In this document: positions 1 through 64,000 of the stretch, in pieces | Layout: every line of letters starts with the position of its first letter | Position numbering within the stretch: position 1 is the stretch's first letter | Virus record (IMG/VR): IMGVR_UViG_3300034159_000051 | Coordinates: 65,261 to 129,260 of that record | Direction: 5' to 3' (one strand) | DNA from: a virus | DNA length: 64,000 nucleotides | Notes under the pieces: model-generated | Told to the model about the DNA's origin: nothing | Seen by the model: the letters and a program-made list of their open reading frames with translations, nothing else | The model's database searches: none | Made by a program: the position numbers and the translations under genes

Positions 1-78
1 TGACTATTTCTCTCCGTTCTGATCCCTATATGAACGCCAATCTACTGGCGTTCATTTGTAACTTCGAGGGGCGGAGCC

Positions 79-429
79 TCAAGCCGCCCGGTTTTTCTCT
101 TTGATCTGCCGATCAATTCTATTAAGATGCTCGGCTACGTCTCGACTGAAGCACTCGCTGTGCTTTTTGACCGTTCGCGCAGCCTTTCCTGACGCCGCAA
201 ACGCAAACCCGAACTGCGTGTCGTATGAGAGGGCGAGGCCGCGGGATTCGAGATCGCGCCACGCTTCGAGATCCGGCCCATCGCGCCCGGTCAAATACGT
301 GTTCCGGGACGCAATGCCGAGCGGGTTTTGCGCCAAGCCAAGGCCGTGGCGGATCATGTTGCGCTGGTGCTCGCTCAGAATTGCGGGCGCTTCGAGCGTT
401 TCCATCATCTCGCAGAAGTTCCTGCTCAT
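79..429 (-). CDS. hypothetical phage protein
   Basis: 116-aa ORF coupled to the upstream gene by an ATGA overlap at 426-429. Confidence 0.6.
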   Translation of the reverse strand: MSRNFCEMMETLEAPAILSEHQRNMIRHGLGLAQNPLGIASRNTYLTGRDGPDLEAWRDLESRGLALSYDTQFGFAFAASGKAARTVKKHSECFSRDVAEHLNRIDRQIKEKNRAA

Positions 430-818
430 GACGCCGCCTTTCGGTTGTCGCGTAACCGCTTATCGCGCTCTGGGCTTTTGACCCGACCCTGGCCCGTTGG
501 TCCTGGCCGATTATCGACTAAGCGTCGATCGTGATCCGGGTTTTTAACCCGGCCCTGGCCCGTTGGTCCGGGTCGATTCGTCGCCAAACGCCTGTCGTGC
601 TCCGGGTTCTTGACGCGACCTTGTCCGGTCGGACCCGGTCGATTCGTCGCTAGACGCCTGTCGCGATCGGTGTCCTTGACACGACCTTGGCCTGTCGGAC
701 CCAATCTGTTCGATGCAAGGCGCTTGTCCCGCGAAGGGTCTTTGACGCGGCCCTGGCCGCCTTGCTTAACAGCAGGCTCATCCGCGGTCGGAGCCTCTTT
801 TTCTTTGGTTTTCGCCAT
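426..818 (-). CDS. basic protein with five 22-aa tandem repeats (QGRVKxxxxDxRLxxNRxGPTG)
   Basis: 66-nt periodicity at ~436-760; ATG at 818 preceded by an AGGGATCAA motif. Confidence 0.75.
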   Translation of the reverse strand: MAKTKEKEAPTADEPAVKQGGQGRVKDPSRDKRLASNRLGPTGQGRVKDTDRDRRLATNRPGPTGQGRVKNPEHDRRLATNRPGPTGQGRVKNPDHDRRLVDNRPGPTGQGRVKSPERDKRLRDNRKAAS

Positions 819-829
819 TGTTTGATCCC

Positions 830-1171
830 TCATTTTTCAAGCCAAGTAACTTCCCACGGCCGCATGCCTGGGACGCCGTTCTGCCGCCGCATGGCGCGGT
901 GGATCGGAAGCGGCTCTTTGGCGGGTTCTGGAGCGGATACCGCGGCCGGCTTGTCCACACCTGCGTACTGGTCGGACGGCGTTGCGCAGTCGATTTCGAT
1001 CAGCCTCGCGCGCCAATAGTCGCGGAGACGCTCGCGGCCATAGGCATCCTGGATAGCCACATCGGCCACGGTCAGAAGCATGCACCAATGGCAGGGCGGG
1101 TGCTGATGGCAATGGCACTCGCCGCCTAGTTTTTCCTCGATTTCATTATATTCATTATCCTGGTGGGTCAT
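830..1171 (-). CDS. hypothetical protein with CxCHxxPPCxxC motif
   Basis: CHCHQHPPCHWC putative metal-binding motif; GGAGG upstream of ATG 1171. Confidence 0.6.
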   Translation of the reverse strand: MTHQDNEYNEIEEKLGGECHCHQHPPCHWCMLLTVADVAIQDAYGRERLRDYWRARLIEIDCATPSDQYAGVDKPAAVSAPEPAKEPLPIHRAMRRQNGVPGMRPWEVTWLEK

Positions 1172-1398
1172 AGCGTCTTCCCTCCCTGCCACCATGCCGC
1201 GACGATTTCATAAGGAAGATCGACGCATCTATTAGGGCGCCCATCAAGAGGGGTTATAATAGTCGCAGTTTGACCATTGCTAACAATGTAAGCAATTTCG
1301 TTTCGCGTGTAATAAACCAACACGTTTTTCCCATCCGGGGTAGTTATAACAAGGTCTTCTCTAGCCAACCCTCCAGGGATTTCCACAATTCCACTCAT
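1168..1398 (-). CDS. hypothetical protein
   Basis: 76-aa ORF overlapping both neighbours by 4 nt. Confidence 0.5.
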   Translation of the reverse strand: MSGIVEIPGGLAREDLVITTPDGKNVLVYYTRNEIAYIVSNGQTATIITPLDGRPNRCVDLPYEIVAAWWQGGKTL

Positions 1399-1943
1399 AG
1401 CGCCTTGCCTCCCTCGCCAAATTCATGAACCGTCGCCTCGCAGTCGTCCTCGCCTTCATCATCAGCAAGGTGATCGTAATCATAGATCACGACGCGAGCC
1501 GGGCCGGTGCTGGAGACGCCGGAAACGACACCGCCGCTGACCTCGATCTTGATCTCGGGAATGACGGGCAGAGGAGTTGCATCATCTCGGATGGCGTCTG
1601 CGATTTTCTTCGCCGTTACGCATGTTACGGTGGCAATTAGAGCGGTCGTTGGTCCAGGTGTGGTCGGCTTCGTATTCGCCCAGATGTCGGCGATCTTCCC
1701 GGCGCGCTCCCGTTCAGCCATTAGCGCCAGTTGGACGATGCTGCGTGTATTCGCAATGGCTTTATCGGGGCACCCATCCAGATTGGACTGGATGATCTCA
1801 AGATTGGACTGGATGATTTCCAGAACGATTTCATCGAGCGTCTTGTTTTTCGGCGCGGAGCGGATAACGGAGCCGGTTTCGGCCTTTTTCGCAAAAAGCG
1901 CGGATTTCGCGAGGTCGCCAAGGCTATTTTTGTCGTCGGTCAC
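1395..1943 (-). CDS. hypothetical protein
   Basis: Probable GTG start at 1943 after AGGATCAAG; C-terminal IEVSGGVVxxVxS...VVIYDYD motif. Confidence 0.55.
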   Translation of the reverse strand: MTDDKNSLGDLAKSALFAKKAETGSVIRSAPKNKTLDEIVLEIIQSNLEIIQSNLDGCPDKAIANTRSIVQLALMAERERAGKIADIWANTKPTTPGPTTALIATVTCVTAKKIADAIRDDATPLPVIPEIKIEVSGGVVSGVSSTGPARVVIYDYDHLADDEGEDDCEATVHEFGEGGKAL

Positions 1944-2219
1944 GGCTTGATCCTCTCGATTGACCAAAGCGCCACGCCTCCGACAGAATGCTTGAGCCGG
2001 ACAACCGGCTGGCCATGGCCGAGCCGCCAAGGCTCTCCGTCGATTTCGGTCTCGATAAATTCGTCCTTGCCGCGGATAGGGCGATACCGAACAGGCGTCC
2101 CGTCCGGGTGTTTGGCGATCCACGCCTGCAATTCGGGTTCTGACATCGGCTTGGGCGGCTTCACGGTTTCACCTCGATAATGGAGTTTTGGGATGCAAAG
2201 ATGCTCGACCGTAGCGCGT

Positions 2220-2588
2220 TCACGCGGCGACCCTCTCCAGGGCGCGTCGCACATCGAAGCAACGGCTTTCGATGTCGGTCCGCAGGCGGCGCTCGGCCTC
2301 AAGGGCTTGACAGACAGCCAAGTGATCGAAAGAGGAGTACCTTTTGTCGCGCCGTTCAAACCAAAAGACATAGTTATCGTCCTGCATAGTCAGGCGTTCG
2401 ATAACTACATCAAGAAATCGAATGAGGCGACCTCCGAGCAATTTTCCATCCACCGTGAACCGACGGAGAAGCACCTTGACGGAGACGCGCTCGCTCGGCG
2501 CCAAAAAGTCAAACGGCCTCAACATGCTCTCGCGATCGTAATGCTCTGCGAAATTTCGCGGGTCTCGTAAAATCGGTTTCGTAGTCAT
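2220..2588 (-). CDS. hypothetical protein
   Basis: ATG 2588 preceded by AGGGATCAG (2594-2602). Confidence 0.6.
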   Translation of the reverse strand: MTTKPILRDPRNFAEHYDRESMLRPFDFLAPSERVSVKVLLRRFTVDGKLLGGRLIRFLDVVIERLTMQDDNYVFWFERRDKRYSSFDHLAVCQALEAERRLRTDIESRCFDVRRALERVAA

Positions 2589-2687
2589 CTGTTCTGATCC
2601 CTGTTACCGGGCTCCGGTTGAAACCGAAAGCCTATATACTAAAAGTAGGCAGTTTCTAGACGCTTGGCAAGCGGAATTTTTTAAAAG

Positions 2688-3326
2688 TTAAGAATTTTGC
2701 CCAAGACGGCGAAGCCATGCGTCCACGGGGCATAAGATTCCAAGCAAATAGGAGTTGTACCACTCGATCTGCGTCAGGCTGACGACAGGCGCCTCTTTCG
2801 TGGTCGGCGCGAGGATGATGCGCTTGCCGACGAACGAAAGGCGGCGTAGTAATAGAGCGTCCCCGACCCTCGCCAGCACGATGTCATCCTGTTCCGGGTC
2901 CAGATGTCGCGCGAAAAAGAGGATGTCGCCGCGTTTGATCGAGGGCTCCATTCCGTCATCCGGCGCCGCCATCGCAAACCCGCCATCGAGCTTGAAACAC
3001 GTTCCGGCGTAGCGCTTGGCGCGGACCGCCCCGGCGATCGCCGCGTCAACGGTCTTTTCCACAGTCAAAATGAGCGGGAGCAGATGCGGCAGCGGGGCCG
3101 TGAAATAGCTGGGCGGCTTCCGAAGCGCTTGCGCCAGGATTTCGAGCAATTGTTGGCTCCAGCGCCTTTTTTTGCCGTGCTCCCATTGGGAAAGCGTCTG
3201 CGGCGAAATGCGCCGACCAAGAAGCGGCTCCAGCGCATCAATAAGATCAGAGGCCTTCCATTTTAGCTCGAATCGAGCCATGACGATTCGTTGACCGACG
3301 AGCCTCCCAGGCGACGGCGCTGGCAT
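2688..3326 (-). CDS. XRE HTH + S24 peptidase repressor (CI/LexA-like)
   Basis: N-terminal HTH (ISPQTLSQWEHGKK); C-terminal DxMEPSIKRGDILF...DIVLARV..LLRRL S24-like domain; divergent from the next operon. Confidence 0.75.
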   Translation of the reverse strand: MPAPSPGRLVGQRIVMARFELKWKASDLIDALEPLLGRRISPQTLSQWEHGKKRRWSQQLLEILAQALRKPPSYFTAPLPHLLPLILTVEKTVDAAIAGAVRAKRYAGTCFKLDGGFAMAAPDDGMEPSIKRGDILFFARHLDPEQDDIVLARVGDALLLRRLSFVGKRIILAPTTKEAPVVSLTQIEWYNSYLLGILCPVDAWLRRLGQNS

Positions 3327-3566
3327 GGTCGCTCCTTTGAAAAACTGGAGCCGACGAATCTTGACAAGTTAATCGGCGGGATTTAAATTTTAAGACGACG
3401 AGGCAAAAGTCAAGCTTTTCTTAGTAGCGTTTGTTCGGGTTAGCGTTGTCCAGATATATGCCCGATAAGACCGGGTCGCGGCGACAAACGCGACCCGTGT
3501 TAATTTTTATCCACGACACGGCGCATGGTGGCTTGCGCCCAGCTTGCAAAAGCGAGGGAAAGCCGC

Positions 3567-4862
3567 ATGCACAAAGATCAGCCCAATCACCCCTATAAAG
3601 GCGTTTTCGCCGCCGTCGCCCTTATCGCCGTCATCATCGGCCTGCTTTCGGCTGGCGTGAATGGGTGGTTCGGCTGGCAGACCGGGAAAAACACCGCCTT
3701 CGTCGGCTGGATGCATTGGGGCTACGTCGCGGCGCTGGGATCTGGCCTCTTTGACATTCTCAAAGATTTCCTGCCGATTTTGGTCGTGATGGCGCTTACC
3801 CGCAAAGGCTGGGATTGGCGCTTGCGCCTGATCGCCATTGTGGCGCCGACCGCGCTATGGATTCCGCTCGCTTACAATTCATGGACTTACGCCAGCGGTG
3901 CCGCCATGCTGATCCAGTCTAACATGGCGGGCGTTCATTCGACTGAGGTCGAAGATAAGCGCCTGCTCATGAACGAAAAAAAGAGCCTGTCGGCCAGGAA
4001 AAACGGCTGGGCGGCGGAAACCAAAGAGCCGACCGCGATCGAATCCGAGATCCAGGCCCACATGCTTGATCCAAAATGGAGATCGGCGGGGGAATGCGTT
4101 TTTGCGACAAATGACAAGGAGCGCGCCTATTGCAAACGCTACCATGAGCTTGTCGCCGCCAAAAAACTCGCAGAGAGGCAGTTGGCCGAGCAGAAGAAAA
4201 CAGACGACCGCTTGACCGCAATCGAGGAGAAGCTTTCGGGCATGGCGGCCGTCCTCGTTACGCCAGAGACGGCGAGCCTGCCGATCGAGGATGAGGAGAC
4301 GCGCGCCAGCAAGGCCCACCTATGGGCCGCCCTTCTGGAGGGCATCCCGACGGGGCTCCCGGTCATCCTTTACGTTTTCGCCGTGCTTCTGACGACGGAA
4401 GCCGAGGCGGCGGCCAAGAAAAGGGCGGAGGAGGAGCAGGCTTTAGCGGCTATCCCTATGGTCGCAGCCAAGCCTGCACGCCGGGCGGCCGCGCCGAAGA
4501 TCGCGCTAGAGCCAATGACTGAGCCGGAGGCTCAAAGAGCGGTCGAGGCCTTGCAGCCGGACGCCCCGGCCGAGCCCCTGGCTCTGCCGAAGCCAAGCGC
4601 CGAAGCCGATACTCGGGCGTTTGAGGCCGCGGTCGAACCCTTAACCGGAGACGTCGCTTTGCCCGCCATCATAGCGGCGTGCGAGGCCGCCGCCGGCCGC
4701 CCGGTCGACTCGCGGACGGTCGCCGCCTTCCTCCGCGGCAAGGCCGGCGTGAGAAAGCTTGAGACGCGGGCGTCTTACGAAGGCAAGCGCGCGGTTTGGT
4801 ATGCCTTCAGCGGGGCCGGCAAGCGCAAAGGACCGCGCCTTGTCGCCAGCCGGGCCGCTTAG
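3567..4862 (+). CDS. multi-pass membrane protein with coiled coil and GEC...YC motif
   Basis: Several hydrophobic segments; shares a motif with 30869-32053. Confidence 0.65.
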   Translation: MHKDQPNHPYKGVFAAVALIAVIIGLLSAGVNGWFGWQTGKNTAFVGWMHWGYVAALGSGLFDILKDFLPILVVMALTRKGWDWRLRLIAIVAPTALWIPLAYNSWTYASGAAMLIQSNMAGVHSTEVEDKRLLMNEKKSLSARKNGWAAETKEPTAIESEIQAHMLDPKWRSAGECVFATNDKERAYCKRYHELVAAKKLAERQLAEQKKTDDRLTAIEEKLSGMAAVLVTPETASLPIEDEETRASKAHLWAALLEGIPTGLPVILYVFAVLLTTEAEAAAKKRAEEEQALAAIPMVAAKPARRAAAPKIALEPMTEPEAQRAVEALQPDAPAEPLALPKPSAEADTRAFEAAVEPLTGDVALPAIIAACEAAAGRPVDSRTVAAFLRGKAGVRKLETRASYEGKRAVWYAFSGAGKRKGPRLVASRAA

Positions 4863-5260
4863 CGCCGCGCCGCCTGCTGTTGGATGAATGCGGTCTGCCG
4901 GCACTCTTCGCAAGCGTCGCTCGCATTCGCCGCGCTCAGAATTGAGCTTGTGCGCCGCGTCTCATAGCGCCCGCAGACGCAGCGCACGACCCAGAGGGCG
5001 CCGCGGTTCGGCCGGCTCTTTCCCGTCGCGGAAAGGCCGGCCACAGTCAAGCGCCCGACGCTTCTGTTGATCAGGTTCGGCGTCGTCGAGTTCCTGGGGA
5101 TCGGACGCATCGGAAGAGGGACGTCGGAATGTTGCTGGGTGATCTTCTTCTTGGATTCGAAGACTTCGTCGACTTGCGCCGTCACGCGCCCGGCTTTGGC
5201 GTCGAGCGGGGAAGAGGCAAAGATGCGATCGAACTGTGTGGTTCGTGGTCCTTTGGACAT
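4859..5260 (-). CDS. protein with GRLTV...WxxxCxCG...CxxC module (as at the N-terminus of many phage HNH/AP2 proteins)
   Basis: Motif in translation; ATG 5260 after AGGGATCAG. Confidence 0.55.
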   Translation of the reverse strand: MSKGPRTTQFDRIFASSPLDAKAGRVTAQVDEVFESKKKITQQHSDVPLPMRPIPRNSTTPNLINRSVGRLTVAGLSATGKSRPNRGALWVVRCVCGRYETRRTSSILSAANASDACEECRQTAFIQQQAARR

Positions 5261-5422
5261 AACGCTGATCCCTTGATCACACCCCTGAAAAAGAACAGGG
5301 CCGCCCAAGCAGCAGTTGCCAGCGGGCAGCCCTTTTCTAAAGGGATCAGAAGCCGGCCTCCATCCTCAGCGTCGCGTTAACGTCGCAAGTAGGAGAGGCT
5401 CTGATAGAGGGAATATAGCAGG

Positions 5423-5878
5423 ATGCTCCAAGGTTTACAACCCCGCCTAACAGCCGCGCAATATCGCGCGCTGATCACGAAGAAGACCGCGGCGCCGAAG
5501 CGCTCCAAGGCCGGCGCGCGGCCGGACATCTCCCTGTCGATCTATTTTCGATCGGCCTGGGAGGCTAATTTCGCTCGCTACCTGAATTTGCTGATGAAGA
5601 TGGGCGTCGTTGAGAGCTGGGCGCATGAACCGGAAACTTTCTGGTTCGAGGGCATCAAGCGCGGCACCTGCAGCTACAAGCCGGATTTCAAAGTCTGGTA
5701 TGTCGGCGACCCGAAGCCGGAATACGTCGAGATCAAGGGCCGCGTCCTGCCGACGGATAAGACAAAATGGAAGCGGATGGCGAAATATCACCCCGGCGTC
5801 CGGCTCGTGATCGTCGGCAAAAAAGAGTATGCCTGGATCAGGGCAAAGTGGGCCGGGGCGATCCCGGCATGGGAGTAA
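5423..5878 (+). CDS. PD-(D/E)XK nuclease-fold protein (DUF1064/TnsA-N-like)
   Basis: FRSxWEANFA...YKPDF...YVEIKG motif. Confidence 0.7.
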   Translation: MLQGLQPRLTAAQYRALITKKTAAPKRSKAGARPDISLSIYFRSAWEANFARYLNLLMKMGVVESWAHEPETFWFEGIKRGTCSYKPDFKVWYVGDPKPEYVEIKGRVLPTDKTKWKRMAKYHPGVRLVIVGKKEYAWIRAKWAGAIPAWE

Positions 5879-5881
5879 GGT

Positions 5882-6100
5882 ATGACGCAGAAATTCAAAG
5901 ATGCAACCACGGCAAGAAAGTACGTGAATGATTTCAAGCACATTCTCGGGCGCGATGTGTCTTTCGTCGAGACCTCTATGCATAGAACCATCCATTTCGA
6001 CACAATGACCGACGAGGACGCCATCTGGGTCGCAGAGCAGCTCCGCGAAATAGAGCTTGAGGCGGCGCAGCGATCACGCGGCAGAAGAGGCGCAAATTAA
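5882..6100 (+). CDS. hypothetical protein
   Basis: 72-aa ORF with GGAG RBS. Confidence 0.5.
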   Translation: MTQKFKDATTARKYVNDFKHILGRDVSFVETSMHRTIHFDTMTDEDAIWVAEQLREIELEAAQRSRGRRGAN

Positions 6101-6227
6101 TTTTTTAGGCAAATGTAAGCAGAAGCGAGCAAAAGCGAGCAGCCGGAGCGCCGCCCCGGAAATTGGTTTGACACTCAATTTTGTTGAGCGCCAGAATTTG
6201 GCGTTCAAACCGCCCGGAGCCAAATCG

Positions 6228-7091
6228 ATGACCCTTCCCGCCGAGATCGTAGTAGTTCGCGACGGCACCCCTATGGTGTCAACTTTACAAATCGCTGAGC
6301 TTTACGAAAAAGAACATAAAAACGTACTTTCAGCCATAAAAAACCTGCAAGTCTCTGATTCTTTTAGAGAACTTAACTTTAAGCTCTCTGATTACAGCGT
6401 GGATGGCCAAGTGAGGCGTTACCCTATGTTTTGGGTAACCAGAGACGGGTTCTGGCGCCTATCGATGGCGTTCAGTCAGACACCCAAAGCGGCGGATGTA
6501 TGCGAAGGCATTATCGAGGCGCTAAACTGGGCTGAGAAGCAGATCCTTAAGGGCAAGGGATCTGTCCTTATCACCGATATGGATGCCGAACAGCTTTTCC
6601 AGCTCGCAGCGGAGCGCGCCCGGAAAGAGCGGATCGAGCGAGATCAGGCGATCGCCAATGAAAAGGCGACCATTGAGGAAACGAGAAAACTCATAACCCA
6701 AGAACGTGGCCACCAGGAAAGGACCAACCAGCAATGGAGGGATGAACTAACCAAGCTGGGAAAAAAAGCTCTTTACCTAGCGAACAATCTGGCGAAGTCA
6801 GCTCAGCAAGAGCAGTTCGACCTGACGGTCATCCAGGGCGGGAAAAAACTTGGAAATGTGTGTGAGTGGTTCGGCGAAGAAATGACCCCAAGCACTAAGC
6901 CGGGCTTCACCCTCAGTCGAGACAAAACATATATGCAATATTTAGCTTGGTGCGAAAGCAAAAATAGAAAACATGTTAATTTGAATGAATTTATAGCCAC
7001 CCTTGTGAGGGAGCTTGGGGTCGGGTTCAATTCGACCTCTGGAGTCTTTATCGGCATTGCCCCAAAAAGCGATAATTCCAAAACTGGGTAG
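6228..7091 (+). CDS. Rha-family regulatory protein with C-terminal D5-like winged-helix domain
   Basis: STLQIAELYEKEHKNVLSAIKNL...NFKLSDY...YPMFWVTRDGF Rha signature. Confidence 0.8.
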   Translation: MTLPAEIVVVRDGTPMVSTLQIAELYEKEHKNVLSAIKNLQVSDSFRELNFKLSDYSVDGQVRRYPMFWVTRDGFWRLSMAFSQTPKAADVCEGIIEALNWAEKQILKGKGSVLITDMDAEQLFQLAAERARKERIERDQAIANEKATIEETRKLITQERGHQERTNQQWRDELTKLGKKALYLANNLAKSAQQEQFDLTVIQGGKKLGNVCEWFGEEMTPSTKPGFTLSRDKTYMQYLAWCESKNRKHVNLNEFIATLVRELGVGFNSTSGVFIGIAPKSDNSKTG

Positions 7092-7383
7092 CAGTTCGCC
7101 TTGACGAACGAGGTCCGGTTTCATAATTTACAATTCCTGTGAGGCTCATCCGTGGTGCCACGCCAAGCAATCACGCAGCAGCAAGTTTCCTGACGCTCAT
7201 CTACGGCGCCACAACGCCGAAAAACGACGATGCTGAAAACAAAAAGGCCAGCCTCTGCTGGTCTTTTTGCGTTTCTGGGCCTTGTTCCCGCACAGCTTGC
7301 CCACCGGCGCGGAAAGTCTCTTGCCAAAGCAAATGGAAATAGCTTATAAAGGCTGCAAAAGCCAGCAGGAGAGCACACGGGTT

Positions 7384-7578
7384 ATGGAATATCTTCCTTC
7401 GCAAGAAGCCGCCAGGAAGCTCGGCGTTTCCGATCAAACGCTTCGAAATTGGGCTAAAGCGGGAAAGATTGATTTCATTCGGACAGCCGGGAACCAGCGC
7501 CGGTACAATGTCGAGTCCATCATGAGAGAAGCGCGAGAGCGCGCGGCTGAGGATTGCAGAGGCAGGGATCAGGCATAA
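7384..7578 (+). CDS. MerR-type HTH / excisionase-like protein
   Basis: EAARKLGVSDQTLRNWAKAGKIDFIRTAGNQRRY. Confidence 0.8.
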   Translation: MEYLPSQEAARKLGVSDQTLRNWAKAGKIDFIRTAGNQRRYNVESIMREARERAAEDCRGRDQA

Positions 7579-7780
7579 GAAAAAGGACGGAGCCGCCACA
7601 GCACCGTCCTTGAATTAGAAAACCCAACGGAACCCGACCAGGAAATCCAAGGGCACCTCACGAGGTCAATCGCTTAACCGGCTCGCGCCGATCACGAGGT
7701 CATGCCTCCATGAAGAAAGGCACTGTCATGATATATACAGGTGCTAGTCGCAGCCGTCAATTCCTTGAAGGAATTTCGGC

Positions 7781-9262
7781 ATGATGCGCAGCGAAAATTC
7801 CCATCACGATGTCGATGATTTTCAGCAGCCGCGGGCCGTAGACGCCGAGCGGGATGATGTTCCTTGCGTCTCTTCTTCCTTTCGAGAGCAACACGATTTT
7901 GGAGGCGCCCCCGTGACCACAGAAACGCCGGTGGTCGGCGACCGCAATGCGTCTGAAGGGTGGATCAATGCCCACCGCGCCATGCGCAAGAACCCTACCG
8001 TTGGGTTCCTGAATGAGGATGGCTCCCGCAGGCGAAACGCAAAAAAAACGTGCGAGGGAATGGCGTGGTTAGACCTTTGCATGGAGGCCGGCTGGAAACC
8101 ACAAACTTACAATAATAAAGGAAGAATGATCACCCTTTTGCGCGGCCAGTTTGTTGGCGCTCGCGCATGGTTGGCCGCCCGATGGGGATGGACCGAAGAT
8201 GAGGTGAAATGGTTTCTTAAAAAACTTGTTCGAGACGAAATGATCACGCTCGGATCTGGCGATCGTGCCGAAGAATCGCACCAGGATCACACCGGAACTG
8301 CGCCCAATCAAACAGACAAGAGCGCCCAATCAAACACCAAAAAGAGGGCTCACTTCGCAAACGTCATAACCGTCTGTAATTACAACATTTATCAGACGGC
8401 AAAAGAGCTTGAAACGCTCCTTTCCAGGCACCCAACACCCAATCAAGCGCCCAATCGAAACGATACGAGCGCCCATCCAGCGCCCATCCAGCGCCCACAT
8501 ATAGAAGAAGGAAATAAGGAAAAAAAAGAAGAGAGAGAGAGAGAGGATATCGGCGAACAGCGCGAAGTCGCGCCGCCGCCCCCACCGGTGGAAGCGCTCG
8601 CTCCGGTTCGGATGAACTGCACGGCGATCATCGCGCCCGGGTTCTCGATCCCCTACTCATCGATCGCCGCCGCGGCGACATCGACCGGCCTCGATCCGGA
8701 TCGAGCGAAGGAGCTTGCGTTCTCGATCGCCGAGGAATGGCACGAAAACGGGAGAACGCCGCGGTCCCCCTCTGGAATGCTCCTGACCGCGTTCAAGAAG
8801 CACGTTGAGGCCGGGAAGCCGAAAGAGGACGAGCCGGTGCTCTTCGATCTCGGGCCGCCCGACGTGCGGCCGAAGCGCGTCACAAAGGCGGGCGTCCGGC
8901 TCGACGCGGATTTCGTTCTGCCGGAGAGTTGGCGCGCCTGGGCGAAGCAGGAGCACGCCCTTCAGGACGGCCAGATTGACGCCGAGGTCAAAAAATTCGT
9001 GCGTTGGTGGACGGGAGCGGACGCCAAGAACGCGGCCAAAAAAGACTGGAAACGCACCTGGGAAAATTGGGTGGACCGATCCGTAAGCTCCGGGCGGATC
9101 GCAAAGGCGGTTGCGACGCCGCAGCAACAGCAAGTCTTCAATCCGCTCCCGTATCAGGAATCGAACTGCTCAGATGTTGTTTGGCAGAAGAGACTCAAGC
9201 AGTTTCTCGAAAAAGGCGCCTGCACGCTTGAGCAGGCTGTCGCTCGCGGGTTCCGGCCATGA
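7781..9262 (+). CDS. phage replication initiator protein (lambdoid O-like architecture)
   Basis: EGWINAHR...AWLDL...LLRGQF...LAARWGW HTH, VITVCNYNIYQ, internal iterons, C-terminal KKDWKRTWENW; directly upstream of the primase-helicase. Confidence 0.7.
   Translation: MMRSENSHHDVDDFQQPRAVDAERDDVPCVSSSFREQHDFGGAPVTTETPVVGDRNASEGWINAHRAMRKNPTVGFLNEDGSRRRNAKKTCEGMAWLDLCMEAGWKPQTYNNKGRMITLLRGQFVGARAWLAARWGWTEDEVKWFLKKLVRDEMITLGSGDRAEESHQDHTGTAPNQTDKSAQSNTKKRAHFANVITVCNYNIYQTAKELETLLSRHPTPNQAPNRNDTSAHPAPIQRPHIEEGNKEKKEEREREDIGEQREVAPPPPPVEALAPVRMNCTAIIAPGFSIPYSSIAAAATSTGLDPDRAKELAFSIAEEWHENGRTPRSPSGMLLTAFKKHVEAGKPKEDEPVLFDLGPPDVRPKRVTKAGVRLDADFVLPESWRAWAKQEHALQDGQIDAEVKKFVRWWTGADAKNAAKKDWKRTWENWVDRSVSSGRIAKAVATPQQQQVFNPLPYQESNCSDVVWQKRLKQFLEKGACTLEQAVARGFRP
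8300..8545. repeat. probable replication origin: iterons plus A-rich tract inside the initiator gene
   Basis: GCGCCCAATCAAACA at 8300 and 8322; CACCCAATC/GCGCCCAATC at 8436 and 8447; AGCGCCCA at 8468, 8479 and 8490 (11-bp period); then an A-rich purine run. Confidence 0.65.
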
Positions 9263-9732
9263 AAAGCGCTTACGATCTTTGCTCGGAAGAAGGATTTCGC
9301 CTCAAAAGTTACAGCTACGGAAAGCAATACACCACCTGCCCGAAATGCTCAGCCTCTCGGCACGGTTCGAACCGGAAGGCGAAATGCCTGGGCGTCAAAA
9401 TCGACGAGCTTGGCATAAAGTGGGCCTGCCATCATTGCCAGGACCACGGCTACAGATTTTACGACGAAGGGGATCAGAATGCAGGAAACAGAGGCCTTTT
9501 CCCAACGTGGGTTAGACGCGGAAGTGGCTTCGGACCTCGGCGCGACATTCGAGAGCGGGAGGTTCGTGTTTGCGTACAAGAGCCACGGCAAGCCTACATT
9601 TCGAAAGATCAGGAGGCCCGGCAAGGAGTTCCACATCGAGCCGAGCGGGGCTCCTCTGCATTTTTGGAACATCGACAGCGTTCGGAAGCTTGGGTCGAAA
9701 CCGAAGCATCCTCTCGTAATCACCGAAGGTGA
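9259..9732 (+). CDS. stand-alone primase zinc-binding domain (CxxC...CHHC) with a tail overlapping the next gene
   Basis: TTCPKCS...CLGVKID...WACHHC, as in T7 gp4/Twinkle ZBDs. Confidence 0.65.
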   Translation: MKSAYDLCSEEGFRLKSYSYGKQYTTCPKCSASRHGSNRKAKCLGVKIDELGIKWACHHCQDHGYRFYDEGDQNAGNRGLFPTWVRRGSGFGPRRDIREREVRVCVQEPRQAYISKDQEARQGVPHRAERGSSAFLEHRQRSEAWVETEASSRNHRR

Positions 9733-10897
9733 GTTCGACACCTGCGCCATCAAGCAATCCTGCAATGGGGTCTATGTCCTCAGTGTCCCGAACGGGGCCA
9801 ACGGCCAGCAATCGGCTGGCGCCATCTACCCGAACAAGGACACCGGGTTCAAGTATCTTTGGGATGAAAACGGCCGGCTGATCCACGAGATCGACCAGTT
9901 TGACAAGATCATCTTGGCCACCGATGGCGACGAAAAGGGGATCCTGCTCCGGCAAGAGCTTTCCATCCGCATCGGACCCGGCCGCTGTTGGTATGTTCTC
10001 TATCCGGAGGGCTACAAAGACCCGAACGACATCCTTCTGAAATGGGGGGAAAGGGGCGTCGCCCGGCTGATCGATATTGCGCGTCCGATCCGGCCGGGCC
10101 ATCTGCTCAAACCGAGCGAGCTTCCAAACACAGGCCCTATCACCACCTATTCGACGGGTTGGGCCGGGCTTGATCCGCTTATGATGGTTACTCGCCCTGA
10201 ACTTATGGTTGTGACCGGCGTTCCAGGCCACGGGAAAACGCTATGGGCTCGCCTGCTCTCGTGCCATTTGGCGCTCGCGCATGGTTGGCGCACGGCCTTC
10301 CTGAACCCAGAAGACCCCCATGAGCGCCTTGTTCGGGACATCAGGAGATTCGCAGACGGGAAACTCGCCGAACTGCAGGAGAAGGGCTGGAAAAGCGCCT
10401 CCGACTGGATCGATCATCATTTTCGCATCTCAAACCCCCCGATCGACGAGCGCATCACGATGCCGTTCGTCTTCAACGAGATGGAGACATCTGCGTTCCA
10501 GCATGATTGTCAGGTGTTCGTCACCGACCCTTGGTCCGCCATTTCTCACAACAGGGGAAACAGGACGGACACCGAATATACAGAGGATATTTTAGAGGAT
10601 ATAAAGGCCAAAGGACGAAGACTTAACCTTCTAAATAATATCATCGCTCATCCAAGGAAAATCGACGAAGGCGTAAAGCCGGATCTCAACACGATCAACG
10701 GCAGCTCCCATTGGAGAAACAAGGTCGACCATGGCGTCTCTGTCTATCGCTCGACGCCTGACGACGATTTTGTCCAGGTTTGTCTCAGGAAGTGCAAGGA
10801 TCACGAAACGATGGGCGTTCCGGGCACGGCCTGGATGACTTACAAACGGGAGACCGGAGACTACACCGTAGACGACATAAACAAGACAGATAAATAA
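9479..10897 (+). CDS. TOPRIM primase-SF4 helicase (T7 gp4/Twinkle-like)
   Basis: ITEGEFD, VLSVPNGA, ATDGDEKG, KDPND; Walker A GVPGHGKT; AHPRK, GSSHWRNKVD. Confidence 0.9.
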   Translation: MQETEAFSQRGLDAEVASDLGATFESGRFVFAYKSHGKPTFRKIRRPGKEFHIEPSGAPLHFWNIDSVRKLGSKPKHPLVITEGEFDTCAIKQSCNGVYVLSVPNGANGQQSAGAIYPNKDTGFKYLWDENGRLIHEIDQFDKIILATDGDEKGILLRQELSIRIGPGRCWYVLYPEGYKDPNDILLKWGERGVARLIDIARPIRPGHLLKPSELPNTGPITTYSTGWAGLDPLMMVTRPELMVVTGVPGHGKTLWARLLSCHLALAHGWRTAFLNPEDPHERLVRDIRRFADGKLAELQEKGWKSASDWIDHHFRISNPPIDERITMPFVFNEMETSAFQHDCQVFVTDPWSAISHNRGNRTDTEYTEDILEDIKAKGRRLNLLNNIIAHPRKIDEGVKPDLNTINGSSHWRNKVDHGVSVYRSTPDDDFVQVCLRKCKDHETMGVPGTAWMTYKRETGDYTVDDINKTDK

Positions 10898-10908
10898 AGG
10901 GATCAGAT

Positions 10909-11259
10909 ATGAAACACCGTAACCACAAAGACCGCTGGCGTCACGATGACGCCGACGAAAACGAAGGCTACGAATCCGGCCCAGATTGGAGAAAGGCGCA
11001 AGCCGACGAGCTGGGCCGGATGAACGGCGCCGCCGGGCACATTGACGCGATCCCCGCGGCGCCCAAGGAAAGGCCCACCTTTACGACGCCGCCCGGGCCA
11101 GCGTTGGACATGATCAACGTCATTGCCGAGGATTTGACCGCAACGCTGCAGCGCTCCGACGCGCTAGAGAGGCGAAGCCAGATCGCCTTGTGGCTGATCT
11201 TCGTCGGCGTAGCCTCGGGCGCTGCGATCGGCTTTTATCTGGGGCTTATCAGCAAATGA
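10909..11259 (+). CDS. hypothetical protein with C-terminal TM helix
   Basis: AGGGATCAG RBS; hydrophobic C-terminus. Confidence 0.6.
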   Translation: MKHRNHKDRWRHDDADENEGYESGPDWRKAQADELGRMNGAAGHIDAIPAAPKERPTFTTPPGPALDMINVIAEDLTATLQRSDALERRSQIALWLIFVGVASGAAIGFYLGLISK

Positions 11260-11852
11260 GCCAAGTTTCCTCTGGTTATGAGCGCAAGGAGCACGACCTC
11301 TACCCGACGCCGGCGTGGGTGACGGAGGTTCTGATTGCGCATATTGAGCGCTCTTGCGAGCTGCGGTATGGCGGCGTTCATGAATGCGCAGCAGGCGAAG
11401 GCATGATGGCCGACGTCCTCGACGCGGTCCCAGGCATGCGACCGACTTATCGGAGCGACATCCGGCATTGCGCGGGCCTTGATTTAGTTGGGGATTTTTT
11501 GACGCTCGATCGCTCCCCGCGGCCGAACATCATCACAAACCCGCCCTTCGGCCAGCGTGGCGCTCTGGCCGAGCAATTCATTGAGCACGCCTTGCGTTTG
11601 ACCGAGGACTCCGTGGGAATGGTCGCTATGCTGCTTCGGGTCGATTTCGATAGCGCCAAGACACGGCGCCACCTTTTCGGAGACAACCCGGCTTGGTCCA
11701 AAAAACTCGTGCTCACCTCGCGCATCAAATGGTTTGACATGCCACCGGAGCCCGGGAAGAAAAAAGCCGGGCCGAGCGAAAATCACGCGTGGTATATCTG
11801 GGATTGGAAGCACGAGGGGCCGGCTACGATCGCCTATGGGGGTCGCTCATGA
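11256..11852 (+). CDS. DNA amino-methyltransferase (NPPF)
   Basis: DLYPTP, ECAAGEG (motif I), IITNPPF (motif IV). Confidence 0.85.
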   Translation: MSQVSSGYERKEHDLYPTPAWVTEVLIAHIERSCELRYGGVHECAAGEGMMADVLDAVPGMRPTYRSDIRHCAGLDLVGDFLTLDRSPRPNIITNPPFGQRGALAEQFIEHALRLTEDSVGMVAMLLRVDFDSAKTRRHLFGDNPAWSKKLVLTSRIKWFDMPPEPGKKKAGPSENHAWYIWDWKHEGPATIAYGGRS

Positions 11853-12058
11853 GCGACAATCCAAAATTCGAGACGTGGTGCTGCTTGGCCAAAAGCGCGA
11901 TCACGATGGACGGCAAACCGCTCCCGTTGGTGACGGAGCTGCTCTACAAGGTCTGCAACGACGACCCAAAAAAGTTCGATCGCGCTCTGGCTATGCTTCG
12001 CGCGGCGTTTGAGGCCGGGGAAAAAGCGGCCGCACCGGTCAAGGAAGGCCAGTCATGA
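11849..12058 (+). CDS. hypothetical protein
   Basis: ATGA-coupled to both neighbours. Confidence 0.5.
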   Translation: MSDNPKFETWCCLAKSAITMDGKPLPLVTELLYKVCNDDPKKFDRALAMLRAAFEAGEKAAAPVKEGQS

Positions 12059-12618
12059 GCGAAGGAATCGAAGCGGCTGTCATCCAGGAAGAACTCGCGA
12101 AAAAAATCGGGCGGCTCTGGATGCAAGTGAAGCCGTCGCCAGACGCGCAAAAGATCAGGGCGCGGCTCTCTACGGCCTTCGATGGCGAAGAGTCAAAGGA
12201 CGGATGGCTCGGAGACAACCTTCCGGATCATGTATGGAGCCTTGTCGATATCGCAGTTCAGGCTGGAATCGGCCACGCTAACGCGGAGGCTCCGTGGCTC
12301 GCATGCGAGAAATGCGGTGAGGAGCACGAGCCGAACATCGCGGAGATTTTTAAAACGCACGTTTCCCGAATCTACGAACAGGCGGCGGAGGCCGAACGCA
12401 GGGCTTCTGCGGCCGAGTGCAGAATCGCAGAGCTGGAGGCGGCCGGGAGGGCTCTTTACGATCACGCCGTCGATGTCCGCATCCACCAGGACGGATTTTA
12501 CTATGCGTGGTGGAATAAGTTTTCGCCAGACAGCCGGGAAAGGCTGAAAACCCTTCGGATCGGGCTTATGGCTGCGTGCGCAAAATGGCGCGCCGCCATG
12601 AAAGGCAGGAAAGCATGA
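12055..12618 (+). CDS. hypothetical protein
   Basis: 187-aa ORF, ATGA-coupled, CEKC motif. Confidence 0.55.
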   Translation: MSEGIEAAVIQEELAKKIGRLWMQVKPSPDAQKIRARLSTAFDGEESKDGWLGDNLPDHVWSLVDIAVQAGIGHANAEAPWLACEKCGEEHEPNIAEIFKTHVSRIYEQAAEAERRASAAECRIAELEAAGRALYDHAVDVRIHQDGFYYAWWNKFSPDSRERLKTLRIGLMAACAKWRAAMKGRKA

Positions 12619-13127
12619 CGGTTTTCAGCGGACGAACCCTCCGAAAGGCCGGTATTTTCGAACCATTCTCAGAGCGAAGGCTGGACAGAGCGTCGGGCAT
12701 GACCGCCGGCCTGTCGCTATGCGGGTACGATATCTGCATAGACGGAGACACGACGGTTTATCCTGGATTCACAGTCCTTGCGGGATCGCGCGAGCGCTTC
12801 GCCATCCCGAAACAGGCGATGATCGTCATTTGCGACAAGAGCACCTTGGTAAGAGAGGGCATTTTCGTCAAAAACACGGTGGCGGAGCCTGGGTGGTCCG
12901 GTTGGTTGACGCTGGAGCTTTCCTACGCTCCGCTCATCCATCCCAATGATGGATTCTTTAGGGTTCTCGGTAAGCGTCTCCTTTTGGCGACCGGTTTTTA
13001 TCCGCCGTACATCTTGAAGGCGGGAACGCCGATCGCCCAGGTGATCGCTCACGAAATCGACCTTCCGACGGAAGGCTATTGCGGCAAATACCAGGACCAA
13101 AAGCGCGGCCCGCAGCCGGCGCGCTAG
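12615..13127 (+). CDS. dcd: dCTP deaminase / trimeric dUTPase family
   Basis: GLSLCGYDI, DKSTLVREG, AEPGWSGWLTLEL, PIAQV, YxGKYQDQ. Confidence 0.85.
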   Translation: MTVFSGRTLRKAGIFEPFSERRLDRASGMTAGLSLCGYDICIDGDTTVYPGFTVLAGSRERFAIPKQAMIVICDKSTLVREGIFVKNTVAEPGWSGWLTLELSYAPLIHPNDGFFRVLGKRLLLATGFYPPYILKAGTPIAQVIAHEIDLPTEGYCGKYQDQKRGPQPAR

Positions 13128-13194
13128 ACCGCGGCTGTTTGCCTTTCCTCGGAAAATCGTCTATATTCAAACCCATAAACAAGGGATCAGAACA

Positions 13195-13893
13195 TTGAGC
13201 CAGCATGAATCTCTCACCTTGCTCGATCATGTTGTCGAGCACGAGCGCCTTCAGGCCATCATCAACGACCTCAAGGCCGATCAGAAATCCGTCATCAAGG
13301 CGGCCCGCGCGCAGGGCTTTGATTCAAAAGGGTTTCGCGAGGTCATCAAATACTATCGCATGAGCGAAAGCGAGCGCGAGGAGTTTGAGGCCATTCGCGA
13401 GCTTATGATGCGCGAAATGGGCTGGCTGGCGGACACGCCACTCGGCTCCGCCGCTATCCGCCGCTTTGAGAACGCCTACCTTCCAAAATCGCCTGAGAAC
13501 GGCGCCAACGGCCATTCTGGGCCGCAGGAAGGCGGAGAAGCCCCAGAAGGCTCCGACGCCGCCCCGAAGCGTCCGGGCCGCGCACCGGCCGTCCCAAGGC
13601 CACCAGAAAAGACTCAAGAGGAAAAGGAGGCTGAACTTAAGGAAGAGTTCAGATTAGCTCTTGAGGCCGGGACTGAAGCCGGAAAGCAGTGGGTCGAAAA
13701 CGGGCAAGACCCAAAATATGGCTTTTTAAGCAACCCGTATCTTGGGTTTAACCCGTGTCGCCTTGAATGGGCCAAGGGTTGGCGCTCCGCAACGGGAAGC
13801 GATGGCATGGAGTTGCCGCCACACCTCAAAAGTAAAAAGAAACCCAAAAAGAAGAAGGACGACGACAAAAAAGACGGGAAGGATGGGGAATAA
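13195..13893 (+). CDS. GapR (DUF2312) domain protein with C-terminal extension
   Basis: ERL...DQKSVIKAARAQGFDSKGFREVIK...EREEFEAI...MG; TTG start after AGGGATCAG. Confidence 0.75.
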   Translation: MSQHESLTLLDHVVEHERLQAIINDLKADQKSVIKAARAQGFDSKGFREVIKYYRMSESEREEFEAIRELMMREMGWLADTPLGSAAIRRFENAYLPKSPENGANGHSGPQEGGEAPEGSDAAPKRPGRAPAVPRPPEKTQEEKEAELKEEFRLALEAGTEAGKQWVENGQDPKYGFLSNPYLGFNPCRLEWAKGWRSATGSDGMELPPHLKSKKKPKKKKDDDKKDGKDGE

Positions 13894-14150
13894 TGAAAGA
13901 TTTGACCCCCCTTTACAGGGACATCGAAAAGCTATTGCGTGAGATCGTCACCCAGCACGGCAAAGCTCTTATCGAGACGCAAAGCGAGTACGGCGCCGGC
14001 GCAATCTCCATCAACGTCACAGCGAAAGTTGGAATCGGCGGGAAAAACCATGAATTCTCACTCACGCTGGATGTGGACCGGGACGACAAAGACGAAACCG
14101 ACGACGATGACGACGAAGAGGAGTGCTCCGGAGAATGGAAAATCCAGTAA
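13893..14150 (+). CDS. hypothetical protein, acidic tail
   Basis: TAATG coupling to the upstream gene. Confidence 0.5.
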   Translation: MKDLTPLYRDIEKLLREIVTQHGKALIETQSEYGAGAISINVTAKVGIGGKNHEFSLTLDVDRDDKDETDDDDDEEECSGEWKIQ

Positions 14151-14362
14151 AAATTGTGTCTCGCCCGACCCTCGAAATCAAGGTCACGCGCGGGGATACC
14201 CTGGAAACAAACAGCGACGTCCAGGTGTGGGTGAACGATTTTCTTTTTGTCTCAATCCATTATGATTGGCGCTTCACCTCAAACGCTCATCAATGGGATC
14301 TGGGAGAGCAAATCGCTGGTGCTCTAAGGAAGGCCGTCAAAGAGCACCCTGGGGTATCGTAG
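14135..14362 (+). CDS. hypothetical protein
   Basis: GGAG RBS before ATG 14135. Confidence 0.5.
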   Translation: MENPVKIVSRPTLEIKVTRGDTLETNSDVQVWVNDFLFVSIHYDWRFTSNAHQWDLGEQIAGALRKAVKEHPGVS

Positions 14363-14410
14363 CCGTCCGGTTTTTGTGGTATCGTGGCTGGATTAAAAGA
14401 AAGGGATCAG

Positions 14411-14731
14411 ATGACAAAAGAAAAACCAGTGAAGCCGCCGCGCGGCGTTGTCGCCATCATCGCCGGTCCGGATGGCCACGTTTGGGCGACCGCCAATGAT
14501 TTCAACGATTACAGCCGAGACCGAGATAGCGAACAGCTCTGGGCGCAAACAATAAAAGTGAAGGAATTTGTCGCCTTCGAGCTTTTTAATCGGTCATGTA
14601 ACCAGAATATCATCGGCGTAATTGAAGCGCACGAGCGCGAGGCCTTTATGCAGAGGCTCATTAGCAAAAGAGGCTTTCGCCTCACCATTCAAGCAATCGG
14701 CTACGAGGGATCAGATGACAAGCAATTATAG
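14411..14731 (+). CDS. hypothetical protein
   Basis: AGGGATCAG immediately before ATG 14411. Confidence 0.6.
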   Translation: MTKEKPVKPPRGVVAIIAGPDGHVWATANDFNDYSRDRDSEQLWAQTIKVKEFVAFELFNRSCNQNIIGVIEAHEREAFMQRLISKRGFRLTIQAIGYEGSDDKQL

Positions 14732-15710
14732 GCGACCTAGCGATCTTCCGGGGCGCTACGCCCCAAGAGGCGGCGCCGCCGACGACAAAAAGACGGCGAT
14801 GCAGCGCCAAGAAGAAAGAATCAAAGAGATCCTGGGGCCTTGGTGCACCGTCAAAGACAAGAATCCGCCGCATCCTATTTTCCCGCGCCATGTCCGTGAT
14901 TCTCTTCAGAAATGGATGATCGAACTCACGCCCGAGGCGGCGGCCGGACTAAAAGCGCTCAAAACTGAGCCCAGGCGGTCCGCCCTGCTTCACGGGAAAC
15001 CGGGAACAGGAAAAACCTCTTATACGCACACATTCGCGGCGCATATGGGGCTTCCCCTGGCGATCGTCGATTCCAACCGCGTCATTGAAAAATGGGTAGG
15101 AGAGTCGGCGGCGAACTGCGGGCGTCTCCTCAAGGCGATGGATAGCGTCTACGATCAATGCCTCATTTTCTTCGATGAGATCGACGCCCTGGCGACGGCG
15201 CGAACCGGCGAGGGCGGGGCATCCAGAGAGCGCGAGCAGGCCATGAACGTTCTCATGACCGGTCTGGAGGATTACAAGGGCATCTGGGTCGCAGCCACCA
15301 ACCTTGAGTCGAACCTGGACGGCGCATTCTGGCGGCGTTTCAATTTGCAGGTCCATATTCCGATGCCAGGGCCTGCGGAGCGCTTTGCAATCATCCGAAT
15401 GTACGCGGAGCCGCTTTATCCAAGCGATGACGCCACCCAGCTTTTGGTCGACGCCACCGCAAACGCATCGCCGGCGCTCATCAAGGATTTGATCCAAGGC
15501 GTGAAACGAAACATCGTTTTGTGGCCGATGATCTACCCAGGCCGCGAGTTGATCCCATCTGATCTATTTAGGGATGTCATCACCTCCCTCTCTCCGCCTC
15601 CAAAACAAGAAAAGCCGCCGCTATGGCTTACGGAGAGCGCCGTTGACGATCTCGATAGAATGGACTGGCCCTGGCGGGATACGCCGCCCGAAGGAGAAGA
15701 CGAGGAATGA
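14715..15710 (+). CDS. AAA+ ATPase
   Basis: Walker A GKPGTGKT, KWVGES pore loop, Walker B IFFDEID, AATN...LDGAFWRRF. Confidence 0.9.
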   Translation: MTSNYRRPSDLPGRYAPRGGAADDKKTAMQRQEERIKEILGPWCTVKDKNPPHPIFPRHVRDSLQKWMIELTPEAAAGLKALKTEPRRSALLHGKPGTGKTSYTHTFAAHMGLPLAIVDSNRVIEKWVGESAANCGRLLKAMDSVYDQCLIFFDEIDALATARTGEGGASREREQAMNVLMTGLEDYKGIWVAATNLESNLDGAFWRRFNLQVHIPMPGPAERFAIIRMYAEPLYPSDDATQLLVDATANASPALIKDLIQGVKRNIVLWPMIYPGRELIPSDLFRDVITSLSPPPKQEKPPLWLTESAVDDLDRMDWPWRDTPPEGEDEE

Positions 15711-16102
15711 CAACCCCATCCAGAACGCCGCGAGATGTTATGAAGGCGCCTGGGAGTGTCCGGGCCGCTCTAGAGCGCAAAACGGCTGCGCCTCCAGAAA
15801 ATCCCGCATTCGAGCCGTACCAAAGGCCGGGCGGCTTCAAGGGCGGCCCCAAAAAAAGCAGGCACTTTGACGAGCCGGATTATATCCGGCCGTTCATCCT
15901 CGCGACCCAAGACGGCAAGCCCAGCGCCGATCGTGGCGTAGGGATCGCGCGCGATTGCGTCGGCGGCGTGTGCGCCGGTGCGCAACCGAATGTCACAATC
16001 CTTTATCCGAGAGGAGGGAAGGGAGTCCCGGTCGTCGGGGACTGGAGAGACATATATAGATGGTGGATCAAAGGCTATCCGAAATGCAAGCTCCCGGTTT
16101 AG
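15707..16102 (+). CDS. hypothetical protein
   Basis: ATGA-coupled to the AAA gene. Confidence 0.5.
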   Translation: MTTPSRTPRDVMKAPGSVRAALERKTAAPPENPAFEPYQRPGGFKGGPKKSRHFDEPDYIRPFILATQDGKPSADRGVGIARDCVGGVCAGAQPNVTILYPRGGKGVPVVGDWRDIYRWWIKGYPKCKLPV

Positions 16103-16110
16103 CCGCTGGC

Positions 16111-16139
16111 TTGCGTAGCGATTAAGCGGAGGTTATAGT
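16111..16139 (+). promoter_or_regulatory. sigma70-type promoter for the ORF-Tas-array operon
   Basis: TTGCGT-17 nt-TATAGT. Confidence 0.55.
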
Positions 16140-16291
16140 CTTTGAAAGAGGGTCGGCCCAGAGAACATATCCATTCATAGGCCGTATTGCGGTTGCCGAC
16201 TTTCTTTCAAAGCCGCGCCGGGGCCAAGCGCTGCCTGTAACCCGATACCGGTTTTCTCTGGCGCGGCTTTGAACAAACGAAAGGGATCAGA

Positions 16292-17086
16292 ATGGAACAC
16301 AACAAAGCAACGGAGACGCCAAGGTTCGCTACGCCTCCGGTGTTTGCCGTCTCTCAATTCGAAAAACAGCGCATGCTCATCCTCCATGCATGGTATTCCG
16401 ATTTTATCGCTGAGGGCGGCAAGCCGGTTGAATTTATGCGCGAGGTTATCGTGCGTATCCACCGCGTTCAGACCGTTTTTGACGGCAAGCTGTCCGTCAA
16501 CGCGTTGTTCGAACCCATCCCGCCCCGGGCGGATGATAACCCCTTCGATTCCTCTTCGGCTGGCCCGGTTTCTGGCGCCGACGGCCACACCACCAACGCC
16601 AGCCGATCCCCCAATGAGCAGGGCCGAAAGGATGGCGCCGAAAGGCTGGTCGCTGATCGCCCTGCTCAGCATGAAAGCGCCTCCGGCCAGGAAGCAGACG
16701 CTCAAGGTCGCGAGCCGAGCGCCGGAAGCGCTCCCCAAGACGGCGGGCGAGGTCATAATGACCTTGCCGGCAACGGCCGCCACGTTAGCGCCTCGCCCGT
16801 CCGTCGAAACACCGGTCCCAATGAGCTGCAGCGGGAAATCGCCCGAGAAGTCGCCCAATCGGCCGCCAAGACGATCCTGGAAACATTCCGGTTCGCGAAC
16901 GGGTCCGCCCTCGGCGAGGTTTATCTTAACGACCTCGAAAACTACGAGATGAAAAGCTCCGTTGACGCCTTTGTCGCCCGGCAAATCCGGCTCGCGTTCA
17001 AAGGCCACCCAAATTGCCGGGTCAAGGAGCTGCCTCTTGGGACCATTGAGGCGATCGTCAGCCGAGCCAACAAAGAGGCCGAGTGA
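16292..17086 (+). CDS. hypothetical protein co-transcribed with the Tas-like gene
   Basis: AGGGATCAG RBS; stop overlaps the Tas start (GTGATG). Confidence 0.65.
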   Translation: MEHNKATETPRFATPPVFAVSQFEKQRMLILHAWYSDFIAEGGKPVEFMREVIVRIHRVQTVFDGKLSVNALFEPIPPRADDNPFDSSSAGPVSGADGHTTNASRSPNEQGRKDGAERLVADRPAQHESASGQEADAQGREPSAGSAPQDGGRGHNDLAGNGRHVSASPVRRNTGPNELQREIAREVAQSAAKTILETFRFANGSALGEVYLNDLENYEMKSSVDAFVARQIRLAFKGHPNCRVKELPLGTIEAIVSRANKEAE

Positions 17087-17949
17087 TGGGCGAGGATATC
17101 GAAAGGCTCGTCGAGCAGATCCGCTATTGGCACCGGCAGCGCTGTTTCGCGATGGAACAGCGCAAGCGATCGGTTTTGGCCACGGCGGCTTTTTTGCGCA
17201 TCGACCTCGGCTGGAACCCGGACCTTCCTAAAAAAGAGCGCGACGTCATCTCCGCCAAGGCGCTCGACATGCTTAAGCCGGGCGGCGTCGCCCCAGAACA
17301 TCCTATGTTCGAAATGATCATGGCCTCCCATGCCGCGCGGGCGCCGTTTCTCGGCGTAGAGACAAAGGCGACGAAACAAATGGAAGCGCTCGCCAAGACG
17401 TTGCCGGTCTGGAACGCATGGGCGCGCGACGTCCGGGCGTTCGGCCCGCGATCGCTTGCCGTCATTGTCGGAGAGGCTGGAGACATTGGCTCCTACAGCA
17501 CGCATTCGAAGCTTTGGAAACGCATGGGCCTCGCCGTCATCAACGGCGTGCGGCAGGGCGGCCTGAAAAAGACGGCCAAAGCCTCGGAATGGATCGAGCA
17601 CGGCTACAACGCCAAGCGCCGCGCATCGTCCTTTGTGATCGGAGATTGCCTTGTGAAGCAGGGCGCGGAGTTCCGCGAAGTCTATCTCGCCAGGAAGGAA
17701 TATGAGCGCGCCAAGGCCATCGAGCGCGGTCTGATCGTTGCGCCGGCCGCCAAGATCCCAAAAGGCCAGGAGGAGCATTACATCTCCGACGGCCACATCC
17801 ATAAGCGCAGCCAGCGCTACATGGAAAAGAAGCTCCTGCGCCGGTTATGGCAGGAATGGCGGAAGATCGGCAGGGAGGACATGACCCAACCTGGAGACGC
17901 CGACATCCCGCCGCTCGCTATGGAGCGCGTTAACGAGATCGCCGCATGA
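17083..17949 (+). CDS. TasA-like Nop-domain (IS110 C-terminal-like) RNA-binding protein, no RuvC/HNH
   Basis: Helical N-terminus (RYWHRQR...RKR), then VRAFGPRSLAVIVGEAGDIGSYSTHSKLWKRMGLA (IS110/IS116 C-terminal/Nop signature) and HIHKRSQRYMEKKLLRRLW; no DEDD domain; array starts 7 nt after the stop. Confidence 0.8.
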   Translation: MMGEDIERLVEQIRYWHRQRCFAMEQRKRSVLATAAFLRIDLGWNPDLPKKERDVISAKALDMLKPGGVAPEHPMFEMIMASHAARAPFLGVETKATKQMEALAKTLPVWNAWARDVRAFGPRSLAVIVGEAGDIGSYSTHSKLWKRMGLAVINGVRQGGLKKTAKASEWIEHGYNAKRRASSFVIGDCLVKQGAEFREVYLARKEYERAKAIERGLIVAPAAKIPKGQEEHYISDGHIHKRSQRYMEKKLLRRLWQEWRKIGREDMTQPGDADIPPLAMERVNEIAA

Positions 17950-18868
17950 GCGGCGCGCGGGAGGCCAGTTCAGCTACGCCGAGCGGCCGCTTGGTTATCG
18001 CCTCCCGCGACTCGGTTAAGCAGGGCCAGCGTACTGACGCCGAGAGGCTGGTTATGGATCGCCCTGCTTTCGAATCAGGAGAGGCCATTGGCTAAGAGCC
18101 GCAAGGACATACTGCATCCGCCTCTCCTTTCCTTTTTCTCGGGTCACAGCAAACGAGCCGATAGGCCACGTCAACCTTTCCCGAGAATCCGGTTAAGCAG
18201 GGCCTTGCCAATAGATCCGAAAGGCCATGGTCCGGACGCCCTGCTTTCCCTTTTGCGAGGCCCAACACCAGCCGCCGAAAGGCCATCCTTTCTGCGCCTC
18301 GCAATCCCTTTTCCTTGGGCCAATACGTTCGCGCGAAAGCCAAGCTCGCATCGCCCAAGGTTCCCACTTTGCGAGGCCAAACTCGCGCTGCCGAAAGGCC
18401 ATGGTTTCAGCACCTCGCAATCCCCTATGGGCGGGTCCAAGTCTCGTCGCCGCAAGGCCGAGGACCGAATTCCCGCCCAACCCAACGACGGAAGGCCAGC
18501 GATCGCGCTCCATCGAAGGTCATCGAATTGGCGCCTTCCGTCCCCCTCATTCAAAGTTTGCCGGGCCATTCATGAATTGCCGCACAGCCAAAGAGCTAAC
18601 GCCCGGCGCCTTCTTTGTAGGGCCAGAACTATCGCGCCGGAAGGCCGCGTCGACTCTGCCCTGCAAAACTATTTCGCGAGGCCAGCTAGCGATTGGCGAA
18701 AGCCCAAACCAAAAACGCCTCGCGATCCTCAACGACGGAAGGCCATATTACGCGCGCGCTACAGCGCCATGGACTTTTCGCCTTCCGTCTTTCTATTCAG
18801 AGTTTGCCAGGACAGCCTTCTAATGCCTAACGGCCACCCCTGCTTTTCCTGGCGCTCTTCACAAGAGT

Positions 18869-18945
18869 GGTCCCGTAGCTCAACTGGACAGAGCGCCAGC
18901 CTTCTAAGCTGGGTGTTGGGGGTTCAAGTCCCTCCGGGATCGCCA
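18869..18945 (+). tRNA. tRNA-Arg(TCT), embedded in the array
   Basis: GGTCCCG acceptor, CCAGC-CTTCTAA-GCTGG anticodon arm, GGTTCAAGTCC T-loop, encoded CCA. Confidence 0.95.
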
Positions 18946-19323
18946 ACCCTTTGCCGGGCCGGATTACTATCGCCGCAAGGCTATCCACGAAGCGCCCGGC
19001 GATCCCTTTGCGAGACCTCCATACGGATGCCGAAAGGCCAAAAATGGGACGTCTCGCATCCCTACAGCCCGGCCACCTCCTGCGCGCCGAGAGGTCAGTC
19101 AAACCACGCCGGGCTACTTCTTGCAGGGCCAAATCAGATGCGTCGAGAGTCCATTTTTCCGGCCGCCCTGCATCCTATCCGCTTCGGCGGGCGCGCGGCC
19201 GCGGATGGAAAGTCGAAAGGCCGCCCTTGTCTTGCCGCGCGCAACCCTTTGCCGGGCCACTGCCTAAGCGCCGAAAGGTCAGGTTATCACTGCCCGGCGA
19301 TTCATTTACAAGGATGCGATTTC

Positions 19324-19623
19324 TTGAACGACTTTCCGAAAGCTCTCAATGAATGGCAATCCAAGCTCTACGATCTCGGATACCCGGGGCCTTATGAAGC
19401 GGGATCGATGATGATTGCCGCTACGCGAAAAAGAAGAATCGATAATTTTAGCCTTGTTAGATATTCCCCCAGGGACTGGCATGCCGAAGTAACATTCAAG
19501 CCCGACCAAAGGCCGGCAACTGTTGATCACCCTTATGGCTCCCTTGAGGGAAAGGGCAAGACCCCAGAAGAAGCCGTCGCAAATCTCATGATTGCGCATC
19601 CTGAACTTTGGCGGGTAGCATAA
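19324..19623 (+). CDS. small hypothetical protein inserted within the array
   Basis: Non-repeat ~330-nt gap between units 21 and 22; AAGGA then in-frame TTG; ends GKGKTPEEAVANL. Confidence 0.55.
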   Translation: MNDFPKALNEWQSKLYDLGYPGPYEAGSMMIAATRKRRIDNFSLVRYSPRDWHAEVTFKPDQRPATVDHPYGSLEGKGKTPEEAVANLMIAHPELWRVA

Positions 19624-20049
19624 TGCATCCTCTTTGCGAGGCCCATGAACTGGAGCCGATCGGCCTCATATGATTCGCCTTGCAATCCGAACGACGAAAG
19701 GCCATCCGACCTACGCCGAAAGGCTAGTTTGTAATCGCCTTCCGTCACCCCTTCCGCCTCTGGCGGGCGCGCGGCCATACGGCCATAGCCGCAAGGCCAC
19801 TGCAGCGTCGCCGCGCGCAAAGTTTGTCTGGCCTCCATGCGGACGCCGAAGGCCAAGCGTATAGCGCCAGACAAACCCATTCCGACGGGCCATGGGAGTC
19901 TCGCCGAAAGGTCGTTCTTCAGACGCCCGTCGGAACCTTCTTGCGCTGTGACTGGCGAAGCAGTTATAGGATCCCTTGCGGTCTGAGGGAGGGAAGCCTG
20001 ATCCGGTTCAGTTTTGCGTTAGTGGGGACACGCAAACACGGATCATCCT

Positions 20050-20937
20050 ATGATTTTAGGCCGGCGCCGAAACACGCCTATTTCGCTCGCCTCATGCGCA
20101 GGCAGCTATGGAGCCTCAGCAAACGGTCGGCTCATCGTCCGCCCTCAAGGCCCGGTAAACTCGGGCGCAGCCAACAAGAAGGATGAGGGCGACGCTCCGT
20201 GGAGACCGGAAGGACTTTCCGAAGCAGAGGTCGTTCAGCAGATCACAGAGCCACTCAGGGCCTTCTTTGAAGCTATAGAGCCCGTGCGACCGCGCAAAGC
20301 CACTGTAGCCGTCCAGTCCGATCCCTTGGGCCTTAAAACCGGAGCCTACGCCCGCAGGCCCAAGACATTTCCGAACAAGCCGACGAAGGAGCGCCTGGAT
20401 CGCGCGAGGGAGGCCGGCGAGTGCCTGGACGATCGCCCGATCCTTAGCGACAGGGGCGAGAAGCTTTCCGAGACGATAACCGAGATTACGCCGACCTTGC
20501 GCAACCTGAGAACGCGAGGCACGATCGACTCGAATGAATATGCGGCGGCTCTAAGGCTTTGCCAGGACTGGCACGGCGCCCGGTTTCGCGGCGCGGCGAC
20601 CGTCCGCTATCGCGAGCGGGTCGACGGCGAGGGCGGCCGGGATTACGAGAGCGATTACGTAATTACCTGCCGACAGAGCGTCCATTCGGCTTTGCGGTCG
20701 GTGCACAAAATTCTGAGCCCGGCGCTCGCCTGGGTCATTTCGACGATGGGGGACGCCCCTCCCCTTTCCAAGCTCGGCGAATATTACGCGCCAGACAAAG
20801 GCGTCAACGTCCAGAGCACGCGGGGGGCCGATGCGCTCCGCTTTGCGCTCGCGATCCTGTGCGAGCACTACGGCATAGACCACCGGCTTGTGCGGCTGTC
20901 AAAATCGACGGAGACCATCGTCGCAATGATGGGATGA
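20050..20937 (+). CDS. late-gene regulator-like protein (Q/DUF6456-like)
   Basis: LRNLRTRGTIDSNEYAAALRL..DW...RVDG...ALRFALAILCEHYG pattern seen in alphaproteobacterial prophages; start uncertain. Confidence 0.55.
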   Translation: MILGRRRNTPISLASCAGSYGASANGRLIVRPQGPVNSGAANKKDEGDAPWRPEGLSEAEVVQQITEPLRAFFEAIEPVRPRKATVAVQSDPLGLKTGAYARRPKTFPNKPTKERLDRAREAGECLDDRPILSDRGEKLSETITEITPTLRNLRTRGTIDSNEYAAALRLCQDWHGARFRGAATVRYRERVDGEGGRDYESDYVITCRQSVHSALRSVHKILSPALAWVISTMGDAPPLSKLGEYYAPDKGVNVQSTRGADALRFALAILCEHYGIDHRLVRLSKSTETIVAMMG

Positions 20938-20951
20938 CGCATGCAGGAAAA

Positions 20952-21167
20952 CTAACAGGGGCCGCCCTCCCTTGTCTTAAGGTCGCCGGCTCTGACAGCC
21001 TTGACCCACTCTATGGCCTTTTCCAGCGCATCGATTTGGGCCGCGCTGGCAAGATGGAGCGCCGTCCGGTAGCCCGGCGTGGTTTGCCCGATGACGAGGT
21101 GATCGCTGAAGGTATTGTACGAGACCTCGATTGCGCCGAACTTCCTAAAAAGCGAAGCGTCACCCAT
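20952..21167 (-). CDS. hypothetical protein
   Basis: GAGGTG RBS; follows the nucleotidyltransferase. Confidence 0.45.
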   Translation of the reverse strand: MGDASLFRKFGAIEVSYNTFSDHLVIGQTTPGYRTALHLASAAQIDALEKAIEWVKAVRAGDLKTREGGPC

Positions 21168-22158
21168 TGATCACCACCTCTCTGTAAACATCGGCGACAA
21201 AGTCATCGCACCATTCGTAATCAGGCTTCTCAGGAAGAGTCGATTTGATAGCCGCCGCCTCCACCTCCGCGAGGAGACGCTCGATCTCTTCCGCCACTGG
21301 CGCGTAGGCCAGCTTCCCGGTCTTGATCTCAATCAGATGCGCTGCATCTGGCCGAGGAAAGGTCACAAACCCCGTCGACAGGTATTCCAGGCACTGCGTC
21401 CCGACGCGGACGGCGTGGCTGAGCGCTTTCCAGTCAATCCCCTCGTTGCGTTCAGCCTGGAGCGCCCGCTCGCCATATTCATCGACGATGCGCTTGTAGA
21501 TCGCATGCGCCTCTTTCAGAGACACGGTGAACGGCGCTTTGCGCTCACAAACAACGAGGTGGCGGATCACTGCGCCATTGCCGGGGTTCTCGATATCCTC
21601 GATTCCGGCGTGCTCCGTCGAATGCGTAAAACTCTCCACCGCCCAAGCGAAGTCGGAGAGCTTCCGAATCGGACCGTTCTTTTCGATAAAGCTAGCGAGC
21701 AGATTTGTGATTCCACGAGCTGCGGCGACGCGAGATCCCTTGATGCCGTATTTTGCAGCCTGCTTGCGGCAATACCCAAGGAACGGCGCGCACTGGCGTG
21801 ACACCAGCCGATGTCGGTTGTCCCAGATCTCCGCCCACTCCTCGGAAAAGTCGTGATCGGCTCCGCATTTGAGGAGCGGCGTCGCGAACAGCATATCCAA
21901 GGCGACTGTCTGCCCCTCGCAGAACAGCCTCAAGAACTTAGCGAGCGAGTAGCTCTCAAAGTCGGTGTCGCCGGCCGTGTTTTTTCGAGTATGCCCTCCG
22001 ACGCTCGTTTTGGCTTGCCGGTTGATCGTCTCTTTGGCCCGGCCGAGCAGGATATCGCGCGCGCCTGGGATATGGACCTCTTTGATGTCAAGGTCGGATT
22101 CCGGTGTGGCCGTCCCGTAAAGGTGCGACCCAAATTTCATAGAAATGATTGTTCTCAT
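21160..22158 (-). CDS. Pol-beta-superfamily nucleotidyltransferase (Nuc-transf/RlaP-like)
   Basis: FGSHLYGTATPESDLD motif; DWKALSHAVR...F.RPDA..L.EIK.G; STLPEKPD. Confidence 0.85.
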   Translation of the reverse strand: MRTIISMKFGSHLYGTATPESDLDIKEVHIPGARDILLGRAKETINRQAKTSVGGHTRKNTAGDTDFESYSLAKFLRLFCEGQTVALDMLFATPLLKCGADHDFSEEWAEIWDNRHRLVSRQCAPFLGYCRKQAAKYGIKGSRVAAARGITNLLASFIEKNGPIRKLSDFAWAVESFTHSTEHAGIEDIENPGNGAVIRHLVVCERKAPFTVSLKEAHAIYKRIVDEYGERALQAERNEGIDWKALSHAVRVGTQCLEYLSTGFVTFPRPDAAHLIEIKTGKLAYAPVAEEIERLLAEVEAAAIKSTLPEKPDYEWCDDFVADVYREVVING

Positions 22159-22171
22159 TGAATAAATTCCT

Positions 22172-22408
22172 CTATTTCCAAAATTTAGCATGTGGATATT
22201 GTTTGCTGACAAAGCGTTTCGCAGCTTCGCGGTTTTCCGCGGCGACGTATTTTGCGATGCTTCCGCTCATCGTAAAGCACATGAAGAACTTCGATGTGCG
22301 ATACTCTTTCCTTGTGATGTAGACGCGGCGGAGATAAACCACCTCCCCCGGCTTCGGACCGTCCAATTTTGTCCGCAATACTTCCTTCGACCGTGACAGC
22401 GTTCTCAT
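22172..22408 (-). CDS. hypothetical protein
   Basis: TAATG coupling to the HD gene. Confidence 0.45.
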   Translation of the reverse strand: MRTLSRSKEVLRTKLDGPKPGEVVYLRRVYITRKEYRTSKFFMCFTMSGSIAKYVAAENREAAKRFVSKQYPHAKFWK

Positions 22409-22953
22409 TAGTGAATGATCCCTGAGTAGTTTCCGAGGATGTCGCGCAGGCGCTTCAGCAGAATCGGGTCTGCGCCATCCAGAACATCAAGTAAGGCGTT
22501 CATCTCTCGAAGGTACACCTTGGCGAAATTTGGGTCTTTTTCGAAGATCGAATGCGCGTTCGATATGCAATCCGCTGTCTTGAGCGTCTTGGCGTCATCC
22601 GGCGCCGTAGCCAACCGCTCAAGCGTGCGCTGCTTCCGCGCGGCCCGGTTGAGGCCGGGGGCCGCTTTGTCGTCGGTCAGCCAATAAACGAGATCGCGAA
22701 CCTCAGAACCGAATATCTCTTTGATCAAGTCTAGCGTGATTTCGGTATCCTCAACGACATCATGCAGCCACGCCGCCGCCTCCATCTGAACGGTGTAGCC
22801 GCGCCCTTCGCGAGCAGTCGATTGAAGGATTTGAACCACCTCGGCAGGATGGACGATGTATGGTTCCTTGCCGTCTGAATATTTCCGCGTCTGCCCGATC
22901 GCAGCATGAGCTGCGGTCGCAAATAGTCTGGCGCGCTCGACGATATCTGTCAT
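22408..22953 (-). CDS. stand-alone RelA/SpoT-type HD hydrolase (small alarmone hydrolase-like)
   Basis: AH..QTRK...PYIVHP...AAAWLHDVVEDT...LTDDK...KTADCISN. Confidence 0.85.
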   Translation of the reverse strand: MTDIVERARLFATAAHAAIGQTRKYSDGKEPYIVHPAEVVQILQSTAREGRGYTVQMEAAAWLHDVVEDTEITLDLIKEIFGSEVRDLVYWLTDDKAAPGLNRAARKQRTLERLATAPDDAKTLKTADCISNAHSIFEKDPNFAKVYLREMNALLDVLDGADPILLKRLRDILGNYSGIIH

Positions 22954-22982
22954 TCGATCTGATCCCTTTGTTTGTGGCCGTT

Positions 22983-23216
22983 TTACCAGGAATAACGAAG
23001 AAGAACCAACTCATCATCCTCGACGCCGTTCTCGCGCAAATGCGCCAGCAAAGGCGCGTTCTTGACCGGGTCGCCGAACTTCCGCTCATTCGCAATCGAC
23101 ATGTGGATGACATACACGTCGTTGCCAAGATCGCGCTCCATCCACATCCGCTCGATCACTTCCCTGACCGCTTGCGGCGTCGTGAGATCGACGTCCAAAT
23201 ACCAGACCTTCTTCAT
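22983..23216 (-). CDS. hypothetical protein
   Basis: AGGGATCAG before ATG 23216. Confidence 0.55.
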   Translation of the reverse strand: MKKVWYLDVDLTTPQAVREVIERMWMERDLGNDVYVIHMSIANERKFGDPVKNAPLLAHLRENGVEDDELVLLRYSW

Positions 23217-23281
23217 CTCTTCTGATCCCTTAGTTATTTTTTGAATTTAACCGATTTAACTACAAATGGCAAAACCTAAAT

Positions 23282-23359
23282 TGGTAGACTCGGCGGGAGT
23301 TGAACCCGCGACCTTGGAGTTAAAAGCTCCCTGCTCTAACCGGGCTGAGCTACGAGTCT
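23282..23359 (-). tRNA. tRNA-Lys(TTT)
   Basis: Reverse complement folds as a cloverleaf; loop CTTTTAA; CCA end. Confidence 0.9.
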
Positions 23360-23369
23360 GCGTCGGTAA

Positions 23370-23444
23370 TGGTGCCCCCGCGAGGACTTGAACCCCGAAT
23401 CTCCCGCTTACAAGGCGGATGCCTTACCGTTCGGCTACAAGGGC
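23370..23444 (-). tRNA. tRNA-Thr(TGT)
   Basis: TCCGC-CTTGTAA-GCGGG anticodon arm; CCA end. Confidence 0.9.
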
Positions 23445-23577
23445 GCAAATTGTGAAAAGGGAAAGGACGGCGCGCGGACGCTGAAGCTTGGACGCTTAGC
23501 GTTTGGTGGTCGTTCGTGTCTTTCGGGGCGCGGTCATCATTCTGGATGGATAGCCTGTTTTGGTGACCGGGTCAAGG

Positions 23578-23653
23578 TGGCTGGAGCGGAAGGACTCGAA
23601 CCTTCGCGTGGAGGCTTCAAAGGCCCCTGCCTTACCAACTTGGCTACGCTCCA
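23578..23653 (-). tRNA. tRNA-Gln(TTG)
   Basis: GGGGC-CTTTGAA-GCCTC; T1-A72; CCA end. Confidence 0.92.
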
Positions 23654-23655
23654 AT

Positions 23656-23733
23656 TGGCGCGTTCGGCAGGACTTGAACCTGCGGCCCCCGGTTTCGTAG
23701 ACCGGCGCTCTGATCCAACTGAGCTACGAACGC
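23656..23733 (-). tRNA. tRNA-Arg(ACG)
   Basis: CCGGT-CTACGAA-ACCGG; CCA end. Confidence 0.92.
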
Positions 23734-23903
23734 GCAAACTGGTGCCATAGAGTGCTTTCGAGACACCGACCAAACGCAGATCAGCGGGATGGCAGTGCAG
23801 ACACCATCCAAAGGCGCTCGGATCGAACGAGCCGCTACCCCTGTCCCCCGCGGATTTCTCCGCCGCTGACGCGCATTCTTGTCTCATTGCGCCCGGCCGC
23901 CTG

Positions 23904-24125
23904 TCAAGATTTCTGGAATAGCCGGCGCCATTCCGCTTTCGCGGTGTCACGGCGGTTCAAGGGATGGTCGTCGCTCCACTCGCCGATGTCCGCCTCGCGA
24001 ATGTTCAGGACTTCCGGCGCAATGCAGCGGTTCGCGTAGCGCGTATGCTCCAGGACGTCTTTGATCTCGTCCGGCCCGATTTCATCTAAGTCGATGATTT
24101 TAATTGTCAGTTCGTAGGCTTTCAC
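23904..24125 (-). CDS. hypothetical protein
   Basis: GTG start after AGGGATCGG; EADIGEWSDDHPLN motif. Confidence 0.55.
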   Translation of the reverse strand: MKAYELTIKIIDLDEIGPDEIKDVLEHTRYANRCIAPEVLNIREADIGEWSDDHPLNRRDTAKAEWRRLFQKS

Positions 24126-24312
24126 GGTCCGATCCCTTGTTTTTCTCGGCGAGGTAGCTGCGCATCGCCTCCGCAATAGATTCCGGCACCTCATTGAGGC
24201 GCTGATACCGCCATAGCGTTGTATAATGGAGGCGCAACCGTCGACAGAGAGGCGCTTTCCAGCGCCGCCCGTAGAGTTTTATGGCCGCTTGTTCGAACTC
24301 GGCCCCTGTCAT
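24100..24312 (-). CDS. small HTH protein
   Basis: LYGRRWKAPLCRRLRLHYTTLWRY...VP; ATGA-coupled to Ro60. Confidence 0.6.
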   Translation of the reverse strand: MTGAEFEQAAIKLYGRRWKAPLCRRLRLHYTTLWRYQRLNEVPESIAEAMRSYLAEKNKGSDRESLRTDN

Positions 24313-25949
24313 CCCTGGATGAAATCCCTGATCAGGGTTGGGACGGCTCCATCCATCCCGGCGATATCCAGCATGCCGCCGTCGTTCGGGTCTGCGATCG
24401 AGAAGTTCGTCGCGGTCATCGCGGCGACGATCAGTTTCGCCGGGATGCCGGATTTCTTGCGGTAGCTCTGCAAAGCCTGGACCGGGTGAATATCTCCGAA
24501 CCACGTTTCGTTGTCCGTCCAGATCACGAAGGCGTCGTATTTCCATCCGTGCTTTTCCGCCTCGATCATCGGTAAGGCGCAGTCAGTGCCTCCCATTTTC
24601 TGGGTTGCGATATAGGCGACCACGTCATCGAGACGCTGACGCGGAGAGATCTGCATCGGCGTCAGGCCGCAGCCGATCTTGCCGTGATATACGCCATCAA
24701 ACCGGCTCGGATACGGCCCCGTTGTGAAGCCGTAGCAGGTCGCATTCGGCTCAATGGCGAGCGTCGACAAGGCCATCGCCGCCGACGCCTCACGGCACGA
24801 CAGGGCCGATCCTGCGATCTGGTCCGTCATGGATCCCGACAGATCGAGAGAAACCATGATGCGCTTGTTCGTCGGATCGACGTTCTCAAATGCGGCGTAG
24901 AACGCTTCGTCCAGGGCATCGACGATGCGCGGGACCGGAGTCCAGGATTTTCCGCCGCGCACGCCGTGTCCGCTCCTATAGACGACAAGCGCCTGCAAGA
25001 TCGAAAACGGATGCACGCGTTCGGCGCGCAGGTCATCCTTGAGCCGGAGCGCGACGTGTTGCCAGTTCTGCGGATCGATCGCGCCGCACGATGTCATCGT
25101 CGCGAGGTTACGGATCAGGGCCGTCAATTTGAGGTGAGGAACCATCGCGCGCCAGACGTTCGGGTCGGTGAGCGCCTCGGTCGGGATCGCCTCCCACGGC
25201 AGGCGGTGGATCGCTATCAGGGCGCGCAAAAGGCGGTTTTGCTCCGTGTCCGAAACATCAAGATCCATCGCCTGAATGTGGGCCTGCACAATCGGCGGCA
25301 GGTCGGCGTGGTTATGCTCTTTCCCGCGCGCCCAAAGGTAAAGCGCCTGTCTGGAGACGTCGTCGCCTGCTCCGCGCCCGGCCAGCTCGATTGCGCGCTT
25401 GTGCGTGAAGCCAACATTAGACCGGTACTTGATCATCTGATAGGCGAGCTGTTCAGTTGTCCGCGCCCGATACCACGCTGCGATGACGCGCTTCATGGCG
25501 CGGCTCGAAAGACCGCGGCCGAGGCCCTCGCAATCTTTGAACCACTGGAAAAGCGTGCTCGCTGTGCGGCATACTTTCGGAACCATAGCGAAGGCGGCGC
25601 GGCGCGCTTCGTCATTATCCATCGAGGCGGCTCCGAGCGCGAGCGCGAAGATCCCGGCGTCTTGTTTGGCCGCACGCCCTTCGTGGGAGATTTTGGCGAT
25701 CGCCTCGGCTGTGCGCCACGGGTCCGCGGCCCAGCACGAAAGGACGGCGCCGGCGTTCTCGCGGGTCAGGTTTTTGGCTTGCTGGTAATAGGTCGATTCA
25801 GAGCTGCCAAGCTTAATGAATCGATCGAGACGGGTCCAGTCATCGACCGGGAAGGCGTAACCGCCGGCGTGGTTCGGAACCTGGATTCGGTTGGGAATCG
25901 GCTCGTTTTGCGACGTTCTGTTTGGGGAATAAAGTTTCGTGTAAGACAT
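24309..25949 (-). CDS. rsr: Ro60/TROVE ribonucleoprotein (TROVE + vWA)
   Basis: QVPNHAGGYAF..DDWTRLDRF..LGS...TYY; LTALIRNLA; VHPF; vWA LDLSGSM, GGTDCALPM, TDNETW, HPVQAL, SIADPND.GMLD..GMD. Confidence 0.95.
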   Translation of the reverse strand: MSYTKLYSPNRTSQNEPIPNRIQVPNHAGGYAFPVDDWTRLDRFIKLGSSESTYYQQAKNLTRENAGAVLSCWAADPWRTAEAIAKISHEGRAAKQDAGIFALALGAASMDNDEARRAAFAMVPKVCRTASTLFQWFKDCEGLGRGLSSRAMKRVIAAWYRARTTEQLAYQMIKYRSNVGFTHKRAIELAGRGAGDDVSRQALYLWARGKEHNHADLPPIVQAHIQAMDLDVSDTEQNRLLRALIAIHRLPWEAIPTEALTDPNVWRAMVPHLKLTALIRNLATMTSCGAIDPQNWQHVALRLKDDLRAERVHPFSILQALVVYRSGHGVRGGKSWTPVPRIVDALDEAFYAAFENVDPTNKRIMVSLDLSGSMTDQIAGSALSCREASAAMALSTLAIEPNATCYGFTTGPYPSRFDGVYHGKIGCGLTPMQISPRQRLDDVVAYIATQKMGGTDCALPMIEAEKHGWKYDAFVIWTDNETWFGDIHPVQALQSYRKKSGIPAKLIVAAMTATNFSIADPNDGGMLDIAGMDGAVPTLIRDFIQG

Positions 25950-26013
25950 AAGCGCTTTCTCCTAAAAGCCTATGCCCTGCCAAGTTTTTGATCGGGTTTT
26001 GATCGAAAAGGAA

Positions 26014-26148
26014 CGCGAGCAGATCGGCGAAAATCGGGTTTTTTAAGCTTTGCTCTCCCAACTGAGCTATCCCTGGGATTGCCCCAAGGAGATGGACTCG
26101 AACCACCGACCCAAGCATCCTGTGAAAACCGAAATTCTGGGGCTCGCG
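26014..26148 (-). ncRNA. YrlA-like Y RNA with permuted tRNA-like domain
   Basis: Terminal stem CGCGAGC/GCTCGCG; T-arm GGTGGTTCGAGTCCATC precedes a loop-closed acceptor-like stem and a D-arm TAGCTCAGTTGGGAGAGC; adjacent to Ro60. Confidence 0.85.
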
Positions 26149-26172
26149 CACCTTTCTCAAATCAAAACGGTC

Positions 26173-26280
26173 GGCATGAGCAGAAAAGCGGAGATCGGAA
26201 ATGGAGGGGTCGAACCTCCGACGCCGGGTCCAAGACCCAACGCATCATCCTGCGAAAACCGAAATCCTGGGGCTCATGCC
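26173..26280 (-). ncRNA. Y-like RNA 2 (T-arm only)
   Basis: GGCATGAGC/GCTCATGCC stem; shared GAGCCCCAG..TTTCGGTTTTC..CAGGATG 5' segment; GGAGGTTCGACCCCTCC T-arm. Confidence 0.7.
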
Positions 26281-26295
26281 TCCCTTTTTCCAGAA

Positions 26296-26356
26296 CGTGA
26301 GCAGATTGAGCGGAATCGGGGCTGTTTCAAAGAGAACCGAAACCAAGGGGCTCACG
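26296..26356 (-). ncRNA. Y-like RNA 3 (minimal)
   Basis: CGTGAGC/GCTCACG stem; GAGCCCC..TTTCGGTT..CCGA..TCTGCTC consensus. Confidence 0.6.
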
Positions 26357-26367
26357 CAAAAACTCAG

Positions 26368-26440
26368 CGGGGCGAACAGAGTGATCGGCGATGGGGATTA
26401 TCATCCGCAATGGTAACCCAAAGCCATGGGGCTCGCTCCG
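26368..26440 (-). ncRNA. Y-like RNA 4
   Basis: CGGAGCGAGC/GTTCGCCCCG stem; GAGCCCC..TTTGGGTT..CCCA..TCTGTTC variant with a compensatory change. Confidence 0.55.
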
Positions 26441-26453
26441 AACCTCGAGGCCA

Positions 26454-26481
26454 AACTATTGCAATTTGCAATAGTTGGCAA
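26454..26481 (-). promoter_or_regulatory. promoter of the Y RNA-Ro60 operon with overlapping palindrome
   Basis: TTGCCA-17-TAGTTT on the minus strand; perfect 11-bp inverted repeat AACTATTGCAA-N-TTGCAATAGTT. Confidence 0.55.
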
Positions 26482-26502
26482 GCGCTAAAATTCGATTCGA
26501 AT

Positions 26503-27105
26503 TCACGTCGAAACCTTGGCGGACAAGGAAAGGACGTATTCATCGACCCATGCGATCGTCGTTGCGTTCGCCTGGGGCGTTTGGTTGTTGTAAAGGCTGG
26601 CGAGCCAGTCGTACCCATCTTTGGTTTCTGACGCGTCTTCCCTTTCGCACGCCGCAACCATGGCATCCTCGAATGTTTTATCGTTATATCCTCTCGGAAT
26701 CCCGTAAAGCGTAAAGATCACGCTGGAACCGATCAGAGGAGCGATGAACCATGTATGAAATTTTTCAGAGGCAATCGCCTGCCGGAGCGCTCCCGGAAAA
26801 TCTTCCGGCATCTGAGAAAGTAGCGCAAAGAACGATTTCTTGAGGTCGACGTCTGTTTCCTCGCCATTGATTCCTGATCCGCGCCAGTCAAGGTTGCTGG
26901 TTTTAAAGATGTGCCTGCATGGATTATCAATGTGCTGGTGGCATTTGCAGATAGAGCAATGGACGACGTCGCAATCGCAATCATCGCACAAGCTGTTATC
27001 CCGAAAGACCTCGCCCTCGTGTTGGCACCACGCGCAAGTGCCTTTCTTGTATTCTGAACTCTCGTCTACCTGCATCATCCCTTTATCGCCTGTGAATTCC
27101 ATCAT
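26503..27105 (-). CDS. Cys-rich hypothetical protein
   Basis: CxxC clusters; AGGGATCAG directly before the ATG. Confidence 0.6.
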   Translation of the reverse strand: MMEFTGDKGMMQVDESSEYKKGTCAWCQHEGEVFRDNSLCDDCDCDVVHCSICKCHQHIDNPCRHIFKTSNLDWRGSGINGEETDVDLKKSFFALLSQMPEDFPGALRQAIASEKFHTWFIAPLIGSSVIFTLYGIPRGYNDKTFEDAMVAACEREDASETKDGYDWLASLYNNQTPQANATTIAWVDEYVLSLSAKVST

Positions 27106-27275
27106 CTGATCCCTTGATTTTCGTCGGTCGGAATGCTACCTGAAAAGCCATAGCCCGGACCTCGCTTGAGGAGCCGGGTTTTTTATTGTCCGCTCTATCT
27201 TGCTTGTGCTAGCACAATACGTTATTATACTAGCACAAGCAAGACGAGCGTTAAAAGCAAAAGAAAGGAGTCCTC

Positions 27276-27752
27276 ATGGCGGGCTCAGTGAACAAGGTCA
27301 TTCTTATCGGCAACCTCGGGTCGGACCCAGAAATTCGACACACCCAGGACGGACGATCCGTCGGCAACCTGCGCCTCGCAACGACGGATAGTTGGCGCGA
27401 CAAGCAATCCGGCGAACGCCGAGAGAAAACCGAGTGGCATAGCGTCGTCGTGTTCAACACGCACTTGGTCGACAATGTCATTAAGAAGTTCCTGAAAAAA
27501 GGCATGAAGGTCTATATCGAGGGCCAGCTTCAAACCCGTAAATGGCAGGACAACGCCGGGAACGACCGCTACACGACTGAAGTCGTTTTACAGAACTACA
27601 ATGGCCAGATCACACTACTCGACGGCAAGAAGGGCGGCGGGGATGCCTCCTCCGAGGCTTCCGAATATGATGACGGTGGGTCGTCCTCTCAGTCGAAGAC
27701 GGAGACCAAGAAGCCGCCGGAAAAGGACTTCGACGACGAAATCCCGTTTTGA
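27276..27752 (+). CDS. ssb: single-stranded DNA-binding protein
   Basis: SVNKVILIGNLGSDPE...TEWH...VYIEGQLQTRKW; C-terminal DDEIPF. Confidence 0.97.
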   Translation: MAGSVNKVILIGNLGSDPEIRHTQDGRSVGNLRLATTDSWRDKQSGERREKTEWHSVVVFNTHLVDNVIKKFLKKGMKVYIEGQLQTRKWQDNAGNDRYTTEVVLQNYNGQITLLDGKKGGGDASSEASEYDDGGSSSQSKTETKKPPEKDFDDEIPF

Positions 27753-27948
27753 TGGTGGATTCGTTTCGCCCTGGGTTTGACAGGAAATCCAAATCGAGGC
27801 AGTTTAGAAGCGCCTAGCTTTGAAAGCACGCCCCCGGCTCGTGTCCTGAATATGCCGGGAATGATTTTAAATTCTCAGCGCGACGGCGCGGGAAACGTTA
27901 GCCCGTTCGACCGGGCAGCCAGAGGAAGCCACAACTTCCCTCTGGCGT

Positions 27949-28026
<78 letters not shown>

Positions 28027-28031
28027 AGTTT

Positions 28032-28253
28032 CTATGAGGCTCCCCCGGTGAGGAGCGTTGCGCGCGGAGGAGGGACCGATGCTTTGGCGACAGAGCTAAC
28101 GGGACCACCTAAATCGGCAACAGACGCGAAAGTGAGCCGGGAACGAGGCGTATAGCGATCATGATCCGCCTCAAAAACAAGTCTGGGCCGTCTCCTTGGA
28201 TCGAGGGGGGGTAGCCGCGGGACTGCCGGGAGATAAATGCCCCGGCCTCATAG
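28032..28253 (+). ncRNA. unidentified structured RNA (~220 nt)
   Basis: Closing stem CTATGAGGC/GCCTCATAG, several internal helices, terminator immediately after. Confidence 0.5.
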
Positions 28254-28256
28254 GTG

Positions 28257-28290
28257 AAAGCTCCGGTGTCACAGCCGGAGCTTTTTCTTT
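28257..28290 (+). terminator. intrinsic terminator
   Basis: AGCTCCGG-loop-CCGGAGCT followed by a T-run. Confidence 0.75.
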
Positions 28291-28321
28291 ATGACCAACC
28301 CGAACCGCAAGGAATCCGGCA

Positions 28322-28582
28322 ATGACGATGGCAGACAGATCTTGCGAGATCGCCCTGGGCAAATGGATGGAGTTCGGCGGCATTCGCCCGTATTACCGGC
28401 CTGATGGCATCCCGACGCGCATTGACAGCAAGTGGCATACCCCGGCGGAGGCCGCAATCATCGCTGCAATGGTGGCGGTCGAGCGTCACCCCGGCGGAAG
28501 CCCGGCGCTCACGGAAGCGGTGACTTTACTCGCCAGGGCTCGCGACCGCGTCGCCGATCACGTTGAGGGGAAAACGGAGTAA
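28322..28582 (+). CDS. hypothetical protein
   Basis: AAGGA RBS; TPAEAAIIAAMVAVE...LTEAVTLL helical motif. Confidence 0.55.
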   Translation: MTMADRSCEIALGKWMEFGGIRPYYRPDGIPTRIDSKWHTPAEAAIIAAMVAVERHPGGSPALTEAVTLLARARDRVADHVEGKTE

Positions 28583-28912
28583 GTTCCCCGGCGAGCCGAA
28601 AGCAGCTTAAAGAATTCCCGGCGTTGTTTGCCCCACCCTCGGCGCCGGGCTGTGTGCGTCCCCGTAAGATGGACCGCAGCGGGATCTATCCCCCGAAAAC
28701 AACCCGCTGCGGCCAGTTCGTTTTGTGGTCCGACCACAAAACGAAAAACCAGAATCGAATGGCTCGTGATGCCAGATTATTCTGGTTCTCATGGATCTCG
28801 AATCTGGTTCGGAGGTGTGGTTCTGACTATGGTTCGAATGCGGTCTCGGGTGCAGCTTAAAGCCATCGAATAATCTGGCGCCGGAGCCGTAAAAACGAAC
28901 CTCAAAAACGAG

Positions 28913-28980
28913 TGTCTCACCGGCTGTCTCAAGGGTGTCTCACGGCCCCCATGAGACACGAAAAATGGGCCGATGAGACA
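28913..28980. repeat. heptamer repeat cluster TGTCTCA x3 / TGAGACA x2
   Basis: Copies at 28913, 28925, 28936 (direct) and 28952, 28974 (inverted), just past the FtsK stop. Confidence 0.75.
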
Positions 28981-29016
28981 GGAGGAGGAGAGACCTGTAG
29001 CCCTCCTCCTGCGATT

Positions 29017-30888
29017 TTAGCCCGGAAGCTGCCAGAGTGTCTCGCCCCCGTTCATTTGCGGCGTTGCGACCACAAAACGGGCGCGCCGGAGTCTGTACAG
29101 CGTCGCCCGGCAAACGCCAGATTCCGCGAGTAGCCGGCCAGTTGGCAGCGGTCCACATTTTAAGGCGCGCTCGACCTGCTCTTCGGCGGTCTCGGCCTTT
29201 TGTGGATTCAGGTCCGCGCGCGCCTCAAGCGCGAGCTGTTTTTGTGGTCGGTCCCGTAGCAGCGCCGCGCCTCCGCCGACGACATGGTTGGCCGGTCCGG
29301 GCTGGCCGCGAGCGCGCTGGATCGCATCCCGGATGTCGCGCGCGGTCACATTCGGCCCCTGGATGCGCTGGAGCTTGCGGCCCTCGACCATCAGGAGCAT
29401 ATCGCCTTGGCCGAGGAGCTGCTCGGCTCCCGCCTCGCCGATGATCGTGCGGCTGTCGATCGCCGACGTCACCTGAAAGCTGATCCGGCTCGGGAAACAA
29501 TTCTTAATCGTGCCCGTCACCACATCCACACTCGGGCGCTGCATCGCCATGATAATATGGACGCCGGCCGCGCGGCCCATTTGGGCGATCTGCTGGATAA
29601 TGCCCATAAGCTCCGGCCCGGCCGTCTCGACAAGTTGGGCCATCTCGTCGATAACGACCGCGAGGTAGGGCATGGGCTCGCCGTAGCGACCTTCATTGTA
29701 TTCGGAGATTTTGCGGACGTCGTACCGCTCCATGATCTCATATCGGGTTAACATTTCTTGGCGCACGCGCTCAAGAGCCGGGACGGCCATCTCCGGGTCG
29801 GTGACGACCGGCAATGCAAGATGCGGGATGCCGTTGTAGCGCGTCAGCTCCAGCCGCTTTGGGTCGATCATCACGAACCCGATCTCGGCGGGCGTCAATG
29901 TCGCCAGGATGGACAGGATCATCGCCTGCAGGCCGACCGATTTCCCGGATCCGGTAGTTCCGGCGATCATCAGGTGCGGCATGGTTTGCAAATCCGCGAC
30001 CACAAGCGATCCGTTGATTGCCTTTCCGAGGGCGAGCGGGATTTCCGCATCGGTGGTTCGGAAGGCGGCCGAGGCGACCACATTCGAGAACTTAACCTCT
30101 TCGCGCGTTTCGTTCGGAAGCTCGATCGCGATCGAGCTGGAGCCGGTCGACGTATTGACGCGCACGCCATCGACGCCCAGCCTGGACGCAAGGTCGCTGG
30201 CCATGCCGACGACGCGGCTCGCGCGGATATGGGACGCCGCCTCGACCTCGTAAACCGTGACGGACGGTCCAACCTTCGAACCGACGAGCCGGGCCTCTAT
30301 CCCGAACCCGCGCAGGGATTCGATCACGGCGCGGCCTTTCGGGTCCATTTTTGCGGCGGCCGTTCTCTTCTTCGCGGCGTCGGGCGATGCGAATTGCGGC
30401 GGCCGGCTCACGGATGCAGGCTCAAACCGCTTGAGCGCGACGACCTCGCGATGTCGGATTGATCCCGGCAATGGGAATAGAAACTCGGTATCATGCCCGC
30501 CGATGGCGCTGATCGCCGATCCGGCAAGCGCTTGCGCGCGCCGCGCATCAAGCTGATGGATCAGGCGCCACAGGAACGTGAGGTAAGGGCCGGCCTGGAC
30601 CGCAGCCATCGCGCGCGCCGGAAATGGGCGAACATTCTCGACGTGCGTCTCGACGGCGATATGGCTCGTGTACTGCAGATCGCGCACCAGGACGCAGACG
30701 CCGGATGGATGCCGGATATTGGCGGCCAGCCATTGTTTTGTCTCTAGCGCGCCCGGCGCAAGCCGGATCGGCTTTTTCCCGACGACGATCGTCCAGAACT
30801 GTGCGCTCCCCTTCGGCGCGAATTTCAAAAGGAAATCGAAGGCCGCTTTCGCGGCTCTCTGATCTTCATCAGAGGCTATCTTCCCCAT
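29017..30888 (-). CDS. FtsK/SpoIIIE DNA translocase with atypical N-terminal domain and C-terminal wHTH
   Basis: MPHLMIAGTTGSGKS, MIDPK, VVIDEMA, GRAAGVH, QRPSVDVVTG, GAEQLLGQGDML. Confidence 0.92.
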   Translation of the reverse strand: MGKIASDEDQRAAKAAFDFLLKFAPKGSAQFWTIVVGKKPIRLAPGALETKQWLAANIRHPSGVCVLVRDLQYTSHIAVETHVENVRPFPARAMAAVQAGPYLTFLWRLIHQLDARRAQALAGSAISAIGGHDTEFLFPLPGSIRHREVVALKRFEPASVSRPPQFASPDAAKKRTAAAKMDPKGRAVIESLRGFGIEARLVGSKVGPSVTVYEVEAASHIRASRVVGMASDLASRLGVDGVRVNTSTGSSSIAIELPNETREEVKFSNVVASAAFRTTDAEIPLALGKAINGSLVVADLQTMPHLMIAGTTGSGKSVGLQAMILSILATLTPAEIGFVMIDPKRLELTRYNGIPHLALPVVTDPEMAVPALERVRQEMLTRYEIMERYDVRKISEYNEGRYGEPMPYLAVVIDEMAQLVETAGPELMGIIQQIAQMGRAAGVHIIMAMQRPSVDVVTGTIKNCFPSRISFQVTSAIDSRTIIGEAGAEQLLGQGDMLLMVEGRKLQRIQGPNVTARDIRDAIQRARGQPGPANHVVGGGAALLRDRPQKQLALEARADLNPQKAETAEEQVERALKCGPLPTGRLLAESGVCRATLYRLRRARFVVATPQMNGGETLWQLPG

Positions 30889-32053
30889 CTTGCGAATTCC
30901 AAAGCACTAGGCCATCATATGTGGTGCCACCCTGTGTGCCGCGGTGTACTTTGTGCTTCCCATAGCGCGCGCTAAATTCTCTCTGGAATTCAGGTTGGCT
31001 AAGGGGAGGTTTTTGCCCCGGATATCCAATATCTGTAGACCAATCGACGAAGGATTGCCAGATCGCGGGCGGTTTGAGCATCGTCGCCGTCTCGTCCAGG
31101 CCGACGCAATCTGCGCTCCACATGCCAAAATAATTGGGAGCAGCGGTCGGAGCCGGGTCCAGAATATCGACAATGGGCTCAGCTATGGTCGCAGGTGTCG
31201 GGGCGGGTGGCGTCGAAAGCAAGATCATCTTCCCGATGACGCCGCCGGCGACGGCGAATCCGAGCAGGCCGAACAGCAGGGCGGCGGCCGGACCCCAGAC
31301 CGCAATAAACCAGCGCGCGGCGGTTATCGCCTCTCCCGACAACATCGCCTCGATCCCCGCGGCTCCGGTCGCAGCAAGAGCATCCAGGCGTCGGCGCTCG
31401 GCTAATTCGGCGCGGGTGCGTCTCCAATCATCGCAAAAGGCCCTCTGGAAGTCGGCTTCGAATGCATCGCGCGAAAAGTTGCGGCATTCCCCGGTGCGCT
31501 CTACGAGGCCATCCATCGTCATTTGATATTCGACTCCGGTCCTCGGGTTTTTGAAAAAGAAACGTTTCACGGGAAACGATTCGATTTCCAATAGGATCGC
31601 GCTCTCTTTTCTCGGTTCGAAATCGATAAGAGGGCGGTCCTTTTTCGGCTCGGCCTTGGGCGCGCTATGCATTGCGTAATAGGCGTGTGCGCCGGCCGAA
31701 AAAACAGCGATCGGCAGGCAGACAAGAACAAGGAGGACGAGCGCTGCGTAGGCGATCGGCCGGTCATCCTCGGCCCACATCAAACCCGCGATGATCGGGA
31801 GCGCGCCAAGGGCCGCGGTCAACGCGACGACAAGAAGACCGATCCCTATTTTCCAGGGCAATGTCGTCGCCAGCGCAGTCGATACGGTGGCGCTCATAAA
31901 GGCCACATAGGTCAAGGCGATGGCGGCCGGGATCGCCACCGTCCAGACAAAAAACCAGATATGCGCGTTACTGGTTTTGCGCTGCTCGACGCTTGGCGCG
32001 CCCGCCTCTCCGAAGACCACGGTTTTTGATGTTGGCAGGTCGGCGAGGGTCAT
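30869..32053 (-). CDS. membrane protein with GEC...FC motif and C-terminal D5-like winged helix
   Basis: Four TM segments; motif shared with 3567-4862; overlaps the FtsK start. Confidence 0.65.
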   Translation of the reverse strand: MTLADLPTSKTVVFGEAGAPSVEQRKTSNAHIWFFVWTVAIPAAIALTYVAFMSATVSTALATTLPWKIGIGLLVVALTAALGALPIIAGLMWAEDDRPIAYAALVLLVLVCLPIAVFSAGAHAYYAMHSAPKAEPKKDRPLIDFEPRKESAILLEIESFPVKRFFFKNPRTGVEYQMTMDGLVERTGECRNFSRDAFEADFQRAFCDDWRRTRAELAERRRLDALAATGAAGIEAMLSGEAITAARWFIAVWGPAAALLFGLLGFAVAGGVIGKMILLSTPPAPTPATIAEPIVDILDPAPTAAPNYFGMWSADCVGLDETATMLKPPAIWQSFVDWSTDIGYPGQKPPLSQPEFQREFSARYGKHKVHRGTQGGTTYDGLVLWNSQDGEDSL

Positions 32054-32913
32054 GGTCCTGGCCTATTTGACGGCGGCGGAAGGCGGCGCGTCTGCTGCCG
32101 CGGCGGGAGCTGCGCCTGCTGCGCCTGCTGCGGCGGAGAGAGCCGGACGCTGTGGATCTGCTCCTGATGGGAGACATACGGCGAGTCTTGCCGGTGGCTT
32201 CCGGCTTCGATCTGATTGCGATACGCATCGAGCGAGTCTCGATACGCCCAGGCCTGAAGCCATGAGCCATAGACGCAGAAGGCGAAAAACAGGACAACCA
32301 CGCCAAAAAAGCAGATGATCGCCAAATTCGCTGTTACGCCCCAGATGACGCAGGCCGCGATTGCAAGGACTACGACCGCCGCAACGGACGACAAAACCAG
32401 CCATCTCACAACAGAGACAAAGTTTTCTTTCGGCGCCGACCTCACAGCCATTGCGGCCACATAGGCGACCGCCAAGACGCAAAGGGCAGCCGCCATCCAC
32501 GGCGCGTAGGCGGCCAGGGCCTTCGAAAGCGCGCTAAAATCATAGGTCGTCGTTGTGTGGTAATGCGACACGACCGGAGCCGCGGCCGGCGCGCCGTGAC
32601 CATGCATAAGCGCAGCCACGGCGCAGATCATGAAGAATACGCCAACGCCAACGATAAAAGCCAAAGCCGCCATTGGAACCGCCATGCAAAGAGCCAAAAG
32701 GGGAAGAAACGCGAAGCCGGCCGCCTCGATCGGGCTAATCGTCCACATAGCGCAATCCTGACGCCGTATATTCAAGGTGAGAATGGTAAAGCCCGTCTGC
32801 TTTACGTTCCGGCGCTGGCGCGATCCGGCTCTCCGGTGGACGCCCTCGCTCAATCTGGAGCTGCCACTCCCTTCGATCGAACGGACGGGCGGAAGGCGCG
32901 GGCGTCTCGTCAC
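32050..32913 (-). CDS. multi-pass membrane protein
   Basis: Several hydrophobic helices; start uncertain. Confidence 0.6.
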   Translation of the reverse strand: MTRRPRLPPVRSIEGSGSSRLSEGVHRRAGSRQRRNVKQTGFTILTLNIRRQDCAMWTISPIEAAGFAFLPLLALCMAVPMAALAFIVGVGVFFMICAVAALMHGHGAPAAAPVVSHYHTTTTYDFSALSKALAAYAPWMAAALCVLAVAYVAAMAVRSAPKENFVSVVRWLVLSSVAAVVVLAIAACVIWGVTANLAIICFFGVVVLFFAFCVYGSWLQAWAYRDSLDAYRNQIEAGSHRQDSPYVSHQEQIHSVRLSPPQQAQQAQLPPRQQTRRLPPPSNRPGP

Positions 32914-33057
32914 GGGCCTCTGAAACGGGCCTTCTCTCGATCTCTTTGGCCGCCGGATCGCTCCGCGGAAAAACCGAATCCGAACTCAAGCCGACGTAGA
33001 ACAGAAAGGTCATCACAGGGATCATCAAAACCCCAGCAATAAAGTATATGATTGTTT

Positions 33058-33975
33058 TCATAACCGCTGTTTACTCCTCTTTTTACGCTTCGATTTTTGT
33101 TTGCGTTTCGGCGCTTCATCCGCCGTCGCATCCGGCTGTGCGGTCCCCGCGATTGTGGCGGGCGTTGGCGCGGTCTCTTGAACCGAGACAGATGGGCCTC
33201 TGGCGACCTCGACAGGAGGCCGCGGCCTCGCGATCGCAGGGCTGAAGGCAGGCTCTGCGCGACGCAATTCGCCGGCCTGCCGAGCGACCACCCCAGGCAG
33301 GAATAAGATAGCGATCGTTCCAAGCGCGGTGGCCACAGCGCCAAGCGCCAATCCCCTGAGCAGGATCGGAATTCTGGAAACGCGATCGGCCGCCGCCGCG
33401 CGAGCTTCACGGGCCTTCGTCGGAGCGGCTCTTACTTGCTCCTGCAGCCGGGCGGCGCGCGGACGAACGACGCCGGCGATCCAATCCCAAAGCCAAAGCG
33501 CGCCCCAGATGACGAATGGGAGCGCGGCGCCGCCAAGCGCGATCACAGATGCGACGCCGACCGCTGCTTCCGGCGTCATCGTCTCGGGCGTCATGGCTCC
33601 CGCCACCAAGCCAGATGTGACGGCCAGCGCTATGCTCGCAAAAACCAGCTTATGGGCCGAAATTTCATCGAAGATATCAAATAGCGCATCGAGGCAGCGC
33701 ATGGCGCCTTTTGCAAAAGCCGTCCCGGCCATTATGCCGGCAAAAGCCTTCGCGTGGATATCGGGCACAGGAAAGATGAAGGCCACGGCGATCATCACAA
33801 AAAGAATCGCAAAGGCGAACGCCAGCCCTATAGAGGAGAGGATGGCCTCTTCGAGCGTTGTCGGGGTTCTTCTCCCCTCGTTGAGTCGATCCCGTGCATC
33901 AGGCAGTGCTCCCTCAACAGCATCGCGATGAGGCTCGAAAGAGTCCGGCCCTCTTTTCTCGCGACGCCTTGCCAA
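33058..33975 (-). CDS. multi-pass membrane protein
   Basis: Several hydrophobic helices; basic C-terminus. Confidence 0.6.
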   Translation of the reverse strand: MARRREKRGPDSFEPHRDAVEGALPDARDRLNEGRRTPTTLEEAILSSIGLAFAFAILFVMIAVAFIFPVPDIHAKAFAGIMAGTAFAKGAMRCLDALFDIFDEISAHKLVFASIALAVTSGLVAGAMTPETMTPEAAVGVASVIALGGAALPFVIWGALWLWDWIAGVVRPRAARLQEQVRAAPTKAREARAAAADRVSRIPILLRGLALGAVATALGTIAILFLPGVVARQAGELRRAEPAFSPAIARPRPPVEVARGPSVSVQETAPTPATIAGTAQPDATADEAPKRKQKSKRKKRSKQRL

Positions 33976-34028
33976 ATCTCTCGCTCCCTTTCAGTCGTGT
34001 AGGCAGAAACTTGCTTTAGACGCTCCAT
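33828..34028 (-). CDS. ribbon-helix-helix (CopG-like) regulator
   Basis: KQVSAYTTEREREIWQGVARKEGRTLSSLIAMLLRE; GAGG RBS; overlaps the next gene. Confidence 0.55.
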   Translation of the reverse strand: MERLKQVSAYTTEREREIWQGVARKEGRTLSSLIAMLLREHCLMHGIDSTRGEEPRQRSKRPSSPL

Positions 34029-34264
34029 AGACCCCTCAAGCGGTTGCCATCCGCACCGTTTTGTACTATATTGTACTAGCACGCCGCCGTCAAATAGAGG
34101 CGACGACGTGATTGGATGAAACCTGAGTAATTCGCACACAAAGGATACGACTCACACCACACCACGACAGCTATTTGAATACGCCTATACATAGACGGTT
34201 ACAAAAAGTAGGCCCCACGGCTCCCCGGCTTGTGGGGCCGGTTTATGTGAAAATGAGGTAAAGC

Positions 34265-34462
34265 GTGAGCACTGACGAAAAAGCCAAAACCTACACCCAC
34301 ACCGAAAAGCAGGCCGCCATCGCAACGGCAAAAGCGGAAGTCGCCGCCGCTGAGGCCGCTCTTGCGGCAGCAAAAGACAAGCTCGCCAAGGCAGAAGACC
34401 TCGGGGTCGGTCCGATGGGGAGATGGTTCAAAGATGCCGATAGAAGGATGGGCCTGCGGTGA
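34265..34462 (+). CDS. small Ala-rich hypothetical protein
   Basis: GAGGT RBS, GTG start, followed by a terminator. Confidence 0.55.
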   Translation: MSTDEKAKTYTHTEKQAAIATAKAEVAAAEAALAAAKDKLAKAEDLGVGPMGRWFKDADRRMGLR

Positions 34463-34467
34463 AACTG

Positions 34468-34500
34468 AAAAAGCCCGGCGACGAACCGGGCTTTTTGTTT
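34468..34500. terminator. bidirectional intrinsic terminator
   Basis: AAAAAGCCCGG-loop-CCGGGCTTTTT between convergent genes. Confidence 0.75.
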
Positions 34501-34648
34501 GGAACAAATCTAAATCTAATTCGTTTTGTATTCGTTACCGTTCGGAGGTATTGCGTAAAGCGCCGTCCATCCTCGCATATGGACGGCGCTCCGAGTTTTT
34601 TCCTTTAAGGAAACAACTGGGCATCTTCGATGCATTGTATGGCCATTT

Positions 34649-35023
34649 TTAGCTCCAAGCGATAAGAGTTGCGCCGAGAGTCTTGCCTTCCTCGGCCATT
34701 TTAACTAAAGTGAGAAGTTTTTCCTCGATATAGCCTTCCCGGCGTCCGCAGTCATAGAAAGTCGCCTTCCCCGGCTCCTTCATGATGATCGTTTCGAGGT
34801 CTGGCGAACGCTTCCCGATGCCGGCGCGGAGCCGGTTCCGGCAGCGATTTATGAACCGATCGATTGAAAGCTCACCGCCGACGTAGTCTTCGCGTGGAAG
34901 CCCCATAGCTTCGAGCAGGTCGCAAGCATTAGAGTTGGCGACGTTGATATCGAGGTGCTGAAGTTCAGCGCGCCGCAAGCGAGGCGGCTGATCTCCTCTT
35001 GCCGGAAAGAATGAGACGCTCAT
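34649..35023 (-). CDS. hypothetical early protein
   Basis: AGGGATCAG RBS; INVANSNA..LL..MG motif. Confidence 0.6.
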   Translation of the reverse strand: MSVSFFPARGDQPPRLRRAELQHLDINVANSNACDLLEAMGLPREDYVGGELSIDRFINRCRNRLRAGIGKRSPDLETIIMKEPGKATFYDCGRREGYIEEKLLTLVKMAEEGKTLGATLIAWS

Positions 35024-35038
35024 GATTCTGATCCCTTT

Positions 35039-35290
35039 TTAATCCAAGAAGCCCCATTGCTTCAGAAGATCTGGCGTGATCTCCGGTGGCATCCGGCTAT
35101 ATTCTGAAATGACAGCGCCGCTTTCTGCGGCGAACCGGACCTGCGTGTCGTAATGAAAGCCGTCATCCCTCTTGATGCCCCAACCCGCCCTCGATGCGAC
35201 GGAGACGTCCTGCTTTCCTTTTCTGAAAACAAACGGCGACGGCCCTTTTGAGATGTGCCAGACGCCGCAGTGTTTCGTATCGATGTACAT
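35039..35290 (-). CDS. hypothetical early protein
   Basis: AGGGATCAG RBS. Confidence 0.55.
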   Translation of the reverse strand: MYIDTKHCGVWHISKGPSPFVFRKGKQDVSVASRAGWGIKRDDGFHYDTQVRFAAESGAVISEYSRMPPEITPDLLKQWGFLD

Positions 35291-35482
35291 TTCTGATCCC
35301 TTTCTTGTTTAAAAGTCGATCTTCACGGATGCCCCAAAGACCAACGCCGCAAGCACAAGCCACGGCGCCGACAACGCAATGGAAAATATGAGGAGCCACT
35401 TGACGGAGCCATGCACAGGCTTCCCGTTATCCGTGATTTCAAAGCGCATCATTCTAGTCTTTCGGCTTGCAGGGGAGGGGGG

Positions 35483-36109
35483 CTATTCGCCCCATGGAAG
35501 TCCAAATTTGTCGGCGCAGATCGGGCCGTACCCGACCTCGGTGGAGCGCTCGTCTTTGAGCGGGCGATTGCAGAAGCAGCAGCAACCCGTCAGCTTTCCG
35601 TGCTCGGCCGCTACTTCAGCGGGGCGTTCGGCGAATGCGCGAAGCTGAGCCAGAAGAGCAGCTGGGCTTGTTGCGCGGGGCGACTTCTCAAAAGCGCCGC
35701 TTTGCAGAATGCGGCCAAACCAGAGCGGGCGGCCATAACCGTCGACCTGATCCTTAGCGACGACATTCAGGCTTCCCGGAACCTTTGCGGTTTCGCCGGC
35801 GACATTGATCTTGATCGAGCCGATACCGTCCACGCCAAGGACGATCGTTGGGCGCTTAAGACCCGATTTAGAGGCGTTTTCGAAAAGGGCGAGGATACCG
35901 CTCAGATCGCCCAAGGCTTCCGTCTCGCGGGGCTTCTCGCCTTGGGCGGCCTTCTCAGCGAGACGGGTCACATGGGGCCACTGCTTCTCGGAGAGCGTTC
36001 CGCGGCGCTCGAACTGGTTGAGGAGGCTTTCGGCAAAGCTGCGGTCGCCGGTGGCAAGTTGCGGAAGGACTGCGCGAAGGTTCTGAATAGGGTTAACTTG
36101 CGCTTGCAT
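35483..36109 (-). CDS. DUF6011-like zinc-finger protein
   Basis: C-terminal CCFCNRPLKDERSTEVGYGPICA. Confidence 0.75.
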   Translation of the reverse strand: MQAQVNPIQNLRAVLPQLATGDRSFAESLLNQFERRGTLSEKQWPHVTRLAEKAAQGEKPRETEALGDLSGILALFENASKSGLKRPTIVLGVDGIGSIKINVAGETAKVPGSLNVVAKDQVDGYGRPLWFGRILQSGAFEKSPRATSPAALLAQLRAFAERPAEVAAEHGKLTGCCCFCNRPLKDERSTEVGYGPICADKFGLPWGE

Positions 36110-36181
36110 TTGGTGTCTCCGTTCCTGATCCCTTGACATTATTTCTAACCAATTTCACGAAAGACGGCAAGCAAAAAATGG

Positions 36182-36970
36182 TTAGATCGCTGGTTTTTTA
36201 TCTGGTGTCATGACGGTAAAGATATCGTCTCCGTCCGAGGCCCAGCGCTCGGCGAGCGTCTGGCGTTTTCTCCGGGGAGCGCCTTGCGTCGATAAACCGG
36301 CCTTGTGCATCCGGCCATTCACCGCGGCCTTGGAAATGCCGATCTCCATTCCGGCCTCAAACGTCCCAACCTCCATTGCTCGCGCGTGGAGTGTGTAAAC
36401 GGCTGGGTCTATCGGTTTGCGGCCTCTCTTTTTCCGCGGGTGCGGCGACGGCGGAAGAGGAGGGTGTGTTGCACGGTAGACCGCCCGGCACACATCGGAG
36501 CAAAGCGTTCTCCCCTCGGCGCCGGTATCGTTCTGGCACACCAAGCATGGCCGAATTGGCTTCTTGTCTATTCTGTAGCACTCCAGACAGCAGTACTTTT
36601 TTCGAGGCCGATGCTTGGTCATGTAAAAACGGTTTTCGCACTCCGCCCGCGCGCACTTGCGCGCCGCCGGAGGGGGCTGAACAAGGGGATGCGGGCGGGG
36701 CGGGATCGTTCCTGCGTCTCGGCGTAGGCATACGCCAACATAAAGGTAATATCGGCCGCTCTCCATCCATTCACGGCTCGCGAAATGGCACGCCGCCAGG
36801 AAGGCGGCATCGAACGACGCCGCGTCGTATTCTTCGGCATGGTTCCACCGCTCTCTCCATTGGTCATAATCGACATGGACCAGGGACGAGCGAATAAACG
36901 ACTCGCTCTTGATGATGCACCGATCCTCGATGAATTGCTCCATCCCGGCCCGGCATAGCCGCTGCAACAC
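36182..36970 (-). CDS. protein with D5-like wH N-terminus, Cys-rich zinc fingers and GcrA-like HTH
   Basis: EQFIEDRC...YDQW; CxxxxC/CxxC clusters; IGISKAAVNGRMHKAGL. Confidence 0.55.
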   Translation of the reverse strand: MLQRLCRAGMEQFIEDRCIIKSESFIRSSLVHVDYDQWRERWNHAEEYDAASFDAAFLAACHFASREWMESGRYYLYVGVCLRRDAGTIPPRPHPLVQPPPAARKCARAECENRFYMTKHRPRKKYCCLECYRIDKKPIRPCLVCQNDTGAEGRTLCSDVCRAVYRATHPPLPPSPHPRKKRGRKPIDPAVYTLHARAMEVGTFEAGMEIGISKAAVNGRMHKAGLSTQGAPRRKRQTLAERWASDGDDIFTVMTPDKKPAI

Positions 36971-37146
36971 GATCTGATCCCCTTTTTGCGGCATAGGCCG
37001 CCGTTATTTTCCAAACTTGCCGCGCGGGGTCAGATCCCGCTTAAGCAGCGGGATGATCCCGAACAGAAACCAGCCCTCCATCCTCCACTCAACATAATCG
37101 TTGCCGAACGGGATTTTCCTTTTCTGAACCCAGAGCTTGTACACGA

Positions 37147-37563
37147 TCATAGGGCGCGCTCATCCGTCTCGGCCCAAAAGGCGGCAAGCCGGCCGTAAAT
37201 CCAATCAGCCATGTCACGCGCCTTTCCGAAGCCCTCGTAATGAGCGATTTCGTGCCTGTGTTCTTTTGATGAAAGTTCGGGTGGGTTTCCCGAGACTGTA
37301 AGCTCCTCCCAGAGCATGGCGAAGATGTTCGAAGAACGGTTCTCGAAAAATGCGACATTGATCTGCCTGTCTCCGCTCCCGGACCGCATCGACACGACAT
37401 ACCCTTGTTCATGGCCATTATGCCACCGCGCGACGGTTGGCTCGGCTATGTAGCGGAACAAGTCTTTGCTCCATGATCCTGAGATGTTCTCGTGTCTGCT
37501 GAGATAGGCGAGGACAGCTCTCGCTTGCGGGCTCGCCCCGTCTGGATTCTGAAAAAGCTTCAC
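37147..37563 (-). CDS. hypothetical early protein
   Basis: WHNGHEQGYVV...AFFENRSS motif. Confidence 0.55.
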   Translation of the reverse strand: MKLFQNPDGASPQARAVLAYLSRHENISGSWSKDLFRYIAEPTVARWHNGHEQGYVVSMRSGSGDRQINVAFFENRSSNIFAMLWEELTVSGNPPELSSKEHRHEIAHYEGFGKARDMADWIYGRLAAFWAETDERAL

Positions 37564-37784
37564 GGTTCCAATACCTTTCTAGTCAAGCAAAAACGGAGCG
37601 GTTTTCAGCCGCTCCGGTCCCCTGATGAGGTTAAAGTGAGCACATAACGCCAAGAAAAATGGCGGTTGTGATTCCGAATATCCAAAACCAGAGATTTGTA
37701 TGTTCCACGGCGTTCCAAATCCTATCTAAAAGTTGCTTCATGCTGTGCGCGGAGCGGGGGTTCCCCGCTCCGCCTCCTGGGTTG

Positions 37785-38888
37785 CTAGGCGGCTTGGGCC
37801 AGTTGCCGCCACTCGGTCTTGTTCAGTTCGATCAAGGCTCCACCGGCCCGCTCGAAGTTCGTGGCCCGTTGGTAATCATCGAGATCCTGGCTGGCGCGGG
37901 TGATGGCGTTCGCAAGGCCGAAGCGTGTAAGCGAGCCACCGGCGATCAGATCGCGGAGAACCGCTTGCCCGTCCGTCTCGGTCAGCCCAAGGCGCTTTGC
38001 CGTCACGTTGACGACTTTCACAGGGTCGCCCGTGATCTTGTCCTCTTTCGTGGCTTCGACCTTGTCGATAAGCTTGCCGAACTCGGCCGGGTCGAAAGCC
38101 GCTTTGACGGTGTCGCGGACCTCCAAAAACGTCGCCCGGTCGCGCGCAGCGCGGGTTTCGTCGGTGATGTAAACCTGCGCTCCGGCGTCTGCGGCCAATT
38201 CGACGCGGTTGCCAGAGTGGTATTTGCGGACGCTCCGCTCTCCGAACGTTGCGAGATTTGAGCAGCCGCTATCGTAGTATCCGGTCTGAACTGCGAGCGA
38301 ACCGCAGCCAAGCTCCGAATTGGAGATCGTGCCCGCCGCGTAAGCGACGCGAACGATGGTGTGGCCACCGTCTCCGAGAGCCGCGCCATGCTTGGCCAGT
38401 TCCCGCGATAATTCCGGCGACACGACTTTCAGGTATAAGCGCCGGTCGGTGATCTCGCAGGAATGAAGCTCCAGGCCGCGCTCCTTGATGGTCGGCAGGA
38501 TTGTCGCCAGGAGATCAACATTTTCGAGAGGACGGTAGCCGCCCGACAAGAATGCGCGAAGCTGGCCGTCAAGGGTGCGCAGCAGCCGGGTCTTGGCCTC
38601 GACATTGATCAGGCCATTGACGTTCTGGGCCAGCAATTCGGGATAATCTTTCAGAAGCCGGTCATAGAATTTGGCCGGGATGTCGCAGAACTGACCGATT
38701 TGGTCATGAGCGAGGTTGCTGATGGCGTAGGTTTCTTCGCCCTTGATTGCAAGGAAAGCGCCGCGCTCTCCATGCACCGATTCCGGCACCACAGTCAGCG
38801 CCGTTGTGGGGGCGTGGAGGTCATGGCGCTTCTCGGATTGGCGGAGGATTTCTTGCACGAGGTCTTCAGCGTTGCGTCCGTACTTCAT
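37785..38888 (-). CDS. DUF932/DUF945-family protein
   Basis: RAFLSGGYRPLEN, ISNSELGCGS, CSN, TRFGLANAITRASQ; AGGGATCAG RBS. Confidence 0.75.
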   Translation of the reverse strand: MKYGRNAEDLVQEILRQSEKRHDLHAPTTALTVVPESVHGERGAFLAIKGEETYAISNLAHDQIGQFCDIPAKFYDRLLKDYPELLAQNVNGLINVEAKTRLLRTLDGQLRAFLSGGYRPLENVDLLATILPTIKERGLELHSCEITDRRLYLKVVSPELSRELAKHGAALGDGGHTIVRVAYAAGTISNSELGCGSLAVQTGYYDSGCSNLATFGERSVRKYHSGNRVELAADAGAQVYITDETRAARDRATFLEVRDTVKAAFDPAEFGKLIDKVEATKEDKITGDPVKVVNVTAKRLGLTETDGQAVLRDLIAGGSLTRFGLANAITRASQDLDDYQRATNFERAGGALIELNKTEWRQLAQAA

Positions 38889-39033
38889 GGTCTGATCCCT
38901 TTTTGTTTGGAAGGCTGGCTAGATGTGGAAGGTGAGGGCAAGCGCCCCCCCGGCAAGTGCGATTAAGAGGCATTTCCAGAAGGGCATGATCTTATCTCCT
39001 GGATGCCCAAGGATGGGCGGGACTTGAAGCATA

Positions 39034-39321
39034 TCACCCTCTCTTTGTGTCGAGGCGACGTAGGATGGTTTCGCGCTTGGCGCGTTCCGCCCGCCATTCG
39101 GCGAGCAGTTCTTGGCGCCGCCAGTCGCGGTATTGTTCATCCTCGATCATGCCGTCCAGGTCTGAGATGCGGTCGGCGGTGAGAGCGATGAAATCTTCCA
39201 GCGTATCTTGTTGGGTGATGATTTGCGAAGCCGGGATTCGGTTTTTGATGGCTTCGAGAATCGCGCAGTTGTGGTCGAGCATACCGGCGAAGGCCGTGTT
39301 GAGAGTTTCGAAGTTTTCCAT
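39034..39321 (-). CDS. hypothetical early protein
   Basis: AGGGATCAG RBS; promoter TTGCCA...GCTAAATT upstream. Confidence 0.55.
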   Translation of the reverse strand: MENFETLNTAFAGMLDHNCAILEAIKNRIPASQIITQQDTLEDFIALTADRISDLDGMIEDEQYRDWRRQELLAEWRAERAKRETILRRLDTKRG

Positions 39322-39554
39322 ATCTGATCCCTTTTGATGTAACTAATTTAGCCGCGTTTCCGTTTCTTGGCAAGCGATGATTTGTTAAACTGGGAAGAAA
39401 TCGCGGAGCTTCTGAGCCTCGATCCGCATCACCTCGGCGGTTTGATAATCCTCTTCCTCGTTCGCTATTTCATCCATTGCATCGGCTACGGCGTGGATCA
39501 CGTTGGCGCAGCCGTCTTCTTCGATGAGCTTTTTTAGGTCCATGCTCGATCCCT

Positions 39555-39938
39555 TTATGGTTCGTACACCATGTCTTGGTCGGCTTCCGTCACGATCTCC
39601 GCGCGGATCAACCGCTCGAAATACCCACGCCAGAACGTGGCGATTTGCCGAAGTGTGCCATCATCGCGTGGTAGCATCATCGCCACAGTCGGGTATTCTT
39701 GACACCCGCAAGGCAGCTTGCGCAGTTCGGCTTCCTTTTCTCCGTAGGAAAGGCGGCATGTATAGCTGTTTTTGTGGCGCCATGTGATCTCATCGAGCTG
39801 CTTGATCCAAGCAAGCGCCTGCTTTGCTACCTTGATATCCTTCCATGTCAAGGGAACATCATCCTCTGCTTGGTTGGACCCGAGCGAGTCTCCGGTCCGA
39901 TAAGTTATCCTAATTTTGTACTCCACTTCCTGTGCCAT
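39555..39938 (-). CDS. hypothetical early protein
   Basis: YKIRITYRTGDS...FWRGYFERL..AEIV; GGAG RBS. Confidence 0.55.
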   Translation of the reverse strand: MAQEVEYKIRITYRTGDSLGSNQAEDDVPLTWKDIKVAKQALAWIKQLDEITWRHKNSYTCRLSYGEKEAELRKLPCGCQEYPTVAMMLPRDDGTLRQIATFWRGYFERLIRAEIVTEADQDMVYEP

Positions 39939-40947
39939 GCTATCTCTCCCGTGGCTCTCTTTTAAATGGCTTGCCGGTAGCCGGGCCGATGATCTAGCAC
40001 CAGCCGATTGTCGTTTCATCGTCAGCCCGAACGGCGTACTCGCCCCATTGATTAGGCTTATCCGAGACAACCACGCCGTCGAAGCTACACCCGCAAAAGA
40101 CCACGCGAACGTGGTCGCCTTCGCTGTATTTCTGATCCATATTCATCCTCCTAAAAACTCCGCGAGCCGTGGAAGAAAGGCTCTTTCGAGCCTTAAATCA
40201 TCGAAGCGATATGCTGAGCAATCAACGTCGCCAGATCAGGCGGGCAAGCGCCGCGCCATGAGCTGTTGTCGATGATTTCGATAATTCGTGTGAGCGTGAT
40301 GAGCGCCGTCATGTCTGATCCCTTTTGTCCTGGCCTTTCCGCCGAGGCTCGCTGTTAGTTCAAGCTCTCTGGGGTAGGCGCTCATCGCGCCTTGTAAAGA
40401 TCGTCGTTTTTTGCAAGCAACTCTTCTACGGCCTTATCAGCTTGTCGCTGAGTATCATGTCTAGATAGAACTCTGCGTCCGATCTTTACCTGATATTCAG
40501 TCCACCCTTGGCGAAGTCCTTGCTTTGGGCTGGATTGAATCCTTTCGACCTGTTTGATGTTAACTTCTGGCATCATCTTTCTCCTGCGTTGTGTACCTAC
40601 GCCGGAGAGCTTGTTTTTGTTTTCCCGACGAGACCGGCCTTACTGGATGGCCCGCAGACCGATCCGACCACTATCGGGGCGCTTCATTATGGGGTCGGTG
40701 GAAGCGCTTCACCCTCGGCGGTTATTGGTTTAGCAGATCGCACAAAGGAAATCGGCGACTGCTTTGATGAGATCGAGCGCCCGGTTCTTCATCTTGTTCC
40801 TCCATCTGTTTGCTTCCTATGACTTAGAATATAGCCATAAAACAAACATATGACAAGCCTTTTTTTATGAAAACCAATTTTTTTTGGAGAAATATAGCGG
40901 CGAAGGCTGGGCTTGAATTGTTCGCTTTATGGGCTTATTATCCAGGC

Positions 40948-41325
40948 ATGAAAAAGCCGTACCAAGAATGGCCTGCAGAGGTCAGAGAGCGATTCAAGGG
41001 AGAGCTGAACGATCTTGTCGATCGTAGCGGCTATTCCATCAGCACGTTCGCGGACATCTTCGGCGTCGGAACGAGCCTTGTCGGGATCTGGCTTGACGTC
41101 AGAGACCCAAGGATGCCAACGGTTCCAGCATTCGAACTGCTGTCGATGGCGTGCGAATCCGAGGAGTTTTTCCGAGAGTTCGTGCGCCGGCGCGAGCGCT
41201 TCACGGGACGCGTGTTTCCCCAAAGGAAGGCGGCCGGGCGTCCGAAGATCAACAGGCTTGCGCCGGCGCTGGATCACGCATCGCGGTCCCTGGAGGCCCA
41301 GATGGACCGCTGTTTGCAGGCTTGA
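40948..41325 (+). CDS. XRE-like HTH protein
   Basis: SISTFADIFGVGTSLVGIWL...MP. Confidence 0.6.
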   Translation: MKKPYQEWPAEVRERFKGELNDLVDRSGYSISTFADIFGVGTSLVGIWLDVRDPRMPTVPAFELLSMACESEEFFREFVRRRERFTGRVFPQRKAAGRPKINRLAPALDHASRSLEAQMDRCLQA

Positions 41326-41345
41326 CCCAACAAAAGGGATCGGTG

Positions 41346-41705
41346 ATGTCTGACCTTGATGAACAAGCCCTGCCGCTTGTTGAACGCTTGCGCGCGGTCC
41401 CGGTATGGATGAGAGACACATGCGGGCAAATCCCTCGCTTGTGTCTGGAGGCTGCTGCTGAGATCGAGCGCCTGCAAGCTTCCGTTATGACGGAAGATTG
41501 CGATTTTGAGATATGCGCCGTTGGTGATTGGATAGCTGGACGCGTCACCCCCTTAAATGCCAAAGCCGCTGAATGGCTATCAAATCCGACGACTTGGTTC
41601 CCCTACAACGAGGTTGGCAAAGCCAAAAACGAATTAGAGAATAAGGGTTTCTCCGTCAGGGTGCTAAGTCTGCGGAGCGCTGACGCATACTCTGTAAGTC
41701 CATGA
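41346..41705 (+). CDS. hypothetical protein
   Basis: AGGGATCGG RBS; LVERLR...EAAAEIERL motif common in phage proteins. Confidence 0.5.
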   Translation: MSDLDEQALPLVERLRAVPVWMRDTCGQIPRLCLEAAAEIERLQASVMTEDCDFEICAVGDWIAGRVTPLNAKAAEWLSNPTTWFPYNEVGKAKNELENKGFSVRVLSLRSADAYSVSP

Positions 41706-42704
41706 ACCAAAAACGAATGAAGCTTGACTGTTTCAGGGAATAGGTTCAAAAACATCACACTCGAAAGAGTGGACATGGACAATATCTCAGGAAAGGCGCG
41801 GAGCATCCCCCCGCGCCTTTTTGTTTTTACAGCCCGGCTTTTTCTCTTAGCGCCGCAAGGCTTTCTCGCGTGATTCTGGCCGTCCGTTTAAGCGATGGAT
41901 CGAGGGGATCGAGGGCGGCGAGCGCCTTTTCTTCGGACTCTGCCGCCAAAGCGAACAGCTTCCGCGCATAGCCGTCGTTTCCTTGATTCAACGCGCTGTG
42001 CGCCAGATCGGCGATCTCCATCGCTTCGCGATGATTTTCGCTCCATTCGCTCATTCATGCGCCTTTCGGATCGATTGCGGGGCGATGGCGCGGCCGGTCG
42101 TGGCGATCGTCAGAATCTCTCCATGTGATTTCTCGCCTTGGCGTTTCGACAAGACCTTCCAGGCTCCGCTGGCGCACCACATCAGGACGCCCTTGCGCGC
42201 CGACCCGCACTCGCCATTAACCCGGCAAAAGATAGCCGTTCCGTCCGGGTAAAGCTGGCCCGTCAGCGGGCATCGATAGACTGGTTTCTCTGTCATTTTT
42301 CAAACAGATCCTTGATCGATTCTTTTGGATATTTTAGCCGGGTTTTATCTTTTACGTCGTCGCGCTCGGCCTCGCGTTTTTGGTGAAAGCGGAAACGCGG
42401 GCTTTTTGGAGCGCGGCCGCATGTTCCGTGTTTATGATTCCCCATCCCGCCCGATCCCTTGGCTTTGCGCGCTTGCTTTGTCCCTGTCATTTCGCGCGCC
42501 TCTCGATCTCTCTCTCAGCCTCTATCGACAAGCTGGAGACATCACCGGCGCGCTCCTCACAATGCAGCTTGCACCTGGGGCAATTGACCATGTGGTGATG
42601 GCTCGCATCGCTGATGTACATGTCGTTTTCTGGAAGTCCCGCGCCGATGCCGCAGGCCATTTCTTGGCGGTGTGGGTCGGTGTGTTTGTCGATGCGAAGG
42701 TGAA

Positions 42705-43496
42705 TCATGCAGCCTCCTTTCTTGCGTGCTGACGCTTCCACGCGGGCGAGCGCTTGCGCAGCTCCCCAACCGGCAGATTGTACCAGGGCCGCGTCTCCGC
42801 GTCATAGCGCTGGACCGCCCAGACGATGGCGTAGCAGGCCCAGATGAACGAAAAATCGAAGCTCTCGCAGTGACGCTCGTAGAAGTCTTGAAAATGGAAA
42901 TGCTGCGTCGTCGGCACCATGCGCCGCAGCGTTTCATCCCAGTGCTGGCTTCCGTTTTCATAGGTATGCGAGAAATCCCAGACGGCGCGCATCGCTTCGT
43001 CTTCGCAGCGATCGAGCACTTCGTCGCGGACGGCCTCGATCAACTCGCGCCGGCGCCGCCCCCAGGCCGCGCAATCCTCGGCCTCGGGATAGTAGGGCGC
43101 GCGCATATTATGCCGCATGTAGTCGGCGACGTCGCGCCGGACAGCCGCGTCGAACTTTTCCTGATCGAATCGGAACACACTAGTTTTGCTGCGCCCGTTC
43201 CCCGCATGCGCTTCCAACTTGCCAGACCAGTAGTCTGGATTGATCGGGAGCGCGCCGCGATCGCAAGGCTCGCGCCGGAAGAACTCAAACATATCGTGCA
43301 CCCGGGCAAAAACGTATGTCCCCATGTCGCCGCAGATGCACAACCTGCCGGGCCACGTCAGGATGTCGAAATAATAGGTGTAGCTTCTGGGCCTCTTGAG
43401 TCGGATATGCCGCATAACGCCATCATCCCGAAGGATGATCAGCTCGTGCTGGGCGACGTCGCTCAGAAAGCGTTCTTCGGTGCAGGCGTATTTCAT
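42705..43496 (-). CDS. conserved hypothetical phage protein
   Basis: DDGVMRHI...FDILTWPG.L.I.GD.G.YVF...INPDYWSGK...FIWACYAIVWAVQRYD. Confidence 0.7.
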   Translation of the reverse strand: MKYACTEERFLSDVAQHELIILRDDGVMRHIRLKRPRSYTYYFDILTWPGRLCICGDMGTYVFARVHDMFEFFRREPCDRGALPINPDYWSGKLEAHAGNGRSKTSVFRFDQEKFDAAVRRDVADYMRHNMRAPYYPEAEDCAAWGRRRRELIEAVRDEVLDRCEDEAMRAVWDFSHTYENGSQHWDETLRRMVPTTQHFHFQDFYERHCESFDFSFIWACYAIVWAVQRYDAETRPWYNLPVGELRKRSPAWKRQHARKEAA

Positions 43497-43928
43497 GGCC
43501 GCACCTTTGTCGTAGCGAGCGCGGCAAGCGCTTCCTGCTGCTCAACCCAAGCGCATGCCTCGGCGGCGTCGAACCGGCCCATCACCTCTCGGGGCCGATT
43601 ATCGATGAAATCAGGCTCCGGCCCTTTCGGAAGACGGAAGATTTCGCGCTTGCCGCCGGTCGGGCAGGGCCGATGTCCGTAGCCGAGCCTGCGGAGCCGT
43701 TCTGCGATGGATAGGTCTTTTGTGTCTGTCATTCGTCTGATCCCTTGAATCCTCTTTCCCATTCGTCATGCCGGACCCCAGGCGGGTAGGGGTTCCTTGG
43801 CTTGTAGGACGGCAGCCTGATCGTCTTTCTCCGCGCATGCTCTCCCTTCCCGAAAGCGGCCTCCGTATGCGCCCCCTTACATTTGAGAAGTCGGCGTTTT
43901 GTCTTCCGAATGGATTGGCGTAAATTCG

Positions 43929-44243
43929 TCATAGGCCTGACCCCTTCTTATTGTGCGAAGGCGTCCAGGCTGACGCCTCCTTTGTCCCGTCATTCAAGCG
44001 CGAAAGGTCGAGCGGCGCGTCCGGGTGGATGCGCCCGTTCCCAAGATCCCGATCGAACCTGGAAAAATAGATCGATCGGCGCGAGATCGGCGAGACAAGG
44101 CGCGCCGCGTAGCGCTGGCCGATGAGATCGCTCATTCTGAGAAGCGAGCGGAAGTGAGCCTCGGCCCTGGCGGGGGACATTGTCTCCAGCCGCTCAGTTA
44201 GGCGGCCGGTTTCGTGCTCGCGCAGGTCTGCTTTCCACGGCAT
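43929..44243 (-). CDS. hypothetical early protein
   Basis: GGAG RBS; coupled in the leftward operon. Confidence 0.5.
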   Translation of the reverse strand: MPWKADLREHETGRLTERLETMSPARAEAHFRSLLRMSDLIGQRYAARLVSPISRRSIYFSRFDRDLGNGRIHPDAPLDLSRLNDGTKEASAWTPSHNKKGSGL

Positions 44244-44439
44244 CACACGCTCCATTTGTTGCGCTCAAGCTCACCCTTGCCGATCTCAGCCAGATCAAAA
44301 AAGAGCTTCTTTAGCTCTGGCGTTTTGGCAAAGCCGACGGCGCCGAGATACATGCGGGTTACCCTGCGAACGTGCGTCAACGGCTGACGCTTGATCCATG
44401 CTTCGAAATCTTCGACGGTCATTGGTTTATCAGCCACGG

Positions 44440-45096
44440 TTAGACCTCCTCGACGGTGAAAACTTGCTTGCGGACCGGGCGCTGCCAGAAATAGCGCTGG
44501 CCATCGTCTGTCATCTGGGCCGCGCACCCTTCCGGGCGACCTTCTTTGATCTGCCAGTAAGGGATCCCGGTCGGTATTGGGTATTCTTCATCGCCGACGC
44601 GCTCATAGCCGTCGACAAAGGTTTCGGAGCAGGCGATCTCGCGCAACCAATCCGCCACAGAAAGCGGCACGTCTAGCAGCTTGAACACAGCCCCGGCGAT
44701 GACGCGGCTGTCCCAATTCTTGCGGCTCCCGCCGGAGCGGATGCTCCCGGAGATCAGCGCGACGTTCTGGCCGGGCTTTGCGCTGCTGTCGCGCCCCCAG
44801 GCCTTGGCAAGCTCATAAGGGCCGAATTTGACTGGCGCGCAGTTCGCAATCTGGGTTTCGTGAACGGTGACTTTGAGAGTGATGCGCTCTTGCTCGGCGT
44901 CGGCGACGTAGCCATAGCAGTCATGCAGAGCGGCCAGAACTTCGGCCTCAAGGGAAATCGAAAGGGTCCATGACTTGTCTGGCTTGCCGGGGGCGTTGAA
45001 TTTCCCGTTGAGCTGGCGGCAGCGCTTTACAAAATCGGCGCTGTAGGGCGATTGAACGGAAATCGTTTCTGCGGTACGGGTAATATTGATATTCAT
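44440..45096 (-). CDS. hypothetical early protein
   Basis: SPYSADFV..R.LNGK; AWGRDSSA..G...SGGSRKNW motifs. Confidence 0.65.
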   Translation of the reverse strand: MNINITRTAETISVQSPYSADFVKRCRQLNGKFNAPGKPDKSWTLSISLEAEVLAALHDCYGYVADAEQERITLKVTVHETQIANCAPVKFGPYELAKAWGRDSSAKPGQNVALISGSIRSGGSRKNWDSRVIAGAVFKLLDVPLSVADWLREIACSETFVDGYERVGDEEYPIPTGIPYWQIKEGRPEGCAAQMTDDGQRYFWQRPVRKQVFTVEEV

Positions 45097-45149
45097 AATC
45101 GTCTCCATCAGTGGCCTGGAACCCGCCAGGACGGTTTTATGTATGGCGC

Positions 45150-45476
45150 TTAGCGCGCCCGGCGGCGCAGGCTTGTCGCGAACCCCGTCTCGCGCTCGAA
45201 CAGCGGGCGAAGGTTGTCGCAGTAAATGTCTTCGTGAGAGCTTAGAACCTTGATCCCGGTCTTGACGCCGCACTTCAGGAACTCAACCTTGTAAGTGTCG
45301 GAAGGCTCAAGGGTGACGCGAAGGTGCGTGCATTTGTTCTTCGTCCCGCTTCCGATCTTCATGGAGAGGAAGTTCTCGCCGCCTGTGAGATGCTTGGCCC
45401 CGACCATCGCGTAGAAAATCTTGCCGCCGAGCTGCTCCAGAATGGTATTTGCAACTGTGAGGTCTGTCTTCGCCAT
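45150..45476 (-). CDS. conserved hypothetical phage protein
   Basis: ANTILEQLGG..F.AM.GAK...DTYKVEF...IYCD.L..LFERETG; GGGGATCAG RBS. Confidence 0.7.
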   Translation of the reverse strand: MAKTDLTVANTILEQLGGKIFYAMVGAKHLTGGENFLSMKIGSGTKNKCTHLRVTLEPSDTYKVEFLKCGVKTGIKVLSSHEDIYCDNLRPLFERETGFATSLRRRAR

Positions 45477-45522
45477 CTGTCTGATCCCCTTTGTTCGCCG
45501 AGTCCGTCCTGGCCTCATGTCA

Positions 45523-45948
45523 TTAATTTAGCCAAAAAACGGTCATATGACAAGAGCTTTTTATGGCTTTTTTTTCTTCCTCGTAGCCATTCTTCGTCAA
45601 ACGCAAGGTGGTTCTTCCCTCTCCCTCGATGTCGATTTCAACCATGGGAACGCCGGACCGGAAAGCCGCCTGTAGCCTTCCGTGTCCGCTCATCAGCTCG
45701 ATTTGTCCATCGCCGGCGCGGCGACCAAGCATTATGAATAGGTCATCATCTATCTTCTGAACGTCTCCAGCCGTGATGCCATAGACGGAGAGGCCGACCA
45801 GATCGAGGAGGCCAAGGCTTCCCGTAGACGCCTGCAAGAAGGTTCCAAGCAGGCGGGCTCCGGCCGTTTGCTGCCCGACTTTTTGCACCATATCGAAAAA
45901 TTCGCTTGGATTGATTGTGAACTCAACCTTGTAGTATTTTTGCGTCAT
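45523..45948 (-). CDS. hypothetical protein with ParB-like GHGR motif
   Basis: LMSGHGRLQAA; AGGGATCGG RBS. Confidence 0.45.
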   Translation of the reverse strand: MTQKYYKVEFTINPSEFFDMVQKVGQQTAGARLLGTFLQASTGSLGLLDLVGLSVYGITAGDVQKIDDDLFIMLGRRAGDGQIELMSGHGRLQAAFRSGVPMVEIDIEGEGRTTLRLTKNGYEEEKKAIKSSCHMTVFWLN

Positions 45949-46021
45949 GAATCTTTCCGATCCCTTTCAAACCGCCCCGGCTTTGGACCGGGGCTAACTT
46001 TTTAGATTCTGAATATCTCCA

Positions 46022-46351
46022 TTAAAACCTGTCGCACCGCCTTTCGTATCGTTGGTTGCCGATGAACCCGGAGCCTACCTGGATAGGGAGGCCGTGTTTT
46101 TCGCGCGCTGCGTTCTTGGCTTGATCAACCTCCCAGCGAGAAGGAAGGGAGGCCCACCGATGGACAATGTTTGCGGCCGGGATATCGCGGTCGGTCAGGC
46201 TCGTCGCCTCTCCATCGGTTGTGATATATTTTCCAATGTAAAGCTGCGCCTTTTCATCAAAGAGGCGCAGGTCCGCCAGCTTGAGACTATCGAATTTCCC
46301 CTTGTTCAGAACCAGCGCGTAGCGCGGGCCTTCAACTGGTTTTTCTGCCAT
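46022..46351 (-). CDS. hypothetical early protein
   Basis: AGGGATCAG RBS. Confidence 0.55.
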   Translation of the reverse strand: MAEKPVEGPRYALVLNKGKFDSLKLADLRLFDEKAQLYIGKYITTDGEATSLTDRDIPAANIVHRWASLPSRWEVDQAKNAAREKHGLPIQVGSGFIGNQRYERRCDRF

Positions 46352-46368
46352 AATCTGATCCCTTTCAT

Positions 46369-47910
46369 CTATAGGCAGTGCGGAGGGTAGTTCCCCCAGC
46401 CCTTGCCAATTCCAACAAGCACAGTATTAACATAGGTTCCGACGTCGGCAAACGAGCCAGCCGGAAGATCGATCATCCATCCCTTTCGTTCGGCGAGGAG
46501 CTTGCGGAAAGCCGCCGCCTTGCGCGTCTCGCGGAACTCGGTCCCCGCCGACATGATAGCCAGAAGCCAGCCGTCTGGCTTGAGAAATTTCAGCGCATGA
46601 ACGACATGCGAGACATCGCGCTCATCGTCAAAAGGCGGATTCGCTAGTACGCCGTCATAGATCGGTTCCGGGTCTATCTTCAGAAAGTCCGCGGTGGTCA
46701 CTTTATTGAAGCGTCCGCTCTCCCGTAGCGCCGTCGCGAGTGCGGGCTGGATTTCGATGGCATCGAAGATGCGTCGGCAACCCTTCTCACGATGATAGTC
46801 GGGGACCTTCATCGCCGCGAAGGCAAGATTGCCGGTTCCAGCCGATGGTTCAAGGATGCGCTGAACGCCTTCGCGGTAAGGGATTTTCTCGGCTATCTTT
46901 TCAGAAAGACGAGGCGGCGTCGGGTAGAAGCCGAACGCCTTGGTTGGCGTCAGCGCCCGGCTTTCGAAGATGTCGGCTTCCTGCGTATTGCTGTCTCCGA
47001 TCACCTCGCCGTAGTAGGCCGCAAGCTCCTTGTTCACCAGTTCGACCAAATCATCGCGCAAAAACCATAAGTGCGCGTGCCCGTTCTGAAAAACCCGAAC
47101 GCGCAGATATTCGTTCTCGGTGCAGGACTGTTGCGGGCGATAGCCGCTGCGGTCGTTGCGGATTGCCTGGATCATGTCAGAGCGCGCATGGCGCGGATCG
47201 CGACCATCGAGGATGTGAAAGGTCCGCTCGATGTCGCGAAACGTGTCCACTATCGTTCCAGAATACGGAACGCTCCCGTGGTAATCGCAGAAGTGGGTCA
47301 GGATCACTCGGCCGCCTGTTGTCCCGCCTTTTGTCTTCTTGCCGACCTTGAAGCCGTCATGCGAGCGAAAGCGCCTATCGAGGTTCGAGAACGCATTGGC
47401 GATGCCGCGCCGCCAGATCATTTGAGCGTCCATCGAAAAGCGCGAGAGCGTGGCGCGCACGTTCGCCGCCGTAAATGGAGGCGCGCCCTTCTCTGCTTCT
47501 TCTCCTGTGATGACCTCGCGGGAGTTGCGCGGCCGGTCGGGCACGTATCGAAGCTGCTCGTCCAGTTCCTTCTTCGCTTGCGCGTCCATGAGTTGCTGAA
47601 GCCCGCACTTGTCCACGACATAGTGCCACATTTGCAGTGTCGAGAGCTTGCGGGCCACCCGGAGATAGGTTCCCTTCTCCGGGAGCTTTACCGCCTTGAG
47701 GAAGTCCGAGACTTCGTGGGCGTCGCTTGGGCTATGGAACGTGAACCCAGGCGTCAGAATGTTGATGGACAAGTGCGCTTTCTGGATCGCGTTTGCCGCC
47801 GCCTCGATTTTGTCGAAAGCGTCATCATAAAGCGCCATCCCCGCGTTGAAGCCTTCTTCAAGGTCTTCAAGGTTTGGCATAGCAGCCGGGAGGTTTGTGT
47901 GGATGGTCAT
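46369..47910 (-). CDS. DUF4942-like domain fused to N6-adenine methyltransferase
   Basis: RVFQNGHAHLWF...N..LA.YYG; FYPTP, LEPSAGTG, ANPPF, GSF...GT.VNT. Confidence 0.85.
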   Translation of the reverse strand: MTIHTNLPAAMPNLEDLEEGFNAGMALYDDAFDKIEAAANAIQKAHLSINILTPGFTFHSPSDAHEVSDFLKAVKLPEKGTYLRVARKLSTLQMWHYVVDKCGLQQLMDAQAKKELDEQLRYVPDRPRNSREVITGEEAEKGAPPFTAANVRATLSRFSMDAQMIWRRGIANAFSNLDRRFRSHDGFKVGKKTKGGTTGGRVILTHFCDYHGSVPYSGTIVDTFRDIERTFHILDGRDPRHARSDMIQAIRNDRSGYRPQQSCTENEYLRVRVFQNGHAHLWFLRDDLVELVNKELAAYYGEVIGDSNTQEADIFESRALTPTKAFGFYPTPPRLSEKIAEKIPYREGVQRILEPSAGTGNLAFAAMKVPDYHREKGCRRIFDAIEIQPALATALRESGRFNKVTTADFLKIDPEPIYDGVLANPPFDDERDVSHVVHALKFLKPDGWLLAIMSAGTEFRETRKAAAFRKLLAERKGWMIDLPAGSFADVGTYVNTVLVGIGKGWGNYPPHCL

Positions 47911-48145
47911 ACTGGCACCATCGACGCAAGCACAGAATAGGTTTTGCTCGCGGTGTATGCGCCATTAGGCGTCCTGCAAAGATATCCAGGCGTCGCTATT
48001 CCGAGAATAGCGTGGGTTTCTTGGTGAACCCATACGGACCGATAAGGCTCGGGCCTTGGGTGAACATTAAGCGGGCCGATGATGGCGAAAAACTTCTCTT
48101 TCGTCACAGGGACGTATCGATTTGAATTGCTCATGGATCTGATCC

Positions 48146-48406
48146 CTATCGTGTCGCTGATGCAATAAGAGCAACGTAAACCTTGTCACTTCGAAAACTG
48201 GCGTGATCGACGGTCGAGGAGCCGCCTGGATTGGCGTGATTGCGAATCAGGTGCTTGTCCGCCGCATTGTAGCTTGGAAATGGGCCGTAGCAGCGCGCAT
48301 GTTCGCGCCAGTCCCAAGCGTTCTTTGGCGCGTTGTAATCCTCAAGAATATAAAACCATTGGCCGGGTGTCGGCTCGATAAATTCGCACTCGCTGTTGGT
48401 GCTCAT
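48146..48406 (-). CDS. hypothetical early protein
   Basis: AGGGATCAG RBS; WDWRE...YGPF...HANPGG. Confidence 0.6.
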   Translation of the reverse strand: MSTNSECEFIEPTPGQWFYILEDYNAPKNAWDWREHARCYGPFPSYNAADKHLIRNHANPGGSSTVDHASFRSDKVYVALIASATR

Positions 48407-49002
48407 GTGTCTGATCCCTCTTGGGTAAAGGAGGCGCGATGCGCCCCCGCTGTTTGATCTAAAGACAAAAGCCGTGCAAGACGTTAGGGTTTTCAGTCTC
48501 TTCTTTCGGAAGCTCCTCAAGCATCGCAACCCAATATTCCAAGGCAGCATCGGGCTTGTCTGCGCCTGAGGCTTTAACCAGTTCGAGCAAGGCAACGCGC
48601 TGGGCTTCTGAGATGTCGATTTTGTAAGCCATGATGATTCCTCTGATCCCTTTTATGTCTTTCCAATTTACTTGGATTTGCGGCGGTCGGCAAGCGAGGT
48701 CTACCTCGCCCGCCAATGATTGCAATTAAGCTTTGATATGAATGCCAGCGTCTTTGTGGCCGTCCTGTTTATAGAAAGCGCCAGTTTCGCTTGCCGCTCG
48801 AAGAATGAACGGCGTGCCATTCCCGAGTTCTGTATTTTCAAGAGTTTGCGGGAACTGCCCTTTGGCAAGGCCGAGTCTTCTGCAGGTCGAATTAAAGAAG
48901 CGCGGCTTGGTAGAAAAATGATCTTTGTTTGTGGTGTTTTTGGAAGTGAGCATGATGGAGTGCATGGTGATGGTCCTTTTATCTGATCCCAATCTTTGTA
49001 AT

Positions 49003-49227
49003 TTACCCAGATTTTCGCCGGTCGGCAAGCCGCACTCTCCGGTTTGGGTTGGGTATTTTCCGCCGCCGTGCCTCGATCAAAACATCCCACTCGGCCCAAA
49101 GCTTGCGGACGTAAGGGTCATCGGCGGGTTTATCCTTGTGGATGGCCATGGTTTCCCGAAGATCGGCAAGCGCAAAATCGATCTCGGGCAGGGAGTAGTA
49201 TTTGGTTTTGGCGGCAAAGTCGCTCAT
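49003..49227 (-). CDS. hypothetical protein, paralog of 50027-50224
   Basis: Shared AL.D...T.A.H.DKP..DPYV.KL..EWD motif. Confidence 0.65.
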   Translation of the reverse strand: MSDFAAKTKYYSLPEIDFALADLRETMAIHKDKPADDPYVRKLWAEWDVLIEARRRKIPNPNRRVRLADRRKSG

Positions 49228-49496
49228 GGGCGACCGCCTTTCTGATCCACAACGCCGATGGCGATTGCCATAATTTCCTCGCGGACTTTCGTCAACGCTT
49301 TGATCCGCGCAACGTGCGCCGCACGAGCTCCCTCAAAGGGGTTTGGCTCAATCACGTAATAATCCCGTTCGTTCGGCGCGGCTCGCTGTAGGGCTTCCTC
49401 TGCGGCTCTTAGCGCGCGATCTGCGGTCTTGAATTGTTCGAGCAACTCACCCTTCGATGTCCCGTTCAAATGAACGCGGGGAATGATGACGGTCAT
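49224..49496 (-). CDS. hypothetical early protein
   Basis: PRVHLNGTS..L....PNERDYY motif. Confidence 0.6.
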   Translation of the reverse strand: MTVIIPRVHLNGTSKGELLEQFKTADRALRAAEEALQRAAPNERDYYVIEPNPFEGARAAHVARIKALTKVREEIMAIAIGVVDQKGGRP

Positions 49497-50026
49497 GATT
49501 GGCGGTCCTTATTCTGCTCGCGAACAACCTTGGCAAGCCCCTCAAGCCAAGGATCGGTGCGCTTCCCGCGCTCGCTTTCTACGACGATGCCGTAAGGGAT
49601 AAGCTCGTCAGCATTCGCGCGTGTTGGATTGCGGAGATAAGCCAGTAAGGCTTTAACAAAGCCGATTTCGTCATCGGCGATAACGCCAGAGCAGTCATGA
49701 CGAAGATGGAGGATGCTTTTCGTTCCCATGATCTGATCCCTTATTTACAACTATCAGATCCCCTTCATTCTTCGCCATGAAAACCCGGCGCTCGCCGGAT
49801 GCCCTGCGCAGACATTGCCCCTCGCGTCGGGCTGAGTTCACTCAGAACCGTCTCGACCAAATGGCGGATTTGGCACGGCTTTGAGATCCCGCACTCCACG
49901 AAAGAATGGACGATGTTCAAGCCATAGTCCTTTACGCACTCCCGTAATTCAGGGGGCATGGCGTCGATCTTTTCCATGCGTTTTCTGCGGCGCGCGTCGA
50001 TCCAGCTCTGATCGTGGGACATGACG

Positions 50027-50224
50027 TCACCTCGCTTTCTGTTTCTTATGGCGCTTCGCCGCTTCCTCGATCATCGCGTCCCACTCGCGGAACAGCTTCT
50101 CCACATACGGGTCGCTCGGCGGCTTGTCGAGATGGAGCGCCAGCGTACTCTTGATGTCTCCGAGCGCGTAGGCCAGCTCATCGTCTTTGTAGGCGCGAGC
50201 CTTCGCCGCATAATCGATGGTCAT
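50027..50224 (-). CDS. hypothetical protein, paralog of 49003-49227
   Basis: Shared motif; AGGGATCAG RBS. Confidence 0.65.
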   Translation of the reverse strand: MTIDYAAKARAYKDDELAYALGDIKSTLALHLDKPPSDPYVEKLFREWDAMIEEAAKRHKKQKAR

Positions 50225-50254
50225 GAATCTGATCCCTTTAAATGAAAGACGGCG

Positions 50255-50731
50255 CTATTGCTCCGCCTCCGTTGTCGTTGAAAGATCCCTAATCCAAAAA
50301 GTGATTACGTCAAGAGCTTCGACTTTCGCCGCCGCTTTTTCCTGCTCCATGAAGTTCGACTGCACGGACGTCGAACGGGGCGGGTATTTGGCGAGCCTTA
50401 GAGCATCCTCCGTGAAAGAAAAGTAGGCTCGATTCAAGGATTCGGTGATCTCCTGCTTTTTTTGGGAGTCTCCAACATTACTCGCGATCACGCGGTCGTA
50501 CAGCCTAAGAAGGTCTTTGTAGACCCAAAGCGTTGCGGCGATCTTAAATGCGCCTGACGACCACTCAAGAGCATGAGTCGGGTCATCCAGCAAAGAAGAG
50601 GCGAAATCGCCGATGCTTTCTTTCTGGGTGGCGATTTTTGTTATGATGTGGTCGCGGTGTTGGGCGATCACATACGCGATCGTCCGCGGAGGTTTTGCGA
50701 TCTCTTCTTTTTTCTTGAGTTTCTTTGCCAT
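50255..50731 (-). CDS. hypothetical early protein
   Basis: GGGGATCAG RBS, promoter upstream; PPRSTS..SN motif. Confidence 0.6.
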   Translation of the reverse strand: MAKKLKKKEEIAKPPRTIAYVIAQHRDHIITKIATQKESIGDFASSLLDDPTHALEWSSGAFKIAATLWVYKDLLRLYDRVIASNVGDSQKKQEITESLNRAYFSFTEDALRLAKYPPRSTSVQSNFMEQEKAAAKVEALDVITFWIRDLSTTTEAEQ

Positions 50732-50763
50732 CTTCTCTGATCCCCTTAGCTCTAATCCCATAA

Positions 50764-50791
50764 ATATAGCCATAAAACATTTATATGACAA
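50764..50791 (-). promoter_or_regulatory. early sigma70-type promoter (related copies at ~40829-40857 and ~45526-45554)
   Basis: TTGTCATA...TGTTTTATGGCTATATT on the minus strand. Confidence 0.65.
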
Positions 50792-50841
50792 GCGGAACGT
50801 AAGCATTTGTTTTTATCGCGCAAGTTCCTTCTTCATGAGGA

Positions 50842-51081
50842 TCAGCATTTCTTTGTTAAGCTGTCAGGATAAACGAGACGATCAAATTCCGACGCATCGG
50901 GAAACTTGACCTCATAATCCGGTTCGCCATCCTGCGAGCAACGGTAGAATTTGAAATCATCGCGTCCGAAGCTGCAGTCATTCTGAATGCAGTAAATTGT
51001 GCGGCGGTCGGTGTGCTGAAGGCGATAATAGGTGCGGTAATAGCCGCGTTCTTCCCCTGCGAATTTATAGAAGATGGTCAT
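50842..51081 (-). CDS. hypothetical early protein
   Basis: AGGGATCAG RBS; FYRCSQDGEPDYEV. Confidence 0.6.
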   Translation of the reverse strand: MTIFYKFAGEERGYYRTYYRLQHTDRRTIYCIQNDCSFGRDDFKFYRCSQDGEPDYEVKFPDASEFDRLVYPDSLTKKC

Positions 51082-51111
51082 GTCTCTGATCCCTTTTTTG
51101 ATCTTTGTAGT

Positions 51112-51441
51112 TTAGCCGCATTTCGCCTTGATGGCAATCGCCGCCAAGAGCGCGTAAGTGCGAATTATCTTCCGGCTGGTCCGCCTTGGGCGAATGTCGG
51201 CGGCGACGGCTTCGAGCGCGGCAATGTCTTTGGCTTGAAGCGCCTCCTCGACGCGGGGCCAGAACGTCGCTTTGTCTTTGGCGTAGGCCGGGCAATCGAC
51301 ATTCGGGCGCGGCGGCATCCTCCCGTCCTGCACTGCCTTGATCTGCTCGATATGCTTCGCCGTTGGCTTTGCGACGAAGAAGATGTCCGCAGCCTGCTTG
51401 GCAAGCTGCGGGTCCATCGGAGCCTTGATGGGCTTTTTCAT
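51112..51441 (-). CDS. hypothetical protein duplicating the C-terminal domain of 51446-52474
   Basis: Both end RK.I..Y.LLAAIA.KA. Confidence 0.6.
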   Translation of the reverse strand: MKKPIKAPMDPQLAKQAADIFFVAKPTAKHIEQIKAVQDGRMPPRPNVDCPAYAKDKATFWPRVEEALQAKDIAALEAVAADIRPRRTSRKIIRTYALLAAIAIKAKCG

Positions 51442-51445
51442 CGGG

Positions 51446-52474
51446 CTACTGCCGTGCCTTAAGAGCGATGGCGGCAAGTAGGCCGTATTCCTGAATGCGC
51501 TTGCGGATCGTCCAGCCGGTGGTGAGCGCGCGGGCCTCTGTCTCGACCGCATCGCCGTTGCCTGCATCGACCAGCGCCTTGATCTTATCGAACGTCTTCT
51601 TGTGAGGCTGATACGAAGGCTGCTCAAAGCTTGGCTCGGTCGGAAGCTCGCCGCGATGGGCCGCCGCCAGGGCGTCGAGATGCTTCTGGCGAGGGTAAGC
51701 AAGCCCAAAAAACTCAGCGGCTTCTTTGATTTCGGCGGTGGCTTCGACTACGACTTTGGCCTTCGGCTCTTTCGGCGTCTTTGGCGTCTTTGCCTTCTTC
51801 TCGGCCTTCGGCGCGGACACAACAACCGGGCGAGCCTTGGCGATGATGGCGAGCGCAGCGGTCAATGCATTGAGTTGCGCCGGGGTTTCGATATTGGCGA
51901 TCATCTTGCCAAGTTCATCGCGTTCGGTGGGTTTAGCCGCTATTTCCTCGCTTGGGCCATCGTGCATCCATGCAGGCTCTTGCTGGTAGTCTTCCTTGCC
52001 ATCGGCGTCGATGCGGACGAGGTGCACTGTATCGCCGTCACGGAGGCTGTATTCGTCATAGGCGGGGCCTCCTGAAAGGTGAGGGCCATTCTCGGCATCG
52101 CCATCGTCGGACCAGCTTGCCTCGACGTGGGTGTGGGTGTAGTCGCTGGCGAGCAATTCCTTATGGCGCTGATAACGGGTGTGGCCGATGCCTTCGATCT
52201 TGTCTTCCTCGAAGATGGGCGTCTCGACGACGACGGTATCTTCGCCAAGATGATCCTCGAAGATTTCGGTCCTTGCTTCGGGGCACTCGATTACCGCCGC
52301 CGCAGGCGTTTCGATGGGAGCCTGCCCGGCGGTGCGCAGTTCGATTTTCCAGCGGCCGATGAGGTTGTGGCAGGAAACAACGCGAAAATCTATTGGCTCA
52401 TATCCTGCGCGAATGGCGCCGCGGTGAGCGGTTGACTTGCTGGAGTAGGTTTGTTGGGTGATATCGGCGGTCAT
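51446..52474 (-). CDS. hypothetical early protein
   Basis: GGAG RBS; first large gene of the leftward block. Confidence 0.65.
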   Translation of the reverse strand: MTADITQQTYSSKSTAHRGAIRAGYEPIDFRVVSCHNLIGRWKIELRTAGQAPIETPAAAVIECPEARTEIFEDHLGEDTVVVETPIFEEDKIEGIGHTRYQRHKELLASDYTHTHVEASWSDDGDAENGPHLSGGPAYDEYSLRDGDTVHLVRIDADGKEDYQQEPAWMHDGPSEEIAAKPTERDELGKMIANIETPAQLNALTAALAIIAKARPVVVSAPKAEKKAKTPKTPKEPKAKVVVEATAEIKEAAEFFGLAYPRQKHLDALAAAHRGELPTEPSFEQPSYQPHKKTFDKIKALVDAGNGDAVETEARALTTGWTIRKRIQEYGLLAAIALKARQ

Positions 52475-52756
52475 AGGTTTTCTCCGTGAATTGGGAAGAT
52501 GCCCGGCGATGCCGGGCTATGTGGCGGATTAGAGTTTGATGATGTTCGCGGCTAAGCCGGCGAGAAAAAGGATGAGGGCTACTGTTACAATCCAGGCTGC
52601 AATCGCAATCATTGGTGTCTCCTGTCTGATCCCTTGTTTGCCGTCTTTCTGATTTAGAATTTACGGCAGGCCCGCCATGTTGGCACCAGCTTTTCGGCAT
52701 GTGGATACCGATTTTTTTGCCTATCTCAAAAGCCGCAAATCAGATAACGCGGATAT

Positions 52757-53404
52757 ATGGCAAGGAAACCGATAAAGGGATCAGAACCACAGTGGCCGGC
52801 CTATAATGTAGAGCGTCGCCCGATCACCGAGCTTCGTCCTTACGAAAAGAACCCGCGCACACACAGCGCTTCGCAAACGACCCAGATCGCGGCGTCGATG
52901 CTCGAATTCGGTTGGACCTTCCCGGTCCTGATCGATGAGAAAGGCGAACTGATCGCCGGTCATGGACGCATCCAGGCGGCATTCATGCTTGTGACGGGCG
53001 GGTTCGAGCTTGGCGGCTCCATCCAGCCGCCACGCCCCGAGTTCACCGAGGCACCCTGCATCGTCGCCAAGGGTTGGACCGAGGCGCAAAAGCGCGCCTA
53101 TGTCATTGCCGACAATAAACTCACACTCAACGGCGGATGGGATGAAGACCTCCTTAAAGTCGAACTGGCCGAACTGAAAGACTTCGGCTTCGATCTCGCC
53201 CTTACCGGCTTTGCCGACGATGAACTAAACTTGATCTTTCATGGCTGGTCATCGGACATCGATCTGATCGACAAGCATGGCGAAAACCTCGACGGCATCC
53301 TCGCCACTCTCAAAGTCAAGGTCGATCAGGAAGCGACCGAGATCGCTAAGGCTGCGATCATCAAGGCGCTCGATGAGAATGGGCTGAAGTATGAGCTTGT
53401 CTGA
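52757..53404 (+). CDS. ParB/Srx-like N-terminal domain protein
   Basis: LRPYEKNPRTHS..Q..QIAAS..EFGW..P.LID...IAGHGR...ADNKL...WD. Confidence 0.85.
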   Translation: MARKPIKGSEPQWPAYNVERRPITELRPYEKNPRTHSASQTTQIAASMLEFGWTFPVLIDEKGELIAGHGRIQAAFMLVTGGFELGGSIQPPRPEFTEAPCIVAKGWTEAQKRAYVIADNKLTLNGGWDEDLLKVELAELKDFGFDLALTGFADDELNLIFHGWSSDIDLIDKHGENLDGILATLKVKVDQEATEIAKAAIIKALDENGLKYELV

Positions 53405-54248
53405 TGATGAAGGGCGGAGGCTCAATCTTCTTGTAGCCTACCCTTATATGACCGCCAGCATCATCAAGATTTTAGCCGAGAATCAGAGTCGAGTCCGGTT
53501 CCTTCTCGATTCCGGCGCTTTCACTGCCTGGAAGGCGGGCAAGCCAATCGCGATTGATGATTATTGCCGGTTTATCGAAAACCTGCCGATCAAGCCGTGG
53601 CGATATTTTACGCTCGATGTCATCGGCGACCCCGCTGGCTCGCTCAAGAATTATGAAATTTTAATCAAGCGAGGGTTTAAGCCAGTTCCGATTTTTACGC
53701 GAGGCGAAAGCCCATCGGCGCTCGATGAGTATTACAAAACCTCGGACGTGGTCGGCATTGGTGGGTTGGTCGGAACTCAGAAAAATCGCGGCTTCGTTAA
53801 TGGCATCATGAAGCATGTTGGCAAGCGTCGGGTCCACTGGCTCGGGTTCACTAGCACCGAATATCTCAAGCAGTATCGGCCCTATATGTGCGATTCCTCA
53901 TCCTGGGCCGGGGCGCTTATTTTTGCTTCCTTGAAAATCTACGACAAGGGCGGGCGGTTCGTTGCCTGCCAGAAAAAGGACTTCGTTCGGCATCCATCGC
54001 CAGATATCGTGCGCCTTCTCCGAGAATACGAAATCGACCCCATGCTTTTTGCTAAAGCGAGCAATTGGAAGAACTCAGGCAAAGGCGATTATCCTACCGA
54101 AATGGTAGCGTTTCGATCCTTCGTGAAATTTCAGCGTGAAGTTGGGACCGAACTCGGAACCAAAATATTCATGGCCGTCGCATCTGATTGGCAGACGAAA
54201 CTCTCGCTTGAAGCTTACGATTTTTGGGATCGCAAGCGAGTAGCCTGA
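53391..54248 (+). CDS. TGT-fold DpdA-like 7-deazaguanine DNA-insertion enzyme
   Basis: FLLDSGAF, LDVIGD, IGGLV, VHWLG, CDSSSW; next to the que genes. Confidence 0.6.
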   Translation: MSLSDDEGRRLNLLVAYPYMTASIIKILAENQSRVRFLLDSGAFTAWKAGKPIAIDDYCRFIENLPIKPWRYFTLDVIGDPAGSLKNYEILIKRGFKPVPIFTRGESPSALDEYYKTSDVVGIGGLVGTQKNRGFVNGIMKHVGKRRVHWLGFTSTEYLKQYRPYMCDSSSWAGALIFASLKIYDKGGRFVACQKKDFVRHPSPDIVRLLREYEIDPMLFAKASNWKNSGKGDYPTEMVAFRSFVKFQREVGTELGTKIFMAVASDWQTKLSLEAYDFWDRKRVA

Positions 54249-54391
54249 GCGATTCAAAGCTGCATTTCGGTCTGTGGTTTTTGGCGATGAAAAAGTCAAC
54301 ACCTTTTTTGTATTAAGCAACGCGAAGCATTATCCAATCCCCTCGAAGCAGTTTAGGGTCCTCTCGAATTCAACCTTTAGACGGGGGTCTA

Positions 54392-55183
54392 ATGACGAAA
54401 GCACTTGTGGTTCTTTCAGGTGGGCAGGATAGCACGACGGTTCTATTCTGGGCCAAGCAGCAATTCGATGAAGTTCACGCGATCACCTTCGACTATGGGC
54501 AGCGGCATCGTTGCGAGATCGGCGCGGCAAAGAAGGTTGCGGAGCTGGCCGGGGTTGCCTCGCATGAGGTGATTGTTGTTGGGCCGCTCTTAAGCGGGCG
54601 CTCGCCTCTTACAGATCCCAGCACGGAGCTTGAAACCTATACCGACTACGCCAGCATGGACGCGACGATTGGCGAGCGCCGGGAATTGACCTTCGTTCCG
54701 ATGCGTAACGCCTTCTTCCTGACGCTTGCGGCAAACCGGGCCGAAGTTCTTGGATTACATGATATCGTGACCGGCGTTTGCCAGATGGACAATGCCAATT
54801 ACGATGACTGCCGCAAGACGTTCGTCGCCGCGACCGAGGATTACATCAATAAGGCGCTCGGCCATGACCATCGCGGGACGCCACCAATCAAAATCCATAC
54901 GCCGCTGATTGATTTGTCGAAGGCTGAGAGCATTCACTTCGCGCAGACGCTTCCCGGCTGCATGGAGGCCCTGGCCTATTCTCACACCTGCTACGCCGGC
55001 GAGTATCCGCCGTGTGGCAAGTGTCATGCCTGCGTGCTGCGTGCTCACGGGTTCGAGGAAGCGGGTGTTCCTGATCCGCTTGTCCTTAGAGCGTATGGTG
55101 CTGCGGCTTCCCATACCTTGCCAGAAACCGCAAACTATGACGAAGAGAGACAAAAAGCACGTTTGGGTGGCTTGCTCGCATGA
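54392..55183 (+). CDS. queC: 7-cyano-7-deazaguanine synthase
   Basis: VVLSGGQDST, FDYGQRH, TFVPMRN, YDDCR, HTCY...CGKCHAC. Confidence 0.95.
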   Translation: MTKALVVLSGGQDSTTVLFWAKQQFDEVHAITFDYGQRHRCEIGAAKKVAELAGVASHEVIVVGPLLSGRSPLTDPSTELETYTDYASMDATIGERRELTFVPMRNAFFLTLAANRAEVLGLHDIVTGVCQMDNANYDDCRKTFVAATEDYINKALGHDHRGTPPIKIHTPLIDLSKAESIHFAQTLPGCMEALAYSHTCYAGEYPPCGKCHACVLRAHGFEEAGVPDPLVLRAYGAAASHTLPETANYDEERQKARLGGLLA

Positions 55184-55869
55184 TTATCGATCAACCCGTC
55201 TCAAAGACGGTAAGCGCCCGCCTTCGTGCTGAAGGTATCCGCTTCTTCGCTAATGACGCCATCGGTGAGCATCTTCGTCCGGGTGAAGCCGAAGCCCTTG
55301 AAGCCGAAGTGGCGCAAGTTGCCGGGGCAATGCTCGATGCGCTGGTGATTGACCGCGCAGAGGATCATAACACCAAGGGAACGGCGAAGCGACTCGCCAA
55401 GATGTTCGTGCGGGAAATCTTTCGGGGCCGGTATCAGCCAAGGCCGGACGTGACCGACTTTCCGAACGTGAAGCATGTGGACGAGCTTTACACGGTCGGT
55501 CCCATCACTGTCCGGTCAACATGCTCGCACCATTTCGCGCCGATTATGGGAAAGGCTTGGGTAGGGGTGATCCCCTCCGAGCGCGTCATCGGTTTGTCGA
55601 AGTTCAACCGGCTTATCGATTGGGCCATGAGCCGCCCGCAGATTCAGGAAGAGGCGGTTGTCATCGTCGCAGATCTGATCGAAGAGGCGATCCAGCCGCG
55701 TGGCCTCGCCGTGGTTATCAAGGCTGAGCATCTGTGCATGACCATGCGCGGCGTTCGCGAGCACGAAACCAACATGGTGACATCCGTTACGCGCGGCCTG
55801 CTTCGCGAAAGACCGGAAGCTCGCGCCGAGTTCTTCTCCATCATCAAGGGGCAAGGGTACTCCGCATGA
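55180..55869 (+). CDS. folE: GTP cyclohydrolase I
   Basis: STCSHH, IGLSKFNR, RPQIQE, AEHLCMTMRG. Confidence 0.95.
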   Translation: MIIDQPVSKTVSARLRAEGIRFFANDAIGEHLRPGEAEALEAEVAQVAGAMLDALVIDRAEDHNTKGTAKRLAKMFVREIFRGRYQPRPDVTDFPNVKHVDELYTVGPITVRSTCSHHFAPIMGKAWVGVIPSERVIGLSKFNRLIDWAMSRPQIQEEAVVIVADLIEEAIQPRGLAVVIKAEHLCMTMRGVREHETNMVTSVTRGLLRERPEARAEFFSIIKGQGYSA

Positions 55870-56291
55870 GCGCCATTACAGCATCGCGCTACCACGACAT
55901 CAGTTGTGGACACCGGGTTTACGGCCACGAAAGCAAGTGTCGACACGCGCACGGCCACAACTACCGCGTGCATTTTAACTGTCTCGCGCCAAGCCTTGAT
56001 GAGATCGGCCGGGTGATCGACTTCTCGGTGATCAAGTCCATGCTCTGCGAATGGTTAGAAACGGAGTGGGATCATAAGTTCCTGCTCTGGGAGGAAGACC
56101 CCGGCGCGGAGATCATGCGCCAGTTCGATGCCGAGTCCGTCAAGCTGGTCCCCTTCAATCCAACTGCCGAGAATATGGCGCGCTACCTCGTTGAGATCAT
56201 CGGCCCGCAGCAGCTCGCCGGAACTGGCGTCACCCTTCATTCGGTCACGATAGAGGAGACGCGCAAGTGCAGTGCAAGTTACAGCATTTGA
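55866..56291 (+). CDS. queD: 6-carboxy-5,6,7,8-tetrahydropterin synthase
   Basis: GHRV...CRHAHGHNY, VIDF, WDHK, PTAENMA, EET. Confidence 0.92.
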   Translation: MSAITASRYHDISCGHRVYGHESKCRHAHGHNYRVHFNCLAPSLDEIGRVIDFSVIKSMLCEWLETEWDHKFLLWEEDPGAEIMRQFDAESVKLVPFNPTAENMARYLVEIIGPQQLAGTGVTLHSVTIEETRKCSASYSI

Positions 56292-56689
56292 CATGGCTCG
56301 ATTTTCAGGACGCGGTTGACGTTCTGTCGACCTATGTCAGGCCCGGCGCGACCGGAATATTCGGCGAGGCCCGCGGCGGGCTTCCGCTTGCTGTCGCCCT
56401 CAGTCATCGCACGACGCTGCCTTATCTTCGCGAGCCGGACGCCAATATGATCTGGGTCGACGACATCATCGATTCTGGCGAGACCTTCAGTAAACGCCGC
56501 ATCGATTTTCCGCGAGCGCAGTACCTCGCCTGGGTTGGTCGAACAAGAGCGATGGGGGCCTCGATATCCATCGCGCGCATCATCAAAAGCGACTGGATCG
56601 TGTTTCCGTGGGAAGACAAGGCCAAGGCTGCGCGGGACCGCACGGATTATCTCAAGCGCAGGGAGACGGCCAATGCTTTACCCGGTTAA
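56267..56689 (+). CDS. type I phosphoribosyltransferase (Gpt-like)
   Basis: ARGGL..AV.LSH, WVDDIIDSGET PRPP-binding loop, WIVFPWE. Confidence 0.85.
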   Translation: MQCKLQHLTWLDFQDAVDVLSTYVRPGATGIFGEARGGLPLAVALSHRTTLPYLREPDANMIWVDDIIDSGETFSKRRIDFPRAQYLAWVGRTRAMGASISIARIIKSDWIVFPWEDKAKAARDRTDYLKRRETANALPG

Positions 56690-57344
56690 CGAGATCTTTG
56701 AGAGCATCCAGGGCGAGGCGACCTGGACCGGAACGCCAAGCGTTTTTCTCAGATTGCAAGGCTGCGACATAGGATGCCCGTGGTGCGACACAAAGGCGTC
56801 CTGGATGCCGGCGTCGAGCCCGGAAGCCAAAGCGCTGAGCCTTTCAGAGATCCTCGCCAAAACGGACGCCGCCGCGACCTTCGCCATCCTCACAGAGAAG
56901 CAGATCGCAGCGATGCTCAAGACCAATTTCAGCGCGCGCCATATCGTGCTCACTGGCGGAGAGCCGTGTTCGCACGACCTCATGCCTTTGGCCGAGGAGC
57001 TGCTCTGCGAGGGGTTTGGCGTCCAGATCGAGACGTCCGGCGCCTACGAGATCAAGGCTCCGGACGCCGCCTGGGTGACCCTTTCTCCAAAGATCGATAT
57101 GCCGGGTTCTGCCGGGCCGCTCATCAACTCGCTCCTGCGCGCCGATGAAATCAAGATGCCGGTTGGCAAGATCGGCGACGTTCTTCGGTTGCAATCGCTC
57201 CTGCCGCACATCAGGCCCGGAACGTCGGTTTGGCTCCAGCCCCTTTCGCAGTCCGAGAAAGCGACGTGGGTTTGCATCAAGGCGGCGACGAAGAATGGGT
57301 GGCGCTTGTCGCTTCAGACTCACAAATTTATCGGAGTGCGCTGA
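56673..57344 (+). CDS. queE: 7-carboxy-7-deazaguanine synthase (radical SAM)
   Basis: EIFESIQGE, GCDIGCPWCDT, TGGEP, IETSG, LSPK, RLSLQTHK. Confidence 0.93.
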   Translation: MLYPVNEIFESIQGEATWTGTPSVFLRLQGCDIGCPWCDTKASWMPASSPEAKALSLSEILAKTDAAATFAILTEKQIAAMLKTNFSARHIVLTGGEPCSHDLMPLAEELLCEGFGVQIETSGAYEIKAPDAAWVTLSPKIDMPGSAGPLINSLLRADEIKMPVGKIGDVLRLQSLLPHIRPGTSVWLQPLSQSEKATWVCIKAATKNGWRLSLQTHKFIGVR

Positions 57345-57354
57345 AACAGAAAAA

Positions 57355-57398
57355 GGAAGCCCGGCGAAGGTGGCAGACGCCGGGCTTCCTTTTTTTTA
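57355..57398 (+). terminator. intrinsic terminator
   Basis: GGAAGCCCGGCG...CGCCGGGCTTCC + T-run. Confidence 0.75.
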
Positions 57399-57633
57399 TC
57401 ATCCCGAGGCAAATCGGTAGAAAGACTATGCCTGATTTGCATAAGTGACGCAAGCCGGCGGCCAGAACGCGCCAGAAAAAATATCCACAGGCCCTTTGAA
57501 TTCCCTTGATATTCATCCGACGGTAATGTAGCTAAAAAAGCATGGGTCGCAATCTCTAAGGCTGCGTGCTCGGCTTTTCTCCCGATAAGTCATCGCAAAA
57601 GGCTGCAAGTTGTCGTGGGCTTGCAGCCTTTTT

Positions 57634-58134
57634 TTATACTGCAGCTCTCCGGTACGACGCTAGACTGCACCACAAATTCGCGACAGCGCCTTCCGCAAAG
57701 ATCGACGGCGCCCCCCAGAGAAAGTCAGGATAACCGGCCATCCAATGCGGCGTGTGTGGCTCACAGCGCTTTAGGACAATGCCGATCACGGATCCTCGGT
57801 CATCTTGACGCAATGCTGCGGGGCAGGCCCCAATAAGGGACACAAGGTCGAGCGCGCCTTTGTAGCCCGCATTTTTTAGCGTCCGCTTCCAGCGCAAGTC
57901 ACACCACAACAGCGTCAGCGCTTCCTCTTCCGTCTCCGCTTCACCGCATAAACGAAACGTATCATTTTCGAGATACCCGGCGCACAGCCGGTTTTCCGAA
58001 CCTGAAAAAATAAAGCATGCGATCCCGTTGTCTCGTATGCGCTTTCCAAGAAGCCGATTGCAATCCTTTGAGATGGCCTCAACTGTCATCTCGCCGGAGT
58101 AGCCGTCACAGGCGAGGGTGGTTCGCCAGTCCAT
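57634..58134 (-). CDS. hypothetical protein
   Basis: ORF in the leftward mini-operon with the ligase. Confidence 0.45.
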   Translation of the reverse strand: MDWRTTLACDGYSGEMTVEAISKDCNRLLGKRIRDNGIACFIFSGSENRLCAGYLENDTFRLCGEAETEEEALTLLWCDLRWKRTLKNAGYKGALDLVSLIGACPAALRQDDRGSVIGIVLKRCEPHTPHWMAGYPDFLWGAPSIFAEGAVANLWCSLASYRRAAV

Positions 58135-58452
58135 CACGCCGCCCAATCTTTCGCCTTGATCCGAAATTCTTCCGGGCAGGCAGGATGAGCGAGCACGGCG
58201 CGGCCTTCCGCTATGGCGTCGATGATCCGACGGGATAAATCCTTCGGGCTTCCAGCCATCGCATCGTCTTTCGCTTCGAACAAGCGCCCCTCAAGGCCGC
58301 ATAAGCTCTGAGGAGTTCGCCCCCAGGCGCACGGCTCGATGTCGCATTTTTTGCCTGTGACGGGATCGATCCTCCCGGCGCAATAATGGGTGTACTTTAG
58401 AGACGCTTTCGTGTTCAAAGCCCTCGCAGTCTCTTCGTCAACGCGGTGTTTG
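58134..58452 (-). CDS. Cys-rich hypothetical protein
   Basis: MKFCVDCKH...CGLEGRLFE; AGGGATCAG RBS. Confidence 0.6.
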
Positions 58453-58524
58453 CAGTCCACGCAGAATTTCATCTCTCTGATCCCTTTCTGGTTTTCGTGA
58501 GCATCTCGCATTAAGCACGCAAGT

Positions 58525-59265
58525 TCATGGTCGCCAGTTCCAGACTGGAACATCTGAAACGGCGCCGGTCACATCAGGCAAATACTTTCCATCCGCTTTG
58601 CTTGGGCGAACCCATTTTACGATGAAGTCGAACTCGCCTTTGCGCTCGACTCGCCAGACGGCGCCTTCCGGGTCGACGCAGCCATGATCCCCGTTCCCAT
58701 GGAGCGCCATTGCTTCTGCAACTGATATTGGCCCGCCAACCGAAAGTAGCTTTGGCATTGCTATCCCGTGCATTAAGCAGCGGTCGCGAAATTCATCGAA
58801 CGGCTTTCTCTTTTGCTTGACCATCAAATCAAACGCAGCAAAAGGGCCAAGAGGGAGGCTGTATAGCGTCCCATGCGCCTGTGCGAGCCATTCGCCGACA
58901 AGTCGCTCACCGTCGGAAAGAACATCGCGCCAAAACTCTTCTCGCTGGCGCACCCAATATGCGAACAGCTGATGTTGTTCGTACTTGCTCGATTGAGCAA
59001 GATACCCGGCGCGCCCAAGCGCGTAAATGCTATCGCCGACGCGCGCTATACCAACATTCGAGCCGTCCAGCTTTTCTGTGACGATAATGCGATCATGCTT
59101 ATCGCGCGCCTTTTCGGTCGCGATGCGCTGCTGGCCTTCATGACAGGCATGATCGCCCGGACCCATACGGGAACAAGGTAGATGTGGGATTGAGCCATAG
59201 TTCTTTCTGTCGAGTGGCTTAGCCGCACTCCATGTCGTCGACATTTCGATCTGATCCCTTTTCAT
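58525..59265 (-). CDS. Rnl2-type ATP-dependent RNA ligase
   Basis: YGSIPHL, TEKLDGSN (motif I), GEW, FDL, EGAVWR; true start may be ATG 59244. Confidence 0.85.
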   Translation of the reverse strand: MKRDQIEMSTTWSAAKPLDRKNYGSIPHLPCSRMGPGDHACHEGQQRIATEKARDKHDRIIVTEKLDGSNVGIARVGDSIYALGRAGYLAQSSKYEQHQLFAYWVRQREEFWRDVLSDGERLVGEWLAQAHGTLYSLPLGPFAAFDLMVKQKRKPFDEFRDRCLMHGIAMPKLLSVGGPISVAEAMALHGNGDHGCVDPEGAVWRVERKGEFDFIVKWVRPSKADGKYLPDVTGAVSDVPVWNWRP

Positions 59266-59404
59266 TCAGAAGACGAAGATATACCCGCGTTCGCTCCAAA
59301 CCTCAAGCGACGCGGCATCCGAGGAAACCGCGCGACTAAAGGGTGGTGGGCGACGCGGTGCCTGCATGCCACCCACTTTTAAACATCTAAAAAGGAACAG
59401 CACA

Positions 59405-60118
59405 ATGGCGCGCACTAGCAAGAGCGCTGGCCATCCTGCTCCCGTTGTCGTGTCTCAGCCAGTACAGGACGAGGCCCCGAAGCGGAAGCGTGGAGCCCAG
59501 CCCGGAAACAAGAATCGCATCAAGGCACGCGTATCCAAGATTGACCTTGCAGTCGATCAATCCGATACGCCGGTCGCCGCTGCTGGCGCGCCTGCTGTTG
59601 TCGGAGACGCCCCGAAGCGCAAACGAGGCGGACAGCCTGGGAATGGGAACTCGAAGGGCCATGGCAAAGGGAGGCCCCGCATTCACCCGCTCCCGGATCC
59701 CAACGTGCCCCCGAATCCGAGAGGACGGCCCGAGGTGATGACCCTGGACGCCGACACCCTCAAGCGCATCAGCCTTCTCGCAAAGGTGCGCTCGACATTG
59801 GAAGAGGCCGCCGCGCACTTCGACGTCGCCACATCGACTTTCCATAATTTTTTGAATCATAACAAAAGCGCCATGGACATGTGGACTAAGGGCGCCGCCC
59901 AGTTCAACACGTCCCTGCGCTCGAAGATGATCGAGCTGGCCAACGCCGGCAATCCCACAATGCTGATCTGGCTCAGCAAGCAGTTCCTTGGAATGAAGGA
60001 CAAGCATGAGCACTCGGGCGACGCCGCCTCGCCGATCCGCCACGAGCACAAGATAGCGCAGACACCGAAGGAAGCCGCGGATGCTTATGCCGAACTCATC
60101 CGGGGCGTCGCAGTCTAG
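59405..60118 (+). CDS. terminase small subunit
   Basis: RGAQPGNKN motifs, HTH (EAAAHFDVATSTF), MLIWLSKQFLGMKDK.EHSG; upstream of TerL. Confidence 0.8.
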   Translation: MARTSKSAGHPAPVVVSQPVQDEAPKRKRGAQPGNKNRIKARVSKIDLAVDQSDTPVAAAGAPAVVGDAPKRKRGGQPGNGNSKGHGKGRPRIHPLPDPNVPPNPRGRPEVMTLDADTLKRISLLAKVRSTLEEAAAHFDVATSTFHNFLNHNKSAMDMWTKGAAQFNTSLRSKMIELANAGNPTMLIWLSKQFLGMKDKHEHSGDAASPIRHEHKIAQTPKEAADAYAELIRGVAV

Positions 60119-61784
60119 CGAGGATTGGCCGCCGAACTATCTTCGGGTCTACACGGACCGCGCGGAGCGCCTTATCAGGCTCCGCGAGCGTCCAGAATAT
60201 TGGGCCGGCGCGCTCGCCTTTTATAAGGACAGGCCCAAGGAATTCATTACGGATTGGGTCGTCACTTATGACCCGCGCATCGCTACCGGCGACATCCCGG
60301 CTCGACTCCCTTTCATTCTGTTCAAGCGGCAGCGCGAGTTTGTCGATTTCCTTTGGGAGGCCGTCCAGGCGCAGGAAAACGGCCTCGCCGAGAAATCGCG
60401 CGACGTCGGCGCGACCTGGATTTGCTCGGCTTTTTCGGTATGGCTCTGGCGGTTCTGGGGTGGCGCCTCGATCGGCTGGGGATCGCGTAAAGAGCAGCTC
60501 GTCGACAAGATCGGCGATCCAGATTCGATCTTCGAAAAGATGCGCATCATCATCATGAGCCTGCCGCAGGAGTTATGGCCCGCGGGTTTTCGGCCTGATG
60601 TGCATATGACCTACATGAAGATCATCAACCCAGAAACCGGGTCGACGATCACAGGCGAGGCGGGCGACAATATCGGGCGTGGCGGCCGGAAGCTCGTGTA
60701 CTTCAAAGACGAGTCCGCCCACTATGAGCGACCCGAGAAGATAGAGGCGGCGCTCGCCGACAATACGCGCTGCCAGATCGACATCTCTAGTGTTCACGGT
60801 CTCGGCAATGTTTTTCACCGGCGCCGGGAAGCTGGCGTCGAATGGACGCCGGGCGACGGCATCGCCAAGGGCAAGACGAACGTTTTTATATTCGACTGGC
60901 GCGACCACCCGCAGAAAACGCAGGCGTGGTATGACGATCGACGCACAAGATCTGAGTCTGAGGGGCTTCTGCATCTTTTTGCGCAAGAGGTCGATCGGGA
61001 TTATAGCGCGGCCGTCGAGGGCGTCATCATCCCGGCCAAATGGGTTTCGGCGGCGATCGACGCGCACCTCAAGCTTGGGTTCGACGAGAGCGGAGGCTGG
61101 TGCGCCGGCCTCGACGTCGCCGACGGCGGCGGGGACCGCAACGCGCTCGCGGTTCGCAAGGGCGTGATCCTCAAATCGATCGAGGAGTGGGGCGCGCGCG
61201 ACACCGGCGAGACCACGCGGCGCGCTCTCAAAACATGTTCTGACGTCATGGAGCACACTCTTTTTTCGCTGCAATATGATTGCATTGGCGTCGGGGCGGG
61301 CGTCAAAGCAGAGGCAAATCGGTTGTTTGAGGAACGGCTCGTCCCGCGAAACTTGTTTTTCGCGCCCTGGAATGCCGGGGCCGCCGTCCTCAATCCCGAG
61401 TCTTATGTCATTCCGGGCGACCGGAATAGCCCGAAGAATAAAGATTTCTACAAAAACCTGAAGGCTCAAGCATGGTGGCAGATGCGGCTTCGGTTCGAGC
61501 GAACATACCGGGCGATCCACGAGAAGGGGTTCACTTGGGATGCGGGCGATCTGATCAGTTTGCCATCGACGCTGCCTCTCCTGCGCAGCCTGCAGAAGGA
61601 GCTGAGTCAGGCGACCGCCTCGCAAAATCCCCGCATGCAGATGGTCGTCGACAAGGCCCCGGAAGGAACCAAGTCGCCGAACCTCGCGGATGCGGCGGTG
61701 ATGGCGTATTGGCCGGTCGGGCGCATGCCGATGATCGTGAGCGACGATGCGGTGCGCAATGCTCACCGGCAGGGACCGCGGTGA
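60081..61784 (+). CDS. terminase large subunit
   Basis: EKSRDVGATW, GRGGR, FKDESAH (Walker B), nuclease GLDVADGGGD, KSPNLADA. Confidence 0.93.
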   Translation: MLMPNSSGASQSSEDWPPNYLRVYTDRAERLIRLRERPEYWAGALAFYKDRPKEFITDWVVTYDPRIATGDIPARLPFILFKRQREFVDFLWEAVQAQENGLAEKSRDVGATWICSAFSVWLWRFWGGASIGWGSRKEQLVDKIGDPDSIFEKMRIIIMSLPQELWPAGFRPDVHMTYMKIINPETGSTITGEAGDNIGRGGRKLVYFKDESAHYERPEKIEAALADNTRCQIDISSVHGLGNVFHRRREAGVEWTPGDGIAKGKTNVFIFDWRDHPQKTQAWYDDRRTRSESEGLLHLFAQEVDRDYSAAVEGVIIPAKWVSAAIDAHLKLGFDESGGWCAGLDVADGGGDRNALAVRKGVILKSIEEWGARDTGETTRRALKTCSDVMEHTLFSLQYDCIGVGAGVKAEANRLFEERLVPRNLFFAPWNAGAAVLNPESYVIPGDRNSPKNKDFYKNLKAQAWWQMRLRFERTYRAIHEKGFTWDAGDLISLPSTLPLLRSLQKELSQATASQNPRMQMVVDKAPEGTKSPNLADAAVMAYWPVGRMPMIVSDDAVRNAHRQGPR

Positions 61785-61851
61785 GAAACGCCAAGCCTCT
61801 GCAACAGGCCATCCATAGGCCGATCCTTACAAACCGACTGGACAACGATCG

Positions 61852-62169
61852 ATGGTGAGCAAAACCCAGATGGCCGCAATAAGAAGCCTCTGGCCAGACC
61901 ATTGCCTGACCGAGGTCGCCGAGAAAACGAATCTCGCCAAAAGTACGGTGTGGCGACTCGCGAATGCGATGAAGCTTCCGGCAAAGCCTAAGAATTTCCG
62001 GCGCACAAGCGCCAAGAAAATGGAGAAGGCCCGCAAGGTTTTGGTTATGCGCAACGCCGGCGGGCATACGTGGCAGAACATTGCCGACGCGTTCCATCTC
62101 CCGTCCAGGGGGGTGGCCTACACGCTGGCGGAGTACGCCCGCAGCAAAGCCAAGGAAAACGAAATCTGA
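61852..62169 (+). CDS. small double-HTH protein
   Basis: EVAEKTNLAKSTVWR and TWQNIADAF motifs. Confidence 0.55.
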   Translation: MVSKTQMAAIRSLWPDHCLTEVAEKTNLAKSTVWRLANAMKLPAKPKNFRRTSAKKMEKARKVLVMRNAGGHTWQNIADAFHLPSRGVAYTLAEYARSKAKENEI

Positions 62170-63962
62170 TGCAAGAGCCCCTCTTTCCAGGCATGGAGCA
62201 ACAGCCGCAGGAGCCGAAGCGGCTGGGCCGCGGGCTTGGCCGTGCTCGGCCAGAGGCGGCGATTGCAGGCGATGACGCCCCGCAGGCCCCCGCAGGCCGC
62301 AAACCTTGGAAAATCACATTCGAGGCGCTGGCGAACGCTCACGTTCGGCCGGCTACCCCGCGCGATAAGGTCGGCGATCCTTTCGAACCCTATCAGCCGG
62401 CGCCGGGAGTCCTGCCGGCCGGAGAGAGCGCGCAAATGGCGCTCGACGACGTCAGCAGCAGCGTCATCGGCTGGGCCGGGCAAGGCGCGGGATTCTACGG
62501 GTCCGACATCTACGAAGAAGGCCAGACCTTTCTCGGATATCCGCAGCTGTCCCTTATGGCCCAGCGTCCGGAATACCGGGTCATTTCCGAGACCCTCGCC
62601 GACGAAGCCACCCGCAAATGGATCGAGATCAAAGCGGCGAGCGAGGATGAGGACAAGTCGGAAAAAATCAGACTGATCGAGGAGGAATTCAAACGCCTTC
62701 GCGTCCGCGAGTGCTTCCGGAAGGCGGCGGAGCAGGATGGATTTTTCGGCAGGGGCCACATCTATATCGACACCGGGGACACGGAAAATGCGCCGGAGTT
62801 GGCGACCAACCTCGGCGACAGCCGCAGCGCCATTTCTAAGGGAAAAGTCAGCCCAGATCATCCCGTCAAGCGACTGATCAATGTCGAGGCCGTCTGGACA
62901 TATCCAAGCTTTTACAACTCCACGAACCCGCTCGCAAAGGATTGGTATCGCCCCGCGTCATGGTATGTCATGGGGCGGCAGGTCCACCAATCGCGGCTTT
63001 TGACTTTCGTGGCGCGCGAGGTGCCCGACCTTCTGAAGCCCGCGTACTCTTTCGGCGGGCTCAGCATGAGCCAAATGGTCAAACCCTACGTCGATAATTG
63101 GGTCGTTACGCGCCAAAGCGTCCAGGCGCTGATCAAGGCCTTCTCAACGTTTGTTCTCAAGACCAACATGGCCGGCACGCTCTCGATGGGCGGCGACGAT
63201 TTCTACAAGCGCCTCGATATTTTCAACGCCACGCGGGACAACCGCGGCGTGATGGCGATCGACAAGACCGAGGAGGATTTCGCCAACGTCAGCGCGCCCC
63301 TTGGCGGGCTTGATCATTTGCAGGCGCAGTCGCAAGAGCATATGGCGAGCGTCTCGAAGATCCCACTCGTGAAACTGACAGGAATTTCGCCGTCCGGCCT
63401 GAACGCATCGTCAGAGGGCGAGCTTCAATGTTGGAACGACGCGGTGCATTCCTATCAGGAGGCGTTTTTCCGGGCGCACCTCGAAACCGTTCTGAATTTC
63501 GTTCAGCTCTCGCTTTTTGGGGAGCTTGATCCAGGCATCGTCATCGAGTTCTTGCCTATCGTAGAGCAGAGCGAGATGGAAAAAGCGCAACTTCGTCAGA
63601 CTGAGGCGCAGACCGATCAAGTTTTGGTCGAGATCGGCGTCATCAGTCAACAAGAGGTGCGCAAGCGCGTCGCCACCGACCCCGATACCCCGTATGCGGG
63701 CCTCGATATCGACGAGATGCCGGACCTGCAAGGCGAGGAAGCGGCCGGCCTCATGCCCGGCGAGCAACCCGGCGAGGATCCCGTCCCGGAAAAGACCGAT
63801 CACAGTCAGCGCATCAGCGCGCTTTTCGGCGGCGAAGGCAAAAAATCGAAGGCCCCTCCGCCGTTCGGTCAAGACGCCGCTCTTGGCGACCAGCCGAAGC
63901 GTAAGCGTGGACGCCCGCGCAAATCCAACGCGGACACCGGCCCATGCCCGAGCCAAGTCTGA
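62169..63962 (+). CDS. portal protein (DUF1073 family)
   Basis: FLGYPQLS.MAQRPEYR, VHQSRLL, KPAYSFGGLS, IPLVKLTGISPSGLNASSEGE; follows TerL. Confidence 0.88.
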   Translation: MQEPLFPGMEQQPQEPKRLGRGLGRARPEAAIAGDDAPQAPAGRKPWKITFEALANAHVRPATPRDKVGDPFEPYQPAPGVLPAGESAQMALDDVSSSVIGWAGQGAGFYGSDIYEEGQTFLGYPQLSLMAQRPEYRVISETLADEATRKWIEIKAASEDEDKSEKIRLIEEEFKRLRVRECFRKAAEQDGFFGRGHIYIDTGDTENAPELATNLGDSRSAISKGKVSPDHPVKRLINVEAVWTYPSFYNSTNPLAKDWYRPASWYVMGRQVHQSRLLTFVAREVPDLLKPAYSFGGLSMSQMVKPYVDNWVVTRQSVQALIKAFSTFVLKTNMAGTLSMGGDDFYKRLDIFNATRDNRGVMAIDKTEEDFANVSAPLGGLDHLQAQSQEHMASVSKIPLVKLTGISPSGLNASSEGELQCWNDAVHSYQEAFFRAHLETVLNFVQLSLFGELDPGIVIEFLPIVEQSEMEKAQLRQTEAQTDQVLVEIGVISQQEVRKRVATDPDTPYAGLDIDEMPDLQGEEAAGLMPGEQPGEDPVPEKTDHSQRISALFGGEGKKSKAPPPFGQDAALGDQPKRKRGRPRKSNADTGPCPSQV

Positions 63963-64000
63963 AACCTCGTAAGAGCGCCAGAACGGGGGAAAGGGTTCTG

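Follow-up and report, generated by a model that had tools for sequence, protein, structure and literature searches.

A 129-kb tailed phage carries a locus that is, with a probability of roughly 0.87, a stem-loop TIGR-TasA system, in which a Tas protein devoid of nuclease would be directed to DNA by 30 different hairpin guides. The locus is a member of an already published class. It is found in a 64,000-nucleotide stretch (the window) of IMG/VR record IMGVR_UViG_3300034159_000051, positions 65,261 to 129,260, and is composed of the following elements, all numbered within the window:

16206-16273, plus strand: long hairpin with an 18-bp stem, immediately preceding the companion gene
16292-17086, plus strand: companion gene, 264 aa, with a helical hairpin at its amino terminus, a disordered linker containing four units and a conserved carboxyl-terminal domain
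16556-16803, plus strand: upstream sub-array of four units inside the companion ORF, codons 89-171 (16556-16606, 16615-16668, 16677-16731, 16740-16803)
17086-17949, plus strand: tasA, nuclease-free Tas protein, 287 aa, ATG start at 17086
17956-18854, plus strand: downstream sub-array 1, 15 units from R1 scan, alignment and parsing
Units 1-5, plus strand: 17956-18009, 18018-18069, 18077-18128, 18136-18187, 18195-18246
Units 6-10, plus strand: 18253-18304, 18313-18360, 18369-18420, 18428-18479, 18487-18542
Units 11-15, plus strand: 18559-18608, 18614-18667, 18674-18725, 18734-18789, 18805-18854
18869-18945, plus strand: tRNA-Arg (anticodon TCT) between units 15 and 16 (ARAGORN; Rfam tRNA, 65.3 bits)
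18951-19300, plus strand: downstream sub-array 2, six units from R1 scan, alignment and parsing (18951-19002, 19009-19058, 19066-19115, 19122-19172, 19191-19242, 19249-19300)
19324-19623, plus strand: small ORF of ~99 aa, TTG start after AAGGA, read from the sequence; it breaks the array
19634-19935, plus strand: downstream sub-array 3, five units from R1 scan, alignment and parsing (19634-19685, 19693-19746, 19767-19818, 19822-19876, 19880-19935)

The phage and related loci

The record is a complete virus genome of 129,260 bp with direct terminal repeats and genes for terminase, portal and replication, in agreement with an earlier note on this DNA which took the system to be phage-encoded. 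Its RNA-related genes include six tRNAs, a Ro60/TROVE gene and a RlaP-type nucleotidyltransferase. The whole stretch is present in two peat DNA runs, as one contig each and with zero differences; these runs may be where the record comes from. No RNA runs containing the locus are listed, and a megablast of positions 14000-24000 against deposited phages gave no match.

The locus was compared to 113 related loci (80 viral and 33 from bacterial genomes) belonging to phages and Hyphomicrobiales-type genomes. The guide unit model R1 detects units in 25 of the 80 viral loci and in 14 of the 33 bacterial-genome loci, with all matches (56/56 and 30/30, respectively) on the tas strand. The array adjoins tas on the same strand and this association recurs in the relatives. 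A tRNA gene within the array region was found in 0/113 of these loci.

The Tas protein

The earlier note described a 288-aa protein, which corresponds to the listed ORF, with a GTG start at 17083. Its end at 17949 stands, while the ATG at 17086 (287 aa) agrees with the database copy P0001 and with the starts of the relatives. The ORF 17086-17949 codes for a Tas protein according to a family model, to sequence similarity with a solved TasR and to its fold. The NCBIfam model NF052498 (TIGR_Tas_endo; curated cut-off 100) matches it with 106.9 bits and an E-value of 1.4e-30. The single sequence finds TaTasR (9mty_A) in phmmer with E 3.2e-9 and the profile does so with E 8.1e-13. The protein also matches PHROG 4285 (E 2.4e-22) and has 637 homologues at E<=0.001, the full length being kept across hundreds of them. 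The name of the NCBIfam model says "endonuclease", which TasA on its own cannot be. Curated models now name such proteins, and the locus would therefore no longer be missed at the protein level.

The AF2 model of the protein (pLDDT 89.6) is almost all helical. It begins with long helices (residues 2-40, 49-63 and 75-103) and has two 3-residue strands in total. The comparison of this fold with Tas, Nop5 and IS110 proteins, proposed in the earlier note, places TasR and TasH first: they make up 10/10 of the Foldseek matches in the PDB at E<=0.001, with TM-scores of only ~0.5 and identities of 16-20%. IS110-family recombinases come next (E 0.01-0.06) and Nop5 (3id5) is at rank 40 (E 1.2). Zero Pfam families are found at E<=1. 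The Pfam search and the AF2 model thus assign the protein to the TasA subtype, with neither RuvC nor HNH fused to the Nop core, as expected from the earlier reading of a TIGR-Tas-like protein lacking nuclease.

The guide array

The array totals 30 units, four upstream and 26 downstream of tasA. The 26 units previously noted are all present at 17956-19935, the first beginning 7 nt past the tasA stop codon; the count lacked the four upstream units, and the downstream part is not continuous, since it is broken by the tRNA-Arg gene and by the small ORF. A scan of the window with R1 gave 29 matches at E<=1.4e-4, all on the plus strand and flanking tasA. Three of the upstream units are among those matched with filters off (E 5e-7 to 1.4e-4), while the fourth was spotted by eye and then folded and parsed.

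The downstream units are 48-56 nt long. Each is laid out as CCA, N9, YG, an inner stem-loop, CCA, N9, CG and the 3' arm of an outer stem of 8-11 bp, which includes the box C:box D pair. The inner stem has 2-4 bp and its loop is mostly GNRA. All 30 units parse as box C-N9-box D-inner element-box C-N9-box D, with one N10 spacer. This supports the shared architecture with dual spacers proposed earlier, and fits the stem-loop TIGR arrays as described in the available text of two studies (Faure 2025, PMC12045711; Xu 2026 preprint, 10.64898/2026.09.09.750476). Unit 8 reads as quoted in the earlier note and the inner stem of unit 13 is swapped to GGC-GAAA-GCC, as pointed out there. In the downstream units box C is CCA in 16/26 first and 13/26 second boxes. 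The last letter of box D is G in 24/26 first and 22/26 second boxes; it is CG in 14 and 19 of these and TG in 5 and 3, respectively, so that the second box mostly reads CG, as had been observed.

The hairpin units are real and their pairing exceeds chance. In alignment A1 95.1% of the 309 cells are standard pairs, compared to 73.6 +/- 1.5% in shuffles, 0/500 of which reach the observed value, and to 30-48% when partners are slid. Compensatory changes on both sides are found in 10 of the 12 pairs, upholding the claim of compensatory pairing. The outer helix is 95.7% paired, with 8/9 pairs altered on both sides. Conserved columns correspond to the boxes and to the G-C pairs adjoining them. This organization is that of a stem-loop TIGR array, in which palindromic variable flanks that form a stem replace the edge repeats. 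At a score setting of 30, Tandem Repeats Finder detects two trivial short repeats only and not the array, as anticipated in the earlier note for units without exact repeats. A CRISPR array is ruled out by this lack of a tandem repeat and by direct-repeat families that are only 60-83% alike.

Stems and linkers are common to several units whose spacers are unrelated. Units 6 and 8 share 12/18 spacer letters and are 81% alike over 64 nt; they are a clear recent duplicate and the sole clearly related pair. The 11 pairs of units with identical inner stems share on average 5.4/18 spacer letters compared to 4.5 in the other 424 pairs (Mann-Whitney p 0.30), and sharing of >=9 of 18 letters is not significantly associated with such stems (Fisher p 0.07). 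A CTT is located between -8 and +3 relative to the stem start in 11/30 units against a background of 14.9% (binomial p 0.003); CUU at the stem base, described in Xu 2026 as the mark of the processing site, is enriched, not general.

The small ORF 19324-19623 has a lower G+C content, with GC by codon position of 0.57/0.44/0.49, and no match in PHROGs, Pfam or NCBIfam. The region 16195-16285, spanning the long hairpin that precedes the companion gene, folds with -38.7 kcal/mol (z -3.13). By eye, the loop of this hairpin opens with CCA-N9-TG like half a unit. The hairpin has no match to R1 and is possibly a degenerate leader unit. Neither a sigma-70-like promoter nor an intrinsic terminator was found on the plus strand between 15900 and 20024. 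The sole promoter-like site lies at positions 20025-20054, a count no different from that in shuffled sequences.

The companion gene

The TGA stop codon of the companion gene and the ATG of tasA overlap by one base. GC by codon position follows a coding-type pattern, with 0.60/0.39/0.68 in the amino-terminal part and 0.64/0.39/0.74, in the same frame, in the carboxyl-terminal part, while it is flat in the middle. In the AF2 model residues 17-73 and 178-263 are folded and residues ~85-175 are below pLDDT 55. In 24 others of the 113 loci an ORF close to tas carries the same carboxyl-terminal domain, and most of these ORFs stop within ~10 nt of the tas start. With R1, 8 of these 24 loci have units within the companion ORF, and a looser structural scan brings in three more.

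In a rival reading, the companion would be a working partner of the TasA-tigRNA complex, for instance an effector or loader recruited to bound DNA, in which case the system would do more than passive blocking. The recurrence of the domain next to tas, the base shared by the two genes and the guide units in the disordered linker, here and in relatives, argue for this two-protein variant, which is nevertheless rather unlikely. The companion is missing from 89/113 loci and the characterised TasA systems function without one, according to the available text of Xu 2026. It has no family in Pfam, PHROGs or NCBIfam, and no structure matches its fold convincingly: Foldseek against the PDB gives E 0.13 at best and weak hits dispersed over uS13, Fpg/Nei and sIHF, the best VIA wide scores are Z 5.3 for the amino-terminal helices and 4.5 for the carboxyl-terminal domain, and the best ESM Atlas score (0.86) is a lead only. 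A ParB-like companion is ruled out by an hhalign probability of 0.1% and by the 0/19 members that match any Pfam family. The ParB-like gene of the phage is at 52757-53404, ~33 kb from the tasA locus.

It is doubtful that, in this clade of phage TasA systems, the conserved companion is a functional part of a two-protein TIGR effector and that its mRNA doubles as guide precursor. A precursor role can be envisaged because the sequence coding for the disordered linker accommodates the guide hairpins in frame. If this holds, guide excision would destroy the companion message and the arrangement would therefore be a built-in switch between guides and partner protein.

Comparison to known systems

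The earlier note implied novelty, which does not hold. Stem-loop arrays with TasA are published in Faure 2025, a paper the note itself cites, and Xu 2026 deals with TasA-guided repression, with box D reading either C or U and with arrays that repeat finders miss, as far as the available text of both goes. The latter describes MbTasA as an RNA-guided repressor that binds and represses its target, and provides the TIGRFinder catalogue of 17,756 units in 2,559 stem-loop arrays (mean ~7). Most TIGR loci are on metagenomic fragments according to these two sources.

PlTasA, from a Peromyscus leucopus gut contig, has stem-loop units reported to be processed singly (Faure 2025). It is described as forming two 9-bp heteroduplexes and stacking against the adenine of box C (Guan 2026 preprint, 10.64898/2026.08.11.744272). 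In the accessible account of this system, and with regard to architecture, the phage locus shares with it a solo Nop-domain protein without nuclease, tandem hairpins whose variable palindromic stems replace edge repeats, the split into sub-arrays and the box C adenine. It differs by its 30 units compared to 13, by the short GNRA-type hairpin as inner element, by the tRNA gene and small ORF within the array, and by the four units within a neighbouring protein gene. The MbTasA, BlTasA and TIGRFinder arrays presented in the available text of Xu 2026 share within-array stem variation, the location of arrays on either side of tas, a CUU motif where the stem begins, guides embedded in coding sequence for disordered regions, C or U in box D and an expected repressor role. 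Their nested guides are inside tas itself, whereas here they are in a separate upstream gene and in another frame; the number of units is also far from their mean, and CUU is limited here to part of the units. The tasParB-tasA operons (Faure 2025, available text) likewise have a conserved gene in the tasA operon and arrays around and between both genes, but the companion of the phage is not ParB-like and its array is stem-loop, not dual-repeat.

TaTasR (9MTY) and SpTasH (9W04 etc.), the best sequence and fold matches, have in common with TasA the coiled-coil and Nop core and the dual 9-nt spacers. They feature RuvC or HNH and 36-nt guides from exact dual repeats, in contrast to the phage TasA, which has neither domain and uses hairpin units. 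The Nop fold is also shared by Tas and Nop5, and the available text of Faure 2025 reports box C/D-like motifs in the units. The guides might then pair with host or phage RNA (rRNA, tRNA) instead of DNA, as in box C/D snoRNPs, in a phage that is rich in RNA-related genes. This is very improbable: Tas DNA complexes fill the top ten Foldseek matches with Nop5 far below, the units carry the minimal box C/D letters only, without longer snoRNA boxes, and all characterised Tas proteins, two TasA included, bind DNA in the available text of Xu 2026 and Guan 2026.

IS110 recombinases with bridge RNA (IS621, 8WT6/8WT9; ISCro4, 9T56) have an RNA-binding Nop-like domain in common with TasA, and differ by their DEDD domain and by one bridge RNA in place of many short guides. 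A decayed IS110-family element, that is a truncated transposase beside structured repeats without guide function, would account for the names "transposase" or "IS110 family" given to relatives in PHROGs and some database entries and for the second-best fold matches, but it is contradicted by the 16.6 bits given by the NCBIfam IS110 model NF033542 (cut-off 140), by the kept pairing of the units and their strand link to tas across relatives, and has next to no likelihood for a protein without DEDD or beta-sheet domain that is conserved at full length in hundreds of homologues.

Proposed mechanism of the TIGR-TasA system

Processing, dimer binding, DNA targeting and repression by the phage stem-loop TIGR-TasA system are proposed by analogy with its published relatives, from which we infer that this particular system binds DNA. 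Transcription of the early-gene strand would cover the companion gene, tasA and the array. Cuts in the short linkers, about a third of which have CUU at the stem base, would turn this RNA into hairpin tigRNAs of ~50-56 nt. Cutting is probably carried out by host RNases, and RNase P and RNase Z acting at the nested tRNA-Arg would add entry cuts. A TasA dimer would grip each tigRNA via the two pairs of box C (CCA) and box D (CG or UG), and the two 9-nt spacers would pair with opposite strands of a single 18-bp DNA site. Because TasA has no nuclease, the complex is expected to stay on the DNA and block transcription or replication. The 30 different guides would then provide 30 addresses.

Targets and meaning of the array

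Composite 18-mers joining spacer A to the reverse-complemented spacer B, in either order and with gaps of 0-3, were searched in the 129-kb genome. The best matches have 2-5 mismatches of 18 and are distributed as those of 650 mismatched A/B control pairs. At gap 0, sites with <=2 mismatches to the 30 units number 0 in the phage genome, where 0.2-0.3 are expected, and 0 in the 113 related loci (~1.06 Mb), where 0.9-1.1 are expected. Near-perfect 18-bp sites for the guides are absent from the genome of the phage itself, and the host or rival mobile elements are therefore the most likely location of the targets. Since the phage genome is complete and comes with 30 guides, self-regulation via near-perfect sites can be tested, and the search lends it no support here.

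The locus bears on the questions in play for TIGR systems, namely natural targets, spacer origin and processing. With stems and linkers in common among units of unrelated spacers, and with the duplicate formed by units 6 and 8, the array is material for how such arrays grow. The nested tRNA and the guides within a neighbouring gene bear on how the guide precursor is made and cut.

The Tas protein and the class of the locus

The locus is organized as follows:
16206-16273, long hairpin located 5' of the companion gene
16292-17086, + strand, companion gene, 264 aa, whose stop overlaps the tasA start by one base
17086-17949, + strand, tasA, 287 aa from an ATG start (the ORF listing starts at GTG 17083)
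17956-19935, 26 guide (tigRNA) units
18869-18945, + strand, tRNA-Arg(TCT), between unit 15 (14 nt away) and unit 16 (5 nt away)
19324-19623, + strand, small ORF of ~99 aa between units 21 and 22; AAGGA ribosome-binding site of its own, G+C lower at ~50%

The product of ORF 17086-17949 matches the NCBIfam family NF052498 'TIGR-Tas system RNA-guided endonuclease' (E 1.4e-30, 106.9 bits against a cut-off of 100). Its sole real match among PDB sequences is 9MTY, the TaTasR-tigRNA-DNA complex, both as a single sequence (E 3.2e-9) and as a profile of 59 sequences (E 8.1e-13). No Pfam family was hit, and PHROG 4285, annotated as 'transposase', matches with E 2.4e-22. Assignment as an IS110 transposase was rejected, the NCBIfam model giving just 16.6 bits against a cut-off of 140.

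The AlphaFold2 model built from the 59-sequence alignment (mean pLDDT 89.6) has long N-terminal helices followed by a helical carboxyl-terminal domain, and its only strands are two of 3 residues each. A fold comparison for 17083-17949 had been proposed in the earlier note. In Foldseek all ten PDB matches at E<=0.001 are TasR (9MTY) or TasH (9VZX, 9W02, 9W03, 9W04, 21KL), followed by the IS110-family recombinases ISCro4 and IS621, while Nop5 first appears at rank 40. With TM-scores of ~0.5 at 16-20% identity, the relation is distant but specific. The family match combined with the lack of a RuvC or HNH domain identifies the protein as TasA, and the nuclease-less Tas-like protein that had been read from the sequence is thereby borne out.

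Stem-loop arrays associated with TasA, and processing of single units, were described by Faure et al. 2025 (PMC12045711, available part). The available part of Xu et al. 2026 (10.64898/2026.09.09.750476) catalogues 2,559 such arrays, with variable stems, a CUU motif and arrays flanking tas on both sides or lying inside it, and shows RNA-guided transcription repression by TasA. A PlTasA structure is presented in the accessible portion of Guan et al. 2026 (10.64898/2026.08.11.744272). The phage locus displays the defining features of the stem-loop TIGR-TasA class that can be assessed on sequence, the CUU motif in only part of its units, and belongs to this published class; the original observation was real and its interpretation right. 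By analogy with the published systems, the array transcript would be processed into tigRNAs and the phage TasA would bind DNA.

Architecture of the guide units

A stem scan and hand parsing gave the same count of 26 units downstream of tasA as the earlier note. Each unit is composed of a 5' outer-stem arm, box C, nine nucleotides (N9), box D, an inner stem-loop, and again box C, N9, box D and the 3' outer-stem arm. Box C is CCA in 16/26 units at the first position and in 13/26 at the second. The first box D reads CG (14/26), TG (5/26) or AG (5/26), and the second is CG in 19/26. The inner element is a stem of 2-4 bp with a mostly GNRA loop. The second spacer has 9 variable nt, except in unit 19 (10 nt). 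Spacers have 48% G+C versus 57% for the window.

In the MAFFT alignment of the 26 units this structure pairs 95.1% of 309 cells, compared to 73.6% in shuffles (0/500 reaching the observed value) and 30-48% with slid partners; both sides change in 10 of its 12 pairs. The covariance model R1, built from these units and run unfiltered over the whole window, recovers all 26 downstream units and three more upstream of tasA (16556-16606, 16616-16667 and 16745-16798), with nothing comparable elsewhere in the window. Visual inspection, folding and parsing identify one further upstream unit that fits this layout, at 16677-16731, bringing the upstream count to four and the total to 30. CTT is over-represented at the base of the stem, but only 11/30 units carry it. 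The array escapes repeat finders, as had been anticipated: Tandem Repeats Finder detected no array at the locus and a general repeat finder returned nothing beyond families of 60-83% identity.

The inner seven stem bases are identical in 11 of 435 unit pairs (units 6/8/22, 10/14, 11/16/21, 2/5/b, the latter an upstream unit, and 20/24), which often have a common linker before the stem too. Units 6 and 8 have 12/18 spacer letters in common and are the only same-stem pair also sharing spacers (units 10 and 14: 9/18); as a group, same-stem pairs show no significant excess of spacer likeness over other unit pairs. Common stems with different spacers could result either from fast spacer divergence after duplication or from spacer replacement in kept scaffolds. 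Units 20 and 24, whose common stem is GCGCGCGGCC, are the only ones preceded by structured linkers, small extra hairpins at 19173-19190 (+; CCGC-TTCG-GCGG) and 19747-19766 (+; CCGCC-TCT-GGCGG).

Searches of PHROGs, Pfam and NCBIfam gave no match for the ~99-aa ORF. A tRNA within the array region was found in none of 113 related loci, and the nested tRNA-Arg is thus a local oddity.

Guides within the companion gene

All four upstream units lie within the companion ORF, at codons 89-171. The first and last thirds of this gene have coding-type G+C by codon position in a single common frame, and the middle third is flat and array-like. In its AlphaFold2 model residues 17-73 and 178-263 are folded and about 85-175 disordered. 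The protein has no family in Pfam (0/19 members), PHROGs or NCBIfam and its fold search gave no convincing match. It is not ParB-like and therefore not the tasParB of Faure 2025 (PMC12045711), as described in the part available.

An iterated profile finds the companion carboxyl-terminal domain in 24 further loci of the 113, in ORFs near tas that mostly end within ~10 nt of its start. R1 units lie inside this ORF in 8 of the 24 (L007-L009, L014, L016, L082, L083, L085) and one further unit overlaps its end in L084; a looser structural scan places units in the companion ORF of L010, L018 and L021 too. Guides nested within disordered parts of tas itself are reported in the available text of the Xu 2026 preprint (10.64898/2026.09.09.750476); keyword searches of that text and of the tigRNA literature turned up no account of guide units in an adjacent gene.

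Relatives

TasA has 637 homologues at E<=0.001 in a large protein database, the named ones from Aminobacter and Mesorhizobium. A relative is encoded by 103 viral stretches, 80 of which were kept, and by 33 bacterial-genome loci, mostly of Hyphomicrobiales and other alphaproteobacteria with some other phyla. R1 units occur in 25/80 viral and 14/33 bacterial-genome loci, all 86 matches being on the tas strand. These arrays seem much shorter, with at most ~7 detectable units. R1, for which the present array was the only training set, will miss divergent units. Many homologues reach 400-470 aa solely because gene callers read through flanking guide arrays (P0005, P0013, P0018, P0070), yielding A/S/P/H-rich tails of low complexity; protein lengths in the Tas family are therefore unreliable.

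Phage context and targets

The virus record (129,260 bp) has direct terminal repeats and is rated complete, the window being its second half. Phage genes in the window include primase/helicase, SSB, terminase, portal, a 7-deazaguanine gene set, a ParB-like protein and six tRNAs. The tasA locus is embedded in a long + strand series of early or replication genes. Region 16200-20100 lies on a single contig, with zero differences, in each of two DNA runs from peat metagenomes that possibly gave rise to the record.

Other genes of the window are:
13195-13893, + strand, GapR-like DNA-binding-domain protein (Pfam E 2.4e-11) belonging to the early-gene series that includes tasA
24309-25949, 21160-22212, 22408-22953 and 23282-23733, - strand, Ro60/TROVE-RlaP-HD-tRNA group
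52757-53404, ParB-like gene immediately preceding the queuosine/7-deazaguanine genes
53391-57344, + strand, queuosine/7-deazaguanine series (tRNA-guanine transglycosylase-like, QueC-like, GTP cyclohydrolase, QueE-like)

In Caulobacter, GapR is nucleoid-associated, and an alphaproteobacterial host is compatible with the GapR-like protein. The combination of a vWA-domain Ro60/TROVE protein, an RlaP-type nucleotidyltransferase ('RNA repair pathway'), an HD phosphohydrolase and a cluster of four adjacent tRNA genes resembles a module for RNA quality control or repair. The queuosine/7-deazaguanine series suggests that the phage modifies its own DNA.

Published structures, including the available part of Guan 2026 (10.64898/2026.08.11.744272), show 9 + 9 bp pairing to opposite strands of one continuous site. 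Searching the phage's own 129 kb in both possible spacer orders gave best sites with 2-5 mismatches, equal to mismatched A/B control pairs. At <=2 mismatches the 30 units have no site in the phage or in the related loci (1.06 Mb), as expected. The guides thus address no near-perfect sites within the phage itself.

What distinguishes this member of the class is the size of its array, a complete phage context without self-targets, a tRNA gene within the array and a conserved companion gene that contains guide units.

Follow-up and report, generated by a model that had tools for sequence, protein, structure and literature searches.

How do the two 9-nt spacers of a stem-loop TIGR guide together define one DNA target? 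The question is raised by an array in viral DNA (IMG/VR record IMGVR_UViG_3300034159_000051, positions 65,261 to 129,260; these 64,000 nucleotides are called the window below), in which the last base of spacer A (A9) covaries with the last base of spacer B (B9). Depending on how these two bases are used, the target would comprise 16, 17 or 18 bp.

The array and its Tas protein

The relevant features of the window are as follows.

17083..17949, plus strand: tas gene, encoding a predicted nuclease-less, TasA-like Tas protein of 288 aa (coiled coil plus Nop domain)
17955..19935, plus strand: stem-loop TIGR array of 26 dual-spacer units, identified by unit parsing and a covariance model
17976, plus strand: column A9 in unit 1, given as an example; its partner B9 is at 17998
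16554-16608, plus strand: upstream unit (cmsearch E 1.6e-8; A9/B9 G-A, by eye)
16614-16669, plus strand: upstream unit (cmsearch E 1.4e-6; A9/B9 G-T, by eye)
16743-16800, plus strand: upstream unit (cmsearch E 5.2e-4; A9/B9 T-G, by eye)
18869..18945, plus strand: tRNA-Arg(tct) gene found by ARAGORN, inserted between units 15 and 16
19324..19623, plus strand: candidate ORF of 99 aa, beginning with TTG and lying between units 21 and 22; without a Pfam match

The array lies downstream of the tas gene, while the three upstream units (16554..16800) are located 5' of it, within a mechanical ORF (16292-17086). The 5' half of a canonical unit consists of a variable palindromic stem running to GGC, then CA, the 9-nt spacer A and YGCC; the 3' half consists of a GNRA-like loop, GGC, CA, the 9-nt spacer B, YGCC and the second stem arm. 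With CCA as box C and YG as box D, the array has the tandem CCA-N9-YG-loop-CCA-N9-YG organization of stem-loop TIGR arrays in 26 units, closed, as is also characteristic, by variable but palindromic flanks. A CCA-like box C, a box D of UG or CG, and two spacers of 8-12 nt are described in the Methods of Xu et al. (2026, bioRxiv 10.64898/2026.09.09.750476) and in a yeast preprint. The stems are preceded by a T-rich consensus, nTTnGC.

The A spacers start at 17968, 18029, 18088, 18147, 18206, 18264, 18323, 18380, and 18439 (units 1-9), 18499, 18569, 18626, 18685, 18746, 18815, 18962, 19019, and 19076 (units 10-18), and 19132, 19202, 19260, 19645, 19705, 19778, 19835, and 19893 (units 19-26). In every unit the A9 coordinate is the spacer start plus 8, and B9 directly precedes the YGCC with which the 3' stem arm begins. 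The B interval of unit 19 is 10 nt long, and the register of this unit was set from the 3' end, as in the original prediction. The covariance model built from the window units recovered 26/26 of them (E 1.7e-11 to 2.3e-7). Tandem Repeats Finder detected no repeats in positions 15000-23000, because the units are too diverse. In two alignments of array-type RNAs, 95.9% and 95.2% of the outer helix cells were paired, 8 and 9 of the 10 pairs varied on both sides, and the covariation score of this helix was matched by 0/500 shuffles.

The Tas protein matched no Pfam family. By phmmer it matched TaTasR (PDB 9mty_A, E 3.2e-9, residues 99-217). The AlphaFold2 model (pLDDT 87.7) is mainly helical with three short strands. 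In Foldseek, ranks 1-10 were taken by TasR and TasH chains (probability 1.00, E 3.6e-7 to 3.1e-4); 9mty TasR and several TasH entries were followed by ISCro4 and IS621, and then by Nop5. The match to IS621 and ISCro4 was weak (E about 1e-2, TM 0.35-0.37). Judging from the sequence and the model, the protein combines a predicted coiled-coil dimerization region with a Nop (IS110 C-terminal-like) RNA-binding domain, as expected of the Tas family, and appears to lack the RuvC and HNH nuclease domains, as expected of the TasA subtype. We found 638 Tas homologs in a search confined to proteins of 158-504 aa. Against phage records, tblastn of Tas yielded three distant phage matches, and megablast of 24 kb of the window yielded no match.

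The system resembles stem-loop TIGR-Tas systems with TasA, namely PlTasA, BlTasA, and MbTasA (Faure et al., 2025, PMC12045711; Xu et al., 2026; Guan et al., 2026, bioRxiv 10.64898/2026.08.11.744272). These likewise have a nuclease-less Tas with a coiled coil and a Nop domain, a stem that is variable and covarying, CCA as box C, YG as box D, two 9-nt spacers, and units on both sides of tas and within an ORF. Moreover, the T-rich word at the stem base is compatible with the reported CUU processing motif, and inter-spacer intervals of 9 nt form the most frequent class in the relatives analyzed here, as published.

Covariation of the last spacer bases

The original prediction counted Watson-Crick A9/B9 combinations in 15 of the 26 window units, and our re-derivation returned the same units (1, 2, 3, 6, 8, 9, 11, 12, 13, 15, 19, 20, 21, 23, and 26). 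It also reproduced the five G-T units (4, 7, 14, 16, and 22) and the six incompatible ones (5, 10, 17, 18, 24, and 25). Column composition gives 6.4 Watson-Crick units by chance, in agreement with the 6-7 claimed. The excess is significant by permutation (p 1.45e-4, 200,000 shuffles), also when G-T units are added (20/26, p 3.5e-4). Among all 81 Ai x Bj cells in the window, A9-B9 ranks first, with a family-wise p of 0.011 calculated from the largest excess over the 81 cells in 5,000 shuffles of whole partners.

The covariation had been staked on a larger set of homologous units, and there it persists. Among 74 non-redundant units from covariance-model matches outside the window, 30 were Watson-Crick against 16.3 expected (p 9e-5). 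A scanner for the motifs plus the stem found 642 clustered units on the tas strand and 6 on the opposite strand; 623 of the units were outside the window, and 514, from 107 homologous loci, remained after removal of those within Hamming distance 4. Of these, 222 were Watson-Crick at A9/B9, compared with 125.9 expected (Z 9.9; p 7e-22 in the 4x4 chi-square test), and A9-B9 was the sole cell of 81 with strong complementarity. The signal was retained when partners were shuffled within loci (209/474 vs 127.3, Z 9.6), was not heterogeneous among loci (p 0.17), and was present in both loop classes (177/397 vs 96.6 expected and 44/110 vs 27.5 expected). The A9-B9 covariation is therefore real and general across relatives.

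The pattern resembles base pairing. Each of the four Watson-Crick combinations exceeds expectation (1.56-2.07x), G-T and T-G are close to it (1.07x and 1.14x), and the remaining ten combinations are depleted (0.41-0.89). The central base is not conserved, as A9 is A in 114 units, C in 99, G in 178, and T in 123, and whether A9 and B9 pair is not associated with the first base of box D. Still, the complementarity is a tendency and not a rule, with 43% of the units Watson-Crick and 61% forming standard pairs. Compensatory changes could not be compared with any power, as orthologous units yielded only three near-identical pairs among 536 distinct units.

The original prediction explained the covariation by a handshake, in which A9 and B9 would pair with each other as RNA and be left unread on DNA, so that the target would comprise 16 bp, A1-8 followed by B1-8 in reverse complement. 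The base-pair-like pattern and the absence of G-U depletion agree with this. However, only 59.8% and 62.6% of units have a standard pair here, compared with 95-99% for true helices in the same alignments. The tolerance of G-U, taken as a sign of RNA-RNA pairing, is not an enrichment, and an RNA-DNA wobble would be equally possible. The two bases also seem to be too far apart: in the published box C/D-like architecture, A9 lies next to box D on the loop side and B9 next to box D on the stem side, and these boxes are bound by different protomers at opposite ends of the heteroduplexes. One published observation is in favor of the handshake, as the heteroduplexes of SpTasH are reported to be 1 bp shorter than the nine of PlTasA and TaTasR (Guan et al., 2026). 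When window unit 15, read as 8+8, was compared with tRNA-Arg(tct) genes of five candidate host genomes, the agreement in four of them was limited to the A half, with 3 mismatches of 16, and the fifth yielded no such gene.

Spacing of the half-sites

A shared central base pair, mentioned by the original prediction as an alternative, accounts for the same covariation differently. The array would produce stem-loop tigRNAs for a nuclease-less Tas dimer and, if the geometry of published relatives applies, spacers A and B would pair with opposite DNA strands, their 3' ends meeting at the target center. The latter is our derivation from the polarity of the 8-nt 3' overhangs reported for Tas, which cuts on the 5' side of the nucleotide that pairs with base 5 following box C (Faure et al., 2025); in PlTasA, the first paired tigRNA base is reported at the duplex junction (Guan et al., 2026). 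The half-sites would overlap by one base pair, yielding a 17-bp target (8 + 1 shared + 8). In the central pair, A9 would read the bottom-strand base and B9 the top-strand base, with RNA-DNA pairing on both sides and no RNA-RNA pairing; A9 and B9 would thus be mutually complementary whenever both match the target. The center may be the least constrained position of the target, and wobbles or mismatches would then occur in many units, leaving a partial signal, while a minority of guides may use other spacings.

These geometries can be compared using the spacers themselves, as they carry a period-3 signal; the targets are presumably largely coding DNA. We compared the phase of A1-8 with that of the reverse complement of B1-8, a test that resolves the spacing only modulo 3. 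The phase fits a 1-nt separation between the two, and the GC covariance phase gives z +2.9 for 17 bp and -2.8 for 18 bp. The codon-position likelihood favors 17 over 18 bp by 43.5 (shuffled-partner null: mean 4.0, sd 8.4, maximum 27.5 in 200 shuffles) and 17 over 16 bp by 27.9 (mean 3.5, sd 9.0, maximum 27.6). In a codon-usage model, the excess over shuffled partners is +26.7 for 17 bp (z 3.8), -25.1 for 18 bp (z -4.0), and -4.2 for 16 bp (z -0.6); 20 bp, that is, a 2-bp gap, scores equal to 17 bp, and both are favored because the phase is blind to multiples of three. With pseudo-guides simulated from the same genomes, the true spacing was recovered every time. The array DNA has no periodicity in direct orientation (z 0.8), and the 17-bp preference survives exclusion of the position-locked frame. 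The window units alone are too few for the phase test (z 1.4).

In the strictest null, partners were deranged but kept within their locus, which left 474 units from 75 loci. Here the 17-bp phase reaches only z 2.3, and the preference over 18 bp holds (z 3.3, p 0.001); the difference between 17 and 16 bp is not significant (z 1.2, p 0.12), which leaves some room for the handshake. The class A3/A6 x B3/B6 is ambiguous and supplies a part of the global-shuffle signal; with this class excluded, the 17-bp phase has z 1.8.

The remaining tests concern position 9 and the junction. Position 9 can be predicted from the context of its own spacer (z 5.1) about as well as positions 4-8 (z 5.4-6.5), and therefore A9 and B9 look target-derived; a simpler mononucleotide hold-out test found no gain at either position 9 (-4.1 +/- 3.0) or position 8 (-1.3). 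If A9 is target-derived and the 8+8 cores are contiguous, A9 should match the complement of B8, yet A9-B8 complementarity is at chance (Z 1.1, 514 units). As the 16-bp phase is also incoherent (z -0.6 to 0.1), we regard the handshake with its 16-bp target as quite improbable. At the junction of the 18-bp composite, the ratio of same-base dinucleotides is 1.76, compared with 0.78-1.20 at the 16 internal steps, and therefore the center of this composite is unlike natural DNA. We did not use a log-odds test of junction dinucleotides, as it would be circular: in Watson-Crick units, the 17-bp junction steps are the same as steps inside each spacer.

Formally, A9-B9 complementarity is equivalent to a same-base step in the 18-bp composite, and characterized relatives are reported to bind 18 bp. 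The target could hence be the usual contiguous one, with binding or guide birth preferring a same-base dinucleotide (AA, CC, GG, or TT) at its center. Against this, each of the nulls leaves the 18-bp phase anti-coherent (z -2.8, -4.0, and -3.3), and the enrichment extends to all four same-base steps, even to GG and CC, which are rarer than expected at internal steps (0.88-0.92). As no mechanism for such a preference is known either, this explanation is highly implausible. On these statistical grounds, the family of this array appears to depart from a contiguous 9+9 rule without spacer covariation, and the doubt of the original prediction about a simple 9+9 geometry is supported.

The Tas dimer could also act as a flexible ruler that accepts several spacings (a 1-bp overlap, a 2-bp overlap, and gaps), so that the A9-B9 signal would come from the 1-bp-overlap subset only. 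Indeed, the Watson-Crick excess amounts to only about a quarter of the units outside the window (222 vs 125.9 of 514), and the likelihood excesses reach about 58% of the value simulated for full-strength 17-bp guides. In addition, complementarity expected from a 2-bp overlap is slightly in excess (51 vs 36.8 of 540, p 0.01; window unit 15 is among these), the 16-bp phase is close to zero rather than negative, and TaTasR is reported to tolerate 1- and 2-bp gaps (Faure et al., 2025). On the other hand, the 17-bp phase is favored not only by Watson-Crick (z 3.0) and G-U units (z 3.1), but also, if more weakly, by mismatch units (z 1.2), which disfavor the 18-bp phase. The loci show no heterogeneity, overlaps of at least 3 bp show no excess, and the overall 18-bp phase is anti-coherent, so that contiguous 18-bp guides would not be a large share of any mixture. 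We consider such a ruler unlikely, though deserving of attention.

The reading best supported by the codon-phase coherence together with the A9-B9 covariation is the shared central base pair. For the Tas family of this array, we hold a 17-bp target of this kind to be probable by a narrow balance; the shared reading would then be the cause of the covariation.

Natural targets and relation to known systems

The correct target model had been expected to reveal itself by an excess of perfect matches, but no natural target was found in the virus genome or in about 2 Mb of loci. In the virus's 129-kb genome, searched with two geometries and gaps from -1 to +2, even the best matches carried 2-5 mismatches and did not surpass those of mismatched partners. 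Exact 8+8 cores of 540 guides, searched against about 2 Mb of loci and the genome at separations of 0-6 nt, gave 6 matches, compared with 93 in 10 shuffles; in the sole match at 1-nt separation, the center was neither A9 nor the complement of B9. Xu et al. (2026), whose TIGRFinder catalog is reported to hold 17,756 stem-loop and 65,635 dual-repeat tigRNAs, note that short spacers yield too many false matches in searches for natural TIGR targets.

In the solved complexes of PlTasA, TaTasR, and CsTasR, contiguous 9+9 pairing (18 bp) is described on designed targets, and Faure et al. (2025) report no obvious covariation between spacers A and B and regard an overlap as unlikely. By contrast, in the family described here A9 and B9 covary throughout, and the half-guide phase fits 17 and not 18 bp. 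In the accessible text of Xu et al. (2026), covariation refers to protein-RNA features and loop stems, not to spacers. A 17-bp length is not mentioned in the TIGR papers that a literature search returned; the published supplementary array tables and figure S7 (gapped targets) may bear on the spacing. Dual-repeat TasR and TasH systems (TaTasR, PDB 9mty; SpTasH, PDB 9w04) differ further: their edge and loop repeats are constant, the guide is 36 nt long, the protein carries a nuclease domain, and their targets are given as 18 bp, or 8+8 paired in SpTasH, with gaps of 1-2 bp tolerated and no overlap reported in the sources available.

Overlapping half-guides are known from the IS110 bridge RNA. 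In IS621, LTG pairs with bottom-strand nucleotides 14 to 6, which in our reading of the numbering correspond to top positions 1-9, and RTG with positions 8-11 of the top strand (Hiraizumi et al., 2024, PMC11208158); therefore both cover the CT core, positions 8 and 9. The RNA-binding domain is homologous by the fold match, and the bridge RNA likewise has two guide segments per loop that read opposite strands. However, its 2-bp overlap falls on a conserved core at which the strands are exchanged, whereas here the overlap would be 1 bp of free sequence. The IS110 enzyme, a RuvC plus Tnp recombinase, acts as a tetramer on two DNAs, while Tas appears to have no catalytic domain. The array system has none of the distinguishing IS110 traits, i.e., RuvC-like and Tnp domains, target and donor loops, and a conserved core dinucleotide; there is one dual-guide loop per unit. 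Nor does the analogy help the handshake, as in IS110 this term denotes RNA-DNA pairing with the non-cognate duplex following strand exchange (Hiraizumi et al., 2024), and not pairing between guides.

More broadly, a whole family of phage and prophage TasA systems with stem-loop guides, several of them from Alphaproteobacteria, may naturally follow an overlapping 17-bp rule, with the last bases of the half-guides reading both strands of one central base pair; we stop just short of calling this wider claim probable. If true, the rule would be intermediate between the 2-bp core overlap of the IS110 bridge RNA and the zero overlap of dual-repeat TasR, and the shared center would be an evolutionary link to the overlapping guides of the former. 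It would also mean that natural TIGR targets have been sought so far with the wrong composite, and that searches with 18-bp composites would miss true sites. For engineering, the spacing of half-sites and the behavior of the central position would become a design variable. The codon-phase method offers a general route to the half-site spacing from guides alone, and searches that combine the corrected composite with a control of shuffled partners could open the biological role of phage TasA systems to testing.

The TIGR array and its Tas gene

This window covers the latter half of a virus record 129,260 bp long and carries the following features:

17083-17949, plus strand: tas ORF of 288 aa, directly upstream of the array
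17955-19935, plus strand: TIGR array of 26 hairpin units, parsed from sequence
16554-16608, 16614-16669 and 16743-16800: three extra units upstream of tas, inside the mechanical ORF 16292-17086, detected by a covariance model of the array's own units
18869-18945: tRNA-Arg(tct) gene in the array, between units 15 and 16
19324-19623: relatively AT-rich 99-aa ORF (start codon TTG, AAGGA as a possible ribosome site) that interrupts the array after unit 21
among 23282-23733 and 27950-28026, minus strand: four tRNA genes (Lys-ttt, Thr-tgt, Gln-ttg, Arg-acg)
among the same intervals, plus strand: tRNA gene Met-cat

In the alignment of the array units (A2), the 5′ half of a unit consists of a variable palindromic stem with a GGC end, followed by CA, the 9-nt spacer A, and YGCC. 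After a short loop, GAAA or GCAA in most units, the 3′ half consists of GGC, CA, the 9-nt spacer B, YGCC, and the second stem arm. In published TIGR nomenclature, CCA corresponds to box C and YG to box D.

A Pfam search assigned the tas product to no family; by sequence, it is similar to the TaTasR chain 9mty_A (E = 3.2e-9). Its structural model (pLDDT 87.7) is largely helical and has no nuclease domain, and for this reason the product is classed as TasA-like. The nearest PDB folds are TasR and TasH, followed by the IS110-family recombinases ISCro4 and IS621, and then by Nop5. The locus is a stem-loop TIGR-TasA system, a kind already known from reports of 2025-2026 (PMC12045711; bioRxiv 10.64898/2026.09.09.750476; bioRxiv 10.64898/2026.08.11.744272).

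The 99-aa ORF also yielded no family in Pfam. A mechanical 511-aa ORF (18088-19623) runs in one frame through most of the array and is probably an accident of the GC-rich repeats; intragenic tigRNAs have been reported at other Tas loci. Two long-stem hairpins with atypical loops (16143-16209 and 16209-16270) also lie upstream of tas.

Covariation of the last spacer bases

The original prediction was that the 3′-most bases of the two spacers, A9 and B9, covary. Its classes were reproduced exactly, with 15 Watson-Crick, five G-T, and six incompatible combinations in the 26 units. Column composition predicts 6.4 Watson-Crick pairs (permutation p = 1.45e-4), and A9-B9 has the largest excess over all 81 cells formed by a spacer A and a spacer B position (family-wise p = 0.011).

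We found 638 Tas homologues, aligned 32 (A1), and with this alignment fetched 17 genome, 80 viral, and 80 metagenome loci. Across the first 97 of these loci, the window-derived covariance model identified 90 units, every one on the tas strand; among the 74 non-redundant ones, 30 had Watson-Crick A9-B9 pairs vs. 16.3 expected (p = 9e-5). A second model, built from these units, gave 294 and 329 matches. Our own scanner accepted a unit only if it had the box motifs, 8 or more stem pairs, and another unit next to it; it found 642 units on the tas strand vs. six on the opposite one. Dropping each unit within a Hamming distance of 4 or less from one already kept left 514 units from 107 loci, the window excluded. 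In this set the covariation holds, with 222 Watson-Crick A9-B9 pairs vs. 125.9 expected (Z = 9.9), the cells next in size having |Z| of at most 2.9.

The 4×4 table of A9 and B9 in these 514 units resembles base pairing: each Watson-Crick combination exceeds expectation, by 1.56-2.07-fold, whereas the ratios are 1.07 for G-T, 1.14 for T-G, and 0.41-0.89 for the remaining ten. The signal is seen in each of two loop classes, persists under within-locus shuffling (Z = 9.6), and has no detected heterogeneity among loci (p = 0.17). In two model-derived alignments, A9 and B9 form a standard pair in 59.8% (76/127) and 62.6% (77/123) of distinct units, vs. 95-96% pairing in the outer and 99% in the inner helix. 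The observation is confirmed and strongly general; the complementarity is a tendency rather than a strict rule.

Other regularities were seen in the spacers. A9 is somewhat complementary to B5 in the hairpin-loop class (Z = 3.7, 110 locus units), which could be chance among 81 cells; in the window's 26 units the count is 11 vs. 6.7. Among the 514 units, G+C at positions 3 and 6 of both spacers exceeds that of neighbouring positions, and G is the commonest base (35%) at position 9 of either spacer; binding preferences of the Tas dimer may be the source of such position-locked composition. Two units from different viral contigs (L064, 11031-11082, and L070, 11032-11083) have the stem and spacer B in common and differ in spacer A, which suggests that half-guides are replaceable one at a time.

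Geometry of the target

Cleavage in TIGR systems leaves 8-nt 3′ overhangs (PMC12045711). By our derivation, such an overhang arises only from a target that reads spacer A and then the reverse complement of spacer B, so that the two spacers meet centrally with their 3′ ends. In PlTasA, the duplex junction is occupied by the first paired tigRNA base (bioRxiv 10.64898/2026.08.11.744272). A9 and B9 then face two central base pairs of a contiguous 18-bp (9+9) target or, with a one-bp overlap, both strands of a single base pair (17 bp).

The original prediction preferred an RNA-RNA handshake between A9 and B9, leaving a 16-bp (8+8) target. This is unlikely. In the published TIGR architecture, the box D after spacer A and the box D after spacer B sit on separate protomers, and the spacers run along the coiled coil from one to the other; A9 and B9 would be too far apart to pair after heteroduplex formation. 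In IS621, the handshake to which this was likened joins RNA to DNA of the other duplex once strands have been exchanged (PMC11208158). The likeness of IS621 to the array is rather that LTG and RTG each cover the CT core, giving a 2-bp overlap (PMC11208158).

At the junction step of the contiguous 18-bp composite the same-base ratio is 1.76, vs. 0.78-1.20 at the 16 internal steps. The spacers also have a weak period-3 GC signal: lags 3 and 6 give positive covariance, lag 1 a value near zero, and all others negative values, lag 8 of spacer B excepted. This implies that coding DNA makes up many of the targets, and the phase of A1-8 relative to B1-8 then gives the spacing modulo 3. By phase, GC covariance favours 17 bp (z = +2.9) and disfavours 18 bp (z = -2.8); much of this signal comes from the ambiguous A3/A6 × B3/B6 class, without which the values are 1.8 and -2.9. 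A codon-position likelihood places the 17-bp model ahead of the 18-bp one by 43.5 and of the 16-bp one by 27.9 log units (200 shuffles of partners: means 4.0 and 3.5, standard deviations 8.4 and 9.0, maxima 27.5 and 27.6). Under a codon-usage model, the excess over shuffled partners is +26.7 for 17 bp (z = 3.8), -25.1 for 18 bp (z = -4.0), and -4.2 for 16 bp (z = -0.6). A 20-bp target scores the same as 17 bp, as expected given the modulo 3 resolution; in such a target, A9 and B9 would be unrelated.

With random pseudo-guides from the same genomes, the true spacing was recovered every time. The array DNA itself has no direct-orientation periodicity (z = 0.8), and the spacing preference is kept with the position-locked frame left out. 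Watson-Crick (z = 3.0) and G-U (z = 3.1) units show the 17-bp phase, mismatch units more weakly (z = 1.2); the window's units alone, too few for power, give z = 1.4. When each partner was exchanged solely inside its own locus by derangement (474 units, 75 loci), the 17-, 18-, and 16-bp phases had z values of 2.3, -3.3, and 0.1, respectively; 17 bp still differed from 18 bp (z = 3.3, p = 0.001), and its difference from 16 bp was not significant (z = 1.2, p = 0.12).

Targets and the role of position 9

Searches of the virus genome and of the fetched loci yielded no target. Unit 15 was compared with tRNA-Arg(tct) genes of five candidate host genomes reached via prophage loci: only the A half matched in four, and the fifth yielded no tRNA-Arg(tct) gene. 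The Science paper (PMC12045711) states that there is no obvious covariation between spacers A and B, and both the covariation and the overlapping geometry it implies are absent from the TIGR papers searched.

A hold-out based on codon usage predicts position 9 from its own spacer as well as it does positions 4-8 (z = 5.1 vs. 5.4-6.5). A cruder hold-out on mononucleotides showed no gain at position 9 (-4.1 ± 3.0) or at position 8 (-1.3). If the target were a contiguous 8+8 and position 9 continued the natural sequence after position 8, A9 should match the complement of B8; this complementarity is at chance level (Z = 1.1, 514 units). Units with a 2-bp overlap form a further small group (51 vs. 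36.8 expected of 540 units, p = 0.01), represented in the window by unit 15 only. A flexible mixture of spacings ranks next after the reading in which both spacers recognize one shared central base pair. That 17-bp model is the only one to fit the covariation, the target-like position 9, and the phase together; as a mechanism drawn from statistics alone, we give it about an even chance of being correct.
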